From positions 1-63,822 of the forward strand of contig JAJHSH010000027.1 in the NCBI GenBank assembly GCA_022683945.1: 63,822 bases of DNA, read 5' to 3'. How positions within the stretch are numbered: the first letter of the stretch is position 1; every line of letters begins with the position of its first letter. The notes beneath the pieces are model-generated. The model saw nothing but the letters and a program-made list of their open reading frames with translations. It had not been told where the DNA came from and did no database searches. This DNA is from Candidatus Acetothermia bacterium. GTDB taxonomy: Bacteria > Bipolaricaulota > Bipolaricaulia > RBG-16-55-9 > DRXL01. Shown one piece after another: positions 1 through 63,822 of this stretch. The translations under genes were made by a program, and so were the position numbers.

Positions 1-44
1 ATGGAAGCGTGCTCAAGCACGCTCACAGCCCGCTTGACCCCCAT

Positions 45-73
45 TTGCAAGCCCGTTTATCATCAGAGATAAT
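45..73 (+). promoter_or_regulatory. candidate sigma70 promoter for the HicB-like ORF
   Basis: TTGCAA (45-50), 17-nt spacer, GATAAT (68-73). The ATG at 83 is only about 10 nt downstream, so the mRNA would be near-leaderless. Confidence 0.3.
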
Positions 74-82
74 ACACACACT

Positions 83-292
83 ATGCGCACCATTAAGATG
101 ATCGCTCGTTGGAGCCCAGAAGGCTGGTGGGCCCGCGCCGTGGGAGAGTCCATTTATACCCAAGGCGATACCCTCGATGACCTCTGGGAGAGCATTCAAG
201 ACGCCGTCGCGGTGCACTTCGATAGCCACCCCGTTAGAGTTCAGCTCGTCATCGAGAGCCATGTTCCGCAAGCGACCCCAGTTGCGCGGTGA
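83..292 (+). CDS. HicB-like / UPF0150-fold small antitoxin-type protein (69 aa)
   Basis: Core GESIYTQGDTLDDLWESIQDAVAVHF resembles the HicB N-terminal domain consensus (..GCxSQGDTLEEALxNAKEAIELHL). Confidence 0.55.
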   Translation: MRTIKMIARWSPEGWWARAVGESIYTQGDTLDDLWESIQDAVAVHFDSHPVRVQLVIESHVPQATPVAR

Positions 293-317
293 GCAGATCG
301 TCATGCTGTCGCCTGTG

Positions 318-341
318 AGCCGGTGGATGAATCCACCGGCT
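318..341 (+). terminator. GC-rich hairpin after the HicB-like ORF
   Basis: agccggtgga / tgaa / tccaccggct gives a 10-bp stem and tetraloop. Only a weak T tract follows. Confidence 0.3.
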
Positions 342-373
342 TATACTGATTTGACTTGATCATGTCGTCAAGG

Positions 374-479
374 GCTGACAGCAGATTTCGGTAGCAGATT
401 AAGCTAAGAACCCTCACCCCGTCCCTCTCCCTAGCAGGGAGAGGGTGCAGGGTGAGGGTGGCTGAATCCGCTGTCAGCT
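374..479. repeat. composite repeat: outer GCTGACAGC-type palindrome carrying an inner CCCTCACCC/GGGAGAGGG palindrome
   Basis: Left arm gctgacagcagatttcggtagcagattaagctaagaa and right arm gctgaatccgctgtcagct flank the inner element at 411-460. The same architecture occurs at 7619-7738. Confidence 0.85.
411..460. repeat. palindromic repeat, family A (CCCTCACCCC-N-CCCTCTCCC loop GGGAGAGGG-N-GGGTGAGGG)
   Basis: ccctcaccccgtccctctccctagcagggagagggtgcagggtgagggtg is a double-arm hairpin. Many related copies occur in the window. Confidence 0.9.
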
Positions 480-926
480 AAAAGGCAGGAAGGGAAGGCA
501 GGAGGGGTCGATCCCGCCTTCCCGAAAATGAGGTTAGCAACCACCGGTCGCCGGAGCCGTGCGGATGCTCCCGCGACCGGAGAAGGAACTAACGGTTTCC
601 CTCGCCCTTGGGGATTTGAACCCCGGCCGGCTCTGGACTGGGGAAAAACCCGCGCCGAAGGAGGTTGGCAGGAGCGACGCGGTAAAACCCTTGCCCGTTC
701 GGGCCAAAGACCCGCGAACCGGCTGACAGCGTGTCACGGACTCTACAGTTCCTTCTTTGAGCGATCATCGTCCCCAAGCATACCTCAATCCCCCAAGCCT
801 CCCAAGGACTACGGTCCATACCCAGAGATGACTTTGTCAAAGATCGGGGTGCTCGGTGTCCCTAAAAACTATACAGACCGATTCGTCAAAATACGATGAC
901 CGCGCCGTGAAAATCCCGTGAACGCT
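480..926. ncRNA. unassigned GC-rich structured non-coding region (possible ncRNA, class unknown)
   Basis: No protein-like ORF is present; the 528-899 ORF is Arg/Pro/Gly-rich junk overlapped on both strands. A long hairpin lies at 544-580, a 9-bp closing helix GAAGGAACT (582-590) / AGTTCCTTC (747-755) encloses about 155 nt, and a T-arm-like GGGGTTCAAATCCCC lies on the minus strand at 610-624. Confidence 0.25.
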
Positions 927-1358
927 CTACGCCGGCGGCAGCTCCGAGATCTCCCAGTAGTCTAAGACCGTATTGATGACTTTGATGAACTCCGTGGTGC
1001 TGGGAGGCTTAGGGATATAGCCGCTCGCCCCGGAGTTATACGCTTTTACGATGTCCTCGTCGCGCTTGGAGACCGTGAGCACGATCACCGGGATTCTCTT
1101 GAGACCGGCATCTTGGCGGATCTCGGCCAAGACTTCGTGCCCGCCGATCTTGGGGAGATTGAGATCGAGAAAGATGAGATCGGGTCTGGGCGCGTCGCTG
1201 TATTTGCCTTTACGACGCAAAAAATCCAAAGCCTCTTGGCCGTCTTGCACGACGAAGAGATCGCTCTGCACGTTGCCCTTTTTTAAAGATCTCTCGGCGA
1301 TCTTGACGTCGTCGGGGTTGTCCTCGACCAGCAGTATCTTGAGCTTTCGGTTGCGCAT
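927..1358 (-). CDS. single-domain CheY-like response regulator (143 aa)
   Basis: KILLVEDNPDD, the phospho-acceptor context DLIFLDLNLPK, and VIVLTVS...KAYNSGASGYIPKP. Confidence 0.9.
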   Translation of the reverse strand: MRNRKLKILLVEDNPDDVKIAERSLKKGNVQSDLFVVQDGQEALDFLRRKGKYSDAPRPDLIFLDLNLPKIGGHEVLAEIRQDAGLKRIPVIVLTVSKRDEDIVKAYNSGASGYIPKPPSTTEFIKVINTVLDYWEISELPPA

Positions 1359-1376
1359 AGTTCACCTCGGTTTGCT

Positions 1377-3209
1377 TCAGTACGCCTGCCCTACCAGGGC
1401 CGGCGTCGCTCCATTGCGGCTGGGGGTCTGAATCTGAACCTGAACCGGAAGCGTAAAATGAAAGGCGCTCCCTTCTCCCACTTTGGATTCGACCCAGATC
1501 CGCCCGCCATACTCCTCGACAATGCGTTTGCAGATGGCCAACCCCGCGCCGGTGCTCTCGTAATCGTCGCGTGGGTTCAGTCTCTCAAACAGCTCAAAGA
1601 CTTTATTCAGATAGCGCTCCTCGATGCCGATGCCGTTGTCGCGCACCGTAAAGTGGTAGAACGCTCCTTGGGGCGTCCAGCTCACTTCGACTTGCTTATG
1701 GGGCTTATCGTTGTATTTGATGGCATTGGAGATGAGATTCCCAAAGAGCGCGAGCAAGAGCGTACGATTAGCGAAGACGGTGGGCAACGTGGGGGGCACG
1801 ATCAGAGCGACGTTCTCCAGGCGCGCCTTGAGATCTTCTCTCAATTGCTCGATCACTTCGGCCAGTGAGATCTTCTCCAGATTCTCTTGGCGCGTGCCGA
1901 TGCTGCTCAATTTTAATAGATCGTCGATCATGTGGCGCATTCTTAAACTGGCTCGATGAATTCTGTTTAAATAATCTTGGGCCTCGCCGTCCAATCGGGG
2001 ACCATAGTCGTCAATGAGATACTGCGTGAAGACGGCCATTGTTCTGAGCGGCTCTTTGAGATCGTGCGAGACGACGTGCGTAAATTCTTCCAATTTGAGG
2101 TTGCTCTCTTCTAGGCGTTTGGTCTTCTCTTGCAAGATGCGCTCCAAGCGCTGTTTTTCCGTAATATCAATAAAGTGATCGATGCGGCCGCCTTTGTAGC
2201 GTTCGGTAGAGACGGGCAGGCTGCGATATTCTAAGATGCGCTCGTCTTCTCCCGCGCCGTGACGGAGGGCGAAGAGAAAGGGCGCGGTTTCACAAGCTAC
2301 CACGTTCTCAAAATCGTTCAGGTCTTTGAAGAGCTGCTTCGCGCCGGCCAGTGCCCGTCGCGCCTCCAAGCCGGGCATCTCCTCTCGGTCCAGATCCAAA
2401 AACTTCTCCAACGTGCGATTGGCCCAGATCACTTTTCGTTCTTTATCCAAGAGCAAGATCCCCGTGTCGAGAGTATCTATAGCATCTTCGATGAGATAGC
2501 GATAGCGCGCCTGCGCTTCGCGCACTTTGTTCTCCAATTCGGCGAGCGCCGAGAGGTCGCGCATCTCCAAGAGCAGTCGCGACTGGCGCGTCGGTTCCAA
2601 GCGCACGAACTTCAGCTCGACGGGAATGAGCTCTTTGCTCTGCGAGACGGTGCGCAATTTTAACGGGCCGGCCTCGCCGCGCAGCGCCGCGCGTTCCAGC
2701 TCTTCGCGCACGCGCGCCTGATCGTCGGGATGAAAGAACTCCCAGATTCTGCGAGGCGCTCCATAGACTTCGACCGCGCGATCGTTGCTCTCCAGCACCT
2801 GTCCTTCGTGGTCGATCATCTGCGCGAAGTTGAGCGAGCGCTTAAAGACGAGCTGCGCCAAGGGACGTATCTTTCTGACGGGGTTCTTCCAGCGCCGCCA
2901 GAGCGCCAACCCTAACCCAACAATCAGATAGCCTCCACCGGCCCAGATCAGAAGAAAATACCGATCTGGGGGGACAAAGGGCAGAGCAGCGCCCAGACTG
3001 GCAAGCGCACCAAGCCCTGCTCCCCAAAAGCTAAAAGACCACGCGCTGATGAGCATAGGAAGCCCGGCGAGCAACAAGACATCTACGGCGTGATACTCGT
3101 TCAGCCCCGCCAAGAGCAAGAGCAGACCGCCATAAGCGAGCAAGACCAACAGGCCGCGCCCCAGCGCAGCCCGCACCGAGAAATCTGTCGCGCCAACACG
3201 CCTGGTCAT
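1377..3209 (-). CDS. membrane-bound PAS-domain sensor histidine kinase (610 aa)
   Basis: N-terminal TM segments, PAS-like regions, the H-box FTHVVSHDLKEPLRTM, and the HATPase_c motifs NLISNAIKY, DNGIGI and GAGLAICKRIV. It lies 18 nt upstream of the response regulator gene. Confidence 0.9.
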   Translation of the reverse strand: MTRRVGATDFSVRAALGRGLLVLLAYGGLLLLLAGLNEYHAVDVLLLAGLPMLISAWSFSFWGAGLGALASLGAALPFVPPDRYFLLIWAGGGYLIVGLGLALWRRWKNPVRKIRPLAQLVFKRSLNFAQMIDHEGQVLESNDRAVEVYGAPRRIWEFFHPDDQARVREELERAALRGEAGPLKLRTVSQSKELIPVELKFVRLEPTRQSRLLLEMRDLSALAELENKVREAQARYRYLIEDAIDTLDTGILLLDKERKVIWANRTLEKFLDLDREEMPGLEARRALAGAKQLFKDLNDFENVVACETAPFLFALRHGAGEDERILEYRSLPVSTERYKGGRIDHFIDITEKQRLERILQEKTKRLEESNLKLEEFTHVVSHDLKEPLRTMAVFTQYLIDDYGPRLDGEAQDYLNRIHRASLRMRHMIDDLLKLSSIGTRQENLEKISLAEVIEQLREDLKARLENVALIVPPTLPTVFANRTLLLALFGNLISNAIKYNDKPHKQVEVSWTPQGAFYHFTVRDNGIGIEERYLNKVFELFERLNPRDDYESTGAGLAICKRIVEEYGGRIWVESKVGEGSAFHFTLPVQVQIQTPSRNGATPALVGQAY

Positions 3210-3304
3210 ATGAGATACAGAAGCCTATGCCGAGTCTACTCCCAGCGGGGCGCTGACCAAAGGACATCTGTCCCGTGCAGAAGCGAAGGTTGGCCGTTTT
3301 AGAC

Positions 3305-3991
3305 TCAGATAATCAGATTATCTTCGAGATTAAAGGGGAAGGGCTCGGCCATCGCTTCCAAGGATTTGGGATCGAGCACGGTGATCTTGCGGTCGTCCAC
3401 GGCGATGACGCCGCGCTCTTGGAGTTCCCCCAAGGTGCGGATCGCCGTTTTGGAGCTGACCCCGGCCATCTCGGCCAGCTCGGTGCGCGAGAGCTCAACC
3501 CCGCTATCGCCCAGCTTCAAGATAATACGGGCCAAGCGCTCCTTGCTCCCGTTATAACTGCGCTCAGCCAGCTTACACTGAAACGCTTTCAGCTCTTCGC
3601 TGAGCTTCTCAAAGAAGCGAAACGAAACGGCGGGATGGCGCATCAAAAAGTCGAAGAACTCGCCGCGCTCGATGAACCCCACCACTGCTTTATTGAGCGT
3701 CTTGGCGTAGGCGATATGCACGCCCTTATCGAAGAGAGTCGTCTCTCCGACGAGCTCTCCCGGCCCGACGAGCTTGAGAATCTGTTTCTTGCCGCCCAGC
3801 GTGCGCTTGACCAGCTTCACGTGGCCCTCAAAGACGAGATAGAACCCGAACGCGGGCGCCCCCTCTTGGAAGATGATCTCGCCGCGACCGTATTTTATAC
3901 GGCGAATCTTGCTGTCCAGCTCGCCCAAGTCTTTGGGGCTCAAATCCAAAAGAACCTTGAAATCTTTAAGCTCCAGCATCCCTCTCACCAT
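3305..3991 (-). CDS. Crp/Fnr family transcriptional regulator (228 aa)
   Basis: An N-terminal cNMP-binding beta-roll (GEIIFQEGAPAFGFYLVFEGHVKL) and a C-terminal HTH (RTELAEMAGVSSKTAIRTLGELQERG). Confidence 0.9.
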   Translation of the reverse strand: MVRGMLELKDFKVLLDLSPKDLGELDSKIRRIKYGRGEIIFQEGAPAFGFYLVFEGHVKLVKRTLGGKKQILKLVGPGELVGETTLFDKGVHIAYAKTLNKAVVGFIERGEFFDFLMRHPAVSFRFFEKLSEELKAFQCKLAERSYNGSKERLARIILKLGDSGVELSRTELAEMAGVSSKTAIRTLGELQERGVIAVDDRKITVLDPKSLEAMAEPFPFNLEDNLII

Positions 3992-4060
3992 CCTAAGTCA
4001 TGGGCAATAGTTCAGACACCCCGCTCTGGTGTCTATTATAAGCAGGCCGCCGGCCCGGCG

Positions 4061-4513
4061 TCAATCCCACACCCCCACCGGCGCCTCTTCTTTGGCTACA
4101 GATAAGACAATACTCGTGTTGGTGCGCTCGATGGCCGGGTGGCTCAAAAGTCTCTTAATCTCGCGGTTCATGCTCTCCTGGTCTCTGAACTTCCCGATCA
4201 CGAGAATATCAAACTCGCCGGTGATCTCATAGACGTGCGTCAGGCGGTCATCGCCCTGTTTGAGTTCTTCGACGATCTTGGGGATTTGGTTGCCCCGTGC
4301 TTTGATCAGCGTGACCGTTGTGAGGGGGTAGCCCAATTTTTGGTAATCTACCAATGCTTTGTAGCCGCGGATGACGCCGCTGGCCTCCAGCTCGTTCAGA
4401 CGATTGCCCACCGTGGCGGCCGAAACGTCCAGCCGCCGCGCCAATTCCCGCAGGCTGATGCGCCCGTCGCGCTGCAGGTGCTCGACAATGCGACGATCCA
4501 GATCTTTGTGCAT
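4061..4513 (-). CDS. Lrp/AsnC family transcriptional regulator (about 150 aa)
   Basis: MHKDLDRRIVEHLQRDGRISLRELARRLDVSAATVGNRLNELEASGVIRGY followed by a RAM/ACT-like C-terminus. I prefer the internal ATG at 4513 over the ORF-track start at 4588, which adds an atypical 25-aa extension. Confidence 0.8.
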   Translation of the reverse strand: MHKDLDRRIVEHLQRDGRISLRELARRLDVSAATVGNRLNELEASGVIRGYKALVDYQKLGYPLTTVTLIKARGNQIPKIVEELKQGDDRLTHVYEITGEFDILVIGKFRDQESMNREIKRLLSHPAIERTNTSIVLSVAKEEAPVGVWD

Positions 4514-4599
4514 GAGCCGACCCACTTGAGCCAATATGATTGTAACACGAAGAGGCCCTCGCAGGCAAGAGCCTTGACGCTCTCTCACAGAAGTGTTAA

Positions 4600-5830
4600 G
4601 ATTTTTCTGTTGTGACGACTCACCCGACTAAAGCCGGATGCTTCTCGGCACGCGGGCCGAAGGCTGCGTCCCAGCCTAACGCCCGCACCAGAATCACGCG
4701 GGCGGCATTCACGTCGCGGTCAAGAACCAGACCGCAAGAAGGACAATGATGCTCACGAATATGAAGAGTTTTGGGGACGTAACACCAACAGGCAGAGCAG
4801 AGTTGACTGGTGTGCGGGGCGTCCACTCTTCTGATCTCACTACCAGCATTTGCAGCTTTGTAGTCGAGCATTTTAGCAAGCGTGGCCCAACCCGCATCGT
4901 GAATCGACTTGCTCATCCCCGGTTTGGTCTCGTGCGTCATCCCCTTGATGTTCAGAGACTCAATGACGATCAGACTGTAGGTATCAACGAGCCGACGCGA
5001 GAGCTTATGCAGAAAGTCCTTGCGCTGCCTAGCGACCTTGCTGTGCAGGCGAGTCAGTATTCGGCGCTGCTTGCGGCTGCGATGCAAAGAGTAGCGTTGC
5101 TGGACTTCAGTCAATCGTTCTTCGGCTTGGCGGTAGAGACGCGGGGCCTTGATCTTGGCGCCGTCCGACAGTGCAACTATGTGGTTAAGCCCTACATCGA
5201 GCCCAACCATCGGGCCGTGATGAACGGGTGGCGTTACATCAGGAACCGAGATCCTGAACGTAGCGAACCACTTACCGTTGGCTTGACGAGTGATCACCAC
5301 GTCTTTGATTTCAGCCTGTTCAGGGAGCACTCGATGCCAACGGACACGAATCACTCCCACGTTCTGTACTCTCAAGCGTCTCGTGGCCGTCAGGCCGCTA
5401 CCATCGCCGAAGCGGAACTCCAAGGACCGGAACCGGTCTGTGGCCTTAAATCGTGGACGTTTGCGAATGCCCTGAAGAAATGCGCGGTAGTTCTTATCCA
5501 GGCGGCGCAGCACCTGTTGACAGGCCGAAAAGTTCAACTGGCCAAGCTCGACATCTTCCCTGCGCATCCGCTTGAGATCGGCAGCCTGATCGGTGTAACT
5601 GACGGAGTGAAAATATCGTTTCCAGCAGAGCAGACGATGCTCAAGCGCAGCGTTGTAGAGTCTGCGGCCTACATCAAGCAACTGTGCAAGAGCTTGCTCC
5701 TGCTTCGTAGTTGGGTAGATTCGGTACTGGTAGGCGCGTTTCATCGCAATTTATTATGCTTGCAAGGTGAGGTGAAGTCAAGGGGCCGATTCCCCACCCG
5801 CTTAAAAGCGGGTGTCCCCTCGGCCTAAAC
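4600..5830 (-). mobile_element. tnpB-only IS605/IS1341-like element, ends not determined
   Basis: The solo tnpB is wedged between the lrp-like gene and panB. A hairpin ccacccgcttaaaagcgggtg lies at about 5796-5816 upstream of tnpB. The exact LE/RE boundaries cannot be set without a second copy. Confidence 0.4.
4620..5744 (-). CDS. tnpB: IS200/IS605-family TnpB (OrfB, RuvC-like RNA-guided nuclease) (374 aa)
   Basis: The N-terminus MKRAYQYRIYPTTKQEQAL is typical of OrfB_IS605. The RuvC triad contexts GLDVGLNH, VIESLNIKG and DRDVNAARVI are present, as is the zinc finger CSACWC...CPSCG. No tnpA is adjacent. Confidence 0.9.
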   Translation of the reverse strand: MKRAYQYRIYPTTKQEQALAQLLDVGRRLYNAALEHRLLCWKRYFHSVSYTDQAADLKRMRREDVELGQLNFSACQQVLRRLDKNYRAFLQGIRKRPRFKATDRFRSLEFRFGDGSGLTATRRLRVQNVGVIRVRWHRVLPEQAEIKDVVITRQANGKWFATFRISVPDVTPPVHHGPMVGLDVGLNHIVALSDGAKIKAPRLYRQAEERLTEVQQRYSLHRSRKQRRILTRLHSKVARQRKDFLHKLSRRLVDTYSLIVIESLNIKGMTHETKPGMSKSIHDAGWATLAKMLDYKAANAGSEIRRVDAPHTSQLCSACWCYVPKTLHIREHHCPSCGLVLDRDVNAARVILVRALGWDAAFGPRAEKHPALVG

Positions 5831-5834
5831 TTCT

Positions 5835-6689
5835 ATGGACGACAGAGTGACCATCCCCGGGTTGTTGAAGCTCAAAGAAAAAAAAGAGAAGATCGTCTGT
5901 CTGACGGCGTATGACTGGCCGACCGCGCTGCTGCTCGACCGTGCCGGCATCGAGCTGGTCTTAGTGGGCGACTCAGTGGGCAACAATATGCTGGGCTACT
6001 CCAGCACCATTCCCGTGACCATGGACGAGATGATCCATCACACCAAGGCGGTGCGCCGGGGAGTCGAGCGCGCGCTGCTCGTGGGCGATATGCCCTTTAT
6101 GTCCTATCAGGCCTCTACGGAAGAGGCGATCCGCAACGCAGGCCGTTTCATCAAAGAGGGCGGCACGGAGGCGGTCAAGCTCGAGGGCGGCGAAGAGATC
6201 GCCGATCTTATTGATATCTTAGTGCGTCGCGGTCTGCCGGTGATGGGCCATCTGGGGCTGCTGCCCCAGCGCACTTCCCAAGTGGGCGGCTACAGAGTCC
6301 AAGGGCGCGATGAGATCTCTGCGCGCAAGATGCTGCGTGAAGCGAAAATCTTAGAAGAGGCCGGTGTTTTTTCTCTGGTCTTGGAGATGGTGCCGTGGCC
6401 GCTGGCCAAGCTCATCAGCGAGAGTCTCAAAATCCCGACGATCGGCATCGGCGCCGGGCCGTATTGCGATGGTCAGATCTTAGTGATCACGGACGTCGTA
6501 GGGCTTTCTTTCAGGGTCTCGCCGAAATTCGCCAAGCGCTATCTCAATCTTGGGGAACAGATAGAACAATCTGTGAAAGCCTATCTCACGGAAGTGAAAT
6601 CTCTGGCTTTCCCAACCGTAGAGCAGCATAGCTTTTCTATGGACGAAGAGGTGTTGAAGAAGCTACCCTCACCCCATCCCTCTCCCTGA
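5835..6689 (+). CDS. panB: 3-methyl-2-oxobutanoate hydroxymethyltransferase
   Basis: CLTAYDWPTALLLDRAGIELVLVGDSVGNNMLGY...VKLEGG...GHLGLLPQ matches the PanB family. The last approximately 8 codons and the stop are supplied by repeat 6666-6700. Confidence 0.95.
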   Translation: MDDRVTIPGLLKLKEKKEKIVCLTAYDWPTALLLDRAGIELVLVGDSVGNNMLGYSSTIPVTMDEMIHHTKAVRRGVERALLVGDMPFMSYQASTEEAIRNAGRFIKEGGTEAVKLEGGEEIADLIDILVRRGLPVMGHLGLLPQRTSQVGGYRVQGRDEISARKMLREAKILEEAGVFSLVLEMVPWPLAKLISESLKIPTIGIGAGPYCDGQILVITDVVGLSFRVSPKFAKRYLNLGEQIEQSVKAYLTEVKSLAFPTVEQHSFSMDEEVLKKLPSPHPSP

Positions 6690-6700
6690 GAGGGAGAGGG
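6666..6700. repeat. family A palindromic repeat, right outer arm missing
   Basis: ccctcaccccatccctctccctgagagggagaggg. It overlaps the panB 3' end. Confidence 0.8.
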
Positions 6701-6709
6701 CAGGTCTCT

Positions 6710-7624
6710 ATGAGAATCTTGATCGTCGGTGCAGGAGCACTAGGGAGTCTCTTCGGAGGGCTGCTAGCGCGCGCCGGCGCGACCGTTCAGCTTTACAATC
6801 CATCCCAGATAGAGCATATAGATGCCGTTCGCCGCGCGGGCTTACAGATCGAGTGCGCGGGCGGCGAAACGCTCCATATCAGACTCCAAGCGACGGCTCA
6901 AGCGCCGGAGATCGCAGCAGCAGATCTGGTCGGCCTCTTTGTTAAAGCACATCAGACCGCGGCGGCTATGGCCCAAATCGCGCCCAAGATCTCTGCGGAG
7001 GCTTGGGTCTTGAGTCTCCAGAACGGCGTGGGCATGGAGAGCGAGATTCTTCGCTATCTCCCTGGAGAACGATTTCTGCGAGGCACGACCGCGCAGGGGG
7101 CGACGCTGCTGGGGCCGGGGCGGGTGCGCTGGGCGGGCGTGGGACCGACGCGCTTGGGGCGCTGGCAGGGCCTGCCCAACGCCGAGACCGACCAACTCGT
7201 GGCGCTCTGCAATCGCGCCGGTCTGGAGACGGAGTTCGTCGCGGACATCGAACGACTGCTCTGGGAAAAACTGATGGTCAACTCTGTTATAAACCCCCTG
7301 ACGGCGCTCTTTAATCTGCCCAACGGCGCTATCGTCAACGACTCTGAGTTAAGAGAGATCGCGCACGCCGTCGCCCGTGAAGCATTGCCCCTCGCTCGCC
7401 ATCATGGCGTGCTGTCGAGCGAGCCGGAAATTATCGAGAAGATCGAGAGAGTAGCGTGCAAGACGGCGGAGAATATTTCCAGTATGCTACAAGACGTCCG
7501 GCGCGGGCAGCCGACGGAGATCGCGTATATCAACGGCGCGGTCGTGCGTGAAGGACGTCGGTTGAATATTCCGACGCCGCTGAATTTGTTGTTGGTGAAG
7601 TTGGTTGCGAGCAGATCGAGCTGA
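6710..7624 (+). CDS. panE: 2-dehydropantoate 2-reductase (ketopantoate reductase)
   Basis: MRILIVGAGALGSLFGGLLARAG Rossmann start, ApbA/PanE-like C-terminal domain (EKLMVNSVINPLTAL, QDVRRGQPTEIAYINGAV), and adjacency to panB. Confidence 0.85.
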   Translation: MRILIVGAGALGSLFGGLLARAGATVQLYNPSQIEHIDAVRRAGLQIECAGGETLHIRLQATAQAPEIAAADLVGLFVKAHQTAAAMAQIAPKISAEAWVLSLQNGVGMESEILRYLPGERFLRGTTAQGATLLGPGRVRWAGVGPTRLGRWQGLPNAETDQLVALCNRAGLETEFVADIERLLWEKLMVNSVINPLTALFNLPNGAIVNDSELREIAHAVAREALPLARHHGVLSSEPEIIEKIERVACKTAENISSMLQDVRRGQPTEIAYINGAVVREGRRLNIPTPLNLLLVKLVASRSS

Positions 7625-7738
7625 CAGCGGATTTCGGCAGCAGATTAAGCTAAGAACCCTCACCCTGCACCCTCTCCCTGCTAGGGAGAGGGACGGGGTG
7701 AGGGTGGCTGAATCCGCTCCCCGAATCTGCTGTCAGCT
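7619..7738. repeat. composite repeat: outer AGCTGACAGC palindrome with a nested family A palindrome (7657-7706)
   Basis: agctgacagcggatttcggcagcagattaagctaagaa + ccctcaccctgcaccctctccctgctagggagagggacggggtgagggtg + gctgaatccgctccccgaatctgctgtcagct. The panE stop codon (7622-7624) lies inside the left arm. Confidence 0.9.
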
Positions 7739-7776
7739 CTGCTACAAATCTGATGAAGCAAAGGAGCGACATCGCT

Positions 7777-8955
7777 GTGAAAGCCAGCAAAGAGACCAAG
7801 AGCGCTACTCAAGTGACCGTCAAGGTCGAAGTGCCCGCCGAGTCGGTGAAGCGCAAGCTGGAGGATCTCTTTCGGCGCGTCAGCCGCGAGATCCAGTTGC
7901 CGGGGTTCCGGCGCGGTCACATCCCGCGCACGGTACTAGAGACCCGCTTCGGCAAAGATTTTCTGCACGAAGACGCCCAATCTGAGTTAATCGAAGAGCA
8001 TCTCCCGCAGGCGCTGCGCGAGCTGAACCTGCGCCCGGTTGGGCCTCCCCAGACAAAGCCCCTCTCTTTTTCTGAAGAGAGCGAGTTCGTCTTTGAAGCC
8101 GATCTGGAGATCCTGCCGGAAGTCACCGTGCGCGATTACACGGAGATCGAAGTCGAAGAGATCAAAATTCCCCCGGTAGAAGAGTCCGATATTGACGCCG
8201 TCATTGAGCGTCTGCGCTATCAGCACGCGACGCTCGTGCCCAAAGAGGGCGCGAATGCTTCACGGGTCGAAGAGGGCGATCTCGTCGAAGTGCTCCTATC
8301 GGGAGAGGAGCGTCCGCGAGAGTGGCAAGTCTCCCAGGGCGATCCCAGCGAAGCTCTCTTAGGACATCGCGTCGGCCAGCGCGCGACGCTGACCACTCCA
8401 GAGGGCGAGAAGATCACTGTGCAGATCGAGAGCGTGAAGCGCTTGGAGAAGCCCTCGGACGAAGAGCTGGCGCAGAGCGCTCTTCAAGAGAGCTTTGAGG
8501 CTTTGCGCACCAAGATCCGTCAAGACTTAGAAGAGGCGCGCGCGCGCCGGCGCGACCGCGAGCTGAAACTGCGCATTCTGGACAAGATCGTCGAGCGGAC
8601 CCCTACAGAATTGCCCGCGCGCTTATTAGAAGACCTGGTCACCCAAGAGCTGGAGCAGCGTCGGCAGCGAGGGATGCCCGATCTCTCAGCGGAGGAGGTC
8701 AAGCAGCTCAAAGCCGTCCTAGAGCAGCGGATGCGTCGCGAGCTCCTATTAGAAGCCCTCAAGAAGCAAGAGGGTCTGGCGCTCAACGAACAAGAGTTCA
8801 TCCGGTTTTTAGAAGCCGAAGCGCAGAAGCGCCAACTCCAGCCCATAAAATTCCGTGCGCTCTTGGAGCGCGAAGGGCAGCTCGCGCGCTTTCGCGCTGA
8901 CTTAGAAGAAGAGCGCGTCTTGCAGTTTCTCTATGAACGAGCGAAGATCCAATAA
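7777..8955 (+). CDS. tig: trigger factor
   Basis: Ribosome-binding signature GFRRGHIP, followed by PPIase-like and C-terminal arm regions, with clpP immediately downstream. A GTG start at 7777 is preferred because AAAGGAG lies 9 nt upstream; the ORF-track ATG is at 7753. Confidence 0.9.
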   Translation: MKASKETKSATQVTVKVEVPAESVKRKLEDLFRRVSREIQLPGFRRGHIPRTVLETRFGKDFLHEDAQSELIEEHLPQALRELNLRPVGPPQTKPLSFSEESEFVFEADLEILPEVTVRDYTEIEVEEIKIPPVEESDIDAVIERLRYQHATLVPKEGANASRVEEGDLVEVLLSGEERPREWQVSQGDPSEALLGHRVGQRATLTTPEGEKITVQIESVKRLEKPSDEELAQSALQESFEALRTKIRQDLEEARARRRDRELKLRILDKIVERTPTELPARLLEDLVTQELEQRRQRGMPDLSAEEVKQLKAVLEQRMRRELLLEALKKQEGLALNEQEFIRFLEAEAQKRQLQPIKFRALLEREGQLARFRADLEEERVLQFLYERAKIQ

Positions 8956-8979
8956 TCATCAAAAGGAGCTGAGCTGAAG

Positions 8980-9573
8980 ATGCAAGTCCCGATTGTGATT
9001 GACCGCACCGGCCAATACGAGCGCGCTTATGATATCTACTCGCGCCTATTGGAAGACCGCATTGTCTTTCTGCAAGGCGTCATCAATGACTATATGGCCA
9101 ACTTAGTCGTGGCGCAGATGCTCTTTTTAGAATCTAAAGACCCGGAGAAAGACATCAGTCTCTATATTAACTCTCCCGGTGGGAGCGTGACCGCCGGGCT
9201 GGCGATCTACGACACGATGCAGTATGTGCGCTGCGACGTGCGCACGATCTGCATCGGTTCGGCCTTCTCGATGGGGGCGCTCTTATTAGCCGCGGGGGCG
9301 CGCGCCAAGCGTTATGCGCTCCCCAACGCGCGCATTATGATCCATCAGCCTTGGGGCGGCGTGCAGGGCCAAGCGGCAGATATTAAGATTCAGGCCGAAG
9401 AGATCTTAAAGACGCGCGATCAGCTCATCAAAATTCTCGCGGAGCACACGGGGCAACCGTTAGAGCAGATCGCCAAAGACACCGACAGAGATTTCTTCAT
9501 GGGGCCGGCCGAAGCGGCCCAATACGGGCTGATCGACGAAGTGATCAAGATGCGCAAGCAGATGAAGAGCTGA
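8980..9573 (+). CDS. clpP: ATP-dependent Clp protease proteolytic subunit
   Basis: [15 protein letters not shown], the Ser context [11 protein letters not shown], the His context IMIHQP, and DTDRDFFM. Confidence 0.95.
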
Positions 9574-9605
9574 AGCCCCCTCTCCCCCAAGGGGGAATTG
9601 TTAAG

Positions 9606-9688
9606 AGCTGACAGCGGATTCGGGTAGCAGATTAAGCGGATTTCTCAATATAATCTGCTTAATCCGTTACTGAAATCTGCTGTCAGCT
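9606..9688. repeat. family B palindromic repeat (AGCTGACAGC...GCTGTCAGCT), empty form
   Basis: agctgacagcggattcgggtagcagattaagcgga...tccgttactgaaatctgctgtcagct is an 83-nt near-perfect hairpin with no nested family A element. Confidence 0.9.
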
Positions 9689-9761
9689 TTAGCGACATCT
9701 CAAAAGCGAATCAGTATTAGGCCCACTGGAAGCGTGTGCTCAGGCTTCCCCCTCAGCTCGA

Positions 9762-9796
9762 CCCTCACCCTAACCCTCTCCCTGAAAGGGAGAGGG
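9762..9796. repeat. family A palindromic repeat, truncated
   Basis: ccctcaccctaaccctctccctgaaagggagaggg. It adjoins, with no overlap, the 3' end of the 9801-10364 ORF. Confidence 0.8.
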
Positions 9797-9800
9797 ATTT

Positions 9801-10364
9801 CTATGGCGGACAGGCGGGCAGAATTAGCGGCGGTGAAAACCTCGTTGATGTGCCCAGCACGCTCTCGGAGATGCCGTCGCCGTTGAGGTCGAGCGCAAGC
9901 GTCATCAGCCACGGCCCGCGCAGACGGTCAGAGAGAAAGAAGGCTGTTGCCGATTGCGTACTCCCCCGCCGCTGGCCGTTGACGAAGAGCTCTACGTTGA
10001 GCAGCACGTGCACCCGAATCTGCGTGAAGAGGGGTTGCCCGCTGGAGCAGCGCACGGTGGCGCTGGCTGTGGCCAACGTGGGCGATCCTTTGATCGTATA
10101 GAACGGGTCTACACCGACTTCGAATTTTCCATCGGCGTTGGCATCGGCGAGATAGTTGGCTTCAAAGAAGTCCGTCTTGGTCGGGAGATTGAAGATCGCT
10201 GCCTCCCAACGTCCATAAACGGCTGTCAGGTCTGCTGAGAAGAGATCGCCTTCAGCAGCAAAGACTCTCAGAAGAGCGTGCGTGGAGAGCGTCTGGCCCA
10301 AAGAAGATACCCCGTTGAGCAAGAGCAGCAAGAGTGCCCCGCTGAGCAGCAAGAGGCTACGCAT
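9801..10364 (-). CDS. secreted hypothetical protein (187 aa), last gene of the envelope operon
   Basis: Signal peptide MRSLLLLSGALLLLLLNGVSSLG. It starts 12 nt after the preceding lipoprotein gene. No recognised domain. Confidence 0.55.
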   Translation of the reverse strand: MRSLLLLSGALLLLLLNGVSSLGQTLSTHALLRVFAAEGDLFSADLTAVYGRWEAAIFNLPTKTDFFEANYLADANADGKFEVGVDPFYTIKGSPTLATASATVRCSSGQPLFTQIRVHVLLNVELFVNGQRRGSTQSATAFFLSDRLRGPWLMTLALDLNGDGISESVLGTSTRFSPPLILPACPP

Positions 10365-10375
10365 GGTCTCCTCCT

Positions 10376-10816
10376 TTAGCGATACTCGACTTTGAAGTCA
10401 TCCCAGAAGTTGAGCGTATAGACGGGATTGCCGGTGCGCGGGTCGGTGCCGGTCTGTTTGAGCTTGCCGATGAAGACGAGCTTACGCTTGGCTAAGAAAC
10501 AATCTATACCGCCGCCATGCATCATGGCCACGAGCACTCTGACGGGCTGATTGAAGTCAAAACGGTTGGCAACAGCCCTGGGGATGACAAACTCGGCTCG
10601 CAGACTTGATTTGACCTCGGCCTCAAAATTCCCGATCGCTTGATCGCCCTGAAAGGCGACGATGGTCAAGATCGCGCCGCGGCAGAGCATGTCGATATTG
10701 TCTATGCGAACGGTATTCCCCTGAACGAGTCGCGGACAGCCGCTCAGCAAGAGAGCCAAGCTTACGAGACCAAGCAATTGTGTGGTCTTGCGCAAAGAAA
10801 GAGATCGCGTATGCAT
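10376..10816 (-). CDS. putative lipoprotein (about 146 aa)
   Basis: MHTRSLSLRKTTQLLGLVSLALLLSGC carries a lipobox (LLSGC). The internal ATG at 10816 is preferred over 10852. Confidence 0.6.
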   Translation of the reverse strand: MHTRSLSLRKTTQLLGLVSLALLLSGCPRLVQGNTVRIDNIDMLCRGAILTIVAFQGDQAIGNFEAEVKSSLRAEFVIPRAVANRFDFNQPVRVLVAMMHGGGIDCFLAKRKLVFIGKLKQTGTDPRTGNPVYTLNFWDDFKVEYR

Positions 10817-10913
10817 AGGTGTATTATACCATCGGCACGCGATTTCTGTCAACCAAAAAACAAAACGGCCCCGGAGAGTCCCGGGGCCGTTCTCCGATTC
10901 CGTTCGAACGACG

Positions 10914-12401
10914 TTAGAACTTCATCTCGAGGCTGATCCGCTGCGCGGCGAGGCTGTCGGGATGGAGGACCGTGGAGCTCTTCACTGTCAAGTTCCCGAT
11001 CTTCCAAGCGACGTCCACCGAGCCGCCGTAGAAGTCGCGCATCAACTGGAGGAAGCCCATCCAGATGTCAATAGTGACATCGCCGACGGACGCACTCAGG
11101 AAGATGTCGTGGCTGAGCCAGCCTCCGAGAGCAAATGCAGGGCAGGTGTTCTCGTCCACGCAGGGTATGAGCACGCTCCTCCATTTCATCCCCGGAGGAT
11201 CGAAGTCAACAACTATCACGGAGAAGAAGACGGTCATCGCCGTGCCGGTGGATGCCGGGCGATAGACCAGCGTCGTCGAGACGGCCATATCGCCGACGCG
11301 CAGGCTCGTCGTTAAGTTATTCGAGCGCAACTGCAACGAGACGGCGCCCACCTTGCCGATATTCATCACGTTGCTGATAGAGAGCCCGAAGGGCGCCAGC
11401 GTGAAGGCCTGCGTCAACTGGATGAAGTTGAGGCCGGTCTGGTTGAGGGTGTCGCCCACTTCGATGGGCGCAAACCAGAACTCCAGACGCGCGCCCCACG
11501 TCACACCGGCGATGCGCACGTTGCGGATGATGATCTTCTCTTCGTAGATGACGAAGGTGTCCTCGACCATGCCGGAGAAGACGCGCTGCAACGGTTTGCA
11601 CTCGCCGAAGCACTCCGCGCCTTGGCGCGAGCCGATCCACGTTTCAGCGCGGATGGTGATGCCGCTGACCGTTTGGCCTTCGGCCGAGGCGACCCAGCCC
11701 ATGCGCCAGTTCGGCGTGGTAGCCGAGCCGATATTGGCGAAGAGGCCGCGCAGACCGATGACCAGGCCGGCGACGTTGAGCGAGAGATCTACGATCTTCT
11801 TTCTGAAGGTCAGCACCGGATCGAGATGGCCCGCCGTGTCAAAGAGATTGGCGAGCACCAGGTTCTCGATGGCCGAATGATAGAAGCCGTTCAGCAAGCC
11901 GAACATATGGAACGTGCCATAGATCGGCGTCCAGCGCCCGAGTAACGTGAGCCCTGTCACCGTAGCTGCAGATGGACAGCTGGGGACATAGGGCGCGAGC
12001 GTTGGGTCGGACGAGTCCAAGCAATAGCGCGAGCGACCGACCGAATCGCGAAAGTGCCGCAGCTCGACGATATTCGGGGCGAAGATCATCTGGACGCGGA
12101 AGGCCGCGGGGCCGACCGTGCCCGTTGCCACGAACGACTGAAACTCCAGGCCCTTAAACGTAAACGCCGAGGTGCTGGTGATATCAATGCCGCTCACGGA
12201 GAGCGTCAGGATGAGATCGGCCTCAAACTTCACGGTGACCTTGTCGATCTTGGCTCCACCCACAGCGCCGGTGACGGTCTCTGGGATGAAGACAATCTCG
12301 ACGATCGCCGAGCCGCTGACGGGAGCCGCATGGGCCGTCCAAGTCCATCCGGCGCACGCTACGGCCAGCACCGCGATGAGGGCTAGTGTTCTTCTAAACA
12401 T
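10914..12401 (-). CDS. envelope paralog 1: secreted beta-rich protein ending in ...EMKF (495 aa)
   Basis: MFRR plus a signal peptide (..AHA-AP). It shares the blocks KFEADLILTLSVSGIDITSTS, LTFRKKIVDLSLNVAGLVIGLRGLFANIGS, ECFGECKP and DFDPPG, and has a C-terminal Phe. It is a paralog of the next two ORFs. Confidence 0.85.
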   Translation of the reverse strand: MFRRTLALIAVLAVACAGWTWTAHAAPVSGSAIVEIVFIPETVTGAVGGAKIDKVTVKFEADLILTLSVSGIDITSTSAFTFKGLEFQSFVATGTVGPAAFRVQMIFAPNIVELRHFRDSVGRSRYCLDSSDPTLAPYVPSCPSAATVTGLTLLGRWTPIYGTFHMFGLLNGFYHSAIENLVLANLFDTAGHLDPVLTFRKKIVDLSLNVAGLVIGLRGLFANIGSATTPNWRMGWVASAEGQTVSGITIRAETWIGSRQGAECFGECKPLQRVFSGMVEDTFVIYEEKIIIRNVRIAGVTWGARLEFWFAPIEVGDTLNQTGLNFIQLTQAFTLAPFGLSISNVMNIGKVGAVSLQLRSNNLTTSLRVGDMAVSTTLVYRPASTGTAMTVFFSVIVVDFDPPGMKWRSVLIPCVDENTCPAFALGGWLSHDIFLSASVGDVTIDIWMGFLQLMRDFYGGSVDVAWKIGNLTVKSSTVLHPDSLAAQRISLEMKF

Positions 12402-12442
12402 TGACTAAACCTCCTTTTTCTCTACTCGTTTTCATCGAGCGC

Positions 12443-13969
12443 TCAGAACTTAACGCTGAGGTTAAACGCTTGCCAGCCCAACCTATTAGTAAAGAGATAG
12501 GTTTCGCTAGCGAAGGAGACGTTCCCCACCGTCCAAGTGGCGTTAAGTGAAACACTATAGAGTTCCTTGAGCAGGCTGCCCAGCATGACCGCCAGCGCCG
12601 AGACCTTCAGATCGCCGACCTCAAACTCGATGTAATAATCGGTCTCGATGAACATCCCGCCCGGTACGCCCGTAATGAGGCCGGAGCGACAGGCTCTTGT
12701 AAAGCCGGCGAAGTAGTCCGTCTGACAGTTGATGACTACAACTGTAGCGGTGCCGCCCGGCGGATCGAAGGTCAGGATGAGCGCCGTGAAGAGCGGCTCC
12801 CATGCGAGGATGGCAGTGGGACGATAGTCGATCTGAACGGTCGCGGACGCCTCACCGACGCGGATGCCGAAGAGCACGATGTTGCGCGCCAAACTGAGTC
12901 CGGCAGCGAAGCGTGCGATGTTGGTAATGGTCAGCCCGATCGGGGTGATGCGCGGCGTCGTCGAGGTGATCTGCATATTCGTCGGCTGGAGCGAGCTGGC
13001 GCCCGATCCCGCGAAGACGAACTCGATGGCGATGCTGTTGCGCACGCCCGCGAGCGTCAACCCGCTGATGAAGAGCTTCTCCTCTTCGGGGTTCATGCCG
13101 GGGACGACGATGCCGCCGCCCGCCGGATAGGGGGCGAAGGTGGACATCGTGAACCCGATGCGCGAGGCAGGTTTGCACTCGCCGAAGCACTCGAAGCCTT
13201 GGCGGGCGCCGAACCACGTCTCGCTGCGCACGGAGATGCCGCTGACCGTCGTGCCCGCGAGGATGAGCACGAAGCCGCTCTCAAAGGCCGGGACTGCGAC
13301 CGAGCCCAAGTTGGCGAAGAGGCCGCGCAGGCCCAGAGTCAATCCGGCGATGCTGAGCGTCGCCTCGGCGATCTTCTTGCGGAAGGTCAGCACGGGCGTG
13401 AGGTTCGAGCCGCCGGTGAGCGGGTGATTGGGGTTAAGGTTATCTGCCCAGCGCCCCAAGATCAGGTTCTGCAGCGAGGGGCTAGACAAAAACAGCGAGA
13501 AGAAGCTGTATTGTCCATAGACGGGATCATTAATACCAGCCGAGAAGCCAGGACAGCTGCTGAGCGCATTGCTATCGACGTTCGGCGCCATAGCTCTGAT
13601 GCAGTAGCCGCGGCTGGCCGTGCCGGAGCGGACCTCTTCGAACTCGATGATGCTCGGCGCGAAGACCAAGATTGTACTCAAGCTCATCGGGCCGACCGTC
13701 GCTTTAAGGGAGAAGAGCTGCACCTCGACGCCCTTGAACGTGAAGAGCGTCGTGCTGGTGAGATCTACCCCGCTGATCGAGAGCGCCAGAACGAGATCGG
13801 CCTCGAACTTCACGACGATTTGGTCGATTTTTGCTACGCCCCCGGTCGGATCCGGATAGAAGATAATGTCGATGCCAAAGCTCCCGGTGATCGGAGCGGC
13901 CATCGCTCCCCACGAGAGGGCTCCGGCGAGCGCGAGCGCGCAAACCAGTGCTGTGAATCTTCTAAACAT
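12443..13969 (-). CDS. envelope paralog 2: secreted beta-rich protein ending in ...SVKF (508 aa)
   Basis: It has the same MFRR start, signal peptide, conserved blocks and Cys pairs as paralogs 1 and 3. Its RBS and start region, AAGGAGGTTCAGTCAATGTTTAGAAGA, are nearly identical to those of paralog 1. Confidence 0.85.
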   Translation of the reverse strand: MFRRFTALVCALALAGALSWGAMAAPITGSFGIDIIFYPDPTGGVAKIDQIVVKFEADLVLALSISGVDLTSTTLFTFKGVEVQLFSLKATVGPMSLSTILVFAPSIIEFEEVRSGTASRGYCIRAMAPNVDSNALSSCPGFSAGINDPVYGQYSFFSLFLSSPSLQNLILGRWADNLNPNHPLTGGSNLTPVLTFRKKIAEATLSIAGLTLGLRGLFANLGSVAVPAFESGFVLILAGTTVSGISVRSETWFGARQGFECFGECKPASRIGFTMSTFAPYPAGGGIVVPGMNPEEEKLFISGLTLAGVRNSIAIEFVFAGSGASSLQPTNMQITSTTPRITPIGLTITNIARFAAGLSLARNIVLFGIRVGEASATVQIDYRPTAILAWEPLFTALILTFDPPGGTATVVVINCQTDYFAGFTRACRSGLITGVPGGMFIETDYYIEFEVGDLKVSALAVMLGSLLKELYSVSLNATWTVGNVSFASETYLFTNRLGWQAFNLSVKF

Positions 13970-14009
13970 TGACTGAACCTCCTTTATAACTCTTTTTCAC
14001 CATTGACCG

Positions 14010-15677
14010 TTAGAACTTCACAGTCAAGCTGAAGGCTTGGCCGCCCAAGACATCGGTCAAGATAATGGTCGAGCTGACGAACGTGACCGGCCCGACGGTG
14101 AAGGAGAGGTCGACATCGAACTGCCTGAAGACCGCAAAGACGCCGCCCGCCCAGAGGACGTTCGCCGCGACGTTGAGCGGACCAACAGTGCCGGCCAAGC
14201 TGATCTTGTGGCTGACGACCGTGGAAAGCCCTGGCGTGTGGACGTTAGGAGCGGTCGGGCCGCAGAGCGGCAGCGTCGCGCAGAACGTCATATCGCTGGT
14301 GACCTTCACGCCCGGCGGATCGAACGTCGAGACCAGATTGGTCAAGCCAACGTTGAACGAATTCTGAGCGCTGGCCCAGTAGATCAAGTTGGCCGTTACG
14401 GCGACATCGCCCATGCGCAGCTCGAGGCTGGTGACGTTGCTCAGCAGATCGAGCAGGCCGTTGAAGTTCCAGGTCGTCCTGAAGTTCAGGCCCCAAGGAG
14501 CGATGCGGCCACTCTGCGTCAGTTGAACGAAGCAGAGCGGAGTGACGATATTCATGTCGTCTTCGTCGGTAACGCCGTCGCCGTCGTCGTCAACGCCGTT
14601 CAGGGGATCCTCGCCCCACCAGCCGTCACCGTCATTATCAATCTGATCAATGCCGCACTGGAAGATATTGGGCAGGGTCGGGTCATCGCCCGGGACGCCG
14701 CCGTCCCAGTTGGTGAGATCGAAGTGCATCTCGACGCGCAGATCGTGGCGGATGCCCGCGATGACCAAGTTCGTCAAGAAGAGCTTCTCCTCTTCGACGT
14801 TGTCGAGCAATGCGCCGGTGACCATAGCGTTGAAGAAGCGCTCCAAGGGCTTGCACTCGCCGAAGCACTCCAAGCCCTGCTTAGCGCCGATCCAGAGTTC
14901 ACCTCGGACGCCGACGCCGCTGACCGTGCGGCCTTCCAACGACAGGACCATGCCGCTGCGCAGCTCGAAGCCCGTAGGGCTTTGGCTGACGTTGGCGAAG
15001 AGCGCCTTGACGCCCAGCACCATGCCGGCGATGTTCAAGCTGAGATCGGCGATCTTCTTGCGGAAGCGGATCGTGTTCCCTAGCGCGCCCGTCGGATCAA
15101 TCCAGCGAGCTAATACCAAGTTCTGGATGACCGGGTGGACGGCGCCCGCGCCGAAGATGCTGTGAAAGCCGACTATGCCAAAATCCAGATCGTCAATGTG
15201 CGCGTTCAGGCCGCCAAAGAAGTGACCGCCCGCAAAGCTGGGATAGTAACAATTGGCGTGACTCGCTGGGGTGTTCATCTGGGGCAACGAATCCTGCACG
15301 CACCAGCGCAAGCGTCCAAATTGATCGCGCAACTCTTCAAACTCGAAGAACGTAGGCGAGAAGATGATCGTATCTCGGATCGTCAGAGCGCCCAGCGTTG
15401 CGCTGATCACGAAGGACTGAAACTCCAGACCGCGGAAGGTGAAGATCGTCGTGCTGGTGATGTCCACCCCGCTGACGGAGAACGTCAGGATCAGATCAGC
15501 CTCGAACTTCACGCTGATATAGTCGAGCTTATCGGCGGTGTTTGCCGACGCATCGTGCTCAGGGTAGAAGACGATATCAATAGCGAAGCTTCCGCTGATG
15601 GGCGCGGCGGTCGCTCCCCAAGAGAGGGCTCCGGCAACCGCGAGCGCACAGAAGAGAGCAAATAATCTTCTAAACAT
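14010..15677 (-). CDS. envelope paralog 3 with an acidic DxDxDG insertion, ending in ...TVKF (555 aa)
   Basis: It has the same architecture as paralogs 1 and 2, plus the insert CGIDQIDNDGDGWWGEDPLNGVDDDGDGVTDEDDMNIVTPLC encoded at about 14549-14660. Confidence 0.85.
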   Translation of the reverse strand: MFRRLFALFCALAVAGALSWGATAAPISGSFAIDIVFYPEHDASANTADKLDYISVKFEADLILTFSVSGVDITSTTIFTFRGLEFQSFVISATLGALTIRDTIIFSPTFFEFEELRDQFGRLRWCVQDSLPQMNTPASHANCYYPSFAGGHFFGGLNAHIDDLDFGIVGFHSIFGAGAVHPVIQNLVLARWIDPTGALGNTIRFRKKIADLSLNIAGMVLGVKALFANVSQSPTGFELRSGMVLSLEGRTVSGVGVRGELWIGAKQGLECFGECKPLERFFNAMVTGALLDNVEEEKLFLTNLVIAGIRHDLRVEMHFDLTNWDGGVPGDDPTLPNIFQCGIDQIDNDGDGWWGEDPLNGVDDDGDGVTDEDDMNIVTPLCFVQLTQSGRIAPWGLNFRTTWNFNGLLDLLSNVTSLELRMGDVAVTANLIYWASAQNSFNVGLTNLVSTFDPPGVKVTSDMTFCATLPLCGPTAPNVHTPGLSTVVSHKISLAGTVGPLNVAANVLWAGGVFAVFRQFDVDLSFTVGPVTFVSSTIILTDVLGGQAFSLTVKF

Positions 15678-15828
15678 GTACAGAAACCTCCTTTTTCACG
15701 TTTTGTGGCATTCTAACGGTTTAAGAGAGACTACGAACGACAGATCTGTGCAACTTGCCCCCCGGATGCACAACCACCTCCTATGATATTCTTTTGTCTA
15801 TAGTGTCTTTTCGCCGTTTTCGCATTTG

Positions 15829-15857
15829 GTAGGGGCGATTCGGCGAATCGCCCCTAC
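15829..15857. repeat. GTAGGGGC...GCCCCTAC hairpin (family C) between the SLH gene and paralog 3
   Basis: gtaggggcgattcggcgaatcgcccctac. Related hairpins lie at 44129-44170 and 46731-46760. It may be an intercistronic attenuator or stabiliser. Confidence 0.6.
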
Positions 15858-15869
15858 GGAAACGCCCAT

Positions 15870-16547
15870 TTAAGTCGCAATCGCCCAGATGACCGCGATG
15901 ACCCCGGCCAAGGCCGCAAAGGCCGCAACCCAGATGCCAGCATTGGCTCGCTGGCGCAATTGCTCGATCTCCTCCGCCGAAGCTGCACCTATATTAGCCG
16001 AAGCTTTTGCTTGTTGCAACTCCTGGCGCAACGACTGCACTTGGTTCTGCAACTGCACGATCTGAGATTCGCTCTGTGAGAGTTTTTGACTCAGCTCGGA
16101 TATTCGGGCCGTGCTCTGCGGGTCGCCCGCCGGGCGATCCTGGAGCGCCTTCACTTCACGCTCTAGTCTCTCCATCCCCTGCACGCGCTCGGAGACTTTG
16201 AAGATCAGATCCTGCAAGATCTTCAAGTCCTGGGGCTGGATCTTCTCCGGGTCGTTCTGTTGATAGCGCACCGCCCGCGCGATGAGCACGGCGGCGTCAT
16301 AGCGCGAGAGCGACTTCGTCCCTTGAAACTCCCCGTTGGGCAAGCCCGTGATGATGCCACGCTCGACTAAGAACTTCAAGTCGCTCGCGGCGTAGTGGTC
16401 TGTTGGAACGTCCACAAAGAGAGAACCCCGTGCAGCGGTGGGCTTAGAAGACGGCGTACTCGGCTTCTTGGGCTGGCCATCGGCATAGGCCAAGAGCCCC
16501 AAGCCGAAGCACATCAAGACGACGACAACGACTTTGAGAAGCTTCAC
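15870..16547 (-). CDS. Omp-alpha-like envelope anchor: signal peptide + SLH domain + coiled coil + C-terminal TM helix (225 aa)
   Basis: SLH motif FVDVPTDHYAASDLKFLVERGIITGLPNGEFQGTKSLSRYDAAVLIARAV, a heptad-rich segment (ERLEREVKALQ...QLQNQVQSLRQELQQAK), and the C-terminal GIWVAAFAALAGVIAVIWAIAT. GTG start with GGAGGT upstream. Confidence 0.85.
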   Translation of the reverse strand: MKLLKVVVVVLMCFGLGLLAYADGQPKKPSTPSSKPTAARGSLFVDVPTDHYAASDLKFLVERGIITGLPNGEFQGTKSLSRYDAAVLIARAVRYQQNDPEKIQPQDLKILQDLIFKVSERVQGMERLEREVKALQDRPAGDPQSTARISELSQKLSQSESQIVQLQNQVQSLRQELQQAKASANIGAASAEEIEQLRQRANAGIWVAAFAALAGVIAVIWAIAT

Positions 16548-16745
16548 GCTTTAACCTACCTCCCCGAGTTCGTTCTACCCAACCTCCTCGGGTCTTTTGC
16601 CTGCCTTCAGTGTGTATTTTACATCACACTGCCCATTGCCGGTCAAGTCCGCGTGTCCGCTGCTCGTGGGGACGGATGTCGCTGTGGTGCTGCCTCCCTG
16701 TTCGTTTTTAGGGACTTTTCGATCTCCCGGTTTTATATGATTGTT

Positions 16746-16774
16746 ATTATAGCGCTGCACCCCCTGTTTGTCAA
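16746..16774 (-). promoter_or_regulatory. consensus sigma70 promoter for the envelope operon
   Basis: On the minus strand, TTGACA (16774-16769), 17-nt spacer, TATAAT (16751-16746). This predicts a 5' UTR of about 190 nt before the SLH gene start at 16547. Confidence 0.55.
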
Positions 16775-16809
16775 GAGGGGGGGAGGGGGGAGTGAGCCGG
16801 ATGCTCAGA

Positions 16810-16868
16810 CCCTCACCCGGCCTGCGGCCACCCTCTTCCTTCAAGGGAGAGGGATGGGGTGAGGGTGG
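16810..16868. repeat. family A palindromic repeat, long variant with GGCC-N-GGCC arm
   Basis: ccctcacccggcctgcggccaccctcttccttcaagggagagggatggggtgagggtgg. It lies between the divergent promoters. Confidence 0.85.
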
Positions 16869-16881
16869 AAATCCCCTCCCT

Positions 16882-16911
16882 TTGACAACCCTCTCTCAGC
16901 TCTGTTATAAT
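16882..16911 (+). promoter_or_regulatory. sigma70 promoter (extended -10) for clpC
   Basis: TTGACA (16882-16887), 18-nt spacer, TGT-TATAAT (16903-16911). Confidence 0.55.
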
Positions 16912-16916
16912 CTTCA

Positions 16917-16943
16917 TTAGCAGACTCATATATACTCTGCTAA
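16917..16943. promoter_or_regulatory. CIRCE-like inverted repeat (possible HrcA-type heat-shock operator)
   Basis: TTAGCAGAC-TCATATATA-CTCTGCTAA compared with the CIRCE consensus TTAGCACTC-N9-GAGTGCTAA. The 9+9+9 geometry is the same and the TTAGCA/TGCTAA arms are conserved. It overlaps the predicted transcription start. Confidence 0.4.
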
Positions 16944-16961
16944 TGCAAGGAGTGAGCTAGA

Positions 16962-19451
16962 GTGATTCGCTTTGATCGCTTCACTGAAAAAGCCCAAGAG
17001 CTCTTTCGCGACGCGACGGATCTGTTAGAGAAATACAGACAGAACCAACTGGACGTCGAGCATATCTTTTATACGCTTGCTGCCAAGTCCGGCATCGGCG
17101 GTGAATTACTAAAAGAGATGGGCGTCCCCATCCCCGGCCTGCTCAAAGATTTAGAGATTCTCTTGGGCGAAAAACCCAGCATCTCCACTACGGTGGGACA
17201 ACAGATCTACATCACCCCGCGACTGGAGATGCTCGTCAAGTCGGCGCACTTAGAGGCCGACCGGCTCAAAGACGAGTTTGTCTCTATAGAACATCTCTTG
17301 ATTGCCATCAGCCAAGACCCCAACACCAAGCTGCGGCGCGTGCTGCACAAATACGGGATCACCCCGGAGACGGTCTATCAGGCCCTCTCCAAAGTGCGCG
17401 GGGCGCAGCGCGTCACCGACCGAGAGGCCGAGAGCCGCTACCAAGCCCTAGAGAGATTCTCGGTGAATCTCACGGCCTTGGCCAGAGAGGGAAAGCTCGA
17501 TCCCGTCATCGGGCGCGCGCGCGTGATCCGCCGCGCCGTGCAGATCCTCTCGCGCCGCAAGAAGAACAACCCCGTGCTCATTGGGGAACCCGGCGTGGGC
17601 AAGACCGCAATAGCTGAAGGCTTAGCACAGCGCATCGTCGTCGGCGACGTCCCCGAAACACTGAAAGAGAAAGAGTTAGTTCAGTTGGATTTAGCAGCGC
17701 TGGTCGCCGGCACCAAATTTAGAGGGGAGTTCGAAGAGCGCTTAAAAGCCGTCATCAGCGAGATCGAGAACGCCAAGGGGGCGATCTTAGTATTTATAGA
17801 CGAGCTGCACACGGTGGTCGGCGCGGGGGCCGCCGAGGGCGCCATTGACGCTTCCAATATTTTAAAGCCCGTCTTGGCCCGCGGGACTTTTCAAGTGATC
17901 GGCGCGACGACTTTGGACGAGTATAGAGAGCATATCGAGCAGGACCCGGCACTGGAGCGGCGCTTTCAAAAGATATTAATAGAAGAGCCGTCGCTGGACG
18001 AGACCCTTGCTATCTTAGAAGGGATGCGCAGCAAGCTCGAAGCCCATCATAAAGTGAAGATCACCGACGGCGCGCTGCGCGCGGCGGCCCAGCTCTCGGC
18101 GCGCTATATTTCCGATAGATTCTTGCCCGACAAGGCGATAGATTTATTGGACGAAGCCGCTTCGAAGCTCCGGGTAGACCGGACCTTCGCGCCCGAAGTC
18201 CAAGAGATCACCGAGAAGATCAAATTATTAGAAGGGCGGTTGAAGAACTTGAGGCCCTCACCCCGGCCTTCGGCCACCCCTCTCCCGTCTGGACGGGAGA
18301 GGGGGCTGGGGGGTGAGGGCCTAGCAGCGCAACAAATCGAGAGAGAGCTCGAACGCTTGCAGGCCGAAAAGACCCAGCGCGAAGCCCAGCACGCCCAGCG
18401 CGTGCAGCTGGAGCCTATCGTCAGCGAGCGCGAGATCGCCGAGACGGTAGCTCTCTGGACGGGCGTCCCCGTCGAACAACTCTTCGAAGGTGAACGCGAA
18501 AGATTGGCAAAACTCGAAGAGCGTCTGCACCAGCGGGTCATTGACCAGAACGACGCCGTCAAAGCGATCGCCCAAGCGGTGCGCCGCGCCCGCGCCGGAT
18601 TAAAAGACCCTAAGCGTCCTGCGGGCAGCTTCTTGTTCTTAGGCCCCACCGGCGTGGGCAAGACCGAACTCTCCAAAGCGCTAGCCGAGGCCCTCTTCGG
18701 CGACGAGAACGCCCTTCTGAGATTCGATATGTCCGAATTTATGGAATCGCACTCGGTCGCCAAGCTGATCGGCTCTCCCCCCGGCTACGTCGGCTACGAA
18801 GAGGGCGGCCAATTAACCGAAGCCGTGCGCCGCAAGCCCTATAGAGTGATCCTCTTCGACGAGATCGAAAAAGCCCATCGCGATCTCTTTAATATTCTCT
18901 TGCAAGTCCTAGACGACGGGCGGCTCACCGACGGGCATGGGCGCACCGTAGATTTCAAGAATACTCTTATTCTGATGACCAGTAACTTGGGCAGCGAGCA
19001 GATCGTCTCCTCAATTGCTCAGTTGGGGTTCGTCAGCGAGAAGAGCGACGTGCACGAGCGCTCCTATCAAGAGATCCGAGAGCGCGTCTTAGCTGAGGTG
19101 CGCAAGTTCTTCCGGCCTGAATTTATTAACAGATTGGACGGGCTGATCGTCTTCCGCCCGCTCTCCAGAGAGAATCTCTTGGAGATCGTCGAGCTGAAGT
19201 TAGAAGCGTTGCGCCGGAAGCTCGCCGAGCGGGAGATCTCTCTAGAAGTGAGCGCTCCGGCCAAGGCGCTCTTAGCTGAGAGGGGCTACGACTTGTTCTA
19301 CGGGGCACGTCCGTTGCAGCGCGTCATCCAAGACGAAATCGAGAATGAGCTGGCGATGCAGATCGTCGAAAACAAACTAAAAGAAGGGGAGACGGTGCGC
19401 GTGGACGTCGTAGCGGGGCAGTTCAAGATCGTTGTGGAAGCAACTGTTTAA
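16962..19451 (+). CDS. clpC: class I Clp/Hsp100 AAA+ chaperone, ClpC-type (829 aa)
   Basis: Two Walker A motifs ([16 protein letters not shown]), a Clp_N N-terminal domain and a short middle domain. A ClpP-docking-type loop [10 protein letters not shown] in D2 aligns with IGL of ClpA and LGF of ClpC and is absent in ClpB. GTG start with AAGGAG upstream. Confidence 0.85.
18253..18321. repeat. family A palindromic repeat inserted in frame inside clpC (69 nt = 23 codons)
   Basis: ggccctcaccccggccttcggccacccctctcccgtctggacgggagagggggctggggggtgagggcc is translated as [23 protein letters not shown]. The flanking sequence, LEGRLKNL / [14 protein letters not shown], is continuous coiled coil. Confidence 0.9.
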
Positions 19452-19454
19452 GAA

Positions 19455-19503
19455 CCCTCACCCCATCCCTCTCCCTTGAAGGGAGAGGGCGCAGGGTGAG
19501 GGT
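19455..19503. repeat. family A palindromic repeat
   Basis: ccctcaccccatccctctcccttgaagggagagggcgcagggtgagggt. It starts 3 nt after the clpC stop and is preceded by TAAGAA, as at 411 and 7657. Confidence 0.9.
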
Positions 19504-19548
19504 CGGTTGCCTTGGGCACAACAACTCGTTAAACTTAAAACGAGTGCT

Positions 19549-20109
19549 ATGTCTGTACAAATTACCAAGCGGCTCTTCACTGTGACGGAGTACTATCAGA
19601 TGGCGCAGGCGGGTATTCTCTCTGAGGACGACCGCGTCGAGCTGTTGGAGGGGGAGATCATCGAGATGAGCCCGATCAGCAGTCGTCATGCTAGTTGCGT
19701 TAGCCGTTTGAACTACGTTCTTCAAAGTCGCGTGCAGGATCGCGCGATCGTCAGCGTGCAAAACCCCGTACGCTTGAGCGAGCATTCCGAACCTCAGCCA
19801 GACTTGACTTTACTCAGGCCACGCGCTGATTTCTACGGCGTGGCTCATCCTCAACCCCAAGATGTGCTCTTACTCGTGGAAGTCTGCGAGACATCCACAC
19901 ACTTCGACCGGCGAGTTAAACTCCCCCTCTATGCAAAAGCGGGTATCCCCGAAGTCTGGCTCGTAGATCTCACCCAACAGCAGATCGAAGTCTATCGTTC
20001 TCCTTCGCAGCAGGGCTACAGTCAAATTCAGACGTTCGTGCGTGGCCAATCTCTAACCGTAGAAACCCTGCCGGAGATAGAACTGAATCCGGAAGAGATC
20101 TTAGGCTAA
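19549..20109 (+). CDS. Uma2 (DUF820) family putative endonuclease
   Basis: FTVTEYYQMAQAGILSEDDRVELLEGEIIEMSP...PDLTLL...LLLVEVCETS...KLPLYAKAGIPEVWLVDL has the PD-(D/E)xK-like Uma2 pattern. The internal ATG at 19549 is preferred. Confidence 0.8.
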   Translation: MSVQITKRLFTVTEYYQMAQAGILSEDDRVELLEGEIIEMSPISSRHASCVSRLNYVLQSRVQDRAIVSVQNPVRLSEHSEPQPDLTLLRPRADFYGVAHPQPQDVLLLVEVCETSTHFDRRVKLPLYAKAGIPEVWLVDLTQQQIEVYRSPSQQGYSQIQTFVRGQSLTVETLPEIELNPEEILG

Positions 20110-20567
20110 AGCCGGAGCTGCAAGAACCCCAACGTCGCTAAAGTCACCAGGAGACCGGCAATGGCCACCCCCAGCGTGATCAACGGGAGCGCATATCTGA
20201 GCGGAATCCCAAAGAGATGCGTGATCAAGACCCCCGTCCACGCTCCCGTCAGCGGCAGAGGAATCGCCACAAAGAGCACCAGCGCCAGCGCGCCAAAGCG
20301 CTCCACCAGCGCGCTGTGTCGCTTGCGCGTACGCGCAAAGAGCCAGATGATCAGACGCTCCAGCGCTGAGAGCCGGCGCAACAGGTTCGTCAGCGGCTCC
20401 AAGAGCCAGAGCAGCAAGGGCACAGGCAGCAGATTCCCCAAAACCCCCAACAGATACGCCGTCACGGGGTCGAACCTGTAGACCCCCATAGCCAAAGGGA
20501 TCGCGCCGCGCAGTTCGCTGAAGGGCAGAGATGCAACGACAAGCACGACGAGTATTGACTCAAGCAT
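20106..20567 (-). CDS. small multi-TM membrane protein (COG2426 / small multidrug export-like)
   Basis: LPFSELRGAIPLAMGVY...GNLLPVPLLLWLL with about 4 TM helices. The start was moved to the ATG at 20567, because the ORF-track start at 20582 lies in a repeat. Confidence 0.55.
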   Translation of the reverse strand: MLESILVVLVVASLPFSELRGAIPLAMGVYRFDPVTAYLLGVLGNLLPVPLLLWLLEPLTNLLRRLSALERLIIWLFARTRKRHSALVERFGALALVLFVAIPLPLTGAWTGVLITHLFGIPLRYALPLITLGVAIAGLLVTLATLGFLQLRL

Positions 20568-20573
20568 AGTTCT

Positions 20574-20620
20574 CACCCTCACCCCGGCCCTCTCCCTGAC
20601 TAGGGAGAGGGGGTAGGGTC
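20574..20620. repeat. family A palindromic repeat
   Basis: caccctcaccccggccctctccctgactagggagagggggtagggtc. Confidence 0.8.
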
Positions 20621-22301
20621 ATAGCTCCAGCGCCGCGCGACAGGTCCCCGCCCGCTCGCTCTTTGCTATCACACTCAACTCCCCGCGCCCGCGCACCAGC
20701 CACTCGATCTTCCTCTCGCTCTCTTTGCTCGTGCCCCGAAAGGCGTGATAGGACGTCCACGGCTGACAGAGCGCCGTCGCCACACCCGCCAAGTGCTCGA
20801 TCTCTTGCTTGGGTCTCCCCAGCTCCAGCGTCGCGCTCGTGGGCAGTTGCAGCTCGACTTGGATGGGCTGAGAGAGCTTCTTCTCCAAGGCCCGCTGCGA
20901 GACATAAGTGGGCAGCCAGCCGTCGTTCTCCAGCACCAAAGAGATTCTATAAAGATCCGCGCCGACGGGCTGCGCGGCGAACTCACGAATCCGCAGACGC
21001 GGCGAGGCCGCAGCGTGTCTCAAGCTGAAGAGCATGTTCTTGTGAGACTCTTCTTGCAGAAACTTCGGCGGCGGATTCACCCAAGTATAGAGCAGCCGCC
21101 AGCCGCCGATCTCCACTCTGCCCAACTGGGGATGCTCAAAGGGCGTCCAAGACTGAAAACCCTCTCCGTTGAGCTCCCGATCACACCAGCGCAAGAGCTT
21201 TAACTCGTCCTCTTCGCTGCGCTCGCGGAAGAACTGAATAAAATCTTTGACTTCGATCCCCGCGTGGGAAGCGATGCTCCACAGCTCCGTCGTGTACGCG
21301 AAGACTCCGTAATTATCATAGGCCCAGTCGTCGAAGACCCCGGTGATCGGCTTATTTTTGTCATAGCGAAACTCGTCGTTGACCGAGACGCAGCGATAGC
21401 CCGTCGCGTCGGTGCCGCGCTCGCCGATCGCTTTATAGACGGCCAGATCGAAGTTGGGGAAGGCCGTATCGGGTTTGCCGCTATAGGGTCTTAGGATGAC
21501 CCCACTCGTGGTGTGATAGGTCAGCGCGCCGCAGATATTTTTGTGCTTATAGAAAAATTCTACGACGGCGCGCACTTCGGACTCTGAGGTCGGGTACTCC
21601 CCCGCGCCCTGCTGCCCCGACTCCACTTGCCACTCGTGCGGGAAATTTCTGTTCAGATCGAGACCATAGGGCGTCGGCGCAACTTCCTTGCGAAAGCCGT
21701 CATAGTTGAGAAACGTGCCCTCAGCGTAGAGCCTATAGAACGGTCCGTCGAGATCGTCGGGCCTGCGCTTGAGCATCAATCTTGGGTCTTTCTGGGAGAT
21801 CTTCCATTCGCCCAAGGGGTCTTTCACGCGCATCTGTAAGATCTCCCCATCGCCGTTGATGTCTTCAGGGTGCAGGCCATCGCGGATCTCATCGAAGGGA
21901 TAGCGGCGCACGCTGGAGCGCACCCATTTATGGGTCTTCAGCAGATATTCGGTCCCGTCGGGGCTCATTCTGGGAAGAATATAAAACGCGCGCGTATCGA
22001 GCAGATGCGTGACCAGACGGTCTTTATTATGATTTTCCAAGAGATACCAGATCGTATAGAGCGCCACGGCGCTGCCGCACAGCTCGACGGCGTGAATATT
22101 GGCGTCGATCCAATAAGCGGGTTTCTCGCTGTCCGGCCCGGTCTGGGTATTCGTCAAGACGGCCAGCCATAGGTCACGCCCTTCATAGCTCTTGCCAATC
22201 GTCTCCAGACGTATAAGCTGGGGATAGGCGTCGGCGGCCCGGCGCAGAAACTGCACGACCTCGTCATAACTATAATAACGCGCTGCATCGTAAGAGAGCA
22301 T
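20619..22301 (-). CDS. M14-family zinc carboxypeptidase, no signal peptide (560 aa)
   Basis: YYSYDEVVQFLRRAADAYPQLIRLETIGKSYEGRDLW..., the HxxE zinc site in WIDANIHAVELCG, and MSPDG. Confidence 0.8.
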   Translation of the reverse strand: MLSYDAARYYSYDEVVQFLRRAADAYPQLIRLETIGKSYEGRDLWLAVLTNTQTGPDSEKPAYWIDANIHAVELCGSAVALYTIWYLLENHNKDRLVTHLLDTRAFYILPRMSPDGTEYLLKTHKWVRSSVRRYPFDEIRDGLHPEDINGDGEILQMRVKDPLGEWKISQKDPRLMLKRRPDDLDGPFYRLYAEGTFLNYDGFRKEVAPTPYGLDLNRNFPHEWQVESGQQGAGEYPTSESEVRAVVEFFYKHKNICGALTYHTTSGVILRPYSGKPDTAFPNFDLAVYKAIGERGTDATGYRCVSVNDEFRYDKNKPITGVFDDWAYDNYGVFAYTTELWSIASHAGIEVKDFIQFFRERSEEDELKLLRWCDRELNGEGFQSWTPFEHPQLGRVEIGGWRLLYTWVNPPPKFLQEESHKNMLFSLRHAAASPRLRIREFAAQPVGADLYRISLVLENDGWLPTYVSQRALEKKLSQPIQVELQLPTSATLELGRPKQEIEHLAGVATALCQPWTSYHAFRGTSKESERKIEWLVRGRGELSVIAKSERAGTCRAALEL

Positions 22302-22390
22302 AGAGCCTCCTTTGCTTTCTCTCTCTGTAGTTCGCCCTAGGCTGTTTTTGCAAAGAGAGCTTTATTCTACTAAAATATCCCAAAGCGAGC

Positions 22391-23863
22391 ATGGGAGGGA
22401 TCGCTGTGAAGTTCGCGCTCACGTTCGACGATGTTCTCTTAGTTCCCCGGCACTCACAGATCCTGCCCCACGAAGCCGACGTCTCTACACGGTTGACCCG
22501 CACGATCACTCTTAAAATCCCCATCTTGAGCGCGGCGATGGACACCGTAACAGAAGCCCCGATGGCGATCGCGATCGCCAAAGAAGGCGGCTTGGGGATT
22601 GTTCATCGCAACCTCTCCCAAGAACGCCAGGCCGAAGAGGTGCGCAAGGTCAAGCGCTACGAGGCGGGCATCATCAAAGACCCTCTCGCGCTGACCAAAG
22701 ACGAACCCGTCGAACGCGCCCTGAGACTGATGGCCGAGCACACTATCTCCGGCGTCCCCATCATTGATCCCAAGACCGGGGTCTTAGAGGGCTTGATCAC
22801 CGTGCGCGATCTGCAATTACAAGAAGACCTCGACGAGCCTATCAAAAACCGAATGACTCCGCGCGCCAAGCTCATCACCGCCCCGCTGAACGTCCCGCTC
22901 GCCGAAGCAAAAAAACTTTTGCAAGAGCACCGGATAGAGAAACTTCCGTTGGTGGACGAAAAATTCAGGCTCTGTGGGCTGATCACTATTAAAGACATCA
23001 AGAAGGCCGAGCGCTTCCCCAACGCCCTGAAGGACAGCCACGGACGCTTGGTCGTGGGCGCGGCCGTGGGGACGGCGTTAGAGATGGAGCGCGAGCAGCT
23101 CTTAATAGAAGCGGGCGTCGATCTCTTTGTCATAGACACGGCGCACGGGCATACCGAGCGCGTCTTGGCGAAAGTGCGCGCCCTCAAGCGCATCTTTAAA
23201 ATAGACGTGATCGCAGGCAACGTGGCGACTGCCGAAGGCACACAAGCGCTCATAGACGCGGGCGCCGACGCCGTTAAAGTGGGCATCGGCGGCGGCTCGA
23301 TCTGCACCACGCGCGTCGTCACGGGGGTGGGCGTCCCCCAGCTCTCTGCTGTTCTCGACTGCGCTCAAGTCGCCCAGAAAGATAAGATCTCTCTGATTGC
23401 CGACGGGGGGATTCGCTACTCCGGCGACCTCGCCAAAGCGCTGGCCGCGGGCGCGAACGCCGTGATGATCGGCGGTCTTCTCGCCGGCACCGAAGAGGCT
23501 CCGGGAGAGATCTTCACGCTCAAGGGCGAGAGCTATAAGACTTATAGGGGGATGGGCTCCATCGGCGCGCTCAAAGAGGCGCCGCGCGGCGACCGCCGGT
23601 ATTTTTGGGACGACTCGGCCGAGCCCATCGCCGAGGGAATCGAAGGGCGCGTGCGCTACAAGGGCAGAGTCGTCGATGTGCTCTATCAGTTGGTGGGGGG
23701 CTTGAAAGTGACGATGGGCTACTGCGGCGCGGAGAATTTACAGAGACTCCAAGAGACGGCCGAGTTCGTGCAGATCACCCGCGCCGCTTTGATCGAAAGC
23801 CACCCGCACGACGTGCAGATCACCAAAGAAGCCCCTAATTATAGATTTAGCGATGAATCCTAA
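22391..23863 (+). CDS. guaB: IMP dehydrogenase
   Basis: [10 protein letters not shown], a CBS pair, the catalytic loop [14 protein letters not shown], and GGIRYSGD. The exact start is uncertain (ATG at 22391 or a nearby GTG). Confidence 0.95.
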
Positions 23864-24299
23864 AGAGACTCCCCCTTCCCCCATCCCTGCGCTGAGCGGG
23901 CTCGGCGCCTACGCGCAGCGCTCGCGGCGCAATCTCATTATTGGGGGCCTCTGCGGGCTTGCGGCCCTGGGGGTTGGGTTGGCGTTGGAGTTGGACGCCC
24001 TGCGCCTCGGGCTTATTCTTCTGACTATCGCATTAGTTATCGCTCTGGAGATTCTGAACACGGCGATAGAGTTGCTCCTAGATATTGTTCATCCTGACTT
24101 CAACTCGGCCGTCAAGCACGTCAAAGATCTGACGGCCGGAGCCGTCTTGATAGCCGCCATCGGCGCTCTGGCTCTGGGTCTGTTGCTCGTCTGGGAGCCG
24201 TTGGGGCTGCCGGCGTTTGAGCTGGTGCGCTTCTTCGTGATCGCGGGCCTGGGGATCTTTTTGTTGGGTTGGGTCTTGTCGAGCTTCACGGAGGGTTAG
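23853..24299 (+). CDS. dgkA: diacylglycerol/undecaprenol kinase family membrane protein
   Basis: ALEILNTAIELLLDIVHPDFNSAVKHVKDLTAGAVL, with 3 TM helices. Confidence 0.75.
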   Translation: MNPKETPPSPIPALSGLGAYAQRSRRNLIIGGLCGLAALGVGLALELDALRLGLILLTIALVIALEILNTAIELLLDIVHPDFNSAVKHVKDLTAGAVLIAAIGALALGLLLVWEPLGLPAFELVRFFVIAGLGIFLLGWVLSSFTEG

Positions 24300-24331
24300 C
24301 CGCCGCCGTTGCTTCGTCTGAAGTCAAGCCC

Positions 24332-24360
24332 TTGCAAGATGTGAAGATTTTTGCTATGCT
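24332..24360 (+). promoter_or_regulatory. candidate extended -10 promoter
   Basis: TTGCAA (24332-24337), 17-nt spacer, TGC-TATGCT (24352-24360). It would give a roughly 300-nt AT-rich leader before the small ORF at 24669. Confidence 0.35.
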
Positions 24361-24668
24361 TTTGGAGTAACTTACAGACCCTAAGGGAGGCGATAACAAA
24401 TGCTTAAGATTATAATAAACGTTCCCACGGGTCTGTGGGTCTTCTAGCGTCCTCCTGCACGAGCATCGCAGAGAAGCCTACAGACTCCTCGGCGCGGCTC
24501 GACCGCTCGCGAACGGAATTTCTCTTTTTCATCCCATCGTTGCCAAACGTTGAGCCGTTCTCGGATCGTCTCTGAACTGAGATTTCACGCCCATAGCACG
24601 GATTTAGGACTCTGTTATGTTTATGCTAGAAAGTGTAAAGTGTAAAAAGTGTAAAAAAGGAGGTGAGC

Positions 24669-24872
24669 ATGAACGAGATGTATCTGCCGCCTATGTTGGA
24701 GCAGATCGCCCGACATAGATACGAAGCCCTGTTGCGAGAGGCCGAGCAGAAGCGCCTCTTCCGGCACGCTGCGTCTTCCAGAGCGGGACTCGCAGATCGC
24801 GCGGCACATAAGCTCGGAGATCTCCTCATCGAGATCGCCGCACGGTTGCAACGGCAAAGACCCGTTCTCTGA
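24669..24872 (+). CDS. small hypothetical protein (67 aa, helical, Arg/Ala/Glu-rich)
   Basis: A strong RBS AAGGAGGTG lies 3 nt before the ATG, and a terminator follows. No recognised domain. Confidence 0.5.
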   Translation: MNEMYLPPMLEQIARHRYEALLREAEQKRLFRHAASSRAGLADRAAHKLGDLLIEIAARLQRQRPVL

Positions 24873-24951
24873 GCGCAAGAGATCGGTGAGAACTGAGCAA
24901 GAAACGGCATTTTATAGATTTATAGAAATAGAAGTGAGGACGGATCGTGAA

Positions 24952-24989
24952 GCGCCCCGGGGAGCGACAGCCCGGGGCGCTCGGTTTTT
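24952..24989 (+). terminator. rho-independent terminator between convergent genes
   Basis: gcgccccggg / gagcgacag / cccggggcgc followed by TCGGTTTTT. The MFS gene stop codon (24988-24990) abuts it. Confidence 0.6.
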
Positions 24990-26640
24990 AGGACTGCCCT
25001 TCCGCGCGATCGTGCACCCTATCTTTGGGCAAGAAGAGCGTGATCGCAAACGCCAGCACAACGGCGACCAGACCCACCAAGAAGACCCCGTGTAGCGCTG
25101 TAGCCAGCATCTCCTGCAAAGCGTTCAGCACCGGAGGCGGCAACTGCGCCCGCGCCGCCGGGTTGAGCAGCGCATCGGGATGGCGCACCAAATCTGCAAG
25201 CTTTTCTGCAGAGAACGCATCCCCGGCTAAGCCCATCAACCGCCCCATCTGCGCTTGCATCTGCGCCGTCAAGACCGCTCCCATCACGGCTACGCCTACG
25301 GCTCCGCCAATCGAGCGAAAGAAGATCGTCCCCGAGGTCGCAATGCCCAGTTGTGTCCGCGGGATAGACGTCTGCACAGCGATCAGCAACGTAATCATCG
25401 AGAAACCCATACCCGCACCGGCTACGGCCAGATAGCCCATGACTATAGGACGGCCTGTCTGTGCGTCCATCCAGGCCAGCCCGATAAAACCTACGACGAG
25501 CAGAGCTGCCCCCATCAGCGCCGTCACCCGATAGCCTATCTTCAAGATCAGTCGGCCTCCCAGGACCGAAAACCCCACCCAAGCGAGCATAAAGGGCGTG
25601 AGCGCTGTGCCCGCTTCTGTAGCTGTTGTCCCGATGACCCCTTGGACGAAGAGCGGAATAAACGAAAGCGAGCCGAACATGGCCATCCCCACAAAGAAGC
25701 CATTGCCCGCAGAGACGCTGAAAATTTTGTGCCCAAAGAACGAGAGCGGCACGATGGGTTCCGGGGCGCGTCTCTCAATCCACACAAAGAGCACCCCTAA
25801 GAGCGCCGCAAGCCCCAAGAGCCCAAAGCCCCACCCATCTTGCGGCACTCCGCCGTTCATCAACGCTAAAAGCAAGAGCGTCAAGAACGCCGTCAGCGTG
25901 AACGCGCCGGCATAGTCTATAGTGACTCTCTTGCGATGGTCTTTAGGCTCGATGAGCGCCGTCGCGATGAGAAACGCGGCGAGCAGTCCAAAGGGAATAT
26001 TGATATAAAAGACCCAGCGCCACGAAAGATGATCGGTGACAAAGCCGCCGATCAATGGGCCGATGATGCTGGCCAACCCCCAAACGCCACTAAAGAGCCC
26101 TTGCATACGCGCTCGCTTCTCCGGAGAATAGATCTCTCCAATAATCGTCATCCCCAAGGTCAAGAGCGCTCCCGCGCCCAGACCTTGAATGGCGCGAAAG
26201 ATCACCAGTTGGGTCATCGAAGTGGCCAGACCGGAGAGGATCGAGCCCAACAAAAAAATAAAGATCCCCGCCAGCACAAACGGCCTGCGCCCATAGAGAT
26301 CCGAAAGCCGCCCCCATAGGGGCACCGTCACCGTCGAAGTGAGAATATACGCCGAGAAGACCCAGCTGTAGATCTGCAAGCCTCCCAAGCTGGCGATCAC
26401 CGTGGGCATGGCCGTGCTGACGACCGTCGCTTCGAGCGCACCCAAAAACAGTCCCAGCATGACGCCCAAGGTCACTTTCACGCGTTGCGCCGAGCTCAGC
26501 TCCAGCGGCGGCGCGGCTTGCAGGGAAGCACGATCATGCGCTCCTGCTTGAGCGGGATTTTGGACAGAGACGGTAGGCGCTTCTGTGGAAGATTCGGGCA
26601 TAGCAGGGGCCAGTATACCCAAGAATTGCAAGACCCGCAA
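24988..26640 (-). CDS. MFS transporter, DHA2 (EmrB/QacA-like, about 14 TMS)
   Basis: LGVMLGLFLGALEATVVSTAMPTVIASLGG, GRLSDLYGRRP, and many TM helices. The start is uncertain and an internal M is possible. Confidence 0.85.
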   Translation of the reverse strand: MRVLQFLGILAPAMPESSTEAPTVSVQNPAQAGAHDRASLQAAPPLELSSAQRVKVTLGVMLGLFLGALEATVVSTAMPTVIASLGGLQIYSWVFSAYILTSTVTVPLWGRLSDLYGRRPFVLAGIFIFLLGSILSGLATSMTQLVIFRAIQGLGAGALLTLGMTIIGEIYSPEKRARMQGLFSGVWGLASIIGPLIGGFVTDHLSWRWVFYINIPFGLLAAFLIATALIEPKDHRKRVTIDYAGAFTLTAFLTLLLLALMNGGVPQDGWGFGLLGLAALLGVLFVWIERRAPEPIVPLSFFGHKIFSVSAGNGFFVGMAMFGSLSFIPLFVQGVIGTTATEAGTALTPFMLAWVGFSVLGGRLILKIGYRVTALMGAALLVVGFIGLAWMDAQTGRPIVMGYLAVAGAGMGFSMITLLIAVQTSIPRTQLGIATSGTIFFRSIGGAVGVAVMGAVLTAQMQAQMGRLMGLAGDAFSAEKLADLVRHPDALLNPAARAQLPPPVLNALQEMLATALHGVFLVGLVAVVLAFAITLFLPKDRVHDRAEGQS

Positions 26641-26646
26641 AAGCCC

Positions 26647-27465
26647 TTATCGGCGCGCCCGGACGATCGCGTCGCGCAGCCGAAGTGCGGTTTTTCTCGC
26701 GGCCTGCGCAAAATCTTCGCCCTGCGACGCAAAGATCACGCTGCGCGAGACGGTGATAATAGCAAGCTCGCCCTGAGAGTTCACGCTCTTTTGGACGGCT
26801 CTTTCCAGATCACCCGCTTGAGCGCCCACGCCGGGGACTAAGATGGGCATCTCTTCACCGATGATCTGGCGCACGATGGCCAACTCGTTGGGAGCCGTTG
26901 CCCCGACGACAACTCCGATATTTTTATGAGCGTTCCAGGCGCGCGCTCTTTCGGCCAAGTGTTGATAGAGCGGCTTCCCGGCGCACTCCAAATCTTGAAT
27001 CTCTCGCGCGCTGGGATTGGAGGTGCGCACCAAAACGAAGACCCCTCGCTCGCGATATTCTGAGAACGGCGCTATCGCGTCGAAGCCCTGCAGTGGGTTG
27101 ACCGTCACCGCATCGAACCGATAGTGCTCAAAGAGCGCGTGAGCGTAGGCGCGAGCGGTGTTCTCTATGTCCCCGCGCTTGGCATCAGCGATGACAGGGA
27201 TCTCTTTGGGGATCAGTTCGCGCGTTTGGGAGAGCATCTCAAGGCCTACGGGGCCGAGCATCTCGTAGAACGCCAGATTGGGCTTGTAGGCGCAGACGAG
27301 ATCGCTCGTTGCTTCGATGATCGCTCTATTAAACTCCAAGACGGCGTGGGGGCCGTGGCGCTCGCGCAGGAACACCGGGAGCTTAGAAAGCTCGGAATCG
27401 AGCCCGACGCAGAGCCAGCTCTGATGGCGTTGTGCTATGGTCAGCAGTTTATGCAAAAAAGCCAT
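26647..27465 (-). CDS. pyrF: orotidine 5'-phosphate decarboxylase (type 2)
   Basis: WLCVGLDSELSKLP, AYKPNLAFYE, VIADAKRGDIENT. Confidence 0.9.
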   Translation of the reverse strand: MAFLHKLLTIAQRHQSWLCVGLDSELSKLPVFLRERHGPHAVLEFNRAIIEATSDLVCAYKPNLAFYEMLGPVGLEMLSQTRELIPKEIPVIADAKRGDIENTARAYAHALFEHYRFDAVTVNPLQGFDAIAPFSEYRERGVFVLVRTSNPSAREIQDLECAGKPLYQHLAERARAWNAHKNIGVVVGATAPNELAIVRQIIGEEMPILVPGVGAQAGDLERAVQKSVNSQGELAIITVSRSVIFASQGEDFAQAARKTALRLRDAIVRARR

Positions 27466-27483
27466 ACATATTATAGAAGCAAT

Positions 27484-28224
27484 CTACCGCTTCCTCCCTG
27501 AATTGAACTCGACCAACTTCACCCAATCTATCTTGCCCTTTCGGCAAAACTCCTTTGTGAATTCGACGGTAAAGTTCGTGATGATCTTAGCATATTCCTC
27601 CATAAATTCCTCGTTCTTTTCTTTAGCCCTGTGTCCTAAAGGCTCGATGATCTGGGTGTACAGCTCATCTCTGCCGGAAATTAACTCCCAGAACTCTTGC
27701 CCGCAGTATTTAAAGTAGTCGCCCTTGTTGGGATGAGCATCCTGACCGTAGCAACAGCCGTTGACAGCCACTATTTGAATTTGCGGTCGGCTCTTTTGTA
27801 TCTCTTTAATTACTTGTTTGAAGTTCTCTCGCATTTTCTTTATCTGGTCGGCATTGCCCCAGTTCGGTCCTGATTTTATCGAGACAACATAGAAAACCCC
27901 ATCCCGTTCAAATTCTAAATCTGTACTAGGATGACTCGATTTCTTGCCTCCATAGGCGAGCTGGCAAACATAAATGGCTATCCCTTCCAGAAACTCGCCA
28001 AACATTGTCTCTTCTTGAGAAGATAGATGTGCATCCAAGAGAAGCTTCACTAAATCAGGGGCAGCAATAACATGCTTTGCCTTGAAAAGGTAGGGATTCT
28101 TGCGTTTGAGGATCTGCTTGAGTCTTAGTTGGCGCAAGCTGTCGAGACGTGCCTTGTGGAAACTGTTGATGTTGTCTTCTACATATTTCTTTATGGCGTC
28201 AAGCGATAGGGTATTAGTTCTCAT
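27484..28224 (-). CDS. probable type II restriction endonuclease (246 aa)
   Basis: It starts 10 nt downstream of the methyltransferase gene in the same low-G+C block. KRKNPYLFKAKHVIAAPDLVKLLLDAHLSSQEETMFGEFLE and a TDLEFE...VVSIKSG PD-(D/E)xK-like core recall the TdeIII/Eco47II/PmeII-type REase families. The family name is from memory only. Confidence 0.55.
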   Translation of the reverse strand: MRTNTLSLDAIKKYVEDNINSFHKARLDSLRQLRLKQILKRKNPYLFKAKHVIAAPDLVKLLLDAHLSSQEETMFGEFLEGIAIYVCQLAYGGKKSSHPSTDLEFERDGVFYVVSIKSGPNWGNADQIKKMRENFKQVIKEIQKSRPQIQIVAVNGCCYGQDAHPNKGDYFKYCGQEFWELISGRDELYTQIIEPLGHRAKEKNEEFMEEYAKIITNFTVEFTKEFCRKGKIDWVKLVEFNSGRKR

Positions 28225-28233
28225 GTACAGAGA

Positions 28234-29124
28234 TCACTTCTTGAAGCTTGGTACTGACCCAAGGTCAGGGAAAAGACTAGGCGGTTCCAAAGGTTGCTTA
28301 ACAGCCAGCAGGCGTTGCTTGGCTATCTCGCAATACTGGGGATTGATCTCGATACCGATATAGGTTCTGCCGAGTTGTTTGCAAGCTACGGCAGTTGTGC
28401 CGGAGCCCATGAACGGGTCGAGCACGACATCGCCAGACTGCGTGAACAACTTAATGAACCAGATGGGTAACTCAACAGGGAATGTGGCCGGATGCCCTTT
28501 GTTGGCACACTCCGTAGGCAGATGAAGCACATTTGTCGGGTACGCCAATTCTCTCCCTACCCAATTCAGGATCTTTTTCCCGAAGCCGCTGCCCACTCTT
28601 GAATGGTCTCGGCGCTTGTCCGTTTCGCTCAGCTTCCTCAATCGGGTCTCTTTCCAAGCCCCCATCGGAACCATGACCGCCTCTTGATACATGGTAAATT
28701 TCCTCTGCTTGGTGAAGTGCAAGCACCGCTCCCAGGCATCTCTAAAACGATTAGGCCATTTCCCCGGATAGCAATTCTTCTTGTGCCAGCAGTATTCTTC
28801 GATCCAGAACCATCCCTGTTCGCGCATCTTCAAGATGAGTTGAAGAACGTAGGTGTGTCGCTCAGCGTTCACAACCCTCTCTTTGATGTTAAGAATGAAG
28901 GAGCCTTCGGGCTTCAATACCCGTTTTAGTTCAGCAGCGATGGGCAAAAACCACTCGACATATCTGTCGGGATGCACTCCGCCGTAGAGGTCCTTTCTCT
29001 GGTCAGCGTATGGCGGGGAGGTTACGATCAGATCAACAGAGTTATCGGGTAATTGGGGAAGGATTTGGGCACAGTCGCCCTCGATGATGGAGTTCAGAAA
29101 TCTCTCTAAGCCATTCTCGCTCAT
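28234..29124 (-). CDS. beta-class DNA methyltransferase (N4-cytosine or N6-adenine)
   Basis: Motif IV, DLIVTSPPY, is near the N-terminus, and motif I, DPFMGSGTT, is near the C-terminus. Confidence 0.9.
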   Translation of the reverse strand: MSENGLERFLNSIIEGDCAQILPQLPDNSVDLIVTSPPYADQRKDLYGGVHPDRYVEWFLPIAAELKRVLKPEGSFILNIKERVVNAERHTYVLQLILKMREQGWFWIEEYCWHKKNCYPGKWPNRFRDAWERCLHFTKQRKFTMYQEAVMVPMGAWKETRLRKLSETDKRRDHSRVGSGFGKKILNWVGRELAYPTNVLHLPTECANKGHPATFPVELPIWFIKLFTQSGDVVLDPFMGSGTTAVACKQLGRTYIGIEINPQYCEIAKQRLLAVKQPLEPPSLFPDLGSVPSFKK

Positions 29125-29228
29125 TATAGACTTTCCCTTGTTGCTTTATTATACAAAACAGCTTCTTACTAGACTACACAACTTGCTTGCGCTCTCCTCT
29201 TTATGTTAGGATAAGCTCTCTATAATTT

Positions 29229-30539
29229 ATGCGTGTCATCGTCATCGGCGCGGGCGAGGTCGGCTGGAGCACCGCCCAGGCGCTCCAAACGGACCACGAC
29301 GTCGTGCTCATCGAGAAAGAGCCGGAACGGTTTGAGACCCTCCAAGAACTGGACGTGCTCGCCCTCTGCGGCAATGGCGCCAGCTTGAAGACGCTCAAAG
29401 AGGCCGGAGCCGAAAGAGCAGAGATGGCTATTGCTTGCACAGATATTGATGAAGTTAACATCGTCGCCTGCGCTGCCGCCAAACAGTTGGGCACGAAACT
29501 CACCATCGCGCGAGTGCAAGACGCTGAATATTTGCAAACGTGGAAGCGCGGCTATCTGGGAGTAGACGAGATGGTCTGCAGCGAGCTGATCACCGCACAG
29601 GCGCTTGCCCGCTTGATGGGCCTGCGCGAGATCCGCGCCTCGGAAGAGTTCGCCGATGGGAAGATTCTGATGACCGAGACGATCATCGAAGAGAACGCTC
29701 CTATTATCGGGCTGAAGCTCAAAGACGCGGCCATCCCCCCGCAATGCAACGTCGCCAGCATCGTGCGCGACGGACGCGTTACGATCCCGCGCGGCGACGA
29801 CGTGATCTTAGCTCATGACCGTCTGGTGCTCATCGGGACGCCCTCCGCCGTCGGGGAGTTCAATCGGCGCTTGAGCTTGCACCCGACAGTTAAAGATATT
29901 CTAATTATCGGCGGGGGGCGGATCGGCTTTCGTCTGGCGCAGCTGTTGCAGCCGCAAGGGCTGCATCCCAAGATCGTCGAGATCGAAGAAGAACGCAGCC
30001 GCTGGCTTGCAGAAAATCTTCCCCAGAGCATCGTGTTCCATGGCGACGGCACCGATATTGATCTCCTAGAACAAGAAGGGTTGGGCAAATCCGAGATCGC
30101 GGTCAGCGTCATCGGCATAGACGAGAAGAATCTTTTATGTGGACTTCTGTTAAAGCGCTTAGGAGTCGCCAAGGTGATCGCTCGTGTGGAAGATCCCGAC
30201 TTTGTTGCGATCTTCGAGCGGGTCGGCATCGACATCGCCATCAATCCGCGCCGGCTGGTCGCCGAAGAGATTATCAGTTTCACGCGCGACCGCATCGAGA
30301 AGACGCTCTTCTTAGAAGAGAATCGTGCTGAAGTGCTGGAGATCGAAGTCTCGCCCCAAAGCCCGCTGCTGGGCGTGAAGCTGGCGCAGGCGCAGCTGCC
30401 CGCGGGGCTCTTGGTGGGGGCCATCGTGCGCGCAGAAAGAGTTATTATCCCGCGAGGCAGCGATGCGTTGCGCCCCAGAGATCGCGTCATCCTCTTCAGC
30501 ACGCCGGAAGCCGCCCGCGAGATCGAAAGACTCTTATGA
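29229..30539 (+). CDS. trkA: Trk potassium uptake system, NAD-binding subunit
   Basis: Two RCK N-domains (IGAGEVG, IIGGGRIG), each followed by a TrkA_C domain. Confidence 0.9.
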   Translation: MRVIVIGAGEVGWSTAQALQTDHDVVLIEKEPERFETLQELDVLALCGNGASLKTLKEAGAERAEMAIACTDIDEVNIVACAAAKQLGTKLTIARVQDAEYLQTWKRGYLGVDEMVCSELITAQALARLMGLREIRASEEFADGKILMTETIIEENAPIIGLKLKDAAIPPQCNVASIVRDGRVTIPRGDDVILAHDRLVLIGTPSAVGEFNRRLSLHPTVKDILIIGGGRIGFRLAQLLQPQGLHPKIVEIEEERSRWLAENLPQSIVFHGDGTDIDLLEQEGLGKSEIAVSVIGIDEKNLLCGLLLKRLGVAKVIARVEDPDFVAIFERVGIDIAINPRRLVAEEIISFTRDRIEKTLFLEENRAEVLEIEVSPQSPLLGVKLAQAQLPAGLLVGAIVRAERVIIPRGSDALRPRDRVILFSTPEAAREIERLL

Positions 30540-32011
30540 TGCGACGCTGGGATTTATCGGTTGACCTGCGCGTTGCGTTCCATCTTATCGGTATTATTCT
30601 CAAGGGGAACGCTCTGACGTTTCTTGTGCCGCTCATCGTTGCGCTGCTCTATCGGGAGTCCATAATCCCTTTCTTGGTGCCTGCCGCCCTCTCCTTGCTC
30701 ATCGGTTGGGCGGTAGAATGGGCAACGCGAGGAGAGCGGGAGATTGGGCTACGGGAAAGCTTCTTAGTCGTAGCTGTCGTCTGGGTCGTGGCGGCGGCTT
30801 TTGGGGCCATGCCCTTTGTGCTCGCAGGGGTTCTCAAGCCGGTGGACGCTTATTTTGAAGCCATGAGCGGCTATACGACTACAGGAGCTAGTATCATCAC
30901 CAACGTAGAGACCCAGACGCACTCGCTTCTGATCTGGCGGGCGTTCATGCAATGGCTAGGGGGGTTGGGCATTGTGGCGCTCTTCGTGGCCATCTTCCCC
31001 AATCTAGCCATCGGTGGCCGCCAGATCATGGAAGCCGAAGCCGCTTGGCTGGTCCGTGACAAGCTGACTCCACGCCTGCGCCAAGCCGCCCGCAGTTTCT
31101 GGGGCATCTATATCGGTCTCACTTTCGCTGAAATTCTTCTGTTGTGGGGAGTCGGTCTCTCTCTGTATGAAGCCGTCGCCCATGCGTTCACCACACTCGC
31201 TACCGGGGGATTTTCCACACGCAATGCAGGAATCGCTGATTTTTCTGGACTGGTCGCTTGGATCATCATCCCCTTTATGATTCTGGGGGCTACGAGCTTT
31301 ACACTTATGTATCGCGCCCTGCTGGGACGCACTCTCAGGTTCTTTGCCGCCGATGAAGAGTTCAAATTCTTTATCGGTATCTTAGCCCTAGCGACGCTGG
31401 TTCTCTTTTTGAACTCCCTCGGGCTCTATGAGAGTATCGAAGAAGCTCTACGGCATAGCGCGTTCCAAGCGACCAGTATTATGACCACAACGGGATATGC
31501 GAGCACGGACTTCGATCAGTGGAACTCCTTGGGTAAGTTTATCTTATTGCTCTTGATGTTCTTCGGCGGCAGCGCCGGCTCTACGACCGGCTCGATAAAA
31601 GTCCTGCGCGCACTAGTGATCTTCAAGCTCATCGCGCGCGAAATCCAGAGGATCATACACCCTCAAAGGGTCATCCCCGTGCGCTTAGGGGGGCGGGTCG
31701 TTCCTGAAGAGGCCATCAAAAGCATCTTGATCTTAGCCGTGCTCTACGTAACGATCTTTGCTTTCAGCACGGCGCTCCTGCTGCTGGACACCACGCGCGC
31801 GGGGCTGCAGTTGACGGTGGCCGACGCCGCAAGCGCGGTGGCCGCGACGATGGGCAGTGTCGGACCCGGCTTCGGGATCGTCGGGCCGATGAGCACCTAT
31901 GCTGATCTGCCGACGACCTCCAAAGCGCTCTTGGTCTTTTGCATGTGGATTGGGCGCCTGGAGATCTTCCCCGTTATAGTTCTCTTTGCGCGCAGCTACT
32001 GGAAGGGCTGA
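30536..32011 (+). CDS. trkH: Trk/Ktr potassium uptake membrane subunit
   Basis: A multi-TM protein with selectivity-filter-like MSGYTTTGAS, TLATGGFST, TTTGYAST and GGSAGSTTGSIK. It overlaps the trkA stop. Confidence 0.9.
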   Translation: MMRRWDLSVDLRVAFHLIGIILKGNALTFLVPLIVALLYRESIIPFLVPAALSLLIGWAVEWATRGEREIGLRESFLVVAVVWVVAAAFGAMPFVLAGVLKPVDAYFEAMSGYTTTGASIITNVETQTHSLLIWRAFMQWLGGLGIVALFVAIFPNLAIGGRQIMEAEAAWLVRDKLTPRLRQAARSFWGIYIGLTFAEILLLWGVGLSLYEAVAHAFTTLATGGFSTRNAGIADFSGLVAWIIIPFMILGATSFTLMYRALLGRTLRFFAADEEFKFFIGILALATLVLFLNSLGLYESIEEALRHSAFQATSIMTTTGYASTDFDQWNSLGKFILLLLMFFGGSAGSTTGSIKVLRALVIFKLIAREIQRIIHPQRVIPVRLGGRVVPEEAIKSILILAVLYVTIFAFSTALLLLDTTRAGLQLTVADAASAVAATMGSVGPGFGIVGPMSTYADLPTTSKALLVFCMWIGRLEIFPVIVLFARSYWKG

Positions 32012-32014
32012 ACG

Positions 32015-32614
32015 ATGCGCACTTTCATTGTGCTCGGCCATCGCGCCGCGCTGACGCCTGACTTCACGCTCAACGATCTACCCGGCAGCGCCGGACGCTT
32101 AGATATTCTCTGCCGCTGCGTGACGTCAGCTTTTTGCTTGTCGCACGGGATTCGTCGTGACGTGATGGTCTATTTAATATTGCAAAATCAACTGATGATT
32201 CGTCTGGAGGGAGCGCGCTTAAAACATCTTAATCCCGACGAGCGCTCGACCGGGGCGCTGCTGCAAAAAGCGCTCTTAGCACACCAAGAACATCCTGAAA
32301 GCGAGATCGAGAGCACACCGGGGATCTTTATCAGCAAGGGGGCTCTGCCTGATGGGCTCGCCCGCGTTAAAGAAAAAGAGACTGTCTATGTGCTCCACGA
32401 AGAGGGTCGCCCTATCGGTGAGATAGCCTTGCCCCAAGAAGTCGCTTTTGTGCTCAGCGATCACTGCAACTTTCAGCCCGACGAAGAAGCGCTCTTGAAA
32501 GACTATTCCCGTCTCAGTCTCGGCCCGCGCTCGCTCCACGCCGATCACTGCATCACCATTGTTCATAATCAGTTGGACAGAGCCCAATTTGCAAATCGGA
32601 CTCTTTTGGTCTAG
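32015..32614 (+). CDS. trmY: SPOUT methyltransferase of the archaeal TrmY (DUF358) type, tRNA pseudouridine-54 N1-methyltransferase-like
   Basis: MRTFIVLGHRA..DFTLNDLPGSAGRLDILCRCVTSAFCLSHGIRRDV...NPDERS closely follows the remembered M. jannaschii TrmY N-terminus (..[38 protein letters not shown]). Confidence 0.7.
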   Translation: MRTFIVLGHRAALTPDFTLNDLPGSAGRLDILCRCVTSAFCLSHGIRRDVMVYLILQNQLMIRLEGARLKHLNPDERSTGALLQKALLAHQEHPESEIESTPGIFISKGALPDGLARVKEKETVYVLHEEGRPIGEIALPQEVAFVLSDHCNFQPDEEALLKDYSRLSLGPRSLHADHCITIVHNQLDRAQFANRTLLV

Positions 32615-32629
32615 TATTGGCTTTGCGCT

Positions 32630-33112
32630 ATGGAAACACTTTTAGGCAAGCCGGTGCGGGAATCTTTTGTGGAATTAGTGCAGATCGTCCGTCCCGAGGA
32701 TGCGAACCCCTTGGGGATTGCCTTCGGCGGCAAGGTCGTCCAATGGATGGACACCGCAGCCGCTATCGCCGCGACGCGCCACGCCCGCAAGCCCGTCGTG
32801 ACCGCCTCTATTGATAGTTTGAGCTTTCTTTCGCCCATTAGAATCGGAGACTTTGTGGTCATCCGCGCTCAAGTGAACTACACCGGCAAGACATCTATGG
32901 AGGTCGGCGTGACGATAGATTCTGAAAACCCGCTCACGGGCGAACAGAAGCGCACCACGAGCGGCTATCTGACGTTTGTCGCCCTCGACGAATACGGGCA
33001 GCCCACCCCCGTGCCCCCGGTCATCCCTGAGACGGCCGAAGAGAAGCGCTTGCACGCTGAAGCCCAGAGACGCCGCCAAGAGAAACTCAAGCATCGCTTC
33101 GATAGTCTCTAA
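32630..33112 (+). CDS. acyl-CoA thioesterase (hotdog fold, YciA/BFIT-like)
   Basis: VRPEDANPLGIAFGGKVVQWMDTAAAIAATRHA...ASIDSLSFLSPIRIGD. Confidence 0.85.
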   Translation: METLLGKPVRESFVELVQIVRPEDANPLGIAFGGKVVQWMDTAAAIAATRHARKPVVTASIDSLSFLSPIRIGDFVVIRAQVNYTGKTSMEVGVTIDSENPLTGEQKRTTSGYLTFVALDEYGQPTPVPPVIPETAEEKRLHAEAQRRRQEKLKHRFDSL

Positions 33113-33116
33113 GATC

Positions 33117-33524
33117 ATGCTCTGTCCCCATTTCTCCGACGGTGAGATTCGTGAATTGCCCTTGATCGAGCTGCTCTGCCACGAAGAGATCGATCCGGCT
33201 CGTTTTCACGAATTGCTCGAACACATCCAAAAAAATGGCGAGATCGACGAGCCGATCTTGGTTGACCAGCGCACCAGAATCATTCTCGACGGCCATCATC
33301 GCTATCACGTCTTCAGATACTTAGGTCGGGAGAAGATCTCCTGTTGCTTGATAGACTATCAAGCCGACTGGGTCGAAGTGCGCTCGCGCCGCCCGGAGTT
33401 TATCGTCACCAAGACCGACGTGATCCGTCGCGCCCTCACCGGCGATCTCTATCCCTCCAAGACGACCAGGCATATCTTGCATCAGCCTCCGTGCGAACGA
33501 TGCCAAGTGACCGCTGAAGAGTAG
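33117..33524 (+). CDS. ParB/Srx-like nuclease-domain protein (135 aa)
   Basis: PILVDQRTRIILDGHHRYHVFRYLG carries the DGHHR motif. The ATG at 33117 is preferred; the ORF-track start at 32976 overlaps the thioesterase gene. Confidence 0.65.
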   Translation: MLCPHFSDGEIRELPLIELLCHEEIDPARFHELLEHIQKNGEIDEPILVDQRTRIILDGHHRYHVFRYLGREKISCCLIDYQADWVEVRSRRPEFIVTKTDVIRRALTGDLYPSKTTRHILHQPPCERCQVTAEE

Positions 33525-33594
33525 CAGCGCATGGCCCTCACCCCAACAGTTTGCTTTCTCGCCCAAGAAGCAATAGAATCTTTCTGGAGCATGT

Positions 33595-34272
33595 ATGGAC
33601 GAAGAAGTTAGTGGCTCTCCCCAGCGAGATCGCCGGAAGATGATTCGTTATCTCGCCACCCAAGGGATCACCGATAAGAGCGTGCTCGATGCGATGCTGC
33701 GCATCCCGCGACATCTCTTCATCGCCAATGCTCTGTGGGATCAAGCCTACGCCGATCACCCTCTCCCCATCGAGCAAAATCAGACGATCTCTCAGCCCTA
33801 TATCGTCGCGCTGATGACTCAAGCGCTCCAGATCCAAAAGAGCGATCGCGTTTTGGAGATCGGCACCGGCTCTGGGTATCAGACGGCCATCTTGGCCGAG
33901 TTGGCCGGGCGCGTCTATACGATCGAGCGCTTCCCTCAGCTCTCGCAGCAGGCGTGCAAACTCCTCGGTGCAGCGAGCTACACGAATATTGATTATCGCG
34001 TGGGTGACGGGACTTTGGGCTGGCCCGAAGAGATTTCCTTTGAGAAGATCATCGTGACCGCTGCGGCCCCCGAAGTGCCCGCTCCTCTCTTGACGCAGTT
34101 GGCCGACGGGGGACGGATGGTGCTGCCCGTTGGTGGACGCCAGCTACAGATGCTCTTGCTCATCCAACGCGAAAACCAAGAGTTTATCAGAGAAGAGCTT
34201 TGTGCGTGCAGTTTTCTGCCGCTCATTGGGAAGGAGGGATGGCGGGAAGAATTACACTCAACGACGATGTAG
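33595..34272 (+). CDS. pcm: protein-L-isoaspartate O-methyltransferase
   Basis: VLDAMLRIPRHLF, QTISQPYIVALM, VLEIGTGSGYQTA. Confidence 0.9.
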   Translation: MDEEVSGSPQRDRRKMIRYLATQGITDKSVLDAMLRIPRHLFIANALWDQAYADHPLPIEQNQTISQPYIVALMTQALQIQKSDRVLEIGTGSGYQTAILAELAGRVYTIERFPQLSQQACKLLGAASYTNIDYRVGDGTLGWPEEISFEKIIVTAAAPEVPAPLLTQLADGGRMVLPVGGRQLQMLLLIQRENQEFIREELCACSFLPLIGKEGWREELHSTTM

Positions 34273-34364
34273 ATCTCAGTATGGGTGCACGACCGTGCGC
34301 CTCAGTTGGAAAGAACTCTCACAATCTAAATCTATAAGATCTATAAGGAGGAACAGTCGCATAT

Positions 34365-35039
34365 ATGAAACGCAGCTTTGTCTTTGTTATTGGGCTTCTC
34401 GCTTTGGGTGCTTTTCTCTACGGGTGTGGAGGCGGTGGGACGACCACGACCAAAGATGCTTCACCGCCGCCGCCACCTCCGTCTCCGCCGCTCTCAGCGA
34501 CCATCGCAGCCAATCCCACAGAAGGCCCCGCACCCTTGGAAGTCTCCTTCTCCGCCCAAGTCCAAGGCGGCACAGCGGCCAGCTATCTCTGGGACTTCGG
34601 TGACGGACAGACCTCTACGGAGCAGGCCCCATCTCATAAATTCGAGAAAGAGGGCGCTTACACCGTAAAGTTGACGGTAACGTCAGACCAGGGCGCTACA
34701 GCTACTGCTGAAAGCACCGTTCAAATAAAGTCCGGCAGCACATCTGAAAAGCCCGTACAGATCGTCAAGATGGTCATGGACGCCGAAGGAAAGAATTTCT
34801 TTGATCCCGCAGAATTGACGATCAAAGTCGGCGAGACAGTTCGCTGGGTTAACGATTCCGGAGTTCACGACGTGAGCTCTACGAAGGTTCCTGAGGGAGC
34901 AACGGCTTTCAAATCAGAGCTTTTCACAGCCCCTGGGATGACGTTTGAGCACACGTTCACCGTGCCGGGTGAGTACGAGTACGTCTGCACCCCGCACGAA
35001 GCGTTAGGGATGGTGGGAAAGATCATCGTCACGCCCTAG
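34365..35039 (+). CDS. lipoprotein with a PKD domain fused to a plastocyanin-like cupredoxin domain
   Basis: Lipobox LYGC, a Pro-rich linker, the PKD signature WDFGDGQTS...[10 protein letters not shown], and the type-1 copper ligand pattern H..(GVHDV)...C-TP-H-EALG-M. Confidence 0.8.
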
Positions 35040-35058
35040 ATTATTTTACGAAAAGACC

Positions 35059-36096
35059 GTGAAAAGACTGATCGATCTGCGCAGCGACACCGTCACCAGG
35101 CCCACAGCGGCCATGCGCCGCGCGATGGCCGAGGCCGAGGTGGGCGACGATGTCTTCGGCGAAGATCCGACGGTGAACCGACTGCAAGAGAGGGCGGCCC
35201 AGCTCTTCGGGCGTGAGGCCGCCCTCTTCGTCCCTTCGGGCATGATGGGCAATCAGATAGCTCTGAAAGTCCACACCCAGCCGGGAGACGAAGTCATCTT
35301 AGAAGAAGCTTCGCATATCTTTAATGCCGAGCTCGCGATGATGGGCGCTTTTTCTGGCGTGATCCCGCGCCCGGTCGTCACCGAACGGGGCTTCATGCGC
35401 TGGGAGCAGATCGAGCCGCTGATTCGCCCCAAAGTTTATTATTATTCACAGACTACGCTGATCTGTTTGGAAAATACCCATAATTTCAAGGGCGGGAGTC
35501 TCTATCCGTTTGATTGGGTCTGCGAGATCATCGAGCGGGCGCACGCGCGCGGTCTGAGAGTCCATCTCGACGGCGCACGGATCTTCAATGCTGCCGTAGC
35601 GACAAAAAGAAGTGTCAAAGAACTGACGGCCGACTTCGACTCGGTGATGTTCTGCCTCTCCAAAGGGCTGGGAGCGCCGGTGGGCTCCATGCTCGTCGGC
35701 TCCAGAGAGTTCATCGAGAAGGCGCGCAGAGTGCGCAAGATGCTCGGCGGGGGAATGCGCCAAGCGGGAATCCTAGCCGCTGCGGGACTCTATGCCCTCG
35801 AACATCATATCGAGCGTCTGAAAGAAGACCACGAGAACGCACAGCTCTTGGCGCAAGAGCTGCGAAAGATCGAAGAGATCTCTTCAGAGCCTGTCGAGAC
35901 GAATATCATCATATTCTCTCTCACGCGCACGCCTGCAGAGAAATTGGTGGCCGCGCTCAAGGCGCGCGATATTCTCATCCATGCGATCGGACCCCAGAAG
36001 ATTCGGCTTGTGACTCATCTGGACGTAAACCGTTCTGATCTTCTGAGTGCTGCTCGCGCTATAGAAGAGAGCCTTCAAAATTATCAAAATTATTGA
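35059..36096 (+). CDS. ltaE: low-specificity L-threonine aldolase (PLP)
   Basis: [13 protein letters not shown].....GDDV.GEDPTVN.L, and the [10 protein letters not shown] lysine site. GTG start. Confidence 0.85.
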
Positions 36097-36206
36097 AACT
36101 TTTTCCCAATCTCTGGGTATTATAATTCTAGCATAGTGCACGGGCCGTCCCTAGGCTTGTCGCGCGTTTTTATGCTATAATAAATCTGTTAAGGAGGCGA
36201 AGGACG

Positions 36207-37466
36207 ATGAAGCATTGCAGCCGACGCGCCTTCCTCAAGAGCTTCGGCATCGCCGCCGGAGCGCTCGTCTTGACACGGGCTGGGGCCTATGCCCAAGCTC
36301 CAACGCTGACTATAGGTGTTCTCTACGGCAGCAAGCTCCCTTTGGGACTGGGCATCCTCAACGGCGCGCAGCTCGCTGGGGATGAACTGAGGTACAGAGT
36401 GATTCCCGCAGACTTGGACAACGAAGGAGATCCCGCACGCGTCCGCAGCGCTCTTAGCGCTCTTGCCGGCCAGGGCGCACAGGCCATCGTAGGAGCAGCA
36501 CGGTCCGAGACGGTCGCGGCGCTTCTTCCAGAACTGCCGCGCTTGAAAGTGCCCGTGCTCATCACCGGCACTCCTGTGGGAGGCACCGATCAAGTCGCGG
36601 CCAACTATGCTAATCTGAAATATCTCTTCCGTGTGGGCGTGGTCAACCAAGCGGCTCAGATCTTTGATGGCGGCCAGTTCGCCGGTGAGTTCTTGAGCGC
36701 TCTGCTCAAGAGCGGAAAGCTTCCCGGCAAGGGCGAGGTCGCACTCACAGGCGACGCCCCTAGTGGAGACTTCCGCAACGCGCTGATGGCGCGCCTGAAC
36801 AGAGTCGGACTCTCTGTCATAGGCAATCTGAGCGACCCGCAGCCGGCAGCGCTCCTGGAGCGCCTGCAACGGATTGGAGTCTCGGCGGCAGTAACGGTCT
36901 TCTTCGATGCGGCTTACGGGGCAGCGTTTACGACGGCGTGGTCGCAGAACAAAGTCAAGATCGGGCTCTTCGGCTGGAACGAAGCGCTGTTGAGCGGCGA
37001 TCTCGGCGGAGCGGCGACGGGCTATCTCTTGGCGGATTTCGCTGCAGAATCCCCCAAAGTGGGAGCGCGCACCGCAGAGTTTTATAGCAATTACTCCAAG
37101 CGCTTCGGCGCGCGCCCGGCCTACACCGCGGCGACGACCTATGACGCCCTCTATGCGCTCTCTGACGCCGCGCGTCGCGCCGGCACCACCGATGGCGAAC
37201 GATTAGTCACAGCGCTTGAAGGGATCAGACTCAACGGAGTCGTCGGATTGATTCGTTTTTACAGCATCGAAGAGCAGAATCGCGATCCGTTGAAATTGGC
37301 CGTTGCCCACGATCAAGTCTACGGGCTCAATCGTGCGGGAGGCGCACCCGCATTTGACGGCGTGCGGCCCTTTTATGTGCAATTGCGCGCCGGGGGCCAA
37401 CGCGTCGCGCTCTATCCCAGCGAGTACGCCGTCGGCTCCTATGAGCTGCCGCCGCATTTTAGCTAA
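36207..37466 (+). CDS. ABC transporter substrate-binding protein, Leu/Ile/Val-binding (Peripla_BP_6) type, Tat signal
   Basis: Twin-arginine signal SRRAFLKSFGIAAGALVL and a type I periplasmic-binding fold pattern. No cognate permease is adjacent. Confidence 0.8.
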   Translation: MKHCSRRAFLKSFGIAAGALVLTRAGAYAQAPTLTIGVLYGSKLPLGLGILNGAQLAGDELRYRVIPADLDNEGDPARVRSALSALAGQGAQAIVGAARSETVAALLPELPRLKVPVLITGTPVGGTDQVAANYANLKYLFRVGVVNQAAQIFDGGQFAGEFLSALLKSGKLPGKGEVALTGDAPSGDFRNALMARLNRVGLSVIGNLSDPQPAALLERLQRIGVSAAVTVFFDAAYGAAFTTAWSQNKVKIGLFGWNEALLSGDLGGAATGYLLADFAAESPKVGARTAEFYSNYSKRFGARPAYTAATTYDALYALSDAARRAGTTDGERLVTALEGIRLNGVVGLIRFYSIEEQNRDPLKLAVAHDQVYGLNRAGGAPAFDGVRPFYVQLRAGGQRVALYPSEYAVGSYELPPHFS

Positions 37467-37472
37467 ATTCTT

Positions 37473-37534
37473 CCACCCTCACCCCATCCCTCTCCCTCTT
37501 AGGGAGAGGGTGGCCGAAGGCCGGGTGAGGGTGG
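37473..37534. repeat. family A palindromic repeat, long variant
   Basis: ccaccctcaccccatccctctccctcttagggagagggtggccgaaggccgggtgagggtgg. Confidence 0.9.
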
Positions 37535-37567
37535 AAAGTAGAGTTAAGAGTAAGGAGGCGAGAGAGC

Positions 37568-39478
37568 ATGAGGAGGTTCGGGAGGAGTCTTCTCTCTTTT
37601 GTAGTTCTGTTAATTGTTTTCGGCTTCTTGACCGGCTCGCTTTCACAGTCCCAAATTGAGAGTCCTAACGCGCCGAGAATTATATATATTCAGCTTCCCA
37701 AGGGAAGATGCGTAGCAGCCCCGCCCGGACTGCCCGCAGATAGATGCCCCGGCCCCGCGGCCATCGTCAATTGGATCGCCGCCGACGGCCGTGATTTTAT
37801 CGGTTCTATCGGCTACGAAGACAGCGATAAAGATATTATCAAAGTGACCTTCAGAGTGGTCGAGGTCACTGGGGAAGGCTCTTTCAGAAGAGATCAGACG
37901 TTCAGCTTCGAGCCACCCTTGGGAGGACAAGCCGCCGATCGCGGAGCTTTTGATTTTCGCATCTTCAGCACCGCTCCTCAAGACGTCACGCTCAGCGTCA
38001 TCTTGGAAGACAGCAAGAAGAACACCAGTCAGCCCAAGATATTCTCTTTCAAAGCCGTCGGCTCCGACCCGGTGATCACCAAGATCGAGTTCTCTCCGGA
38101 GATCCCTATCGGCGCACCGCGTGAGCTCAAGATTAATTTCATAGATCGTGAGGGCGATCTCAGTCTGGTCACCCTCCAGCCGCCCAGCATTGGACGGCTG
38201 ACGACCTGTCAGCGCCTGCGCCAAGAAGGCGCGCAAGAGATACGAGATTCTCTGTTGGGCGCTGTGGACGTCAGTCAGGAGGCTCTGGGCCAACAAGAGG
38301 GCCAGCTCACGTTCAGAGTCGTCTGTCCCAACGCCCAGCGCGTGCAAGTGAGAGTGGCCCTCTCGGACATTCGCGGGAACCAGAACAATCCGAGCTTGCT
38401 CCGTCAACCGGAGACGTTTGAGTTCATCGTCGGTCGTCAGCTGACGGCCGATCTCTATTTTTTGGATCAATTCGGCAGCCCGGGCGGCGATCCCGGACAG
38501 TTCAGCAGTCCGCAAGGACTCGCCGTGGACAGCCTCAATCGCATCTTCGTCGCCGACACAGCCAACCATCGCATTCAGATTTTTGATCAAGATCGTCTGC
38601 GTCGTCCGGGCAAGCCGCCCCTCTATATTTGGGGCAGCCGGTGTCTGCTCCGTGAGGGCTGCACCGATCCCGACGGCGGCGGCCCGCTCGTCCCCGGCGA
38701 AGCCCAATTCGACGGCGCAACCGATGTAGCTATCGACGGTGAGAACAACGTTTACGTCGTGGACAGCGGCAACAACGTCATTCAGAAATTCAAGATAGAT
38801 ACCGCGTGTACTTCCCCATTGAAGCCCGTCGTGCCGGGCGTCTGCTTTGTGACCAAGTGGGGCAGCCGGGGCAGCGCTGCCGGTCTCTTTGAGACCCCGC
38901 TCTCGCTCGCTGTAGACAGCAAGAACAGAGTTCTCTATGTGACGGATAAGCTCAACCATCGCGTACAGAAATTCGATCTCAACGGGGTCTTTCAGCGCGC
39001 GTGGGGCAGCAGATGTGAGCTGGAGCGCGCCAGCGACCCGCGCTCCGGCTGCACCGATCCCGACGGCACCGGCCCGCTCCAAGTGGGCGACGGGCAGTTC
39101 AACGAACCGACCTCGGTTGCCGTCGACAGCGCGGGCAACGTTTACGTCGCCGATTCGGGAAATCATCGCATACAGAAATTCGATCCCAACGGGAAATTCT
39201 TAGCGCGCTGGGGGCGGCGCGGCGCGAGCACAGCGCAATTTGAGACGCCGCGCGGCTTGACTATTGACGGCAAAGGCGATATTCTCGTGGTTGACCAGGG
39301 CAACGACCGCGTGCAGAAATTTACTAACGATGGTCGCTTTCTAGAGCTTTGGGGCGACAGCGGCAAGACCGAGGGACGCTTTGATTTCCCGCAAGACATC
39401 GGGATAGATGCCGAGGGAAATATCTATATTGTTGAGCTCTTGAGCCATCGCGCGCAGAAGCTGGGAAGACTGCCTTAA
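37568..39478 (+). CDS. NHL-repeat beta-propeller surface protein (636 aa)
   Basis: N-terminal signal/anchor, about 280 aa of beta-rich domains, then six NHL repeats (e.g. FSSPQGLAVDSLNRIFVADTANHRIQIFD). Repeated Cys-containing linkers of the form GSRC...GCTDPDG(G/T)GPL are also present. Confidence 0.85.
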   Translation: MRRFGRSLLSFVVLLIVFGFLTGSLSQSQIESPNAPRIIYIQLPKGRCVAAPPGLPADRCPGPAAIVNWIAADGRDFIGSIGYEDSDKDIIKVTFRVVEVTGEGSFRRDQTFSFEPPLGGQAADRGAFDFRIFSTAPQDVTLSVILEDSKKNTSQPKIFSFKAVGSDPVITKIEFSPEIPIGAPRELKINFIDREGDLSLVTLQPPSIGRLTTCQRLRQEGAQEIRDSLLGAVDVSQEALGQQEGQLTFRVVCPNAQRVQVRVALSDIRGNQNNPSLLRQPETFEFIVGRQLTADLYFLDQFGSPGGDPGQFSSPQGLAVDSLNRIFVADTANHRIQIFDQDRLRRPGKPPLYIWGSRCLLREGCTDPDGGGPLVPGEAQFDGATDVAIDGENNVYVVDSGNNVIQKFKIDTACTSPLKPVVPGVCFVTKWGSRGSAAGLFETPLSLAVDSKNRVLYVTDKLNHRVQKFDLNGVFQRAWGSRCELERASDPRSGCTDPDGTGPLQVGDGQFNEPTSVAVDSAGNVYVADSGNHRIQKFDPNGKFLARWGRRGASTAQFETPRGLTIDGKGDILVVDQGNDRVQKFTNDGRFLELWGDSGKTEGRFDFPQDIGIDAEGNIYIVELLSHRAQKLGRLP

Positions 39479-39479
39479 G

Positions 39480-39529
39480 CCCTGCACTCTCTCCCTTGAA
39501 GCTTGAAGGGAGAGGGAGGGGTGAGGGTG
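39480..39529. repeat. family A palindromic repeat, degenerate left arm
   Basis: ccctgcactctctcccttgaagcttgaagggagagggaggggtgagggtg. Confidence 0.75.
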
Positions 39530-39549
39530 AAAATAGGAGGAGGAGGCTT

Positions 39550-40854
39550 ATGCTCTGGAGGAGATGGCTGGCTCTAGGATTGTTGGTGATCGCCGGCGCG
39601 TTGCCGTCGGTAACTGTAGGTCAGCCCGTGTTGTTGCAATTGGTCTTTCGCGTCCCCGATGGCAGCCCCATACGTTCTTCGCCCGTCGTTGACATAGCCA
39701 AGAGCGTCATCTATTTTGGGGCCGACGACGGCAATCTCTACGCCATCCCTATCCCCACGCGCGATCTGCCGCGCCCCTCTCCCAAGTGGATCTTCGAGCC
39801 TCGCGACCCGGACGATCTCTCCAAGCCCTTGGATACGCGCAGACGTCGCCCCATACGCGTCACGCCGGTCATAGATGAAGCGCGCAATAGAATCTATATC
39901 GCTACAGATAACGGCTATCTCTATGCCGTAGATCGCGACACGGGGCAACCCGCTGTCGATCCAGCGTTCCGCGCTCCGGTACGACCGGCTTCCATTCGCG
40001 TCCCACCCGCGCTCGATCAAGTTCTGGGCCGGCTCTACGTGGGCGCCGATGATCGTCAGATCAGCGCTTTAGATATTAGCAACGGCTCCTCCGCAGGGGT
40101 CTTCAACCAACCGAAGGGTGCCATTCGCGCCGCTCCGGTGATAGACTTCGTCAGCAATGCCGTCTATTTCGGAGCCGATGACGGCAAGTTCTATGGGATT
40201 GATCGGGAGAACATTACCAATCCGGCAACAGGCTTTAAAGATGTCGCGATCGGCAATCCCGTGCGCGGTTCACCCGTGATAGACATCGGCGGGGCCGGGG
40301 TAGCCGCTGCCATCTATTTTGGGGCAGACAACGGATTCTTCTATGCGATCGATCGCAGCGGCAAAGAACTCTACAAATTCGAGACCGGCGGGCCGATCCG
40401 CACCATGGCTGCTATTGATACGTTTAAGAGAGCTGTCTATCTTGTCTCCGATGACGGCAATCTCTATGCGCTCTATCGCAGTGACGAAAAAGACGCCAAG
40501 GGCGAAGTCGTCCGCCGGGCGGGCACGCGCCGGTTCGGTTTTTCTCTCATCATCGATGGCAATCCCAACCCGCTCGACGGCGATCTGCCGCGTTCTTCGC
40601 CCGTCGTAGACCGTCGTCTGGGCAACACCGGCACGGGCGCTATTCTCGTCGGTTCTGTAGACGGCAATCTCTACGGGATCGACCCCGACACGGGGCGCTT
40701 GAGATTTGCGCACTCTGTGCCCGACGCGGGCAAGAGCCCGCGCGCGGTGATCCGCACCACGCCTGCTATTTACGTCAGCGGGCCCGGAGGGATTATTGAC
40801 ATTTATATCGGGGCCGACGATGGCGGACTCTACTTCGTCAGCCGACGCCCCTAG
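39550..40854 (+). CDS. PQQ-like (BamB-type) beta-propeller repeat protein, secreted
   Basis: Signal peptide MLWRRWLALGLLVIAGALPS. Repeated (I/V)YFGADDG(N/K)(L/F)Y(A/G)ID-type blades such as RIYIATDNGYLYAVDRDTGQ. AGGAGG lies 3 nt before the ATG at 39550. Confidence 0.8.
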   Translation: MLWRRWLALGLLVIAGALPSVTVGQPVLLQLVFRVPDGSPIRSSPVVDIAKSVIYFGADDGNLYAIPIPTRDLPRPSPKWIFEPRDPDDLSKPLDTRRRRPIRVTPVIDEARNRIYIATDNGYLYAVDRDTGQPAVDPAFRAPVRPASIRVPPALDQVLGRLYVGADDRQISALDISNGSSAGVFNQPKGAIRAAPVIDFVSNAVYFGADDGKFYGIDRENITNPATGFKDVAIGNPVRGSPVIDIGGAGVAAAIYFGADNGFFYAIDRSGKELYKFETGGPIRTMAAIDTFKRAVYLVSDDGNLYALYRSDEKDAKGEVVRRAGTRRFGFSLIIDGNPNPLDGDLPRSSPVVDRRLGNTGTGAILVGSVDGNLYGIDPDTGRLRFAHSVPDAGKSPRAVIRTTPAIYVSGPGGIIDIYIGADDGGLYFVSRRP

Positions 40855-40925
40855 ACAAGCAGTTTTCAGAGTGATAGAATGAAGATCACAGAACTAAAGC
40901 AGCAAAAACCTTAAGGAGGTGGCCT

Positions 40926-43900
40926 ATGGGCCGGCTGTGGGGGGTTCGTGCTAAAATGTCTGTGCGCTGGGCAAGTCTGATTCTCTTGGTTTCTCTCTTC
41001 GGGGGTTGGCAACTCTTGACGGGCTTAAGCCAGGCTTCCGGTCCCTCTCTGCCGGAGCTACATCCCATCTCTTTGGTGCTCACGCCTCCTTCGCCCGTAG
41101 AGAAGGGCCTATCGGTCATGGCGCGGGCCAAGATCGTCAACAGCGGCGCCTCGCCCGCGACGCGCTTCACCGTTGAGTTCTTCTATCGCCTCAAGAGCGA
41201 CCTAGCTCGCCCTTGGTTGCCCTTCCCCGAAGGTAAGGGCGTGATCACTCTTGCTCAAGGGCTGCGCCCGCAAGACCAAGCGGTCACCGTAGAGGGCATA
41301 TTAGAGACCCTAAGAACGGAGATCGCACCGGGAAGTTACGAGATCCGTGTTTTGGTAGATTCCGGGAACCAGATCCCCGAACAGGACGAAACGAACAACG
41401 AACTCATCGTGGGCCTACAGATTCGTCCATCGCGGCTGGGACGCCCCGATCTGCAGCCCACCGCTCTGATCTTCACGCCCGCATCCCCCATCGCGCTCAA
41501 CGAGCTGCGCCGCCGAGAGATCGCCGTGAGCGCCACCGTGCGCAACAGCGGGACCGCCGATGCGGGAGCGACAAAAGTGCAATATCTCTTCTGTAAGCTG
41601 CCCAACCCACGCAGCGCTTGCCGCTCCGATCAGTTGAGTGAATTCGCACGCGTTGACCTGACCGAACTCAAAGTCGGCCAAGAACAGACTATCCAAGCTG
41701 TTCTCAAAGCCGCTGACTTGACCCCCGGAGCTTATTTTGTCCAAGTGCGCGTCGATCCTCCCAGCTCAGAGCAGCCCAACGGCGCGATCGAAGAGCAAGA
41801 CGAATCCAATAATACGCTCGCGACGCTCTTAACGATCAAAGGGCCGGAACTCTACGCTGAAAGTATTCTCTTGACGCCCGCGCTCGTCCGCTCCAGCGAC
41901 GATGTCACCGCCGAAGCGAAGATCGCCAACGCCGGAGAAGCGCCGGCTACAGATGTCGTCGTCGCATTTCTGCTCAATGGGCGTCTGCTGGCCAGCACGG
42001 TCATCAAAGAGCTGCCCGCGGGCAGGAGTGAAGCCCCCGCTCGCCAGAGCGCTCAAGCCGTCCTGAAGACGGGCGCACTCGCTCTGCGCCCCGGCGTCTA
42101 TGAACTGAGAGTCGTCGTTGATCCCGAAGATCAGATTATTGAACTGGATGAATCTAATAATACTCTGATCACCGCGCTTACGATCCAGCCCGCGCTGCCC
42201 AAGCTCCCCGAATTGACGCCCAAGTCTTTGCGGCTAACACCGCCCTCGCCCATCGAGCAGGGCGTCGGCACCGTAACGGCAGAGATTCTCAATAATGGAT
42301 CGGAACTCGCCGAGAATTTCGAGGTCGAGTTCTCGGTGCGCGAGCTGGGACGCCTGCGCTGGAACTCCCTTGTCTGTACAGTTAACTGCTCCAAGAACAA
42401 ACTAAACCCCAACGGCGAGTTGGTCAGTCAGGCCCAACTTCCCCCGCTCATCCCCGGAAGCTACGAGATCCGCGTCGTAGTAGATCCACAAAATACCGTA
42501 GAAGAACTTGACGAGACGAATAACGAGATGGCCGTTGCGTTTAGAATCATCACGCCGCGCAAGCCGGACCTGGCGATCATTCGCTTGGCCTTCGATCCGG
42601 CGGCCCTTTCGGTTCAACCCGGACAGGCCGTCCGTATGATCGTCGGCATTGAGAATATAGGCGATGCGCCTGCGGCAGCGTTCAGTGCGCAGTGCGCCCA
42701 GCGCCGCGTCGAAGAGCTCAACCCCAATATCTTCCAGAGATTCGACGTGCCTCCTCTAGCGCCGGGGGAGCGTGTAACCCGCGAGTGTCGCTTAGAAACA
42801 AGCTCACTGCGCCCCGGATTCTATGAGCTGAGCGTCTTGCTCGACCCCGAGGGCAAGATTGACGAGCAGAACAAAGCCAACAACAGCGCCACGAGCGGCG
42901 CAGGCGTTCCGGGGGAGCCGGGGCAAGTCGGCCAAGCGCTCTTAATCTTAGGCCCCGATCTCCTTCCCGATCGGGCCACACTAGAAGCGCGCCGCCCCAA
43001 GACCACAAGTCCCTTGCCTCCCAGCCCGCCACCAGTGAGAATTACACAGGGCGAAGCCCTAGAGACCAGAGTGACGGTGCGCAATCGCGGCGCGCTCGCC
43101 GCCGGCGGCTTCGACGTCGCTTTCTGTCTGCGCGCCCTGGCTACCCAGCCAAGCTGCGCCGAAGCGGGCACGCGCTCCAGAGCTACTGGCCTAGGGCTCC
43201 AAGACGAGTTCCCCGCACGAACTACACTGATCACTGAGGGCTTAGCCCCCGGACTCTACGAGATCGGCGTCCTCGTGGACCCTGCTGAAGATGGGCGCCC
43301 CTTCGGACGCGTCGAGGAGATCAACGAGCGCAACAATATCATCGGTGGATTGGGCAACCTAGCGGGTCTCTTTGTAGAGATCTTGGGAAAGCCCGATCTG
43401 CGCTTCCGCCGTCCGTTGGTCCTCGATCCCCCAGGCCCGATCCCCACAGGGGTCTCTACCGTCAGAGTCTTTGCCGATATTGAAAACGCCGGCGCCGGCC
43501 CGACAACCCGCGCTTTTACTATAGAATTTGCGTTCCGCCGGGTGGACGATCCCAATCAGCCAGACCCGCCCTTCACCGTCTTTGGAACGGCTTCTACCTC
43601 TGATCTTGAAGTAGGACCTGAAAAATCCAAGCAAGTGAAGGCCGATCTCGATCTTACTAATCTTGGGCCGGGAGTCTATGAGATTCGCGTGCTCTTAGAC
43701 CGAGACGATCTCATACCCGAAACGGACAAGACGAACAACCGCGAGACGACCCGAATCTTTGTCGGAAGAGCTGGAGGCCCCGCTGATCTGGCTGCCCTCA
43801 GCCTGACGCCCAATCCAGCGAGCGTCGTGCGCGGCCAGCCCATACGCCTCTCCGCGGTGGTGGCCAATCTAGGAACGGTGGCGGTCGGGCCCTTCCGTGT

Positions 43901-44129
43901 CACGCTGGCGCACCGCTCGCTGTGGGGAGGGGGGCCAGAGATGATCTTCAGCAACCAGCTTCTCCCCGGATTAGCCGCCGGCGCACGCCTCACGCTGACC
44001 GCCGAGCTCAACACCGGCGGGCTTGCGCCCGGACTCTATGAGATCATTCTCACAGTAGACCCAGACAATCGAATACCAGAGACCAATGAAGAGAACAACC
44101 GTATCGTCATCACGGTCAATATCAATTAG
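40926..44129 (+). CDS. giant surface protein with eight CARDB-like repeats (1067 aa)
   Basis: Signal peptide, then 8 modules of roughly 110-130 aa. Each ends in PG.YE(I/L)(R/G/S/I)V(L/V)(V/L)D....(E/D/K)(E/Q)..(E/K/R).NN (e.g. PGSYEIRVLVDSGNQIPEQDETNNE), as in CARDB domains. Confidence 0.85.
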   Translation: MGRLWGVRAKMSVRWASLILLVSLFGGWQLLTGLSQASGPSLPELHPISLVLTPPSPVEKGLSVMARAKIVNSGASPATRFTVEFFYRLKSDLARPWLPFPEGKGVITLAQGLRPQDQAVTVEGILETLRTEIAPGSYEIRVLVDSGNQIPEQDETNNELIVGLQIRPSRLGRPDLQPTALIFTPASPIALNELRRREIAVSATVRNSGTADAGATKVQYLFCKLPNPRSACRSDQLSEFARVDLTELKVGQEQTIQAVLKAADLTPGAYFVQVRVDPPSSEQPNGAIEEQDESNNTLATLLTIKGPELYAESILLTPALVRSSDDVTAEAKIANAGEAPATDVVVAFLLNGRLLASTVIKELPAGRSEAPARQSAQAVLKTGALALRPGVYELRVVVDPEDQIIELDESNNTLITALTIQPALPKLPELTPKSLRLTPPSPIEQGVGTVTAEILNNGSELAENFEVEFSVRELGRLRWNSLVCTVNCSKNKLNPNGELVSQAQLPPLIPGSYEIRVVVDPQNTVEELDETNNEMAVAFRIITPRKPDLAIIRLAFDPAALSVQPGQAVRMIVGIENIGDAPAAAFSAQCAQRRVEELNPNIFQRFDVPPLAPGERVTRECRLETSSLRPGFYELSVLLDPEGKIDEQNKANNSATSGAGVPGEPGQVGQALLILGPDLLPDRATLEARRPKTTSPLPPSPPPVRITQGEALETRVTVRNRGALAAGGFDVAFCLRALATQPSCAEAGTRSRATGLGLQDEFPARTTLITEGLAPGLYEIGVLVDPAEDGRPFGRVEEINERNNIIGGLGNLAGLFVEILGKPDLRFRRPLVLDPPGPIPTGVSTVRVFADIENAGAGPTTRAFTIEFAFRRVDDPNQPDPPFTVFGTASTSDLEVGPEKSKQVKADLDLTNLGPGVYEIRVLLDRDDLIPETDKTNNRETTRIFVGRAGGPADLAALSLTPNPASVVRGQPIRLSAVVANLGTVAVGPFRVTLAHRSLWGGGPEMIFSNQLLPGLAAGARLTLTAELNTGGLAPGLYEIILTVDPDNRIPETNEENNRIVITVNIN

Positions 44130-44718
44130 CAATAGTAGGGGCAGGGTAACCCTGCCCCTACTACTATTGCTCACGGTGCTGGGTTCTGCCCTGTGGGCGC
44201 TGGCCCAGCAAGGGGGATTCTTTCAGAACTACCCCGGCGGTGCGAGCAGATCCGTCTATCGCATCACTCAAGAGAAAGCTATTCATCCCATCTTTTTGAT
44301 TATGGAGATCCAGCCCGTAGGCAGCGACACATTTACCGTGCGCACGATCAACGAAGTGACGGGGACAAGAACAGATCTAGAGAAGGGCGTCTTAGAGGGG
44401 CTGGCGCGCGCGCAGCTCGAAGTCAACAGCGAAGCGATCACGGCGCTGCGGCGCTTTCTCAACGATATTCAGCCCAATAATACTTACGTGCTGCCCAGCG
44501 GTGCGCGCTTTGAAGCCCAAACTCGTGACAAGATCGCCGGAGTTGACGTGATCCGAGGGGTACTCACCGATCCGAAGAAGCCCAATCAGCGCACGGCGCT
44601 GGCGCTGACAACCCATAGAGCCGTCCCCTTCCCACCGCTGCTCCAAGTAGACGAACGCCGCGGACTGCTCTTCGTTACGATCTTCACGCTAGAACTGACT
44701 AGTTTCTCACAACAATAA
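44086..44718 (+). CDS. secreted hypothetical protein (up to 210 aa; start uncertain)
   Basis: Hydrophobic LLLLLTVLGSALWALA-QQ signal-like segment and no recognised domain. The ATG at 44086 overlaps the CARDB gene by 44 nt and the N-terminus runs through the hairpin. In-frame alternatives are TTG at 44167 and GTG at 44176. Confidence 0.45.
   Translation: MKRTTVSSSRSISISNSRGRVTLPLLLLLTVLGSALWALAQQGGFFQNYPGGASRSVYRITQEKAIHPIFLIMEIQPVGSDTFTVRTINEVTGTRTDLEKGVLEGLARAQLEVNSEAITALRRFLNDIQPNNTYVLPSGARFEAQTRDKIAGVDVIRGVLTDPKKPNQRTALALTTHRAVPFPPLLQVDERRGLLFVTIFTLELTSFSQQ
44129..44170. repeat. family C hairpin (TAGGGGC...GCCCCTA) directly after the CARDB gene stop
   Basis: gcaatagtaggggcagggtaaccctgcccctactactattgc. 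It is terminator-like but has no T tract. Confidence 0.6.
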
Positions 44719-44745
44719 TAATTTGAACTTGATCATGGTATCGAA

Positions 44746-44829
44746 AGCTGACAGCAGATTCGGGTAGCAGATTAAGCAGATTCTCCAACAACAATCGGCT
44801 TCATCCGCTACCGAAATCTGCTGTCAGCT
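44746..44829. repeat. family B palindromic repeat, empty form
   Basis: agctgacagcagattcgggtagcagattaagcaga...tccgctaccgaaatctgctgtcagct. Confidence 0.9.
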
Positions 44830-44844
44830 CTACGATTAAAAATA

Positions 44845-46005
44845 ATGTGGCTCGATCTCGCTTTGTTGGCGCTCAAGAACCTCCGTCGCCGCAAGGCACG
44901 CAGCGCCCTGACGCTCACGGGGATCGCCGTAGGCATGGCCGCCGTCGTCGCGCTCTGGGCGCTCAGCTTGGGAGCGCAACGCTCTTTAGAAGCGCAGTTC
45001 GCCAAGCTCGGCGCCGATGTTATTCTGGTCATTCCCGTCAGCCCCGCCCAACAGCCCAAGCCCGCCAAGATAAATATAACTCTCTTGAGCGCGCTGCCGG
45101 GAGTCGAGAGCGTCACGGCGATCCGGCGCGAGGTGCTTCCCGTGCAGAGCACAGTTACCCTAGGCTTTCTTACCGTTGTGGGCGTTGGCACAACCGGTCA
45201 GCCGCCTCGTCTATGGGGCGGGCTGGAGCTTGCGCAGGGCCGGATTTTCGCGCTTAACCATGATGAACTGATCTTAGGAGCCGAAGCCGCACGCGAGCTA
45301 AAGCTCGGTCTCGACGAGACCGTTCATATTCACCAACGCCCCTTTCGCATCGTGGGCCTCTTAAAGCCTACGGGTACGGTTCAAGACGATCACGCGCTCT
45401 ATCTGGATCTAGAAAGACTCGAAGAACTCGTAGAAGAGAAAGGCTTGATCTCGCTCGTCTCGGTGCAGGCCTCTTCAGAGACAGACGTGACCGAGTTGAC
45501 CCAAGAGATTCAGAGAGTTCTGCGCAGCGCACCCTCACAAGAGTTCTTGGTGCAGTCCTCTGAGCACCTTCGCGCTCTGGTCAGCAATGCGCTGGGGCTG
45601 GTTCGCTGGGTTTTGGGAGCGATTGCGGGGATCTCTCTTTTAGTGGGCGGGATCGGCCTGGCCAATACGATGCTGATGGCCGTGCTGGAGCGCACGCACG
45701 AGATCGGGATTCTGAAAGCCATAGGCGCGAAACGGCGTCATATTCTGAGGCTCTTTCTCTTTGAATCTGGGCTCTTAGGGTTCTTAGGAGGGCTGGCGGG
45801 CCTGGTCGTTGGGGGAGCGCTCGCGCAGTCTGTGGCTCTCCTGACGGGAGAGGCTCTGGGGTCGGAAGCGTTCAGCGCGGCACTCGATCTCTCTTTAATG
45901 ATAGGCGCACTGCTCTTTGCGACTCTTCTGGGAGTGATCGCTGGACTCTGGCCCGCGTGGCGTGCGGCCCGGCTCGATCCCGCAGAAGCGCTGCGCTATG
46001 AGTAA
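44845..46005 (+). CDS. FtsX/MacB-type ABC transporter permease (386 aa), no adjacent ATPase
   Basis: N-terminus LALKNLRRRKARSALTLTGIAVGMAAVVAL, a periplasmic MacB_PCD-like region, and a C-terminal FtsX 3-TM bundle (RTHEIGILKAIGAKRRHI). Confidence 0.85.
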   Translation: MWLDLALLALKNLRRRKARSALTLTGIAVGMAAVVALWALSLGAQRSLEAQFAKLGADVILVIPVSPAQQPKPAKINITLLSALPGVESVTAIRREVLPVQSTVTLGFLTVVGVGTTGQPPRLWGGLELAQGRIFALNHDELILGAEAARELKLGLDETVHIHQRPFRIVGLLKPTGTVQDDHALYLDLERLEELVEEKGLISLVSVQASSETDVTELTQEIQRVLRSAPSQEFLVQSSEHLRALVSNALGLVRWVLGAIAGISLLVGGIGLANTMLMAVLERTHEIGILKAIGAKRRHILRLFLFESGLLGFLGGLAGLVVGGALAQSVALLTGEALGSEAFSAALDLSLMIGALLFATLLGVIAGLWPAWRAARLDPAEALRYE

Positions 46006-46007
46006 AT

Positions 46008-46051
46008 CCCCCCTCTCCCTCCAATAGAGGGAGAGGGATGGGGTGAGGGTG
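46008..46051. repeat. family A palindromic repeat, left outer arm missing
   Basis: cccccctctccctccaatagagggagagggatggggtgagggtg. Confidence 0.8.
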
Positions 46052-46052
46052 A

Positions 46053-46673
46053 TCACAGCCCCAACAAGAACGGGATCAGAAAGAATAACAGAATATTAAA
46101 GAAGAGAAACTGCAAGAGCAACAGCAACGAAGCAAAGGGATTGGGCTGCGCCGGCAGTGTCTCCCCCGTCAGCGAGAAGACCGCCGATTGTTGGCCATAG
46201 TGAATTCTAAAGGGCTTGCTCAGATCCAGCCCATCGTTGAGCAATAGAATCCCCGCGCTCACCGCGCCGGATTCGAACCTACCCGCTTGAAAGTCGGGCG
46301 TTATTTTGACCATCATCTGTTCGGAGAGCAAGAAGCGTGCTAAATTTTGGGAGAACTGTATTCTAAGAGGATCGAAGGTTGAAGCTTTCGCTGGGGCGAG
46401 CAGCGTCAAGAGCGCTCGCTTATGGAGATACGGCGCGACGGCTTGCTTGAGTTCGGGCTTCAGTTGGCTTTGCATCGTCTTCTCGTTGACATAGATAAAC
46501 GCTAAAATAAACTGATTCTCCCCTTCGGTGACAAAGAGGGTAGCTAAGAAATTAGGGTGGAGCCCGGTCCTTTGGGCGATCTGTTGCTTCGCCAGTTCTT
46601 CGATGGCGCTCTGACCGAAGGCGGGCGCTGCGAGCGCCAAAACGAGAGCCACCGCGAAAAAGCTTTTGCGCAT
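46053..46673 (-). CDS. hypothetical exported protein with a C-terminal hydrophobic anchor (206 aa)
   Basis: Signal peptide MRKSFFAVALVLALAAPAFG and a C-terminal LLLLLQFLFFNILLFFLIPFLLGL. No recognised domain. Confidence 0.55.
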   Translation of the reverse strand: MRKSFFAVALVLALAAPAFGQSAIEELAKQQIAQRTGLHPNFLATLFVTEGENQFILAFIYVNEKTMQSQLKPELKQAVAPYLHKRALLTLLAPAKASTFDPLRIQFSQNLARFLLSEQMMVKITPDFQAGRFESGAVSAGILLLNDGLDLSKPFRIHYGQQSAVFSLTGETLPAQPNPFASLLLLLQFLFFNILLFFLIPFLLGL

Positions 46674-46730
46674 AGAAGACCTCCCTTCTCTCTCTCCTGG
46701 CCGGTGAATTCATTTACCGGCTTACTCGTA

Positions 46731-46760
46731 GTGTAGGGGCGAGGTTACTCGCCCCTACAC
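46731..46760. repeat. family C hairpin
   Basis: gtgtaggggcgaggttactcgcccctacac, lying between the mini-ORF and the 206-aa gene. A second small hairpin, ccggt...accgg, lies at 46701-46720. Confidence 0.6.
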
Positions 46761-46776
46761 ATCAATCCATCTCAAA

Positions 46777-46872
46777 TCAGCTTCCGGCCCCGGCCAAGAA
46801 GATGATCAAGGCCGTCAAGAAGATCAGCCAGAACGCGAAGAGGAAGACCAGCACCGGATCAAGGATGATCAT
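46777..46872 (-). CDS. 31-codon hydrophobic mini-ORF (MIILDPVLVFLFAFWLIFLTALIIFLAGAGS)
   Basis: Not in the ORF track because it is too short. AGGAGGT lies 8 nt upstream of the ATG, a near-consensus promoter lies at 46910-46938, and the product is a single predicted TM helix. Confidence 0.4.
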   Translation of the reverse strand: MIILDPVLVFLFAFWLIFLTALIIFLAGAGS

Positions 46873-46909
46873 GGGTCACTACCTCCTGTGCCTTTTGCGA
46901 GATAGTTGG

Positions 46910-46938
46910 ATTATAGCACTGAAGAGCGAGAAAGACAA
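46910..46938 (-). promoter_or_regulatory. sigma70 promoter (extended -10) for the mini-ORF and 206-aa gene
   Basis: On the minus strand, TTGTCT (46938-46933), 17-nt spacer, TGC-TATAAT (TATAAT at 46915-46910). Confidence 0.5.
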
Positions 46939-47118
46939 GGGCTTTTTGTGATTTTCACCACTTTTCCACCTGACGGGTATCTTCGATCCTAGACTTGCAT
47001 AGCAAAACCAGGTAGCATAGTAGCATAGCAGGGTGATTGTCTGTCGCCCTAACTCTGCTTGCCGAGGCTACAAGTTGTTTTAGCCGAGGTCTTTTGAATG
47101 CTCAAGGAGGGGTAAATT

Positions 47119-49317
47119 ATGCGTCTTCTGGTGGTCGTCGTTGGGGTTGTGCTCGTCGCGAGCGGCGCTGTCGCAGCCAAGGAGCTGAAGGTCACCAACT
47201 CGGCGGATTTCGTCAATTGTGCTGCCGGTGTCGCTCTGACTGGCGGCCCGGACGTGGGCCAGGTCGCTCTTGCCGGTGATACGTGCGTCGTTCAGCCCGG
47301 AGGGTACATAGGCGTCGTTATCGTAACGGTACAGAACTTAAAGCTCTTAGCCAACATCGGGGCGAGTCTGAACGGGCGGATCGTCATCCAAGCCAACGGC
47401 GTCCAGATAGGGGCCGCTGGGCAGGGCTTTACGATCAATGACACCGTAGGCCCGGCGGGGATCGACATCCAAGCGGCTCAAGATGTCGTCATCGAAGAGA
47501 ACGTTGTTGCTTCTACTGCTGGCCCGGCGATCCGCTCCAGCGGTGCGGGCGATCTGCGCAACGTGCGCCTGCTCAATAATCAGTTGCGCAGCACCGTAGC
47601 CAATGGGCTGCACTTTATGCACACGGGCGCTTTGGAAGATCTCGTCATCGCTAACAGCACATTAGAGACCAACGGCGGCGCGGGGATCGTCTTCGGCGCT
47701 CCCGTCAACCGTGCTCGCAAGCTCTCTCTAAGCAATAATCGCATCAACAGCAATACAGCCGACGGGATCATATTTATTAATAACAGTAGCGTCGAAGAGT
47801 TGGAGATCGCACGCAACACCATCCGTGGCAATACAGTGGGAGTGCAAGTGAGCAACGGTGGGGGTGTCAGCAGGGTCGCGTTCTCCGGCAATACGATCTC
47901 GGCCAATCAGTTTTTCAATGTGCTCTTCGCCAACGCGGGCTTTCTCGAAGACCTCTCGTTCGAGGGCGATGAGCTGGGCACAACAACGATGATGGGCGGC
48001 GCCGGGGTCTTCATGGTGAACGGGGGCGTCGCTGAACGTCTCGAATTTAAGAACGTGCTTATCGAGCGCAATCGCGGTCACGGACTCCGGGTGCAGAACG
48101 CCGGCCGCCTGCGCGAACTGCAATTTATCGGCGGGCGCATCCGTAATAATGCCGGACATAACGTCTTCATTCAGCACAGTCTAGGGGGCACCGACTTCGG
48201 CGTCTCCCATATACTCTTTCAAGACGTGGTCATCGAACAAGCCGACGACAACGGAGTTCGCATTCTGACAAACACCGCCGAGATCGGCCCGTTGATCTTC
48301 AAGAACGTGCTCTTGGCCAAGAACGGCGCTTTGGGAATCTGCGTGCGCACGACGACGGGCACGCTAGGAAATATCTCCATAGAGAACTCGACGGTGAGGG
48401 AGAGTCAGGGAGGGTTGGGAACGACCGCGTGCGATCTGGCTCCCCAAGCCGCCGGCTCCGGCGTCGAGATTCTCACGCTGGGCAATACCCCTGTCAGCAA
48501 TATAAGTGTTCGTGAGAGCCTCTTCACCAACAACGGGGGCTTCGGGCTGCGCCTGCAGGCGCTGGGCAACGACCGAGTTACGAATATCGCGATTCAGAAC
48601 AGTCGCTTTGAGCAGAACGGCACGCGCGCGGCCTTGGGACAAGGCTCCGGCGTGAGCATTCGCGGCGAGATCGTTCAGGATATCACGGTCAATCCGACGA
48701 TAGCGAACGACAACAACGACCACGGAATCGAGATCAGCGCCCCGCGAGATATTCTCAACGTCTCGATCACCGGCGGAGAATTCTCCAATAACGACAGAAA
48801 CAACGACAACGTCGGCTCGGGGATCTCCGTCAGCGCCAACGAAGACGTGCTTAATCTCGCAGTTGCGAAAGTGAAGCTCTCAGAGAACGCGCATGGGCTG
48901 CGCGTCCAGGCCGATAAGCTCACCAACGGGCAGATCGCCCAGAGTGAAATTCTTAATAATCGACAAGCGGGCGTTCAAGCGGTCATCCCAACTCTAGGCG
49001 AGCTCGACGCGACCAACAACTATTGGGGCAGCCCGTCGGGTCCGAGCGCCCCTAACGGCTGCAGTGGTCAAGCCGACTGCACCCCGTTCTTGAGCACCCT
49101 GCCAGGCGGTCCTACGCCTCCTACACCACCACCGCCTCCTCCGCCACCACCGGGGAACTTCATCGCTTGTGCTGCCGGAACGGAGAACAAGATAGATGAC
49201 ATCAAAATATTGGGGATCATTGACGCTTGGATCAAGGGGCAAGGGTATCAGACCTGCGGAGTACCCAGCGATAGCGACGTCTTGCAGGCGCTGAGCCGAT
49301 GGATCAGCAGAGGTTAG
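47119..49317 (+). CDS. right-handed parallel beta-helix (PbH1) repeat surface protein (732 aa)
   Basis: Signal peptide, then more than 15 degenerate repeats of about 23 aa of the form N.I..N...G(I/V). A PTPPTPPPPPPPPPG linker and a C-terminal module of about 55 aa follow. Confidence 0.8.
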   Translation: MRLLVVVVGVVLVASGAVAAKELKVTNSADFVNCAAGVALTGGPDVGQVALAGDTCVVQPGGYIGVVIVTVQNLKLLANIGASLNGRIVIQANGVQIGAAGQGFTINDTVGPAGIDIQAAQDVVIEENVVASTAGPAIRSSGAGDLRNVRLLNNQLRSTVANGLHFMHTGALEDLVIANSTLETNGGAGIVFGAPVNRARKLSLSNNRINSNTADGIIFINNSSVEELEIARNTIRGNTVGVQVSNGGGVSRVAFSGNTISANQFFNVLFANAGFLEDLSFEGDELGTTTMMGGAGVFMVNGGVAERLEFKNVLIERNRGHGLRVQNAGRLRELQFIGGRIRNNAGHNVFIQHSLGGTDFGVSHILFQDVVIEQADDNGVRILTNTAEIGPLIFKNVLLAKNGALGICVRTTTGTLGNISIENSTVRESQGGLGTTACDLAPQAAGSGVEILTLGNTPVSNISVRESLFTNNGGFGLRLQALGNDRVTNIAIQNSRFEQNGTRAALGQGSGVSIRGEIVQDITVNPTIANDNNDHGIEISAPRDILNVSITGGEFSNNDRNNDNVGSGISVSANEDVLNLAVAKVKLSENAHGLRVQADKLTNGQIAQSEILNNRQAGVQAVIPTLGELDATNNYWGSPSGPSAPNGCSGQADCTPFLSTLPGGPTPPTPPPPPPPPPGNFIACAAGTENKIDDIKILGIIDAWIKGQGYQTCGVPSDSDVLQALSRWISRG

Positions 49318-49400
49318 AAGATTCCCGCTGGGCGGAACGGGGCAGTCCCGGCAACATCAACAGGCTTGCCCCATAGAGGCGGACAGGGTAGGATAGCACT

Positions 49401-51728
49401 ATGGCGATCCCCCTGTCCGCTCGTTTGCGAAAAGTCTTACAGTTAGAGGAACAGCAGAGCTATCAAGATCGTGCCGTCCTCGGCGGTCTGGAGGGTTTTG
49501 TCCATAAATTTGCCGAGGAGCTGCGCGCGACCCACCCGGAGATCTCCCAGAGGCTCAGAAACGTCTCGCGGGGCTATGCGATCCGGCCCGTCGAGGCCCG
49601 CCGCGCGGTCGTGCGCGCTCTCGAAGATCTTCTGCGTCTTTTAGAAGCGACCCTCACCATAGAAGAGAGAAGCAGAATCCCGCCGGGTGAAGATCTGCAC
49701 GCCCCGGTGCGCTTCGCCAAGGGCGTCGGCCCCGAACGAGAGAGATTACTGAAAAAATTGGGCATCGAAACGATAGAAGACCTCTTGATGTACTTTCCCC
49801 GCAAGATAGAAGACCGCTCTGTCAAGAAGAAGATCATTCAGTTGCGCCACGGCGATAGAGTCACGGTGCAGGGGCGCGTCCGCGCCGTAGATCTGATCAA
49901 ACCCAAAAATAATCTGGAGATCGTCAAAGCGGCTATTCAAGAGAATACGGGGATCCTCTACGCGATCTGGTTCAACCAATCGTGGGTGAAGAATCAGTTG
50001 GTGCAGGGCGAGCTGATCTCGCTCTACGGCACCGTCGAGAGCACACACGGGCAGCTCCAGATGAACAGCCCCGTCTGGGAGCCGGCGACGGTGAATTTTC
50101 TCACCGGGCGACTGGTGCCCGTCTATCCCGCTACTGAAAAGCTCTCCCCACAGATGCTCTCCAGACTCATTCGCAATAATCTCTCGCTCTACGGCCCCCA
50201 TCTGAAAGAGCTGATCCCCGAAGAGATACGCCAACGGCAGCAGGTGCTCTCACGCGCCAAAGCTTTTGAGCAGCTGCACTTCCCCCAGCGCATAGAAGAG
50301 TATCAGCAGGCACATCGCGCGCTGGCGTTTGAGGAGCTCTTACTCTTTCAGATCGGCGTAGCGTTAGAGCGAGCCAAGACGGGCGCGCGGCCGGGGCGGT
50401 GCTTGACGATCTCAGACGAGCGTTTGGAAGAGTTTTTCGCGGTGCTGCCCTTCAAACTTACGCGCGCGCAACAGCGTGCAATCTCTGAGATCAGAACTGA
50501 TTTGGCTGCCCCGCACCCGATGAATCGTCTGCTTCAGGGAGATGTGGGCTCCGGCAAGACCGTCGTAGCGACAGCAGCAGCGCTGATCGCTATTGCTTCG
50601 GGGTATCAAGTGGCGCTGATGGCCCCGACGGAGATCTTAGCGCAGCAACATTTCCTCAAAATTACGGAGCTGTCGGCGCGACTCTTGCCGCCGCCGCGGG
50701 TCGTCTTGCTCGTGGGGAGCATGGCCGAGCGCGAAAGAGTTCGCCTGCGCGGGCAGATCGCGCGCGGCGACGCCGACTTCGTCATCGGTACGCACGCACT
50801 TATTCAAGAAGACGTCCGGTTCAAAGATCTGGGACTGGCTGTCATTGATGAACAGCATAGATTTGGAGTGATCCAGCGGGCACAATTGGAACAGAAGGGC
50901 GAGAATTTAGATATTCTCGTGATGAGCGCCACGCCCATCCCCCGGACGATCACCCTGACGCTCTACGGGCAGTTTGAAGTCTCTCTCTTAGATGAGCTGC
51001 CCTTTGCCAAAGAGATTCAGACCTACTGGGTCTCAGAGGAGCGGCGCGACCAAGTCTATGAATTCGTCGTGAGTGAGTTAAAGCAGGGCGCGCAAGCGTA
51101 TATCGTCTTCCCCCTGATCGAAGAGTCCGAAGAGCTGGATCTGAAAGCAGCGAAGAGCGCGAAAGAAGAACTAGAGCAGACGTTCTTTAAGAACTTTCGC
51201 GTGGGGCTGCTCCACGGGCGCATGAGCGATGCAGAGAAACAGAAGACGATGGAGCAGTTGCGCGCCCGGGAACTGGATCTGCTGGTGAGCACGACGATCA
51301 TCGAAGTGGGGATTGACATCCCCAACGCGACGGTGATGGTGATCGAGCACGCGGACAGATTCGGGCTGGCGCAGTTGCATCAATTGCGCGGGCGGATCGG
51401 GCGGGCGGGCCAGAAGTCTTATTGCTTTGCGATTGCTACTCCGCAGAGCGAAGAGGGGCGCGAACGCTTGCGCGTCTTTCAAGCGACGCTGGACGGGTTT
51501 GAGATCGCCGAGGCCGATCTACGCATTCGCGGGCCGGGGGAACTGCTGGGCATAGCGCAGCATGGGTTGGATAGCACGTTCAAAGTAGCCGATCTCATTG
51601 CGGACTTAGATTTGATGAAAGCCGCGCGCGAGGAGGCGTTCCACCTGATCGCTCAAAACTCCGATCACCCACTGGTGGCCGAGTTCCAGCGTCGTTTCGG
51701 GGGCAAATTCGAGCTGGCGCGGGTATAA
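49401..51728 (+). CDS. recG: ATP-dependent DNA helicase RecG
   Basis: Wedge/OB region, LPFKLTRAQQRAI, GDVGSGKT, VIDEQHRFG, MSATPIPRT, HGRM and QLRGRIGRG. Confidence 0.95.
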   Translation: MAIPLSARLRKVLQLEEQQSYQDRAVLGGLEGFVHKFAEELRATHPEISQRLRNVSRGYAIRPVEARRAVVRALEDLLRLLEATLTIEERSRIPPGEDLHAPVRFAKGVGPERERLLKKLGIETIEDLLMYFPRKIEDRSVKKKIIQLRHGDRVTVQGRVRAVDLIKPKNNLEIVKAAIQENTGILYAIWFNQSWVKNQLVQGELISLYGTVESTHGQLQMNSPVWEPATVNFLTGRLVPVYPATEKLSPQMLSRLIRNNLSLYGPHLKELIPEEIRQRQQVLSRAKAFEQLHFPQRIEEYQQAHRALAFEELLLFQIGVALERAKTGARPGRCLTISDERLEEFFAVLPFKLTRAQQRAISEIRTDLAAPHPMNRLLQGDVGSGKTVVATAAALIAIASGYQVALMAPTEILAQQHFLKITELSARLLPPPRVVLLVGSMAERERVRLRGQIARGDADFVIGTHALIQEDVRFKDLGLAVIDEQHRFGVIQRAQLEQKGENLDILVMSATPIPRTITLTLYGQFEVSLLDELPFAKEIQTYWVSEERRDQVYEFVVSELKQGAQAYIVFPLIEESEELDLKAAKSAKEELEQTFFKNFRVGLLHGRMSDAEKQKTMEQLRARELDLLVSTTIIEVGIDIPNATVMVIEHADRFGLAQLHQLRGRIGRAGQKSYCFAIATPQSEEGRERLRVFQATLDGFEIAEADLRIRGPGELLGIAQHGLDSTFKVADLIADLDLMKAAREEAFHLIAQNSDHPLVAEFQRRFGGKFELARV

Positions 51729-52027
51729 TGAGCGCTATGATCACCCGCGAGGATGTGCTGCACATAGCTCAGTTGGCTAAGCTCAAGCTCAGCGAAGAAG
51801 AGATCGCGCTCTTTCAAGAACAATTGGGCAAGATCTTGGGGTATTTCAAAGAGCTAGAAAAGCTGGAGACTTCCGGCGTTCCGCCCATGACGCACGTCTT
51901 TGATCTCTCTAATATCTTGCGCTCCGATGAGCCGAGCTCTTCAATCTCTGTTGAAGAAGCCCTCAAGAACGCGCCTCGCAGTCGTGAGGGCTATTTTGAA
52001 GTCCCCAAAGTCGTCGAGAAAGAATAA
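51728..52027 (+). CDS. gatC: Asp/Glu-tRNA amidotransferase subunit C
   Basis: I.REDVLHIAQLAKLKLSEEEIALFQEQLGKILGYF..L. The start overlaps the recG stop (TAATG). Confidence 0.9.
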   Translation: MSAMITREDVLHIAQLAKLKLSEEEIALFQEQLGKILGYFKELEKLETSGVPPMTHVFDLSNILRSDEPSSSISVEEALKNAPRSREGYFEVPKVVEKE

Positions 52028-52064
52028 CCCTCACCCCAGCCCTCTCCCTAATAGGGAGAGGGTG
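52028..52064. repeat. family A palindromic repeat, right outer arm missing
   Basis: ccctcaccccagccctctccctaatagggagagggtg, directly after the gatC stop. Confidence 0.8.
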
Positions 52065-52066
52065 AT

Positions 52067-53695
52067 TTATCGCGTTACTTGGACCCGCCGCGCCGCGATG
52101 TTGTTGTCAAAGCGATCGAAATCTGTAAACTCGCGCAGAATGCGAACGGGATCTTGAAGATGACGCACACGCACTAAGAGCGCCCCGTGCGGCAGTTCGG
52201 TCGGTGGTAGCCAAGAGAAGTTCACCGTCACGGACTCGCCCGCACGAATCGAGACAAAGTGCCGGAACGTGTAGCCGTTCATGGGGTCGGAGTCGTCATC
52301 AACGGGATTCCAAGCGGGATTGGGCCACGTCCAGCCGCTCTCCAGAGTGTTGGCCCAGTAGAGCTCTACAACGGCCCCTTCAACATCGGTGAGGCCGCGA
52401 TTGTGCACGGTGACCAAGACGCGATTGACGACCCCGGCGAGAGGCTCTTCGTGGCTGCTCTCGCCAAAAGCCGCGCCCGTAGCGTTGAGGACGCCATAAG
52501 GCGGCGCGTCAACGCGAATGTCGGGGCTGAGACGCGCTTCTGAAGTAGGCGTGCTTCCGTTGTCTTCGGGACTGTCGCGCACGATCAGCTCGGCGAGCGC
52601 TTGCTCTAAGAGAAAGAGCGCCGCGGGGAGATTCTCTTCGAACGTCGGCAGAATTTGATCGGTGGAGAGAACAAAGCCGGGCTCGTTGGTGCGCGGGCGC
52701 AGCTCGACTAAGATAGAGAGCCCGCCCGTCACGCTATAGACCCAATCCCCAGAGACCCCGCCGGCGGGATAGGGGCAATCTAAACTGATCTGACAGGCAT
52801 CGTACTCTGCGCCGTGTACGTTTTTAATAAGCTGAGCCATCGTCTGGACAATTCTCGTATAGGCGAGCGCGTCGGAGGGCGGGCTGAGACGCATATCTTC
52901 GCTCAGAGGGACGGGCTGCAGCACGTCATAGGCCCACGGCGCGCCGATGATCTGCGAGTAGCTGTGATAGTCTACAAACGCTTTGAAGCGCCGGCGCGGG
53001 TCGGTCACCAACTTACGGATCGCTTGGGTTTCGGGCTCGGAGAAGGGCCCTGCGCCTCTATAAGTGAAGCTCTGTGGGTTGCGGCTGCCGCCGGCGCGCG
53101 AGTCCCACTGATAGCCCCAGTTGCGATTGGGATCTACCCCGAAGATATTATTGCTCAAATCTCTGCGGTTCTTGCGCCACAGACGGCAATAGAACTGCGG
53201 GGCCGTAGGACAGGGATCTGAACGGGTATATTCGTGACCGTCGGGATTGACCATGGGGACGATCCAGATCTCAAGATGATTGACCAATCTCTGCACTTGC
53301 GGGTCTGTCTCGTAATTCTCTAAGAGATATTTCGCTATCAAGAAGGGCACTTCGACGGAGATCCATTCGCGGGCGTGCTGCGCGCCGATGAAGAGCGCTT
53401 CCGGCTCTGTCAGATCTTCTGTTTGCGCATCGTCGCTGATTTTAATAGCCCAGATCTCGCGCCCTTCTATAGTCTGGCCCAGCGAGAGCACCTGGGCCAA
53501 GTGGGGGTATCGCTCGGCGAGCGCGAAGAGGTCGTCCTTGAGCGAGCGAAACTCCCAGACCCCAAAGCCCGCGATGTTCGTCTTGCCCGTGAAATCGTAG
53601 GCGTGATAGACCAACGGGGATTGGCTCTGAGCAGACGCGGTTGCTCCCAGCACCAAAACCGTCGTCAGTAAAAGCAGTGACAAGAGTTTTTTCAT
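52067..53695 (-). CDS. secreted M14-family zinc carboxypeptidase (542 aa)
   Basis: Signal peptide, IEGREIWAIKISDD, the HxxE site in GAQHAREWIS, MVNPDGHEY, and a C-terminal beta-rich domain. Confidence 0.85.
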   Translation of the reverse strand: MKKLLSLLLLTTVLVLGATASAQSQSPLVYHAYDFTGKTNIAGFGVWEFRSLKDDLFALAERYPHLAQVLSLGQTIEGREIWAIKISDDAQTEDLTEPEALFIGAQHAREWISVEVPFLIAKYLLENYETDPQVQRLVNHLEIWIVPMVNPDGHEYTRSDPCPTAPQFYCRLWRKNRRDLSNNIFGVDPNRNWGYQWDSRAGGSRNPQSFTYRGAGPFSEPETQAIRKLVTDPRRRFKAFVDYHSYSQIIGAPWAYDVLQPVPLSEDMRLSPPSDALAYTRIVQTMAQLIKNVHGAEYDACQISLDCPYPAGGVSGDWVYSVTGGLSILVELRPRTNEPGFVLSTDQILPTFEENLPAALFLLEQALAELIVRDSPEDNGSTPTSEARLSPDIRVDAPPYGVLNATGAAFGESSHEEPLAGVVNRVLVTVHNRGLTDVEGAVVELYWANTLESGWTWPNPAWNPVDDDSDPMNGYTFRHFVSIRAGESVTVNFSWLPPTELPHGALLVRVRHLQDPVRILREFTDFDRFDNNIAARRVQVTR

Positions 53696-53723
53696 AGCTC
53701 TCCTCCAGTGATCTGTAATTTTA

Positions 53724-54416
53724 TCACGGCCGGACGAGCGTGCCCAGCCGCCGGCCTCGAAGAATCTTCGTCAAATTCTCCGGCTCAGAGATATCAAAGA
53801 CGCAGATGAGGAGCTTCCGCTCACGACAGAGAGCCAGAGCCGTCAAGTCCATCACGTTCAATCTCTTTTCTATGGCCTCGTCGAGGGAAAGCTCTTTATA
53901 GAGTTTGGCTTTTGGGTTCTTTTTGGGGTCGTCGCTGTAGACGCCAGCGACGTGGGTCGCTTTCAGTAAGAGATCGGCGCCGATCTCGCCGGCGCGAATG
54001 GCCGCAGCCGTGTCCGTAGTCACGAAGGGGTTTCCCGTTCCGCCGGCGAAGACCACGATGCTCTTTTGTATCAGCGCTTGGCGGGCGCGCCGGGCATCAA
54101 TAGGGCCGGCATAGACAACGGGGATCGCCGATTGCAGCAGCACAGAGACGCCCAGACGCTCTAGGCGCTCGCGCAGCGCCATCCCATTCAGAATAGTAGC
54201 GAGCATTCCCATCTGATCGGCGATCACTCGGTCCAGCTCTTGCAGGTGCGCCCCGCGAACGAAATTCCCGCCGCCGGTGACGATGGCCAATTCGACAGCC
54301 TCGTCCCGCGCGCGCGCGATCTGTTGAGCGATCTTATCGAGCTTGACCGGATCTAAGGGCGCTTGGGAGCTGCCGAAGGCCTCGCCGGAGAGCTTGAGGA
54401 GAACGCGTCGGTACAC
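53724..54416 (-). CDS. pyrH: UMP kinase
   Basis: YRRVLLKLSGEAF, VTGGGNFVRG, FAGGTGNPFVTTDTAAA. Confidence 0.95.
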   Translation of the reverse strand: MYRRVLLKLSGEAFGSSQAPLDPVKLDKIAQQIARARDEAVELAIVTGGGNFVRGAHLQELDRVIADQMGMLATILNGMALRERLERLGVSVLLQSAIPVVYAGPIDARRARQALIQKSIVVFAGGTGNPFVTTDTAAAIRAGEIGADLLLKATHVAGVYSDDPKKNPKAKLYKELSLDEAIEKRLNVMDLTALALCRERKLLICVFDISEPENLTKILRGRRLGTLVRP

Positions 54417-54419
54417 GTC

Positions 54420-55013
54420 TCACTTTCCTACTTCAAAACGCGCAAATCTCTTAATGACGATCGTCTCGCCGGTCTTGCGCGAGAGCTCGCTGACGACATC
54501 TTCTACGGTCAGTTTATTATGGGGGTCTTTGATAAAGGGCTGTTGCATCAGACAGACTTGCTTATAAAAGCTCTGAATCTTGCCCTCAACAATCTTGTCG
54601 ATCACCTGAGCGGGCTTGCCCTCTTGCTCAGCTTGCTTGCGATAGACTTCTTTCTCTTGGACGATCACCGTTGCGGGGATGTCGCCGGCTTTGATATATT
54701 GCGGCGGGGGATAGGCTGCCGCGATGTGCATAGTTAAATCTCGTAAGACCTCGCGAAAGGCTTCGCTGTTGGCCGCGAAGTCCGTCTGGCAGTTCATCTC
54801 AAGCAAAACACCCACGCGCCCGTTGTGATGGATATAAGACTCGACGCGCCCTTGGTTGGCCTCCGAGGCCCTGGCCGCGAAGAGCTCTTTACCCTGTTCA
54901 CGCAAGATCTTCTTGGCTTTCTCTAAGTCGCCGTTGGCTTGCTCGAGAGCTCTCTTGCAATCTAAGATCCCGATGCCGGTCTCCTCGCGCAATCTTCTCA
55001 CCAGCTCGGTCAT
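54420..55013 (-). CDS. tsf: elongation factor Ts (short form)
   Basis: [30 protein letters not shown]... The rpsB-tsf-pyrH gene order supports the call. Confidence 0.9.
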
Positions 55014-55798
55014 GATAATGGCGCCTCCTGAGAGACCGTAGCCGCAGGCGCTTCGGCAGCGGCGGGGATGGGGGAGGCGAGCTGGGTCGCTGCTGCGCTC
55101 GTCTTATCGGCAGAACGCCCCTCGCGACCCTCCAAGACGGCATCGGCCATGCGGGCCGTGATGAGTTTGGTCGCTTTTATCGCGTCGTCGTTGCCGGGGA
55201 TCGGATAATCAATCGTATCGGGATCGCAGTTGGTGTCAACAATAGCGACGACGGGGATGCCTAAGAGACGCGCCTCGCGAATCGCATTCACCTCGACGAT
55301 CGTGTCAACGACATAGAGCGCGCCCGGCAGACGCTCCATGTTTCTCAAACCTTCCAAGTTGCGCTGGAGCTTCATCAGTTCGCGACGCCAGTGCTGGGCT
55401 TCTTTGGGGGGCATCGTATCGAAGATGCCGACGCGCTCCTGCTCTTCCAGATCTTTCATGCGCCGGATGCGCTTCTGAATAATGCCGTGATTGGTGAGCG
55501 TGCCGCCCAGCCAGCGACGATTCACATAATGCGCCCCGCAGCGCTTGGCCTCTTCGGCAATGGTCTCTTGCACTTGGCGCTTGGTGCCGACGAAGAGCGC
55601 CTCTTCGCCCGCAGCTACCGTGCTCTGAATAAAGAGATACGCCTCTTCAAAAAGACGGATCGTCTTCTCTAAGTCTATAATATGAATCCCCTTGCGCTCC
55701 GTAAAAATATAATCGCGCATCTTGGGGTTCCATTTCCGTACGCGGTGCCCGAAGTGCACCCCCGTCTCCAACAGCTCTTTAATCGTTAACAGTTCCAC
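55010..55798 (-). CDS. rpsB: 30S ribosomal protein S2
   Basis: [26 protein letters not shown] start at 55798 has GGAGGAGG 4 nt upstream, so the ORF-track ATG at 55852 is unlikely. The C-terminal tail is Ala/Pro-rich. Confidence 0.93.
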
Positions 55799-55980
55799 AT
55801 GGCCTCCTCCTTTGGAGCTCAAATATCTGACAGAGTTTAGCGTATGACTCATATGAGATAACGCCCCAATAATGTAGCAAAACCGAAGAGAATCTGCAAG
55901 TATGGTCGAACTGATCTGAGATTGCGCGCGATTTTTCTCTTTCCCACAAAAGCGTTATAATCTCTGTAGGTGATCTGAGC

Positions 55981-57399
55981 GTGCCTGAGCCCGTGTCGTC
56001 CGAATTTGCGCGTCCCTTGCCGAAGAACCGCGAGGCCGAACAAGTGCTTCTCGGCGCGGCCATGCTCGAGCCGGAGCAGGTCGTCCCCCAGCTTTTAGAA
56101 GTGCTCCAACCCGACGACTTCTACTGGAAAGCCCATCAGATTATTTACAGAGCGATCTTAGAGCTCTTCGACGCCGGCGCGCCCGCAGATCCCATTGCTG
56201 TGGGCAACCGCTTGGAAGAACTCAAAAAACTGGACGATGTCGGAGGGCGAGCCTATCTCAATGAGCTTTTGGCCAAAGTGACCACCACGGCGAGCGTGCC
56301 CTACTACGCTGAGATTATCAAGAAAAAAGCGACGCTGCGGGCGCTCATCCAAGCGGGCCATGAGATCGCCGAGCTGGGCTTTCACGAGGAGTCCGATTTA
56401 GAAGAGCTGCTCGACGGCGCGGAAGAGAAAGTCTTCGAAGTCTCACGCTTCCAGATCAAACAGAATTATTATCTTCTCAAAGACTTCTTGCACGAGCATC
56501 TGGCGCACTTAGAAAAACTGCAGCAAGACCCCCAAAGACACGCTGTGACCGGGTTGCCTACGGGATATAGAAAATTCGACGAGATGACCTCGGGGTTGCA
56601 GCGCTCGGACTTGATCATCATCGCGGCGCGCCCCAGCGTGGGCAAGACGAGCTTGGCGCTCTCGGTCGGGCGGCAGATGGCGCTGCGCTACGGATACTCT
56701 GCGGGCATCTTCTCTCTAGAGATGACCAAAGAGCAAGTCTTAGAGAGACTGCTCTGCGCCGAGGCGCGCATCAATTTGCATCGGTTGCGCGGCGGGTATT
56801 TACAGACAGATTCAGAATCTTGGCGCAGGATCATCAATGCCGCCAGCAAACTGCAAAACAGCAAGATCTTCATAGACGACACGCCCAGTCTTTCGGTGCT
56901 GGAGTTAAAAGCGAAGGCGCGACGGATGAAGGCCGAGCACAATCTCGATGTGCTCTTTGTGGACTATTTGCAGCTGATCGAAGCGGGGAGCCACAGCGAC
57001 GTGCGCGAGCAAGAAGTAGCATATATTGCGCGATCGTTGAAGGGCTTGGCGCGCGAGTTGGATATTCCCGTGGTGGCGATCTCGCAGCTCTCGCGGGCGC
57101 CGGAGCGCCCGCCGCGAAGGCCCAGACTCTCAGATCTCAGGGAATCGGGGGAGATCGAGCAGACCGCCGATGTCGTGCTCTTCTTGTATCGTGAAGAGAC
57201 GGGCAGCGAAGAGAATTCTGAAGGAGAAGAATCTCAGGGACCTGAGCAACACCAGACAGCGCCGCTGGTGCACGATACGGAGATTATTATCGGCAAGCAG
57301 CGCAACGGACCCACAGGCGTCTTCAATCTGCTCTTCCATCGCACCTACACGAGCTTTGAAGAGCACTTTATCACCGAGCCGGGAAGACCGCCGTTTTAG
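55981..57399 (+). CDS. dnaB: replicative DNA helicase
   Basis: LPKNREAEQVLLGAAMLEP, Walker A ARPSVGKT, LFVDYLQL, and ISQLSR. GTG start. Confidence 0.95.
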   Translation: MPEPVSSEFARPLPKNREAEQVLLGAAMLEPEQVVPQLLEVLQPDDFYWKAHQIIYRAILELFDAGAPADPIAVGNRLEELKKLDDVGGRAYLNELLAKVTTTASVPYYAEIIKKKATLRALIQAGHEIAELGFHEESDLEELLDGAEEKVFEVSRFQIKQNYYLLKDFLHEHLAHLEKLQQDPQRHAVTGLPTGYRKFDEMTSGLQRSDLIIIAARPSVGKTSLALSVGRQMALRYGYSAGIFSLEMTKEQVLERLLCAEARINLHRLRGGYLQTDSESWRRIINAASKLQNSKIFIDDTPSLSVLELKAKARRMKAEHNLDVLFVDYLQLIEAGSHSDVREQEVAYIARSLKGLARELDIPVVAISQLSRAPERPPRRPRLSDLRESGEIEQTADVVLFLYREETGSEENSEGEESQGPEQHQTAPLVHDTEIIIGKQRNGPTGVFNLLFHRTYTSFEEHFITEPGRPPF

Positions 57400-57405
57400 C
57401 ATCGT

Positions 57406-57434
57406 TTGCCCTCTCCGTATCCCATCGGTATAAT
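57406..57434 (+). promoter_or_regulatory. candidate promoter of the liv-type ABC operon
   Basis: TTGCCC (57406-57411), 17-nt spacer, TATAAT (57429-57434). Confidence 0.35.
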
Positions 57435-57467
57435 TTCGGCAAATCTCATGCGAGGTTTGGGTGTTCT

Positions 57468-58262
57468 ATGCCCGGCGAGATCTTGCTGGAAGTGCGGGAC
57501 TTGGTCAAAGACTTTGGCGGCCTGCGCGCCGTCAACAAATGCTCGTTGTCGGTGCAGCGCGGCACGATCACCGGGCTGATCGGCCCCAACGGCGCGGGCA
57601 AAACGACGCTCTTCAATCTCGTCACCGGCTTTCACCGCCCCGACAGCGGACAGGTCTTCTTTCGGGGCGAAGAGATCACGGGGTTAGCCCCGTACAGGGT
57701 CTTTCACAAAAAGCTCTGTCGGACCTTTCAAATCCCGCGAGAGTTCAAGCAGATGACTGTCTTAGAGAATTTAATGCTCGTGCCGGCGGGGCAGCGCGGC
57801 GAGAATCTCCTCTATCCTTGGTTTCTGCCGAAAATTGTGCGCCGCCAAGAGCAAGAGATCAGGGAGAAGGCCCTCTCGGTTCTGGAGTTTGTCAATCTGA
57901 TTCACTTAGAAGACGAGTACGCGGGGAATCTCTCCGGGGGACAGAAGAAACTATTAGAATTGGCGCGCACGCTGATGGCCGACCCGGAGATGGTTCTCTT
58001 AGACGAGCCGGGCGCGGGCGTCAATCCGACACTGATGAAGCAGCTCGTGGCGAATATCGAAAAGCTCTGCTACGAGCGCGGCGTGACGTTCTTATTAATT
58101 GAACATGACATGGACTTGGTGATGAGTTTGTGCAGTCCTGTGATCGTGATGAGCAACGGCGAAAAATTAGCCGAGGGCTCGCCCCAAGAGATTCAACACA
58201 ACGAGCGCGTATTAGAAGCCTATCTGGGCAGCCAATATCGTCGTGCGGTGGTGCAAGAGTGA
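57468..58262 (+). CDS. livG: branched-chain amino acid type ABC transporter ATP-binding protein (LivG-like)
   Basis: GPNGAGKTT, LSGGQKKLLELAR, LLDEPGAGV, and the LivG-type C-terminal extension. Confidence 0.88.
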   Translation: MPGEILLEVRDLVKDFGGLRAVNKCSLSVQRGTITGLIGPNGAGKTTLFNLVTGFHRPDSGQVFFRGEEITGLAPYRVFHKKLCRTFQIPREFKQMTVLENLMLVPAGQRGENLLYPWFLPKIVRRQEQEIREKALSVLEFVNLIHLEDEYAGNLSGGQKKLLELARTLMADPEMVLLDEPGAGVNPTLMKQLVANIEKLCYERGVTFLLIEHDMDLVMSLCSPVIVMSNGEKLAEGSPQEIQHNERVLEAYLGSQYRRAVVQE

Positions 58263-58264
58263 AT

Positions 58265-58969
58265 ATGGCGCTCTTAGAAGTTCAGAGTATCGTTTCCGGT
58301 TACGGTGGGATGGAGATCCTGCACGGTGTCTCTATCAAAATCGAGCCGGGGCAGATCGTCTCTATCATTGGGCCCAACGGGGCCGGCAAGAGCACGCTCT
58401 TGAAAACGGTCTTTGGGCTTCTGGCTCCCAAAGCCGGACACGTCTTCTTTGACGGTCGAGAGATTACGGGCTGGAGCCCAGATCAGATCGTGCGATTGGG
58501 CATGTGTTTTGTGCCTCAGACAGAAAACGTCTTTCCCTCGCTGACGATCCAAGAGAATTTTGAGATGGGCGCTTTTATTCGTACGGATGATCTTCGAGAC
58601 CGGCTTGCTCTGGTCTTTGATCTCTTCCCCGATCTGAAGACGCGGCGTCACGTGAAAGTGGGGGCGCTCTCCGGGGGGCAGCGCCAGATGGTGGCGATGG
58701 GCCGGGCGTTGATGCTCGACCCGAAATTATTATTATTAGACGAGCCGAGCGCGGGGCTCGCTCCCAAGATGGTCGAGCTGATCTTTGAGAAGATCAAAGA
58801 GATCAATAGAGCCGGGGTGGCGATGGTGATGGTGGAGCAGAACGCGCGGGAAGCGCTCAAATTTTCTGATTGGGGCTATGTATTGGCTTCTGGAGAGAAT
58901 CGCTTTGAAGATAGCGGGCCGGCGCTCTTGCAGAACGAAGAGATCGGGCGGCTCTATCTGGGCGGGTAA
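58265..58969 (+). CDS. livF: branched-chain amino acid type ABC transporter ATP-binding protein (LivF-like)
   Basis: GPNGAGKST, LSGGQRQMVAMGRAL, LLLDEPSAGLAP. The ATG at 58265 is preferred over the ORF-track start at 58130. Confidence 0.88.
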   Translation: MALLEVQSIVSGYGGMEILHGVSIKIEPGQIVSIIGPNGAGKSTLLKTVFGLLAPKAGHVFFDGREITGWSPDQIVRLGMCFVPQTENVFPSLTIQENFEMGAFIRTDDLRDRLALVFDLFPDLKTRRHVKVGALSGGQRQMVAMGRALMLDPKLLLLDEPSAGLAPKMVELIFEKIKEINRAGVAMVMVEQNAREALKFSDWGYVLASGENRFEDSGPALLQNEEIGRLYLGG

Positions 58970-59109
58970 AAGGAGCGTGAAAACGATGGCCAAAGTAGCG
59001 GAAGCCAAGAGAGTGCTGCGCCCTACGACCGATCTTTTAGAAGTTGGCTTGGAAAAGCTTGAGTGAAAGTGAAGTAAACTCATAGACAGCTTGCCCGACG
59101 ATTGGAGCT

Positions 59110-60144
59110 ATGTTGCGAGAGATAGACAGAGTGAGAGGGATCTTGTGGAGCGTCATTGTGGTCACCATGGGATGGGCGCTCTTCTTTGTCCCTGATGGCC
59201 CTCAATACGTCGTCAACGGCATCCGGTATGGGAGCATCTTAATGCTGGGAGCGATCGGATTGTCTCTGACGTATAAGATCTTGAATTTTGCCAACTTCTC
59301 GCACGGTGAGTTCATCGTCATCGGGGCGTTTGTGACCTACGCTATTCACGGCCCGCTGCTAGAGGCTTTGCCTCAATGGTTTCCCGCGCTGCTCAACCTC
59401 ATCGGCGATGAGTACATGCGCTATCTGGCCGTGGGAATCGGGTTGTTCTTCTCGGTTGTCGTAGCCTCGCTCGTCGCGATGGGGATAGATCGAGTGCTCT
59501 ATCGTCGCATGCGCAAGAGCGCGGCGGTCGTCTTGATCATCGCTTCGTTCGGGATGTCGCTCTTTCTGCGCAGCATCGTCCAAGCGATCTGGGGGACGGG
59601 GAATAAAGCCTATGCGGTCTTGATCAAACCGGGGACGCTCTTCGATTTTGAGCTGTTTCGCATTCGCATGAGCACTCTCGAGATCGCTACAGTGACGATC
59701 GCTTTGTTGCTAATTGTTCTACTCCATCTCTTTCTCAAGTACACACGCACCGGCAAGGCCATGCGCGCCATGTCCGATAACGTAGATCTGGCCCGTATCA
59801 GCGGGGTCAACACCGAGCGCATGATCGCGTGGACGTGGGGGATCGGAGCAGGTCTCGCTGCCATTGCAGGGGTCTTTATGGGGTTGAACTTCGGGGCCTT
59901 CAATCCCAACACGGGAGGCCTGGTGCTCCTTTCGCTCTTTGCCGCGGTGATCTTAGGAGGCATCGGCAGCCCTTATGGAGCGATGTTGGGAGGGCTGATC
60001 ATCGGAGTAGCTCAGAATATCTTAGTCGCTCCGGCGACGAGCATCTCGTCGCAGTATCAACCGGCGGTGGCCTTCTCCTTGATGATTGCAATGCTGCTCA
60101 TTCGTCCGCAGGGGCTGCTGGGCGAGGCGGAGAGACGGGGGTAA
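59110..60144 (+). CDS. livH: branched-chain amino acid type ABC permease (LivH-like)
   Basis: About 8 TM helices, with YGSILMLGAIGLSLTY and TGKAMRAMSDN. Confidence 0.85.
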   Translation: MLREIDRVRGILWSVIVVTMGWALFFVPDGPQYVVNGIRYGSILMLGAIGLSLTYKILNFANFSHGEFIVIGAFVTYAIHGPLLEALPQWFPALLNLIGDEYMRYLAVGIGLFFSVVVASLVAMGIDRVLYRRMRKSAAVVLIIASFGMSLFLRSIVQAIWGTGNKAYAVLIKPGTLFDFELFRIRMSTLEIATVTIALLLIVLLHLFLKYTRTGKAMRAMSDNVDLARISGVNTERMIAWTWGIGAGLAAIAGVFMGLNFGAFNPNTGGLVLLSLFAAVILGGIGSPYGAMLGGLIIGVAQNILVAPATSISSQYQPAVAFSLMIAMLLIRPQGLLGEAERRG

Positions 60145-60146
60145 GT

Positions 60147-61385
60147 ATGGCGCAGATCATGGCGCTCTCGATGATGGTCACAGCGCTAGCTGGGCTGGCG
60201 CTCTTGTTGACGCGCCGTCGGGCCCGCGATCGCTGGGTCACCGTCGCAGCGATCCTAGCGCTTTTTGGGACTGTGTTGGGGATTGCCGGGGCCGTGGGAG
60301 TCGAGCCGGTGCGCATGGTCTCTTATCTGGTCAATTTTGTCATCTTGGCCGGTCTCTACGCGCTGTTGGCTTTGGGACTGAATGTCCAATGGGGATACAC
60401 AGGGTTGTTTAATATTGGCGTAGCGGGCTTTTTCGGGCTGGGAGCGTATCTCTCGACGATTCTCGTCCAGAACCCCAAGAATCTCGAAGTTACGCCGGGC
60501 TTGGCGGGCTTCTTCGCAACGTACTACAACTTGCCCTTTCCCCTCGGCCTGTTGGGAGCAATGCTCGCTTCTGGGGTGCTCGCGCTGATTGTGGGCGTGG
60601 CTACACTGCGCTTGCGCACGGACTACCTCGCTATAGCGACGATCGGCATCGCGGAGATCTTGCGGATCATCGTGACCAATGAGCGGACGCTGACCGAGGG
60701 GACGCGCGGCATCCCTAATATTCCGCAGCCCCTTTATGAGTGTCTCGTGCGCCAGGTCGTTCCCAAGCCCCTGTGTGAGCTCTTAGGGATGCAGATCCCC
60801 CAATTTATAGAGCCGGCATATTATAATTGGTTTTACGTCCTGATTGTGATCGGTCTGTTGGCTCTGGGGCTGTTAGCGATCGAGGGCATCGCGCGGTCGC
60901 CGTGGGGAAGGGTGCTGCGCGCGGTGCGCGAAGACGAAGAGGCCACCAACGCCTTGGGGAAGAACGTCTTTGCATTCAAGTTGCAGTCGCTCATCGTCGG
61001 GGCGATGATCATGGGGGCAGCGGGGAGCCTTTGGGCGCACTTTGTCAAATTTGTAGACCCGCAGATCTTCGATCCGGTGACGGGCACTTTTTTGGTCTGG
61101 GTGATGCTCATCGTGGGGGGCACGGGCAACAATCGCGGGGCGATCTTGGGGGCGTTTATCATGTGGGGCATCTGGAGCGCCACGAACTTTCTCAATGACA
61201 TCCTACCGCCGATCTTGGACACTCCCTTGGGCAAGATCAATGTAGCAGCGCAGCTTTTCGGACCTATACGGATTATCTCGATAGCGATTATGCTCGAACT
61301 GATTCTGCTCTTCCGGCCCAGAGGGCTTCTGGGCGAGGAGAAGATCACTTCGACGTTTGCATCTGCCTCTGACTTGAAGAAGTGA
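60147..61385 (+). CDS. livM: branched-chain amino acid type ABC permease (LivM-like)
   Basis: GLNVQWGYTGLFNIGVAGFFGLGAY, LRLRTDYLAIATIGIAEI, SPWGRVLRAVREDEEA. The ATG at 60147 is preferred; the ORF-track start at 59829 is an out-of-frame overlap with livH. Confidence 0.85.
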   Translation: MAQIMALSMMVTALAGLALLLTRRRARDRWVTVAAILALFGTVLGIAGAVGVEPVRMVSYLVNFVILAGLYALLALGLNVQWGYTGLFNIGVAGFFGLGAYLSTILVQNPKNLEVTPGLAGFFATYYNLPFPLGLLGAMLASGVLALIVGVATLRLRTDYLAIATIGIAEILRIIVTNERTLTEGTRGIPNIPQPLYECLVRQVVPKPLCELLGMQIPQFIEPAYYNWFYVLIVIGLLALGLLAIEGIARSPWGRVLRAVREDEEATNALGKNVFAFKLQSLIVGAMIMGAAGSLWAHFVKFVDPQIFDPVTGTFLVWVMLIVGGTGNNRGAILGAFIMWGIWSATNFLNDILPPILDTPLGKINVAAQLFGPIRIISIAIMLELILLFRPRGLLGEEKITSTFASASDLKK

Positions 61386-61442
61386 AAAGCCCCTTGAGCG
61401 ATGAGCGCTCAAGGGGCTTGGCTGCGACTGTAACTGTAACGG

Positions 61443-62717
61443 TTATGGCTTCTTGCAGGTGGGGGGATCGCCTGCGGTGCACTGATAGACTTCCAGCTCG
61501 ACGATCTTGCCGTTGCGGATCGTCCAGGTGCCCACCGGGCCCACAGGTTCGCCGGCCCTGTCCAAGTCCACCGAGCCCGAAGCACCCTCATAGTTGATAT
61601 CTCGGTTGGCTTTGACGGCATCCAGCGCTTGCCTGAGCTGCCCGACGGTGAAAACATCTCCGGGCGGGTTGGCCACGACGCGCAGGTTGTCCCGTATCTT
61701 CAGCCCGTTGTAATCACCGGCCCTCTGGATGGCCAAGCAGACGATCGCGAGAGCGTCGAAGGAGTGCGGCGTGAAGACAAAGGGGTCTTCGTTGAGGCGT
61801 GTCTTGTAGGCCTTAGCAAAGGCATCACCACCGGCTCCAGGAGCTAACGCTGGAGCAGTACCCCCTTTGCCCTCTAGCGGCGCCGTTCCAATTGACCGCA
61901 CTAGGCGATCAATCAAGTCTTGGTTCTTATTGCCATCTACTAACAAGTCAAAGTTGGTAGCTCCGGCACGCACCATCTGTGTGATGAGCGCCTCGCCCTC
62001 ATCGAAAGTGATGAGCGAGATGGCATCGGGGTTGCCCCCTCGCGCTTGGGCAATCTGAGCGGAGAAGTCGGTGACATCGCGCTCGTAGAGCGCAATAGCA
62101 GTAACTTGCCCTCCCAACTTGCGGAAGTTATCCGCCGTGGCTTGGGCCAAGCCCGCCCCGTAGGCGTCGTTGCGAGCGATGATCGCAATCCTGCGATAGC
62201 GCTTGGTGTTGAAAGCCAGGTCGGCCAGCACGATACCCTGAAGTGTGTCCGGGGGCGCGGTGCGGAAGACCAGATCGTTGTCATTGAGATTGGTGATCGC
62301 TGGTGAGGTAGCCGAGGGCGAGATGAGCACGACCCCAGCAGGCACGGTGACGCTGGAGATGGGGATGGTCACGCCGCTGGCCGCCGCGCCGAAGATCACT
62401 TGAACTCTGTTGACGTTGACCAGATCGGTAGCCGCTGCCACACCTTGCGCGGGATTGGTGCCGCTGTCGCGCACGATCAGCTCGACGCGGCGACCGAGCA
62501 CGCCTCCAGCGGCATTGACCTCATCGAGCGCGAGTTGTGCTGCTACTTGGAAGCGCGGGCCGAAGCTAGCCAACGCGCCGCTCAACGGAATGACGGAACC
62601 GATAAGAATGGGTTGTTGTCCTAGAGAAGCAAATGGGCGCAGCGCCAAGCCGCTAGCTGCTATACCTAAACCCTTGAGGAACGTACGACGACGAAGTGTC
62701 TTTTTCTGAAGGTTCAT
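61443..62717 (-). CDS. ABC substrate-binding protein, Leu/Ile/Val-binding type, Tat signal
   Basis: RRRTFLKGLGIAASGLAL, IGSVIPLSGALASFG, and a Peripla_BP_6-like pattern. It is convergent with livM. Confidence 0.85.
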   Translation of the reverse strand: MNLQKKTLRRRTFLKGLGIAASGLALRPFASLGQQPILIGSVIPLSGALASFGPRFQVAAQLALDEVNAAGGVLGRRVELIVRDSGTNPAQGVAAATDLVNVNRVQVIFGAAASGVTIPISSVTVPAGVVLISPSATSPAITNLNDNDLVFRTAPPDTLQGIVLADLAFNTKRYRRIAIIARNDAYGAGLAQATADNFRKLGGQVTAIALYERDVTDFSAQIAQARGGNPDAISLITFDEGEALITQMVRAGATNFDLLVDGNKNQDLIDRLVRSIGTAPLEGKGGTAPALAPGAGGDAFAKAYKTRLNEDPFVFTPHSFDALAIVCLAIQRAGDYNGLKIRDNLRVVANPPGDVFTVGQLRQALDAVKANRDINYEGASGSVDLDRAGEPVGPVGTWTIRNGKIVELEVYQCTAGDPPTCKKP

Positions 62718-62761
62718 AATACTGACTAAGACCCTCCTTTAGATTTAGATTGAGTTCGCTG

Positions 62762-62892
62762 GCCGTTGAACGTCTGGTTAAAGAGATCACACCAATCTGA
62801 GTGTTCCATGATAGGCTAAGCCCCTCTGTGCGGAACCACCTCCATCGTTGGTCTTCCCTCGCGTACGACTAAGCTGGCAGACGTTCAACGGC
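62762..62892 (-). promoter_or_regulatory. structured 5' leader: perfect 15-bp inverted repeat closing a 101-nt domain
   Basis: gccgttgaacgtctg (62762-62776) is the exact reverse complement of cagacgttcaacggc (62878-62892). The element lies between the predicted promoter and the start codon of the binding-protein gene. Confidence 0.4.
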
Positions 62893-62909
62893 TTTTGGCT
62901 GTTTGAAGC

Positions 62910-62938
62910 ATTATAGTCTCGAAAACTTGAAAAGTCAA
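62910..62938 (-). promoter_or_regulatory. consensus-like sigma70 promoter for the binding-protein gene
   Basis: On the minus strand, TTGACT (62938-62933), 17-nt spacer, TATAAT (62915-62910). This predicts a leader of about 185 nt. Confidence 0.55.
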
Positions 62939-63121
62939 GAGCTTGATGGGGCAAGTTTTGAATCACGGAAAGCACGGATTGACAAAACGGCCCAAAACTT
63001 CTATGCCTGCCGCTACCGTTCAAGACCTCGCCCCTACTTCCCCCCTTCCCTTTAGGGAAGGGGAAGGGGGTTAGGCCAAAAACCACCGCCCCCAGGGGCG
63101 CTTGCTTGCATCGCTCCAACC

Positions 63122-63493
63122 CTAGCGATGGCTGTCCGTGATGCGAACCTCGTCACGGCCAAAGTCGATCAACAGCCGCTTCTTTTGCAATAATCGCGTG
63201 CCGATCAAAATATCTGTGGAATCAGTGGCCACTACATAGACTTCCAGTCGTTTACGATCGAAGATGATTCTTCCCCGATAGACTCGCTCTCGGACAACGC
63301 CTCCGGAGGCCAGTTCGTAGTCCTCAAAACCGAGCCACTCCCAATCAGATTGCTGAATCACAGGCTTGGGCACGCTTAGATAGCCGTTGAAGCCCGTGTC
63401 AATGACTGCCACGTGCTTGCGGCGCTCTCTTCCAATGTCCAGGGTGATGTGGACGAGAGGCTCACCGTATTTGTTAACGCGCCCGCGAAGCAT
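63122..63493 (-). CDS. retropepsin-like (clan AA) aspartic protease (123 aa)
   Basis: VAVIDTGFNGYLSVP contains the D-T-G active-site motif, followed by ILIGTRLL. The size and layout match the small bacterial/archaeal clan AA proteases. Confidence 0.75.
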   Translation of the reverse strand: MLRGRVNKYGEPLVHITLDIGRERRKHVAVIDTGFNGYLSVPKPVIQQSDWEWLGFEDYELASGGVVRERVYRGRIIFDRKRLEVYVVATDSTDILIGTRLLQKKRLLIDFGRDEVRITDSHR

Positions 63494-63732
63494 TAGCGCA
63501 ATTTGTGCACGGCGCGTTCGCCGATGCGGAAGAAGTAGAAGAGCTTGTCGGGGAATTGGGCTTGGGCTTGGCGGGCGACCTCCAACTCGTCGTCTCCGAC
63601 GACATACGCGCCGGACTCGATCTCGATGGCGACCACTTGGCCACGGTGCTCCGGGAGCAAGCGGGATTCGAGGCGGCGATAGAGCCGCCTGGCTTTTGCG
63701 GCTTGTTTCGACACAACAGCACTATTCATCAT
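63493..63732 (-). CDS. small protein translationally coupled to the protease (79 aa, DUF5678-like by memory)
   Basis: Its stop overlaps the start of the downstream gene (TAATG, 1-nt overlap). The pattern LLPEHRGQVVAIEIESGAYVVGDDELEVARQA...LFYFFRIG is present. Confidence 0.5.
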   Translation of the reverse strand: MMNSAVVSKQAAKARRLYRRLESRLLPEHRGQVVAIEIESGAYVVGDDELEVARQAQAQFPDKLFYFFRIGERAVHKLR

Positions 63733-63772
63733 AGCGCCTCTATCCTACCCCGCCCGCTCCATTGGTGCAACA

Positions 63773-63822
63773 GGCCCTCACCCCGGCTGCGCCACCCCTC
63801 TCCCGTCCGGACGGGAGAGGGG
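63773..63822. repeat. family A palindromic repeat, long variant, cut by the window end
   Basis: ggccctcaccccggctgcgccacccctctcccgtccggacgggagagggg is nearly identical to the left half of the copy inside clpC. Confidence 0.85.

Follow-up and report, generated by a model that had tools for sequence, protein, structure and literature searches.

Palindromic repeats that lie in frame within genes have been described in Rickettsia and in a small number of REP-rich bacteria, where each is usually regarded as an isolated frozen accident. The Rickettsia palindromic elements (RPEs) are found in frame in conserved housekeeping genes, where they encode a tolerated surface segment (Ogata et al. 2000, as reviewed in PMC10969869). 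They are ~100-150 bp long, form their own sequence families with a conserved peptide per family, and have hit many genes (PMC10969869). REPs are GTAG/CGTC-tagged, GC-rich imperfect palindromes, present in high copy and located mostly within 20 bp of gene 3' ends; occasional copies inside open reading frames (ORFs) encode 20-30 residues, and different REPs have been described at about the same recB site in two Xanthomonas species (PMC3733652). Recoding intragenic invertons, one example of which measures 57 bp, display both orientations in one culture and are thought to be driven by an invertase (PMC10028968). The chaperone that concerns us here, ClpC, carries a regulatory M-domain; head-to-head repression of the S. 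aureus and B. subtilis proteins depends on F436 at the tip and on R443 and D444 close by, F436 additionally mediates the binding of MecA, and mutation of these residues activates ClpC (PMC5699869).

Here we describe a 69-nt nested palindromic repeat in the clpC gene of an uncultured, Bipolaricaulota-related organism. The repeat lies within the sole long ORF of its surroundings, in a window of 63.8 kb (the whole stretch of DNA that was analysed). The gene, its setting and the position of the insert are as follows.

8980-9573, + strand: clpP (Pfam CLP_protease, E 1.9e-85), the likely peptidase partner of the window ClpC
16882-16911, + strand: sigma-70-like promoter ahead of clpC, perfect TTGACA-18-TATAAT
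16962-19451, + strand: ClpC-type Hsp100 gene, 829 aa, GTG start, intact (ORF, Pfam, PDB matches and motifs)
18192-18251, + strand: predicted M-domain helix 1, residues 411-430 (AlphaFold, DSSP H411-430)
18252-18320, + strand: insert codons 431-453, 23 residues (translation)
18253-18321, + strand: 69-nt nested palindromic repeat (sequence and RNA fold)
18312-18407, + strand: predicted M-domain helix 2, residues 451-482 (AlphaFold, DSSP H451-482)

Analysis of the encoded protein using Pfam revealed the domains Clp_N (PF02861 in two stretches, E 5e-19), AAA, AAA_lid_9, AAA_2 and ClpB_D2-small. Two AAA+ modules were evident from two Walker A and two Walker B motifs and the pore loops KFRG and GYVG, and an LGF loop for ClpP docking, of the (I/L/V)GF type, was present at residues 688-690, where it aligns with VGF of B. 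subtilis ClpC. The closest solved structures were ClpB 1qvr and ClpC 3j3s. The protein gave one full-length match to ClpC chains (E about 1e-236) and a split match to ClpB, and its ClpB equivalog score of 1059.8 fell below the cutoff of 1232.1. ClpB has a long, four-helix M-domain, unlike the short two-helix M-domain of ClpC; the AlphaFold models placed a short two-helix M-domain in AAA-1 (residues 411-461 in an empty allele and 411-482, loop included, in the window allele). The order N domain, AAA-1, short M-domain and AAA-2 with a (V/L)GF loop is that of Firmicutes ClpC (3j3s, 6em8). All residues invariant among 44 homologs were kept. The gene is intact, and the pseudogene that the preliminary description had named as a possibility was not found: clpC is not disrupted elsewhere, and its Pfam domains, motifs and invariant residues are all present.

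The repeat reads GGCCCTCACCCC-GGCCTTCGGCC-A-CCCCTCTCCCGT-CTGG-ACGGGAGAGGGG-GCTGG-GGGGTGAGGGCC and consists of the following parts, each assigned from the fold.

18253-18264, + strand: outer 5' arm GGCCCTCACCCC, pairs with 18310-18321
18265-18275, + strand: small side hairpin GGCC-TTC-GGCC, asymmetric, marks the orientation of the element
18277-18304, + strand: inner 12-bp hairpin CCCCTCTCCCGT-CTGG-ACGGGAGAGGGG, the core motif of the family
18310-18321, + strand: outer 3' arm GGGGTGAGGGCC

The 69-nt RNA was predicted to fold into a three-way junction at -59.4 kcal/mol, compared with -38.7 +/- 3.4 kcal/mol for shuffled controls (z = -6.2), none of which folded as well (0/200). The palindrome begins at codon position 2, its length is a multiple of three and the reading frame stays open, as the preliminary description had it for a 23-codon in-frame repeat. 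Only one of the three frames in each orientation contains a stop codon, so open frames would be easy to obtain. An intrinsic terminator inside clpC was considered and ruled out, since the hairpin is not followed by a T-run and no terminator-like match fell on the insert. A search of the whole window against Rfam at gathering thresholds gave no match.

To place the insert in the protein, AlphaFold models of alleles with and without it were compared. In the window allele, residues 433-450 had a pLDDT below 50 and residues 431-450 had no secondary structure. In the insert-free ortholog P0011 the model consisted of H411-428, a 6-residue turn and H435-461 (pLDDT 86-88), and insert-free orthologs joined the two helices by the confident turn NADPKT. 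The models thus indicate that the repeat replaces the native NADPKT turn at the tip of the M-domain hairpin. The suggestion that an insert-free protein would form one continuous heptad coiled coil, split by the repeat, was ruled out by the confident turn between two antiparallel helices in the empty-allele model, and structure prediction, which the preliminary description had proposed as a check, did put the insert at the hairpin tip. Nor is the insertion a clean one of 23 residues: compared with empty-site orthologs the window allele shows a net gain of 63 nt (21 aa), and the native ADPKT is missing. The residues that make the tip regulatory in Firmicutes ClpC are not conserved. An HMMER alignment to B. 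subtilis ClpC puts the insert or LAAQQ opposite the positions of F436, R443 and D444 (numbered as in S. aureus), and empty alleles have NADPKTAPQL here, which is devoid of aromatic residues.

The element is a member of a repeat family that is present in the window in at least 13 copies (copy clusters). Copies begin with (A/G)CCCTCACCC and terminate in GGGTGAGGG(T/C), and the window contains 11 instances of the core CCCTCTCCC-N(3-30)-GGGAGAGGG, with 0 expected. The copies other than that in clpC are as follows.

410-459, + strand: intergenic, nested within a second palindromic repeat
6665-6700, + strand: at the 3' end of panB, without the right outer arm
7656-7705, + strand: intergenic
9761-9796, + strand: partial, intergenic
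16809-16866, + strand: long variant, upstream of the clpC promoter, with an orthologous copy in lineage L001
19454-19503, + strand: short variant, begins 3 nt past the clpC stop codon
20575-20611, + strand: between two minus-strand genes
37475-37532, + strand: long variant in opposite orientation, intergenic
39487-39528, + strand: loop duplicated, located upstream of a gene
46011-46050, + strand: between convergent genes
52027-52062, + strand: partial, directly after the gatC stop codon
63773-63822, + strand: long variant, cut by the window end; its full 65 nt were read in L172

Twelve of the 13 copies are intergenic or at gene edges, several of them no more than 10 nt from a stop codon. Only the clpC copy lies deep inside a gene, although ~92% of the window is ORF (binomial probability ~1.5e-12). 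The preliminary description had equated the clpC repeat with those at 63773 and 37473; family and architecture are indeed shared, but the sequences are not identical, the former differing by 8 edits and the latter (37473) having shorter stems and the opposite orientation. No second copy of the 69-mer within 3 mismatches was present in the window, and no identical donor copy was present in the 85 kb read from the genome. The clpC copies of other lineages (0-3 differences) were closer to the window insert than intergenic copies were, and a recent origin of the clpC copy from the one at 63773 was ruled out on these numbers.

These properties resemble those of REPs in that the family is a short, GC-rich imperfect palindrome with many copies, mostly beside gene 3' ends. 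The family differs from REPs in having no GTAG or CGTC tag at the copy ends and in forming a nested double or triple hairpin as opposed to the single REP stem. A RAYT, the feature missing in comparison with REP systems, was not found by Pfam among the 56 window ORFs, and neither was a Y1 TnpA transposase or a serine or tyrosine invertase; the only transposon-type protein was an IS605 TnpB at 4623-5744. The lack of a RAYT or Y1 TnpA mover within the window, with only TnpB present, is a point against a passenger element. As in MITEs, inverted termini are present; unlike in MITEs, there was no target-site duplication at the clpC copy (flanks TTGA and TAGC) or at the other full copies. ClpC is not among the reported hosts of intragenic REPs (PMC3733652), and the allelic series at one site (below) is far richer here. 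The likeness to RPEs lies in an in-frame palindromic repeat of a dispersed family in a conserved gene. In contrast to RPEs, the family measures 50-69 nt, its host is Bipolaricaulota-like and its sequence is apparently unrelated; just 1 of ~56 window genes is hit, and the peptide is flipped or frame-shifted between alleles. A search for other in-frame copies in a set of 5.8 billion proteins used a single query made of the four open-frame translations of the element; 365 candidates shared words with this short and composition-biased query, but none reached E <= 10. The RPE-like idea of the preliminary description, a genomic repeat persisting in frame as a surface loop of a chaperone, was upheld by a family that is otherwise intergenic, a low-confidence loop at the tip and an intact gene.

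We then compared the same site in 12 syntenic orthologs. This analysis revealed an empty site in 2 of them and differing palindromic inserts in the other 10. Between fixed anchors the occupied alleles measured 51-105 nt, compared with 21 nt for empty alleles; all were multiples of three and stop-free, with at least 5 distinct lengths and 10-28 extra residues. The empty loop NADPKTA corresponds to NADAKTA, the loop of outgroups with ~68% identity, which suggests that the empty site is the ancestral state. Further searches of genome and metagenome contig collections with conserved AAA+ peptides recovered mostly distant ClpC, only L005 being close.

The insert of L171 was the exact reverse complement of the window insert (69/69), while the two clpC genes were 77.6% identical overall and 45.5% at four-fold sites; both lineages derive from the same sample. 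The insert of L166 matched at 66 of 69 positions, all three differences being at unpaired positions, and in L171, L166 and L165 the GGCC-TTC-GGCC side hairpin was on the opposite side. The window and L171 orientations encode different peptides, both open in the frame used. In L001 the insert was another family variant read in another frame, in L168 just the outer palindrome was left, and the L167 insert shared ~88% identity with a composite copy located between genes in L168. The inserts of L170 and L005 were palindromes unrelated to the window family, with no other copies of their types in their own loci of 8.5 kb and 5 kb, respectively. Given the 69/69 match in reverse complement despite the divergence of the gene, the comparison indicates that the DNA of the insert is conserved and the encoded peptide is not. 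The closest relative of the window gene, L001, was 96.5% identical over clpC except for one replaced segment.

18239-18362, + strand: divergent mosaic patch versus L001, comprising the insert and ~41 nt of right flank

To the right of the variable region, the first 48 nt were 75% identical between the window and L001 and the next 66 nt were 100% identical.

We consider it probable, at about 0.68, that the insert is a tolerated, translated REP/RPE-like passenger in a permissive loop, where inversion, gene conversion and recombination would drive its turnover. A REP/MITE-like nested palindrome would take up the stretch of clpC that encodes the hairpin-tip turn of the M-domain, and would be transcribed and translated with clpC into a Pro/Gly/Arg/Ser-rich loop of ~20 residues, probably disordered, in place of the 6-residue turn. 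ClpC may tolerate the insert because the tip is solvent-exposed, and in this clade the tip also lacks the residues behind its regulatory role in Firmicutes ClpC. The site may be an old hypervariable landing pad, remodelled by DNA-level processes acting on palindromes. Inversion could occur between the 12-bp inverted arms, replication template switching being the simplest route; further candidate turnover steps are internal deletion, replacement by other members of the family (through gene conversion or re-insertion) and recombination of short patches between co-occurring lineages. The only filter imposed by selection on ClpC would be an open frame of 3n length, and the loop would be neutral or nearly so. 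Quasipalindrome template-switch mutagenesis (Ripley; Lovett and colleagues) is enzyme-independent and inverts or 'corrects' asymmetric parts of imperfect palindromes; the descriptions concern point changes and small inversions in E. coli genes in the laboratory, and it is not known as a source of natural protein isoforms. One such step would turn the window allele into the L171 allele. A point against the passenger reading is that 69 nt are kept near-perfectly between lineages with saturated silent sites, which is beyond neutral expectation; to explain it would take exchange in the recent past, ongoing homogenisation or a function at the DNA level.

The distribution of empty and occupied alleles conflicts with the clpC gene tree, in which the empty L002 is nested within the occupied clade (88% support in a numpy/NJ bootstrap). 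A single origin would thus need lateral spread, and multiple origins a precise hotspot. It is unlikely, though still worth weighing, that each lineage got its own palindrome, with integration machinery or local DNA targeting the exact position. Together with the nested empty alleles, the unrelated palindromes of L170 and L005 and the absence of nearby window-family copies at the empty-site loci would agree with such recurrent insertion. Yet the GGCCC-type alleles (the window, L171, L166, L165, L168 and the right end of L167) have their junctions, phase and loss of ADPKT in common, and are nearest to each other and not to the intergenic copies of their own genomes, which argues for one origin of this class. 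The lack of a target-site duplication, and of any conserved target motif at the other family copies, also speaks against it.

That the loop is adaptive appears improbable. Under such selection a larger or disordered M-domain tip would be favoured for changed control of ClpC, for example a weaker repressed resting state or altered adaptor docking, and any palindrome encoding a flexible loop would be retained. The retention of an insert, always in frame, in 10 of the 12 sampled lineages fits this idea, as does the control of ClpC by F436, R443 and D444 in S. aureus and B. subtilis (PMC5699869). However, neither the sequence nor the length of the peptide is conserved, and in the lineage sampled most widely the site is still empty (P0011 cluster, n = 156; all inspected members read NADPKTA). 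The three regulatory residues have no counterparts in the clade, even in empty alleles, and the Firmicutes mechanism may therefore not apply.

The occurrence of one identical sequence in both orientations in nature raises the question of a programmed, in-frame invertible cassette, for which we see only a small chance. Here the 12-bp arms would be recombination sites, the 45-nt core would flip, and two isoforms of the ClpC tip would tune regulation. As in recoding intragenic invertons, a documented class (PMC10028968), perfect 12-bp arms flank an intragenic segment, and both orientations keep the frame and change the residues. The DNA is conserved far above the silent-site level, the lineages with the two orientations come from one sample, and the ends carry inverted RGGNCCY sites in a window that encodes an EcoO109I-family R-M system, with the enzyme at 27487-28224. 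In contrast to invertons, the orientations were seen in different lineages and never in one, the window orientation was identical across independent assemblies, and an invertase gene was not found in the window. The decayed, truncated and unrelated inserts elsewhere would be unexpected for a maintained switch, and template switching inverts palindromes spontaneously, with no programme required. A broader version is similarly doubtful, in which template switching, a recombinase, or cleavage and religation at the two inverted RGGNCCY ends flips the 69-nt cassette, which is also exchanged between co-occurring species via its own arms. If this were true, populations would gain at least two ClpC tip isoforms and a recoding inverton would have been built from a selfish repeat.

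An assembly or binning artefact, with the palindrome or its orientation being a chimera made at a repeat during metagenome assembly, is very improbable. The data do all come from metagenome assemblies, assemblers err at repeats, and the sample shared by the window lineage and L171 would favour such an error. Nevertheless, the whole clpC gene including the insert showed 0 differences in 2487 nt compared with a separately assembled MAG contig (GCA_022684025.1), and the identical ClpC protein is also encoded on a 226,788-nt JGI contig. Inserts at the site were found in assemblies from at least 8 samples and pipelines (JGI, NCBI, Logan), and the frame was kept in every allele. Finally, k-mers of at least 15 nt span lineage-specific flank and an orientation-specific core base, so the orientation could not have been invented by an assembler. 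These data confirm that the insert in clpC is real and not an accident of assembly. That the insert stays untranslated, through ribosome bypass or removal from the mRNA, is scarcely credible: the very stable mRNA structure (-59 kcal/mol) would suit it and bypass has precedents in the GC-rich 'byp' elements of yeast mitochondria and the phage T4 gene 60 gap, but bypass would not demand that 10 of 10 alleles be 3n and stop-free despite at least 5 lengths.

The clpC site provides a natural allelic series that comprises the ancestral turn, both orientations of one repeat, a stump, a composite and unrelated palindromes. Repeat DNA within a gene can go on evolving by DNA rules, and the protein need only stay in frame. 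For annotation, the case is a warning that Pro/Gly-rich segments in proteins of uncultured phyla can be translated repeats. The case marks the M-domain tip of this ClpC clade as permissive, and it raises the questions of what loop size the regulatory arm of ClpC tolerates and whether selfish palindromes can create invertible coding cassettes.

Analysis of the open reading frame carrying the palindromic insert revealed an intact ClpC-type Hsp100 with Clp_N, two AAA+ modules, AAA_lid_9 and ClpB_D2-small domains. Structure matches to B. subtilis and S. aureus ClpC were full-length and in one stretch, those to ClpB were split in two, and the ClpB equivalog score fell below the cutoff. Both Walker A and B motifs, the pore loops and the LGF ClpP-docking loop were present and all residues invariant across 44 homologs were retained; the pseudogene, disrupted elsewhere, that the preliminary description had allowed for is not what was found. 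All compared sequences were metagenome assemblies, and a separately assembled MAG carried an identical gene sequence, insert included, so a one-off assembly error does not account for the insert. As judged from its homologs, the organism falls among uncultured Bipolaricaulota/Acetothermia relatives.

Features of clpC and of the wider window
16962-19451 (+), clpC-type gene, 829 aa
18253-18321, 69-nt nested palindrome within it
50 nt upstream of the clpC start codon, perfect sigma-70-like promoter
7.4 kb upstream of clpC, clpP, adjoining tig
16809-16866, repeat-family copy just upstream of the clpC promoter
19454-19503, repeat-family copy beginning 3 nt past the clpC stop
20622-22301 (-) and 52070-53695 (-), two M14 zinc-carboxypeptidase genes
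10917-12401, 12446-13969 and 14013-15677 (all -), three tandem paralogous ORFs of ~500-555 aa

The tandem paralogs had no Pfam match; they shared DNA blocks 60-76% identical, their upstream sequences were almost the same (repeats D2, D3, D7, D10 and D17), and an ortholog was also called in relatives.

Codons 431-453 (nt 18252-18320) encode exactly the 23 residues first read from the insert. In the AlphaFold model of the window protein (mean pLDDT 80.6), helices 411-430 and 451-482 flanked an unstructured stretch at 431-450 (pLDDT < 50). An insert-free ortholog, P0011, modelled with the same 44 homologs realigned with P0011 first, showed helix 411-428, a confident six-residue turn NADPKT (pLDDT ~86-88) and helix 435-461. 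From these paired models the insert is predicted to form the tip loop of the M-domain helical hairpin in place of the native turn; the flanks, previously read as one continuous coiled coil, were instead modelled as two antiparallel helices. In Firmicutes ClpC, the repressed head-to-head resting state depends on tip residue F436 together with the nearby R443 and D444, and MecA binding also involves F436 (PMC5699869). These three residues have no counterpart in the window ClpC clade, empty alleles included, which may be why the site is permissive.

The 69-nt palindrome comprises the following parts.

Outer stem, 12 bp: GGCCCTCACCCC / GGGGTGAGGGCC
Small side hairpin: GGCC-TTC-GGCC
Inner hairpin, 12 bp: CCCCTCTCCCGT-CTGG-ACGGGAGAGGGG

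Its RNA folded into a three-way junction at -59.4 kcal/mol (z = -6.2 compared with shuffles), and the reverse strand folded equally well. A stop was present in only one of three frames per orientation, so most outcomes that are a multiple of three survive.

Comparison of ortholog DNA at twelve loci revealed an allelic series at this position. The ten orthologs with full flanking gene calls had common neighbours, rearranged in some: most have an SLH protein on the upstream side, and Uma2, a small multidrug-export gene or both lie downstream; L005 was confirmed by a tblastn match only, and the L165 contig stops just past clpC.

Alleles at the clpC M-domain tip in the window and in relatives (L numbers)
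L002, L169: empty (native turn), ...LKN-ADPKTA-PQL...
Window: 69-nt element
L171: window element, reversed
L166: element reversed, 3 changes
L165: element reversed, new 12-nt loop
L168: 36-nt stump, outer palindrome only
L167: composite variant
L001, L003: short-variant element plus extra flanks
L005, L170: palindromes unrelated to the window family

Between fixed anchors the empty alleles measured 21 nt and the occupied alleles 51, 84, 87, 102 or 105 nt, all multiples of three and stop-free. That the frame is kept in at least five length classes speaks for translation of the insert rather than bypassing. The clean 23-aa insertion expected earlier was not seen: relative to the empty site the window allele gains a net 63 nt, with the 69-nt palindrome plus 9 nt in place of 15 nt of turn. 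Small gene pairs resembling toxin-antitoxin cassettes, which differ among relatives and are absent from the window, lie between Uma2 and the multidrug-export gene: DUF4258 plus partner (L167 3643-4261; L170 6086-6698) and HicA toxin plus partner (L171 3826-4286).

The empty alleles match NADAKTA of the outgroups (~68% identity), and the empty state is therefore taken as ancestral. In a bootstrapped NJ tree built from one protein, empty L002 fell inside an occupied clade (88%) and empty L169 weakly beside window and L001 (61%). Presence or absence of an M14 peptidase gene agreed with the two main clades; beside clpC this gene is confined to the lineages of the window, L001 and L169, for which it is a useful synteny marker. 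If the empty state is ancestral, this pattern reflects either a single origin with lateral spread or at least three insertions at the same position. One origin is favoured for the GGCCC-type class (window, L171, L166, L165, L168 and the right end of L167), because its alleles have junctions, phase and loss of ADPKT in common; additional insertion events are favoured because the L170 and L005 palindromes are unrelated to the window family.

The L171 insert was identical to the reverse complement of the window insert at 69/69 positions, compared with 77.6% identity over the two clpC genes and 45.5% at four-fold sites (probability ~2.5e-8 at the gene-wide rate). L166 matched at 66/69, with all three differences at unpaired positions, and L165 at 61 positions. 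Opposite orientations encode different residues, with only the arm-encoded RPSP... and ...GEGL in common, and L001 uses a different reading frame of the family (...DPHPAPSPLKGEGRVRV...). The force that preserves the 69 nt therefore acts on the DNA or a strand-symmetric structure, not on the protein. This excess conservation is explained only in part; possible explanations are recent exchange via the arms, homogenisation that is still going on, or a role of the DNA itself, for example as a protein binding site. At the sequence level, clpC-resident copies of different lineages are a subtype of their own, closer to each other than to long-variant copies in the ~85 kb of host genome read. The insert was originally equated with the copies at 63773 and 37473; it shares the long-variant family with them, but the 63773 copy is 8 edits away, and stems are shorter in the copies at 16809 and 37475.

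The core motif occurred 11 times in the window (0 expected), and arm-motif clustering gave 13 family copies, 12 of them intergenic or merely touching an ORF edge, several beginning ≤10 nt from a stop codon. With ORFs covering ~92% of the window and 1/13 copies deep inside a gene (probability ~1.5e-12), the family is strongly biased away from gene interiors. This is the behaviour of REPs (PMC3733652), but the family lacks a GTAG or CGTC tag and its architecture is nested and multi-hairpin. No target-site duplication was seen at family copies, no Rfam match was found, and the window held no RAYT or invertase, only IS605 TnpB. Other repeat-associated features were as follows.

4623-5744 (-), IS605-type TnpB (OrfB_IS605, Cas12f1-like TNB, HTH_OrfB_IS605), no Y1 TnpA adjoining; no other transposon-related gene turned up in the window
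371-404, 7618-7650, 9604-9642, 44746-44782, second palindromic family (GCTGACAGCAGATTTCGGTAGCAGATTAAGC...), GTAG present
460-472, 7707-7740, 9652-9690, 44793-44831, examples of its inverted partners
374-472 and 7620-7741, CCCTCACCC-type element within the loop of the second family, thus repeats nested in repeats
63773-63822 and ~69648-69712 (past the window, read in locus L172), two long-variant copies of 65 nt, the same in sequence and in flanks; each follows a large NosD/beta-helix gene at a distance of ~137 nt, so gene and repeat were duplicated together
39487-39528, family copy just upstream of a beta-propeller gene, loop tandemly duplicated (CTTGAAG-CTTGAAG), left outer arm missing

As a best estimate, a selfish, or at least non-coding, repeat would have landed in or converted into clpC at the only part where extra residues are harmless, where it would be read as a flexible Pro/Gly/Arg/Ser loop. 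Being almost perfectly palindromic but asymmetric in its inner parts, such an element is prone to inversion, deletion, conversion and recombination, and we infer the turnover steps from the alleles. Template switching between the 12-bp arms, a mechanism known from quasipalindrome mutagenesis, could convert the window allele to that of L171 in one step, and L168 may exemplify deletion. L167 would exemplify conversion by other family copies: its insert and an intergenic copy lying upstream of clpC in L168 agree at ~88% over 82 nt, and both have an unusual one-and-a-half architecture, indicating that the L167 insert was probably overwritten by another family member. In L003, what appears to be a short-variant element sits inside the remains of a GGCCC-type left arm. 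Short-patch recombination may account for window versus L001, the closest relative (96.5% nucleotide identity over clpC), where a mosaic patch (18239-18362) combines a different insert with ~41 nt of divergent right flank, the next 66 nt being identical. The pair is otherwise 98-99% identical, with further divergent patches at 17600-17700, 19700-19800 and 20500-20700 (18-28 mismatches per 100 nt), one in the Uma2 gene; these patches suggest that related lineages often recombine over short tracts. Both L171 and the window lineage came from metagenome 3300045950, so physical exchange is possible. The window also encodes an EcoO109I-family restriction endonuclease (27487-28224, -; Pfam E 2.9e-86) beside an N6/N4 DNA methylase (28237-29124, -). 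RGGNCCY, which we take to be the EcoO109I site, is under-represented (29 sites; 65.7 +/- 9.2 expected), and inverted sites at 18252-18258 (AGGCCCT) and 18316-18322 (AGGGCCT) bound the insert. Cutting at both would leave identical ends and so allow the cassette to be religated in either orientation, a speculative route.

The likeness to Rickettsia elements proposed earlier holds for the way of working: the element behaves like RPEs and intragenic REPs without belonging to either. The closest precedent for different repeats at the same site is Xanthomonas recB (PMC3733652), and for flip-and-recode the recoding intragenic inverton (PMC10028968), which requires both orientations in one population, whereas here orientations were compared across assemblies. 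Two features are new: the richness of the allelic series at ClpC's regulatory tip, part of which is inverted, and conservation at the DNA level between lineages whose silent sites are saturated.
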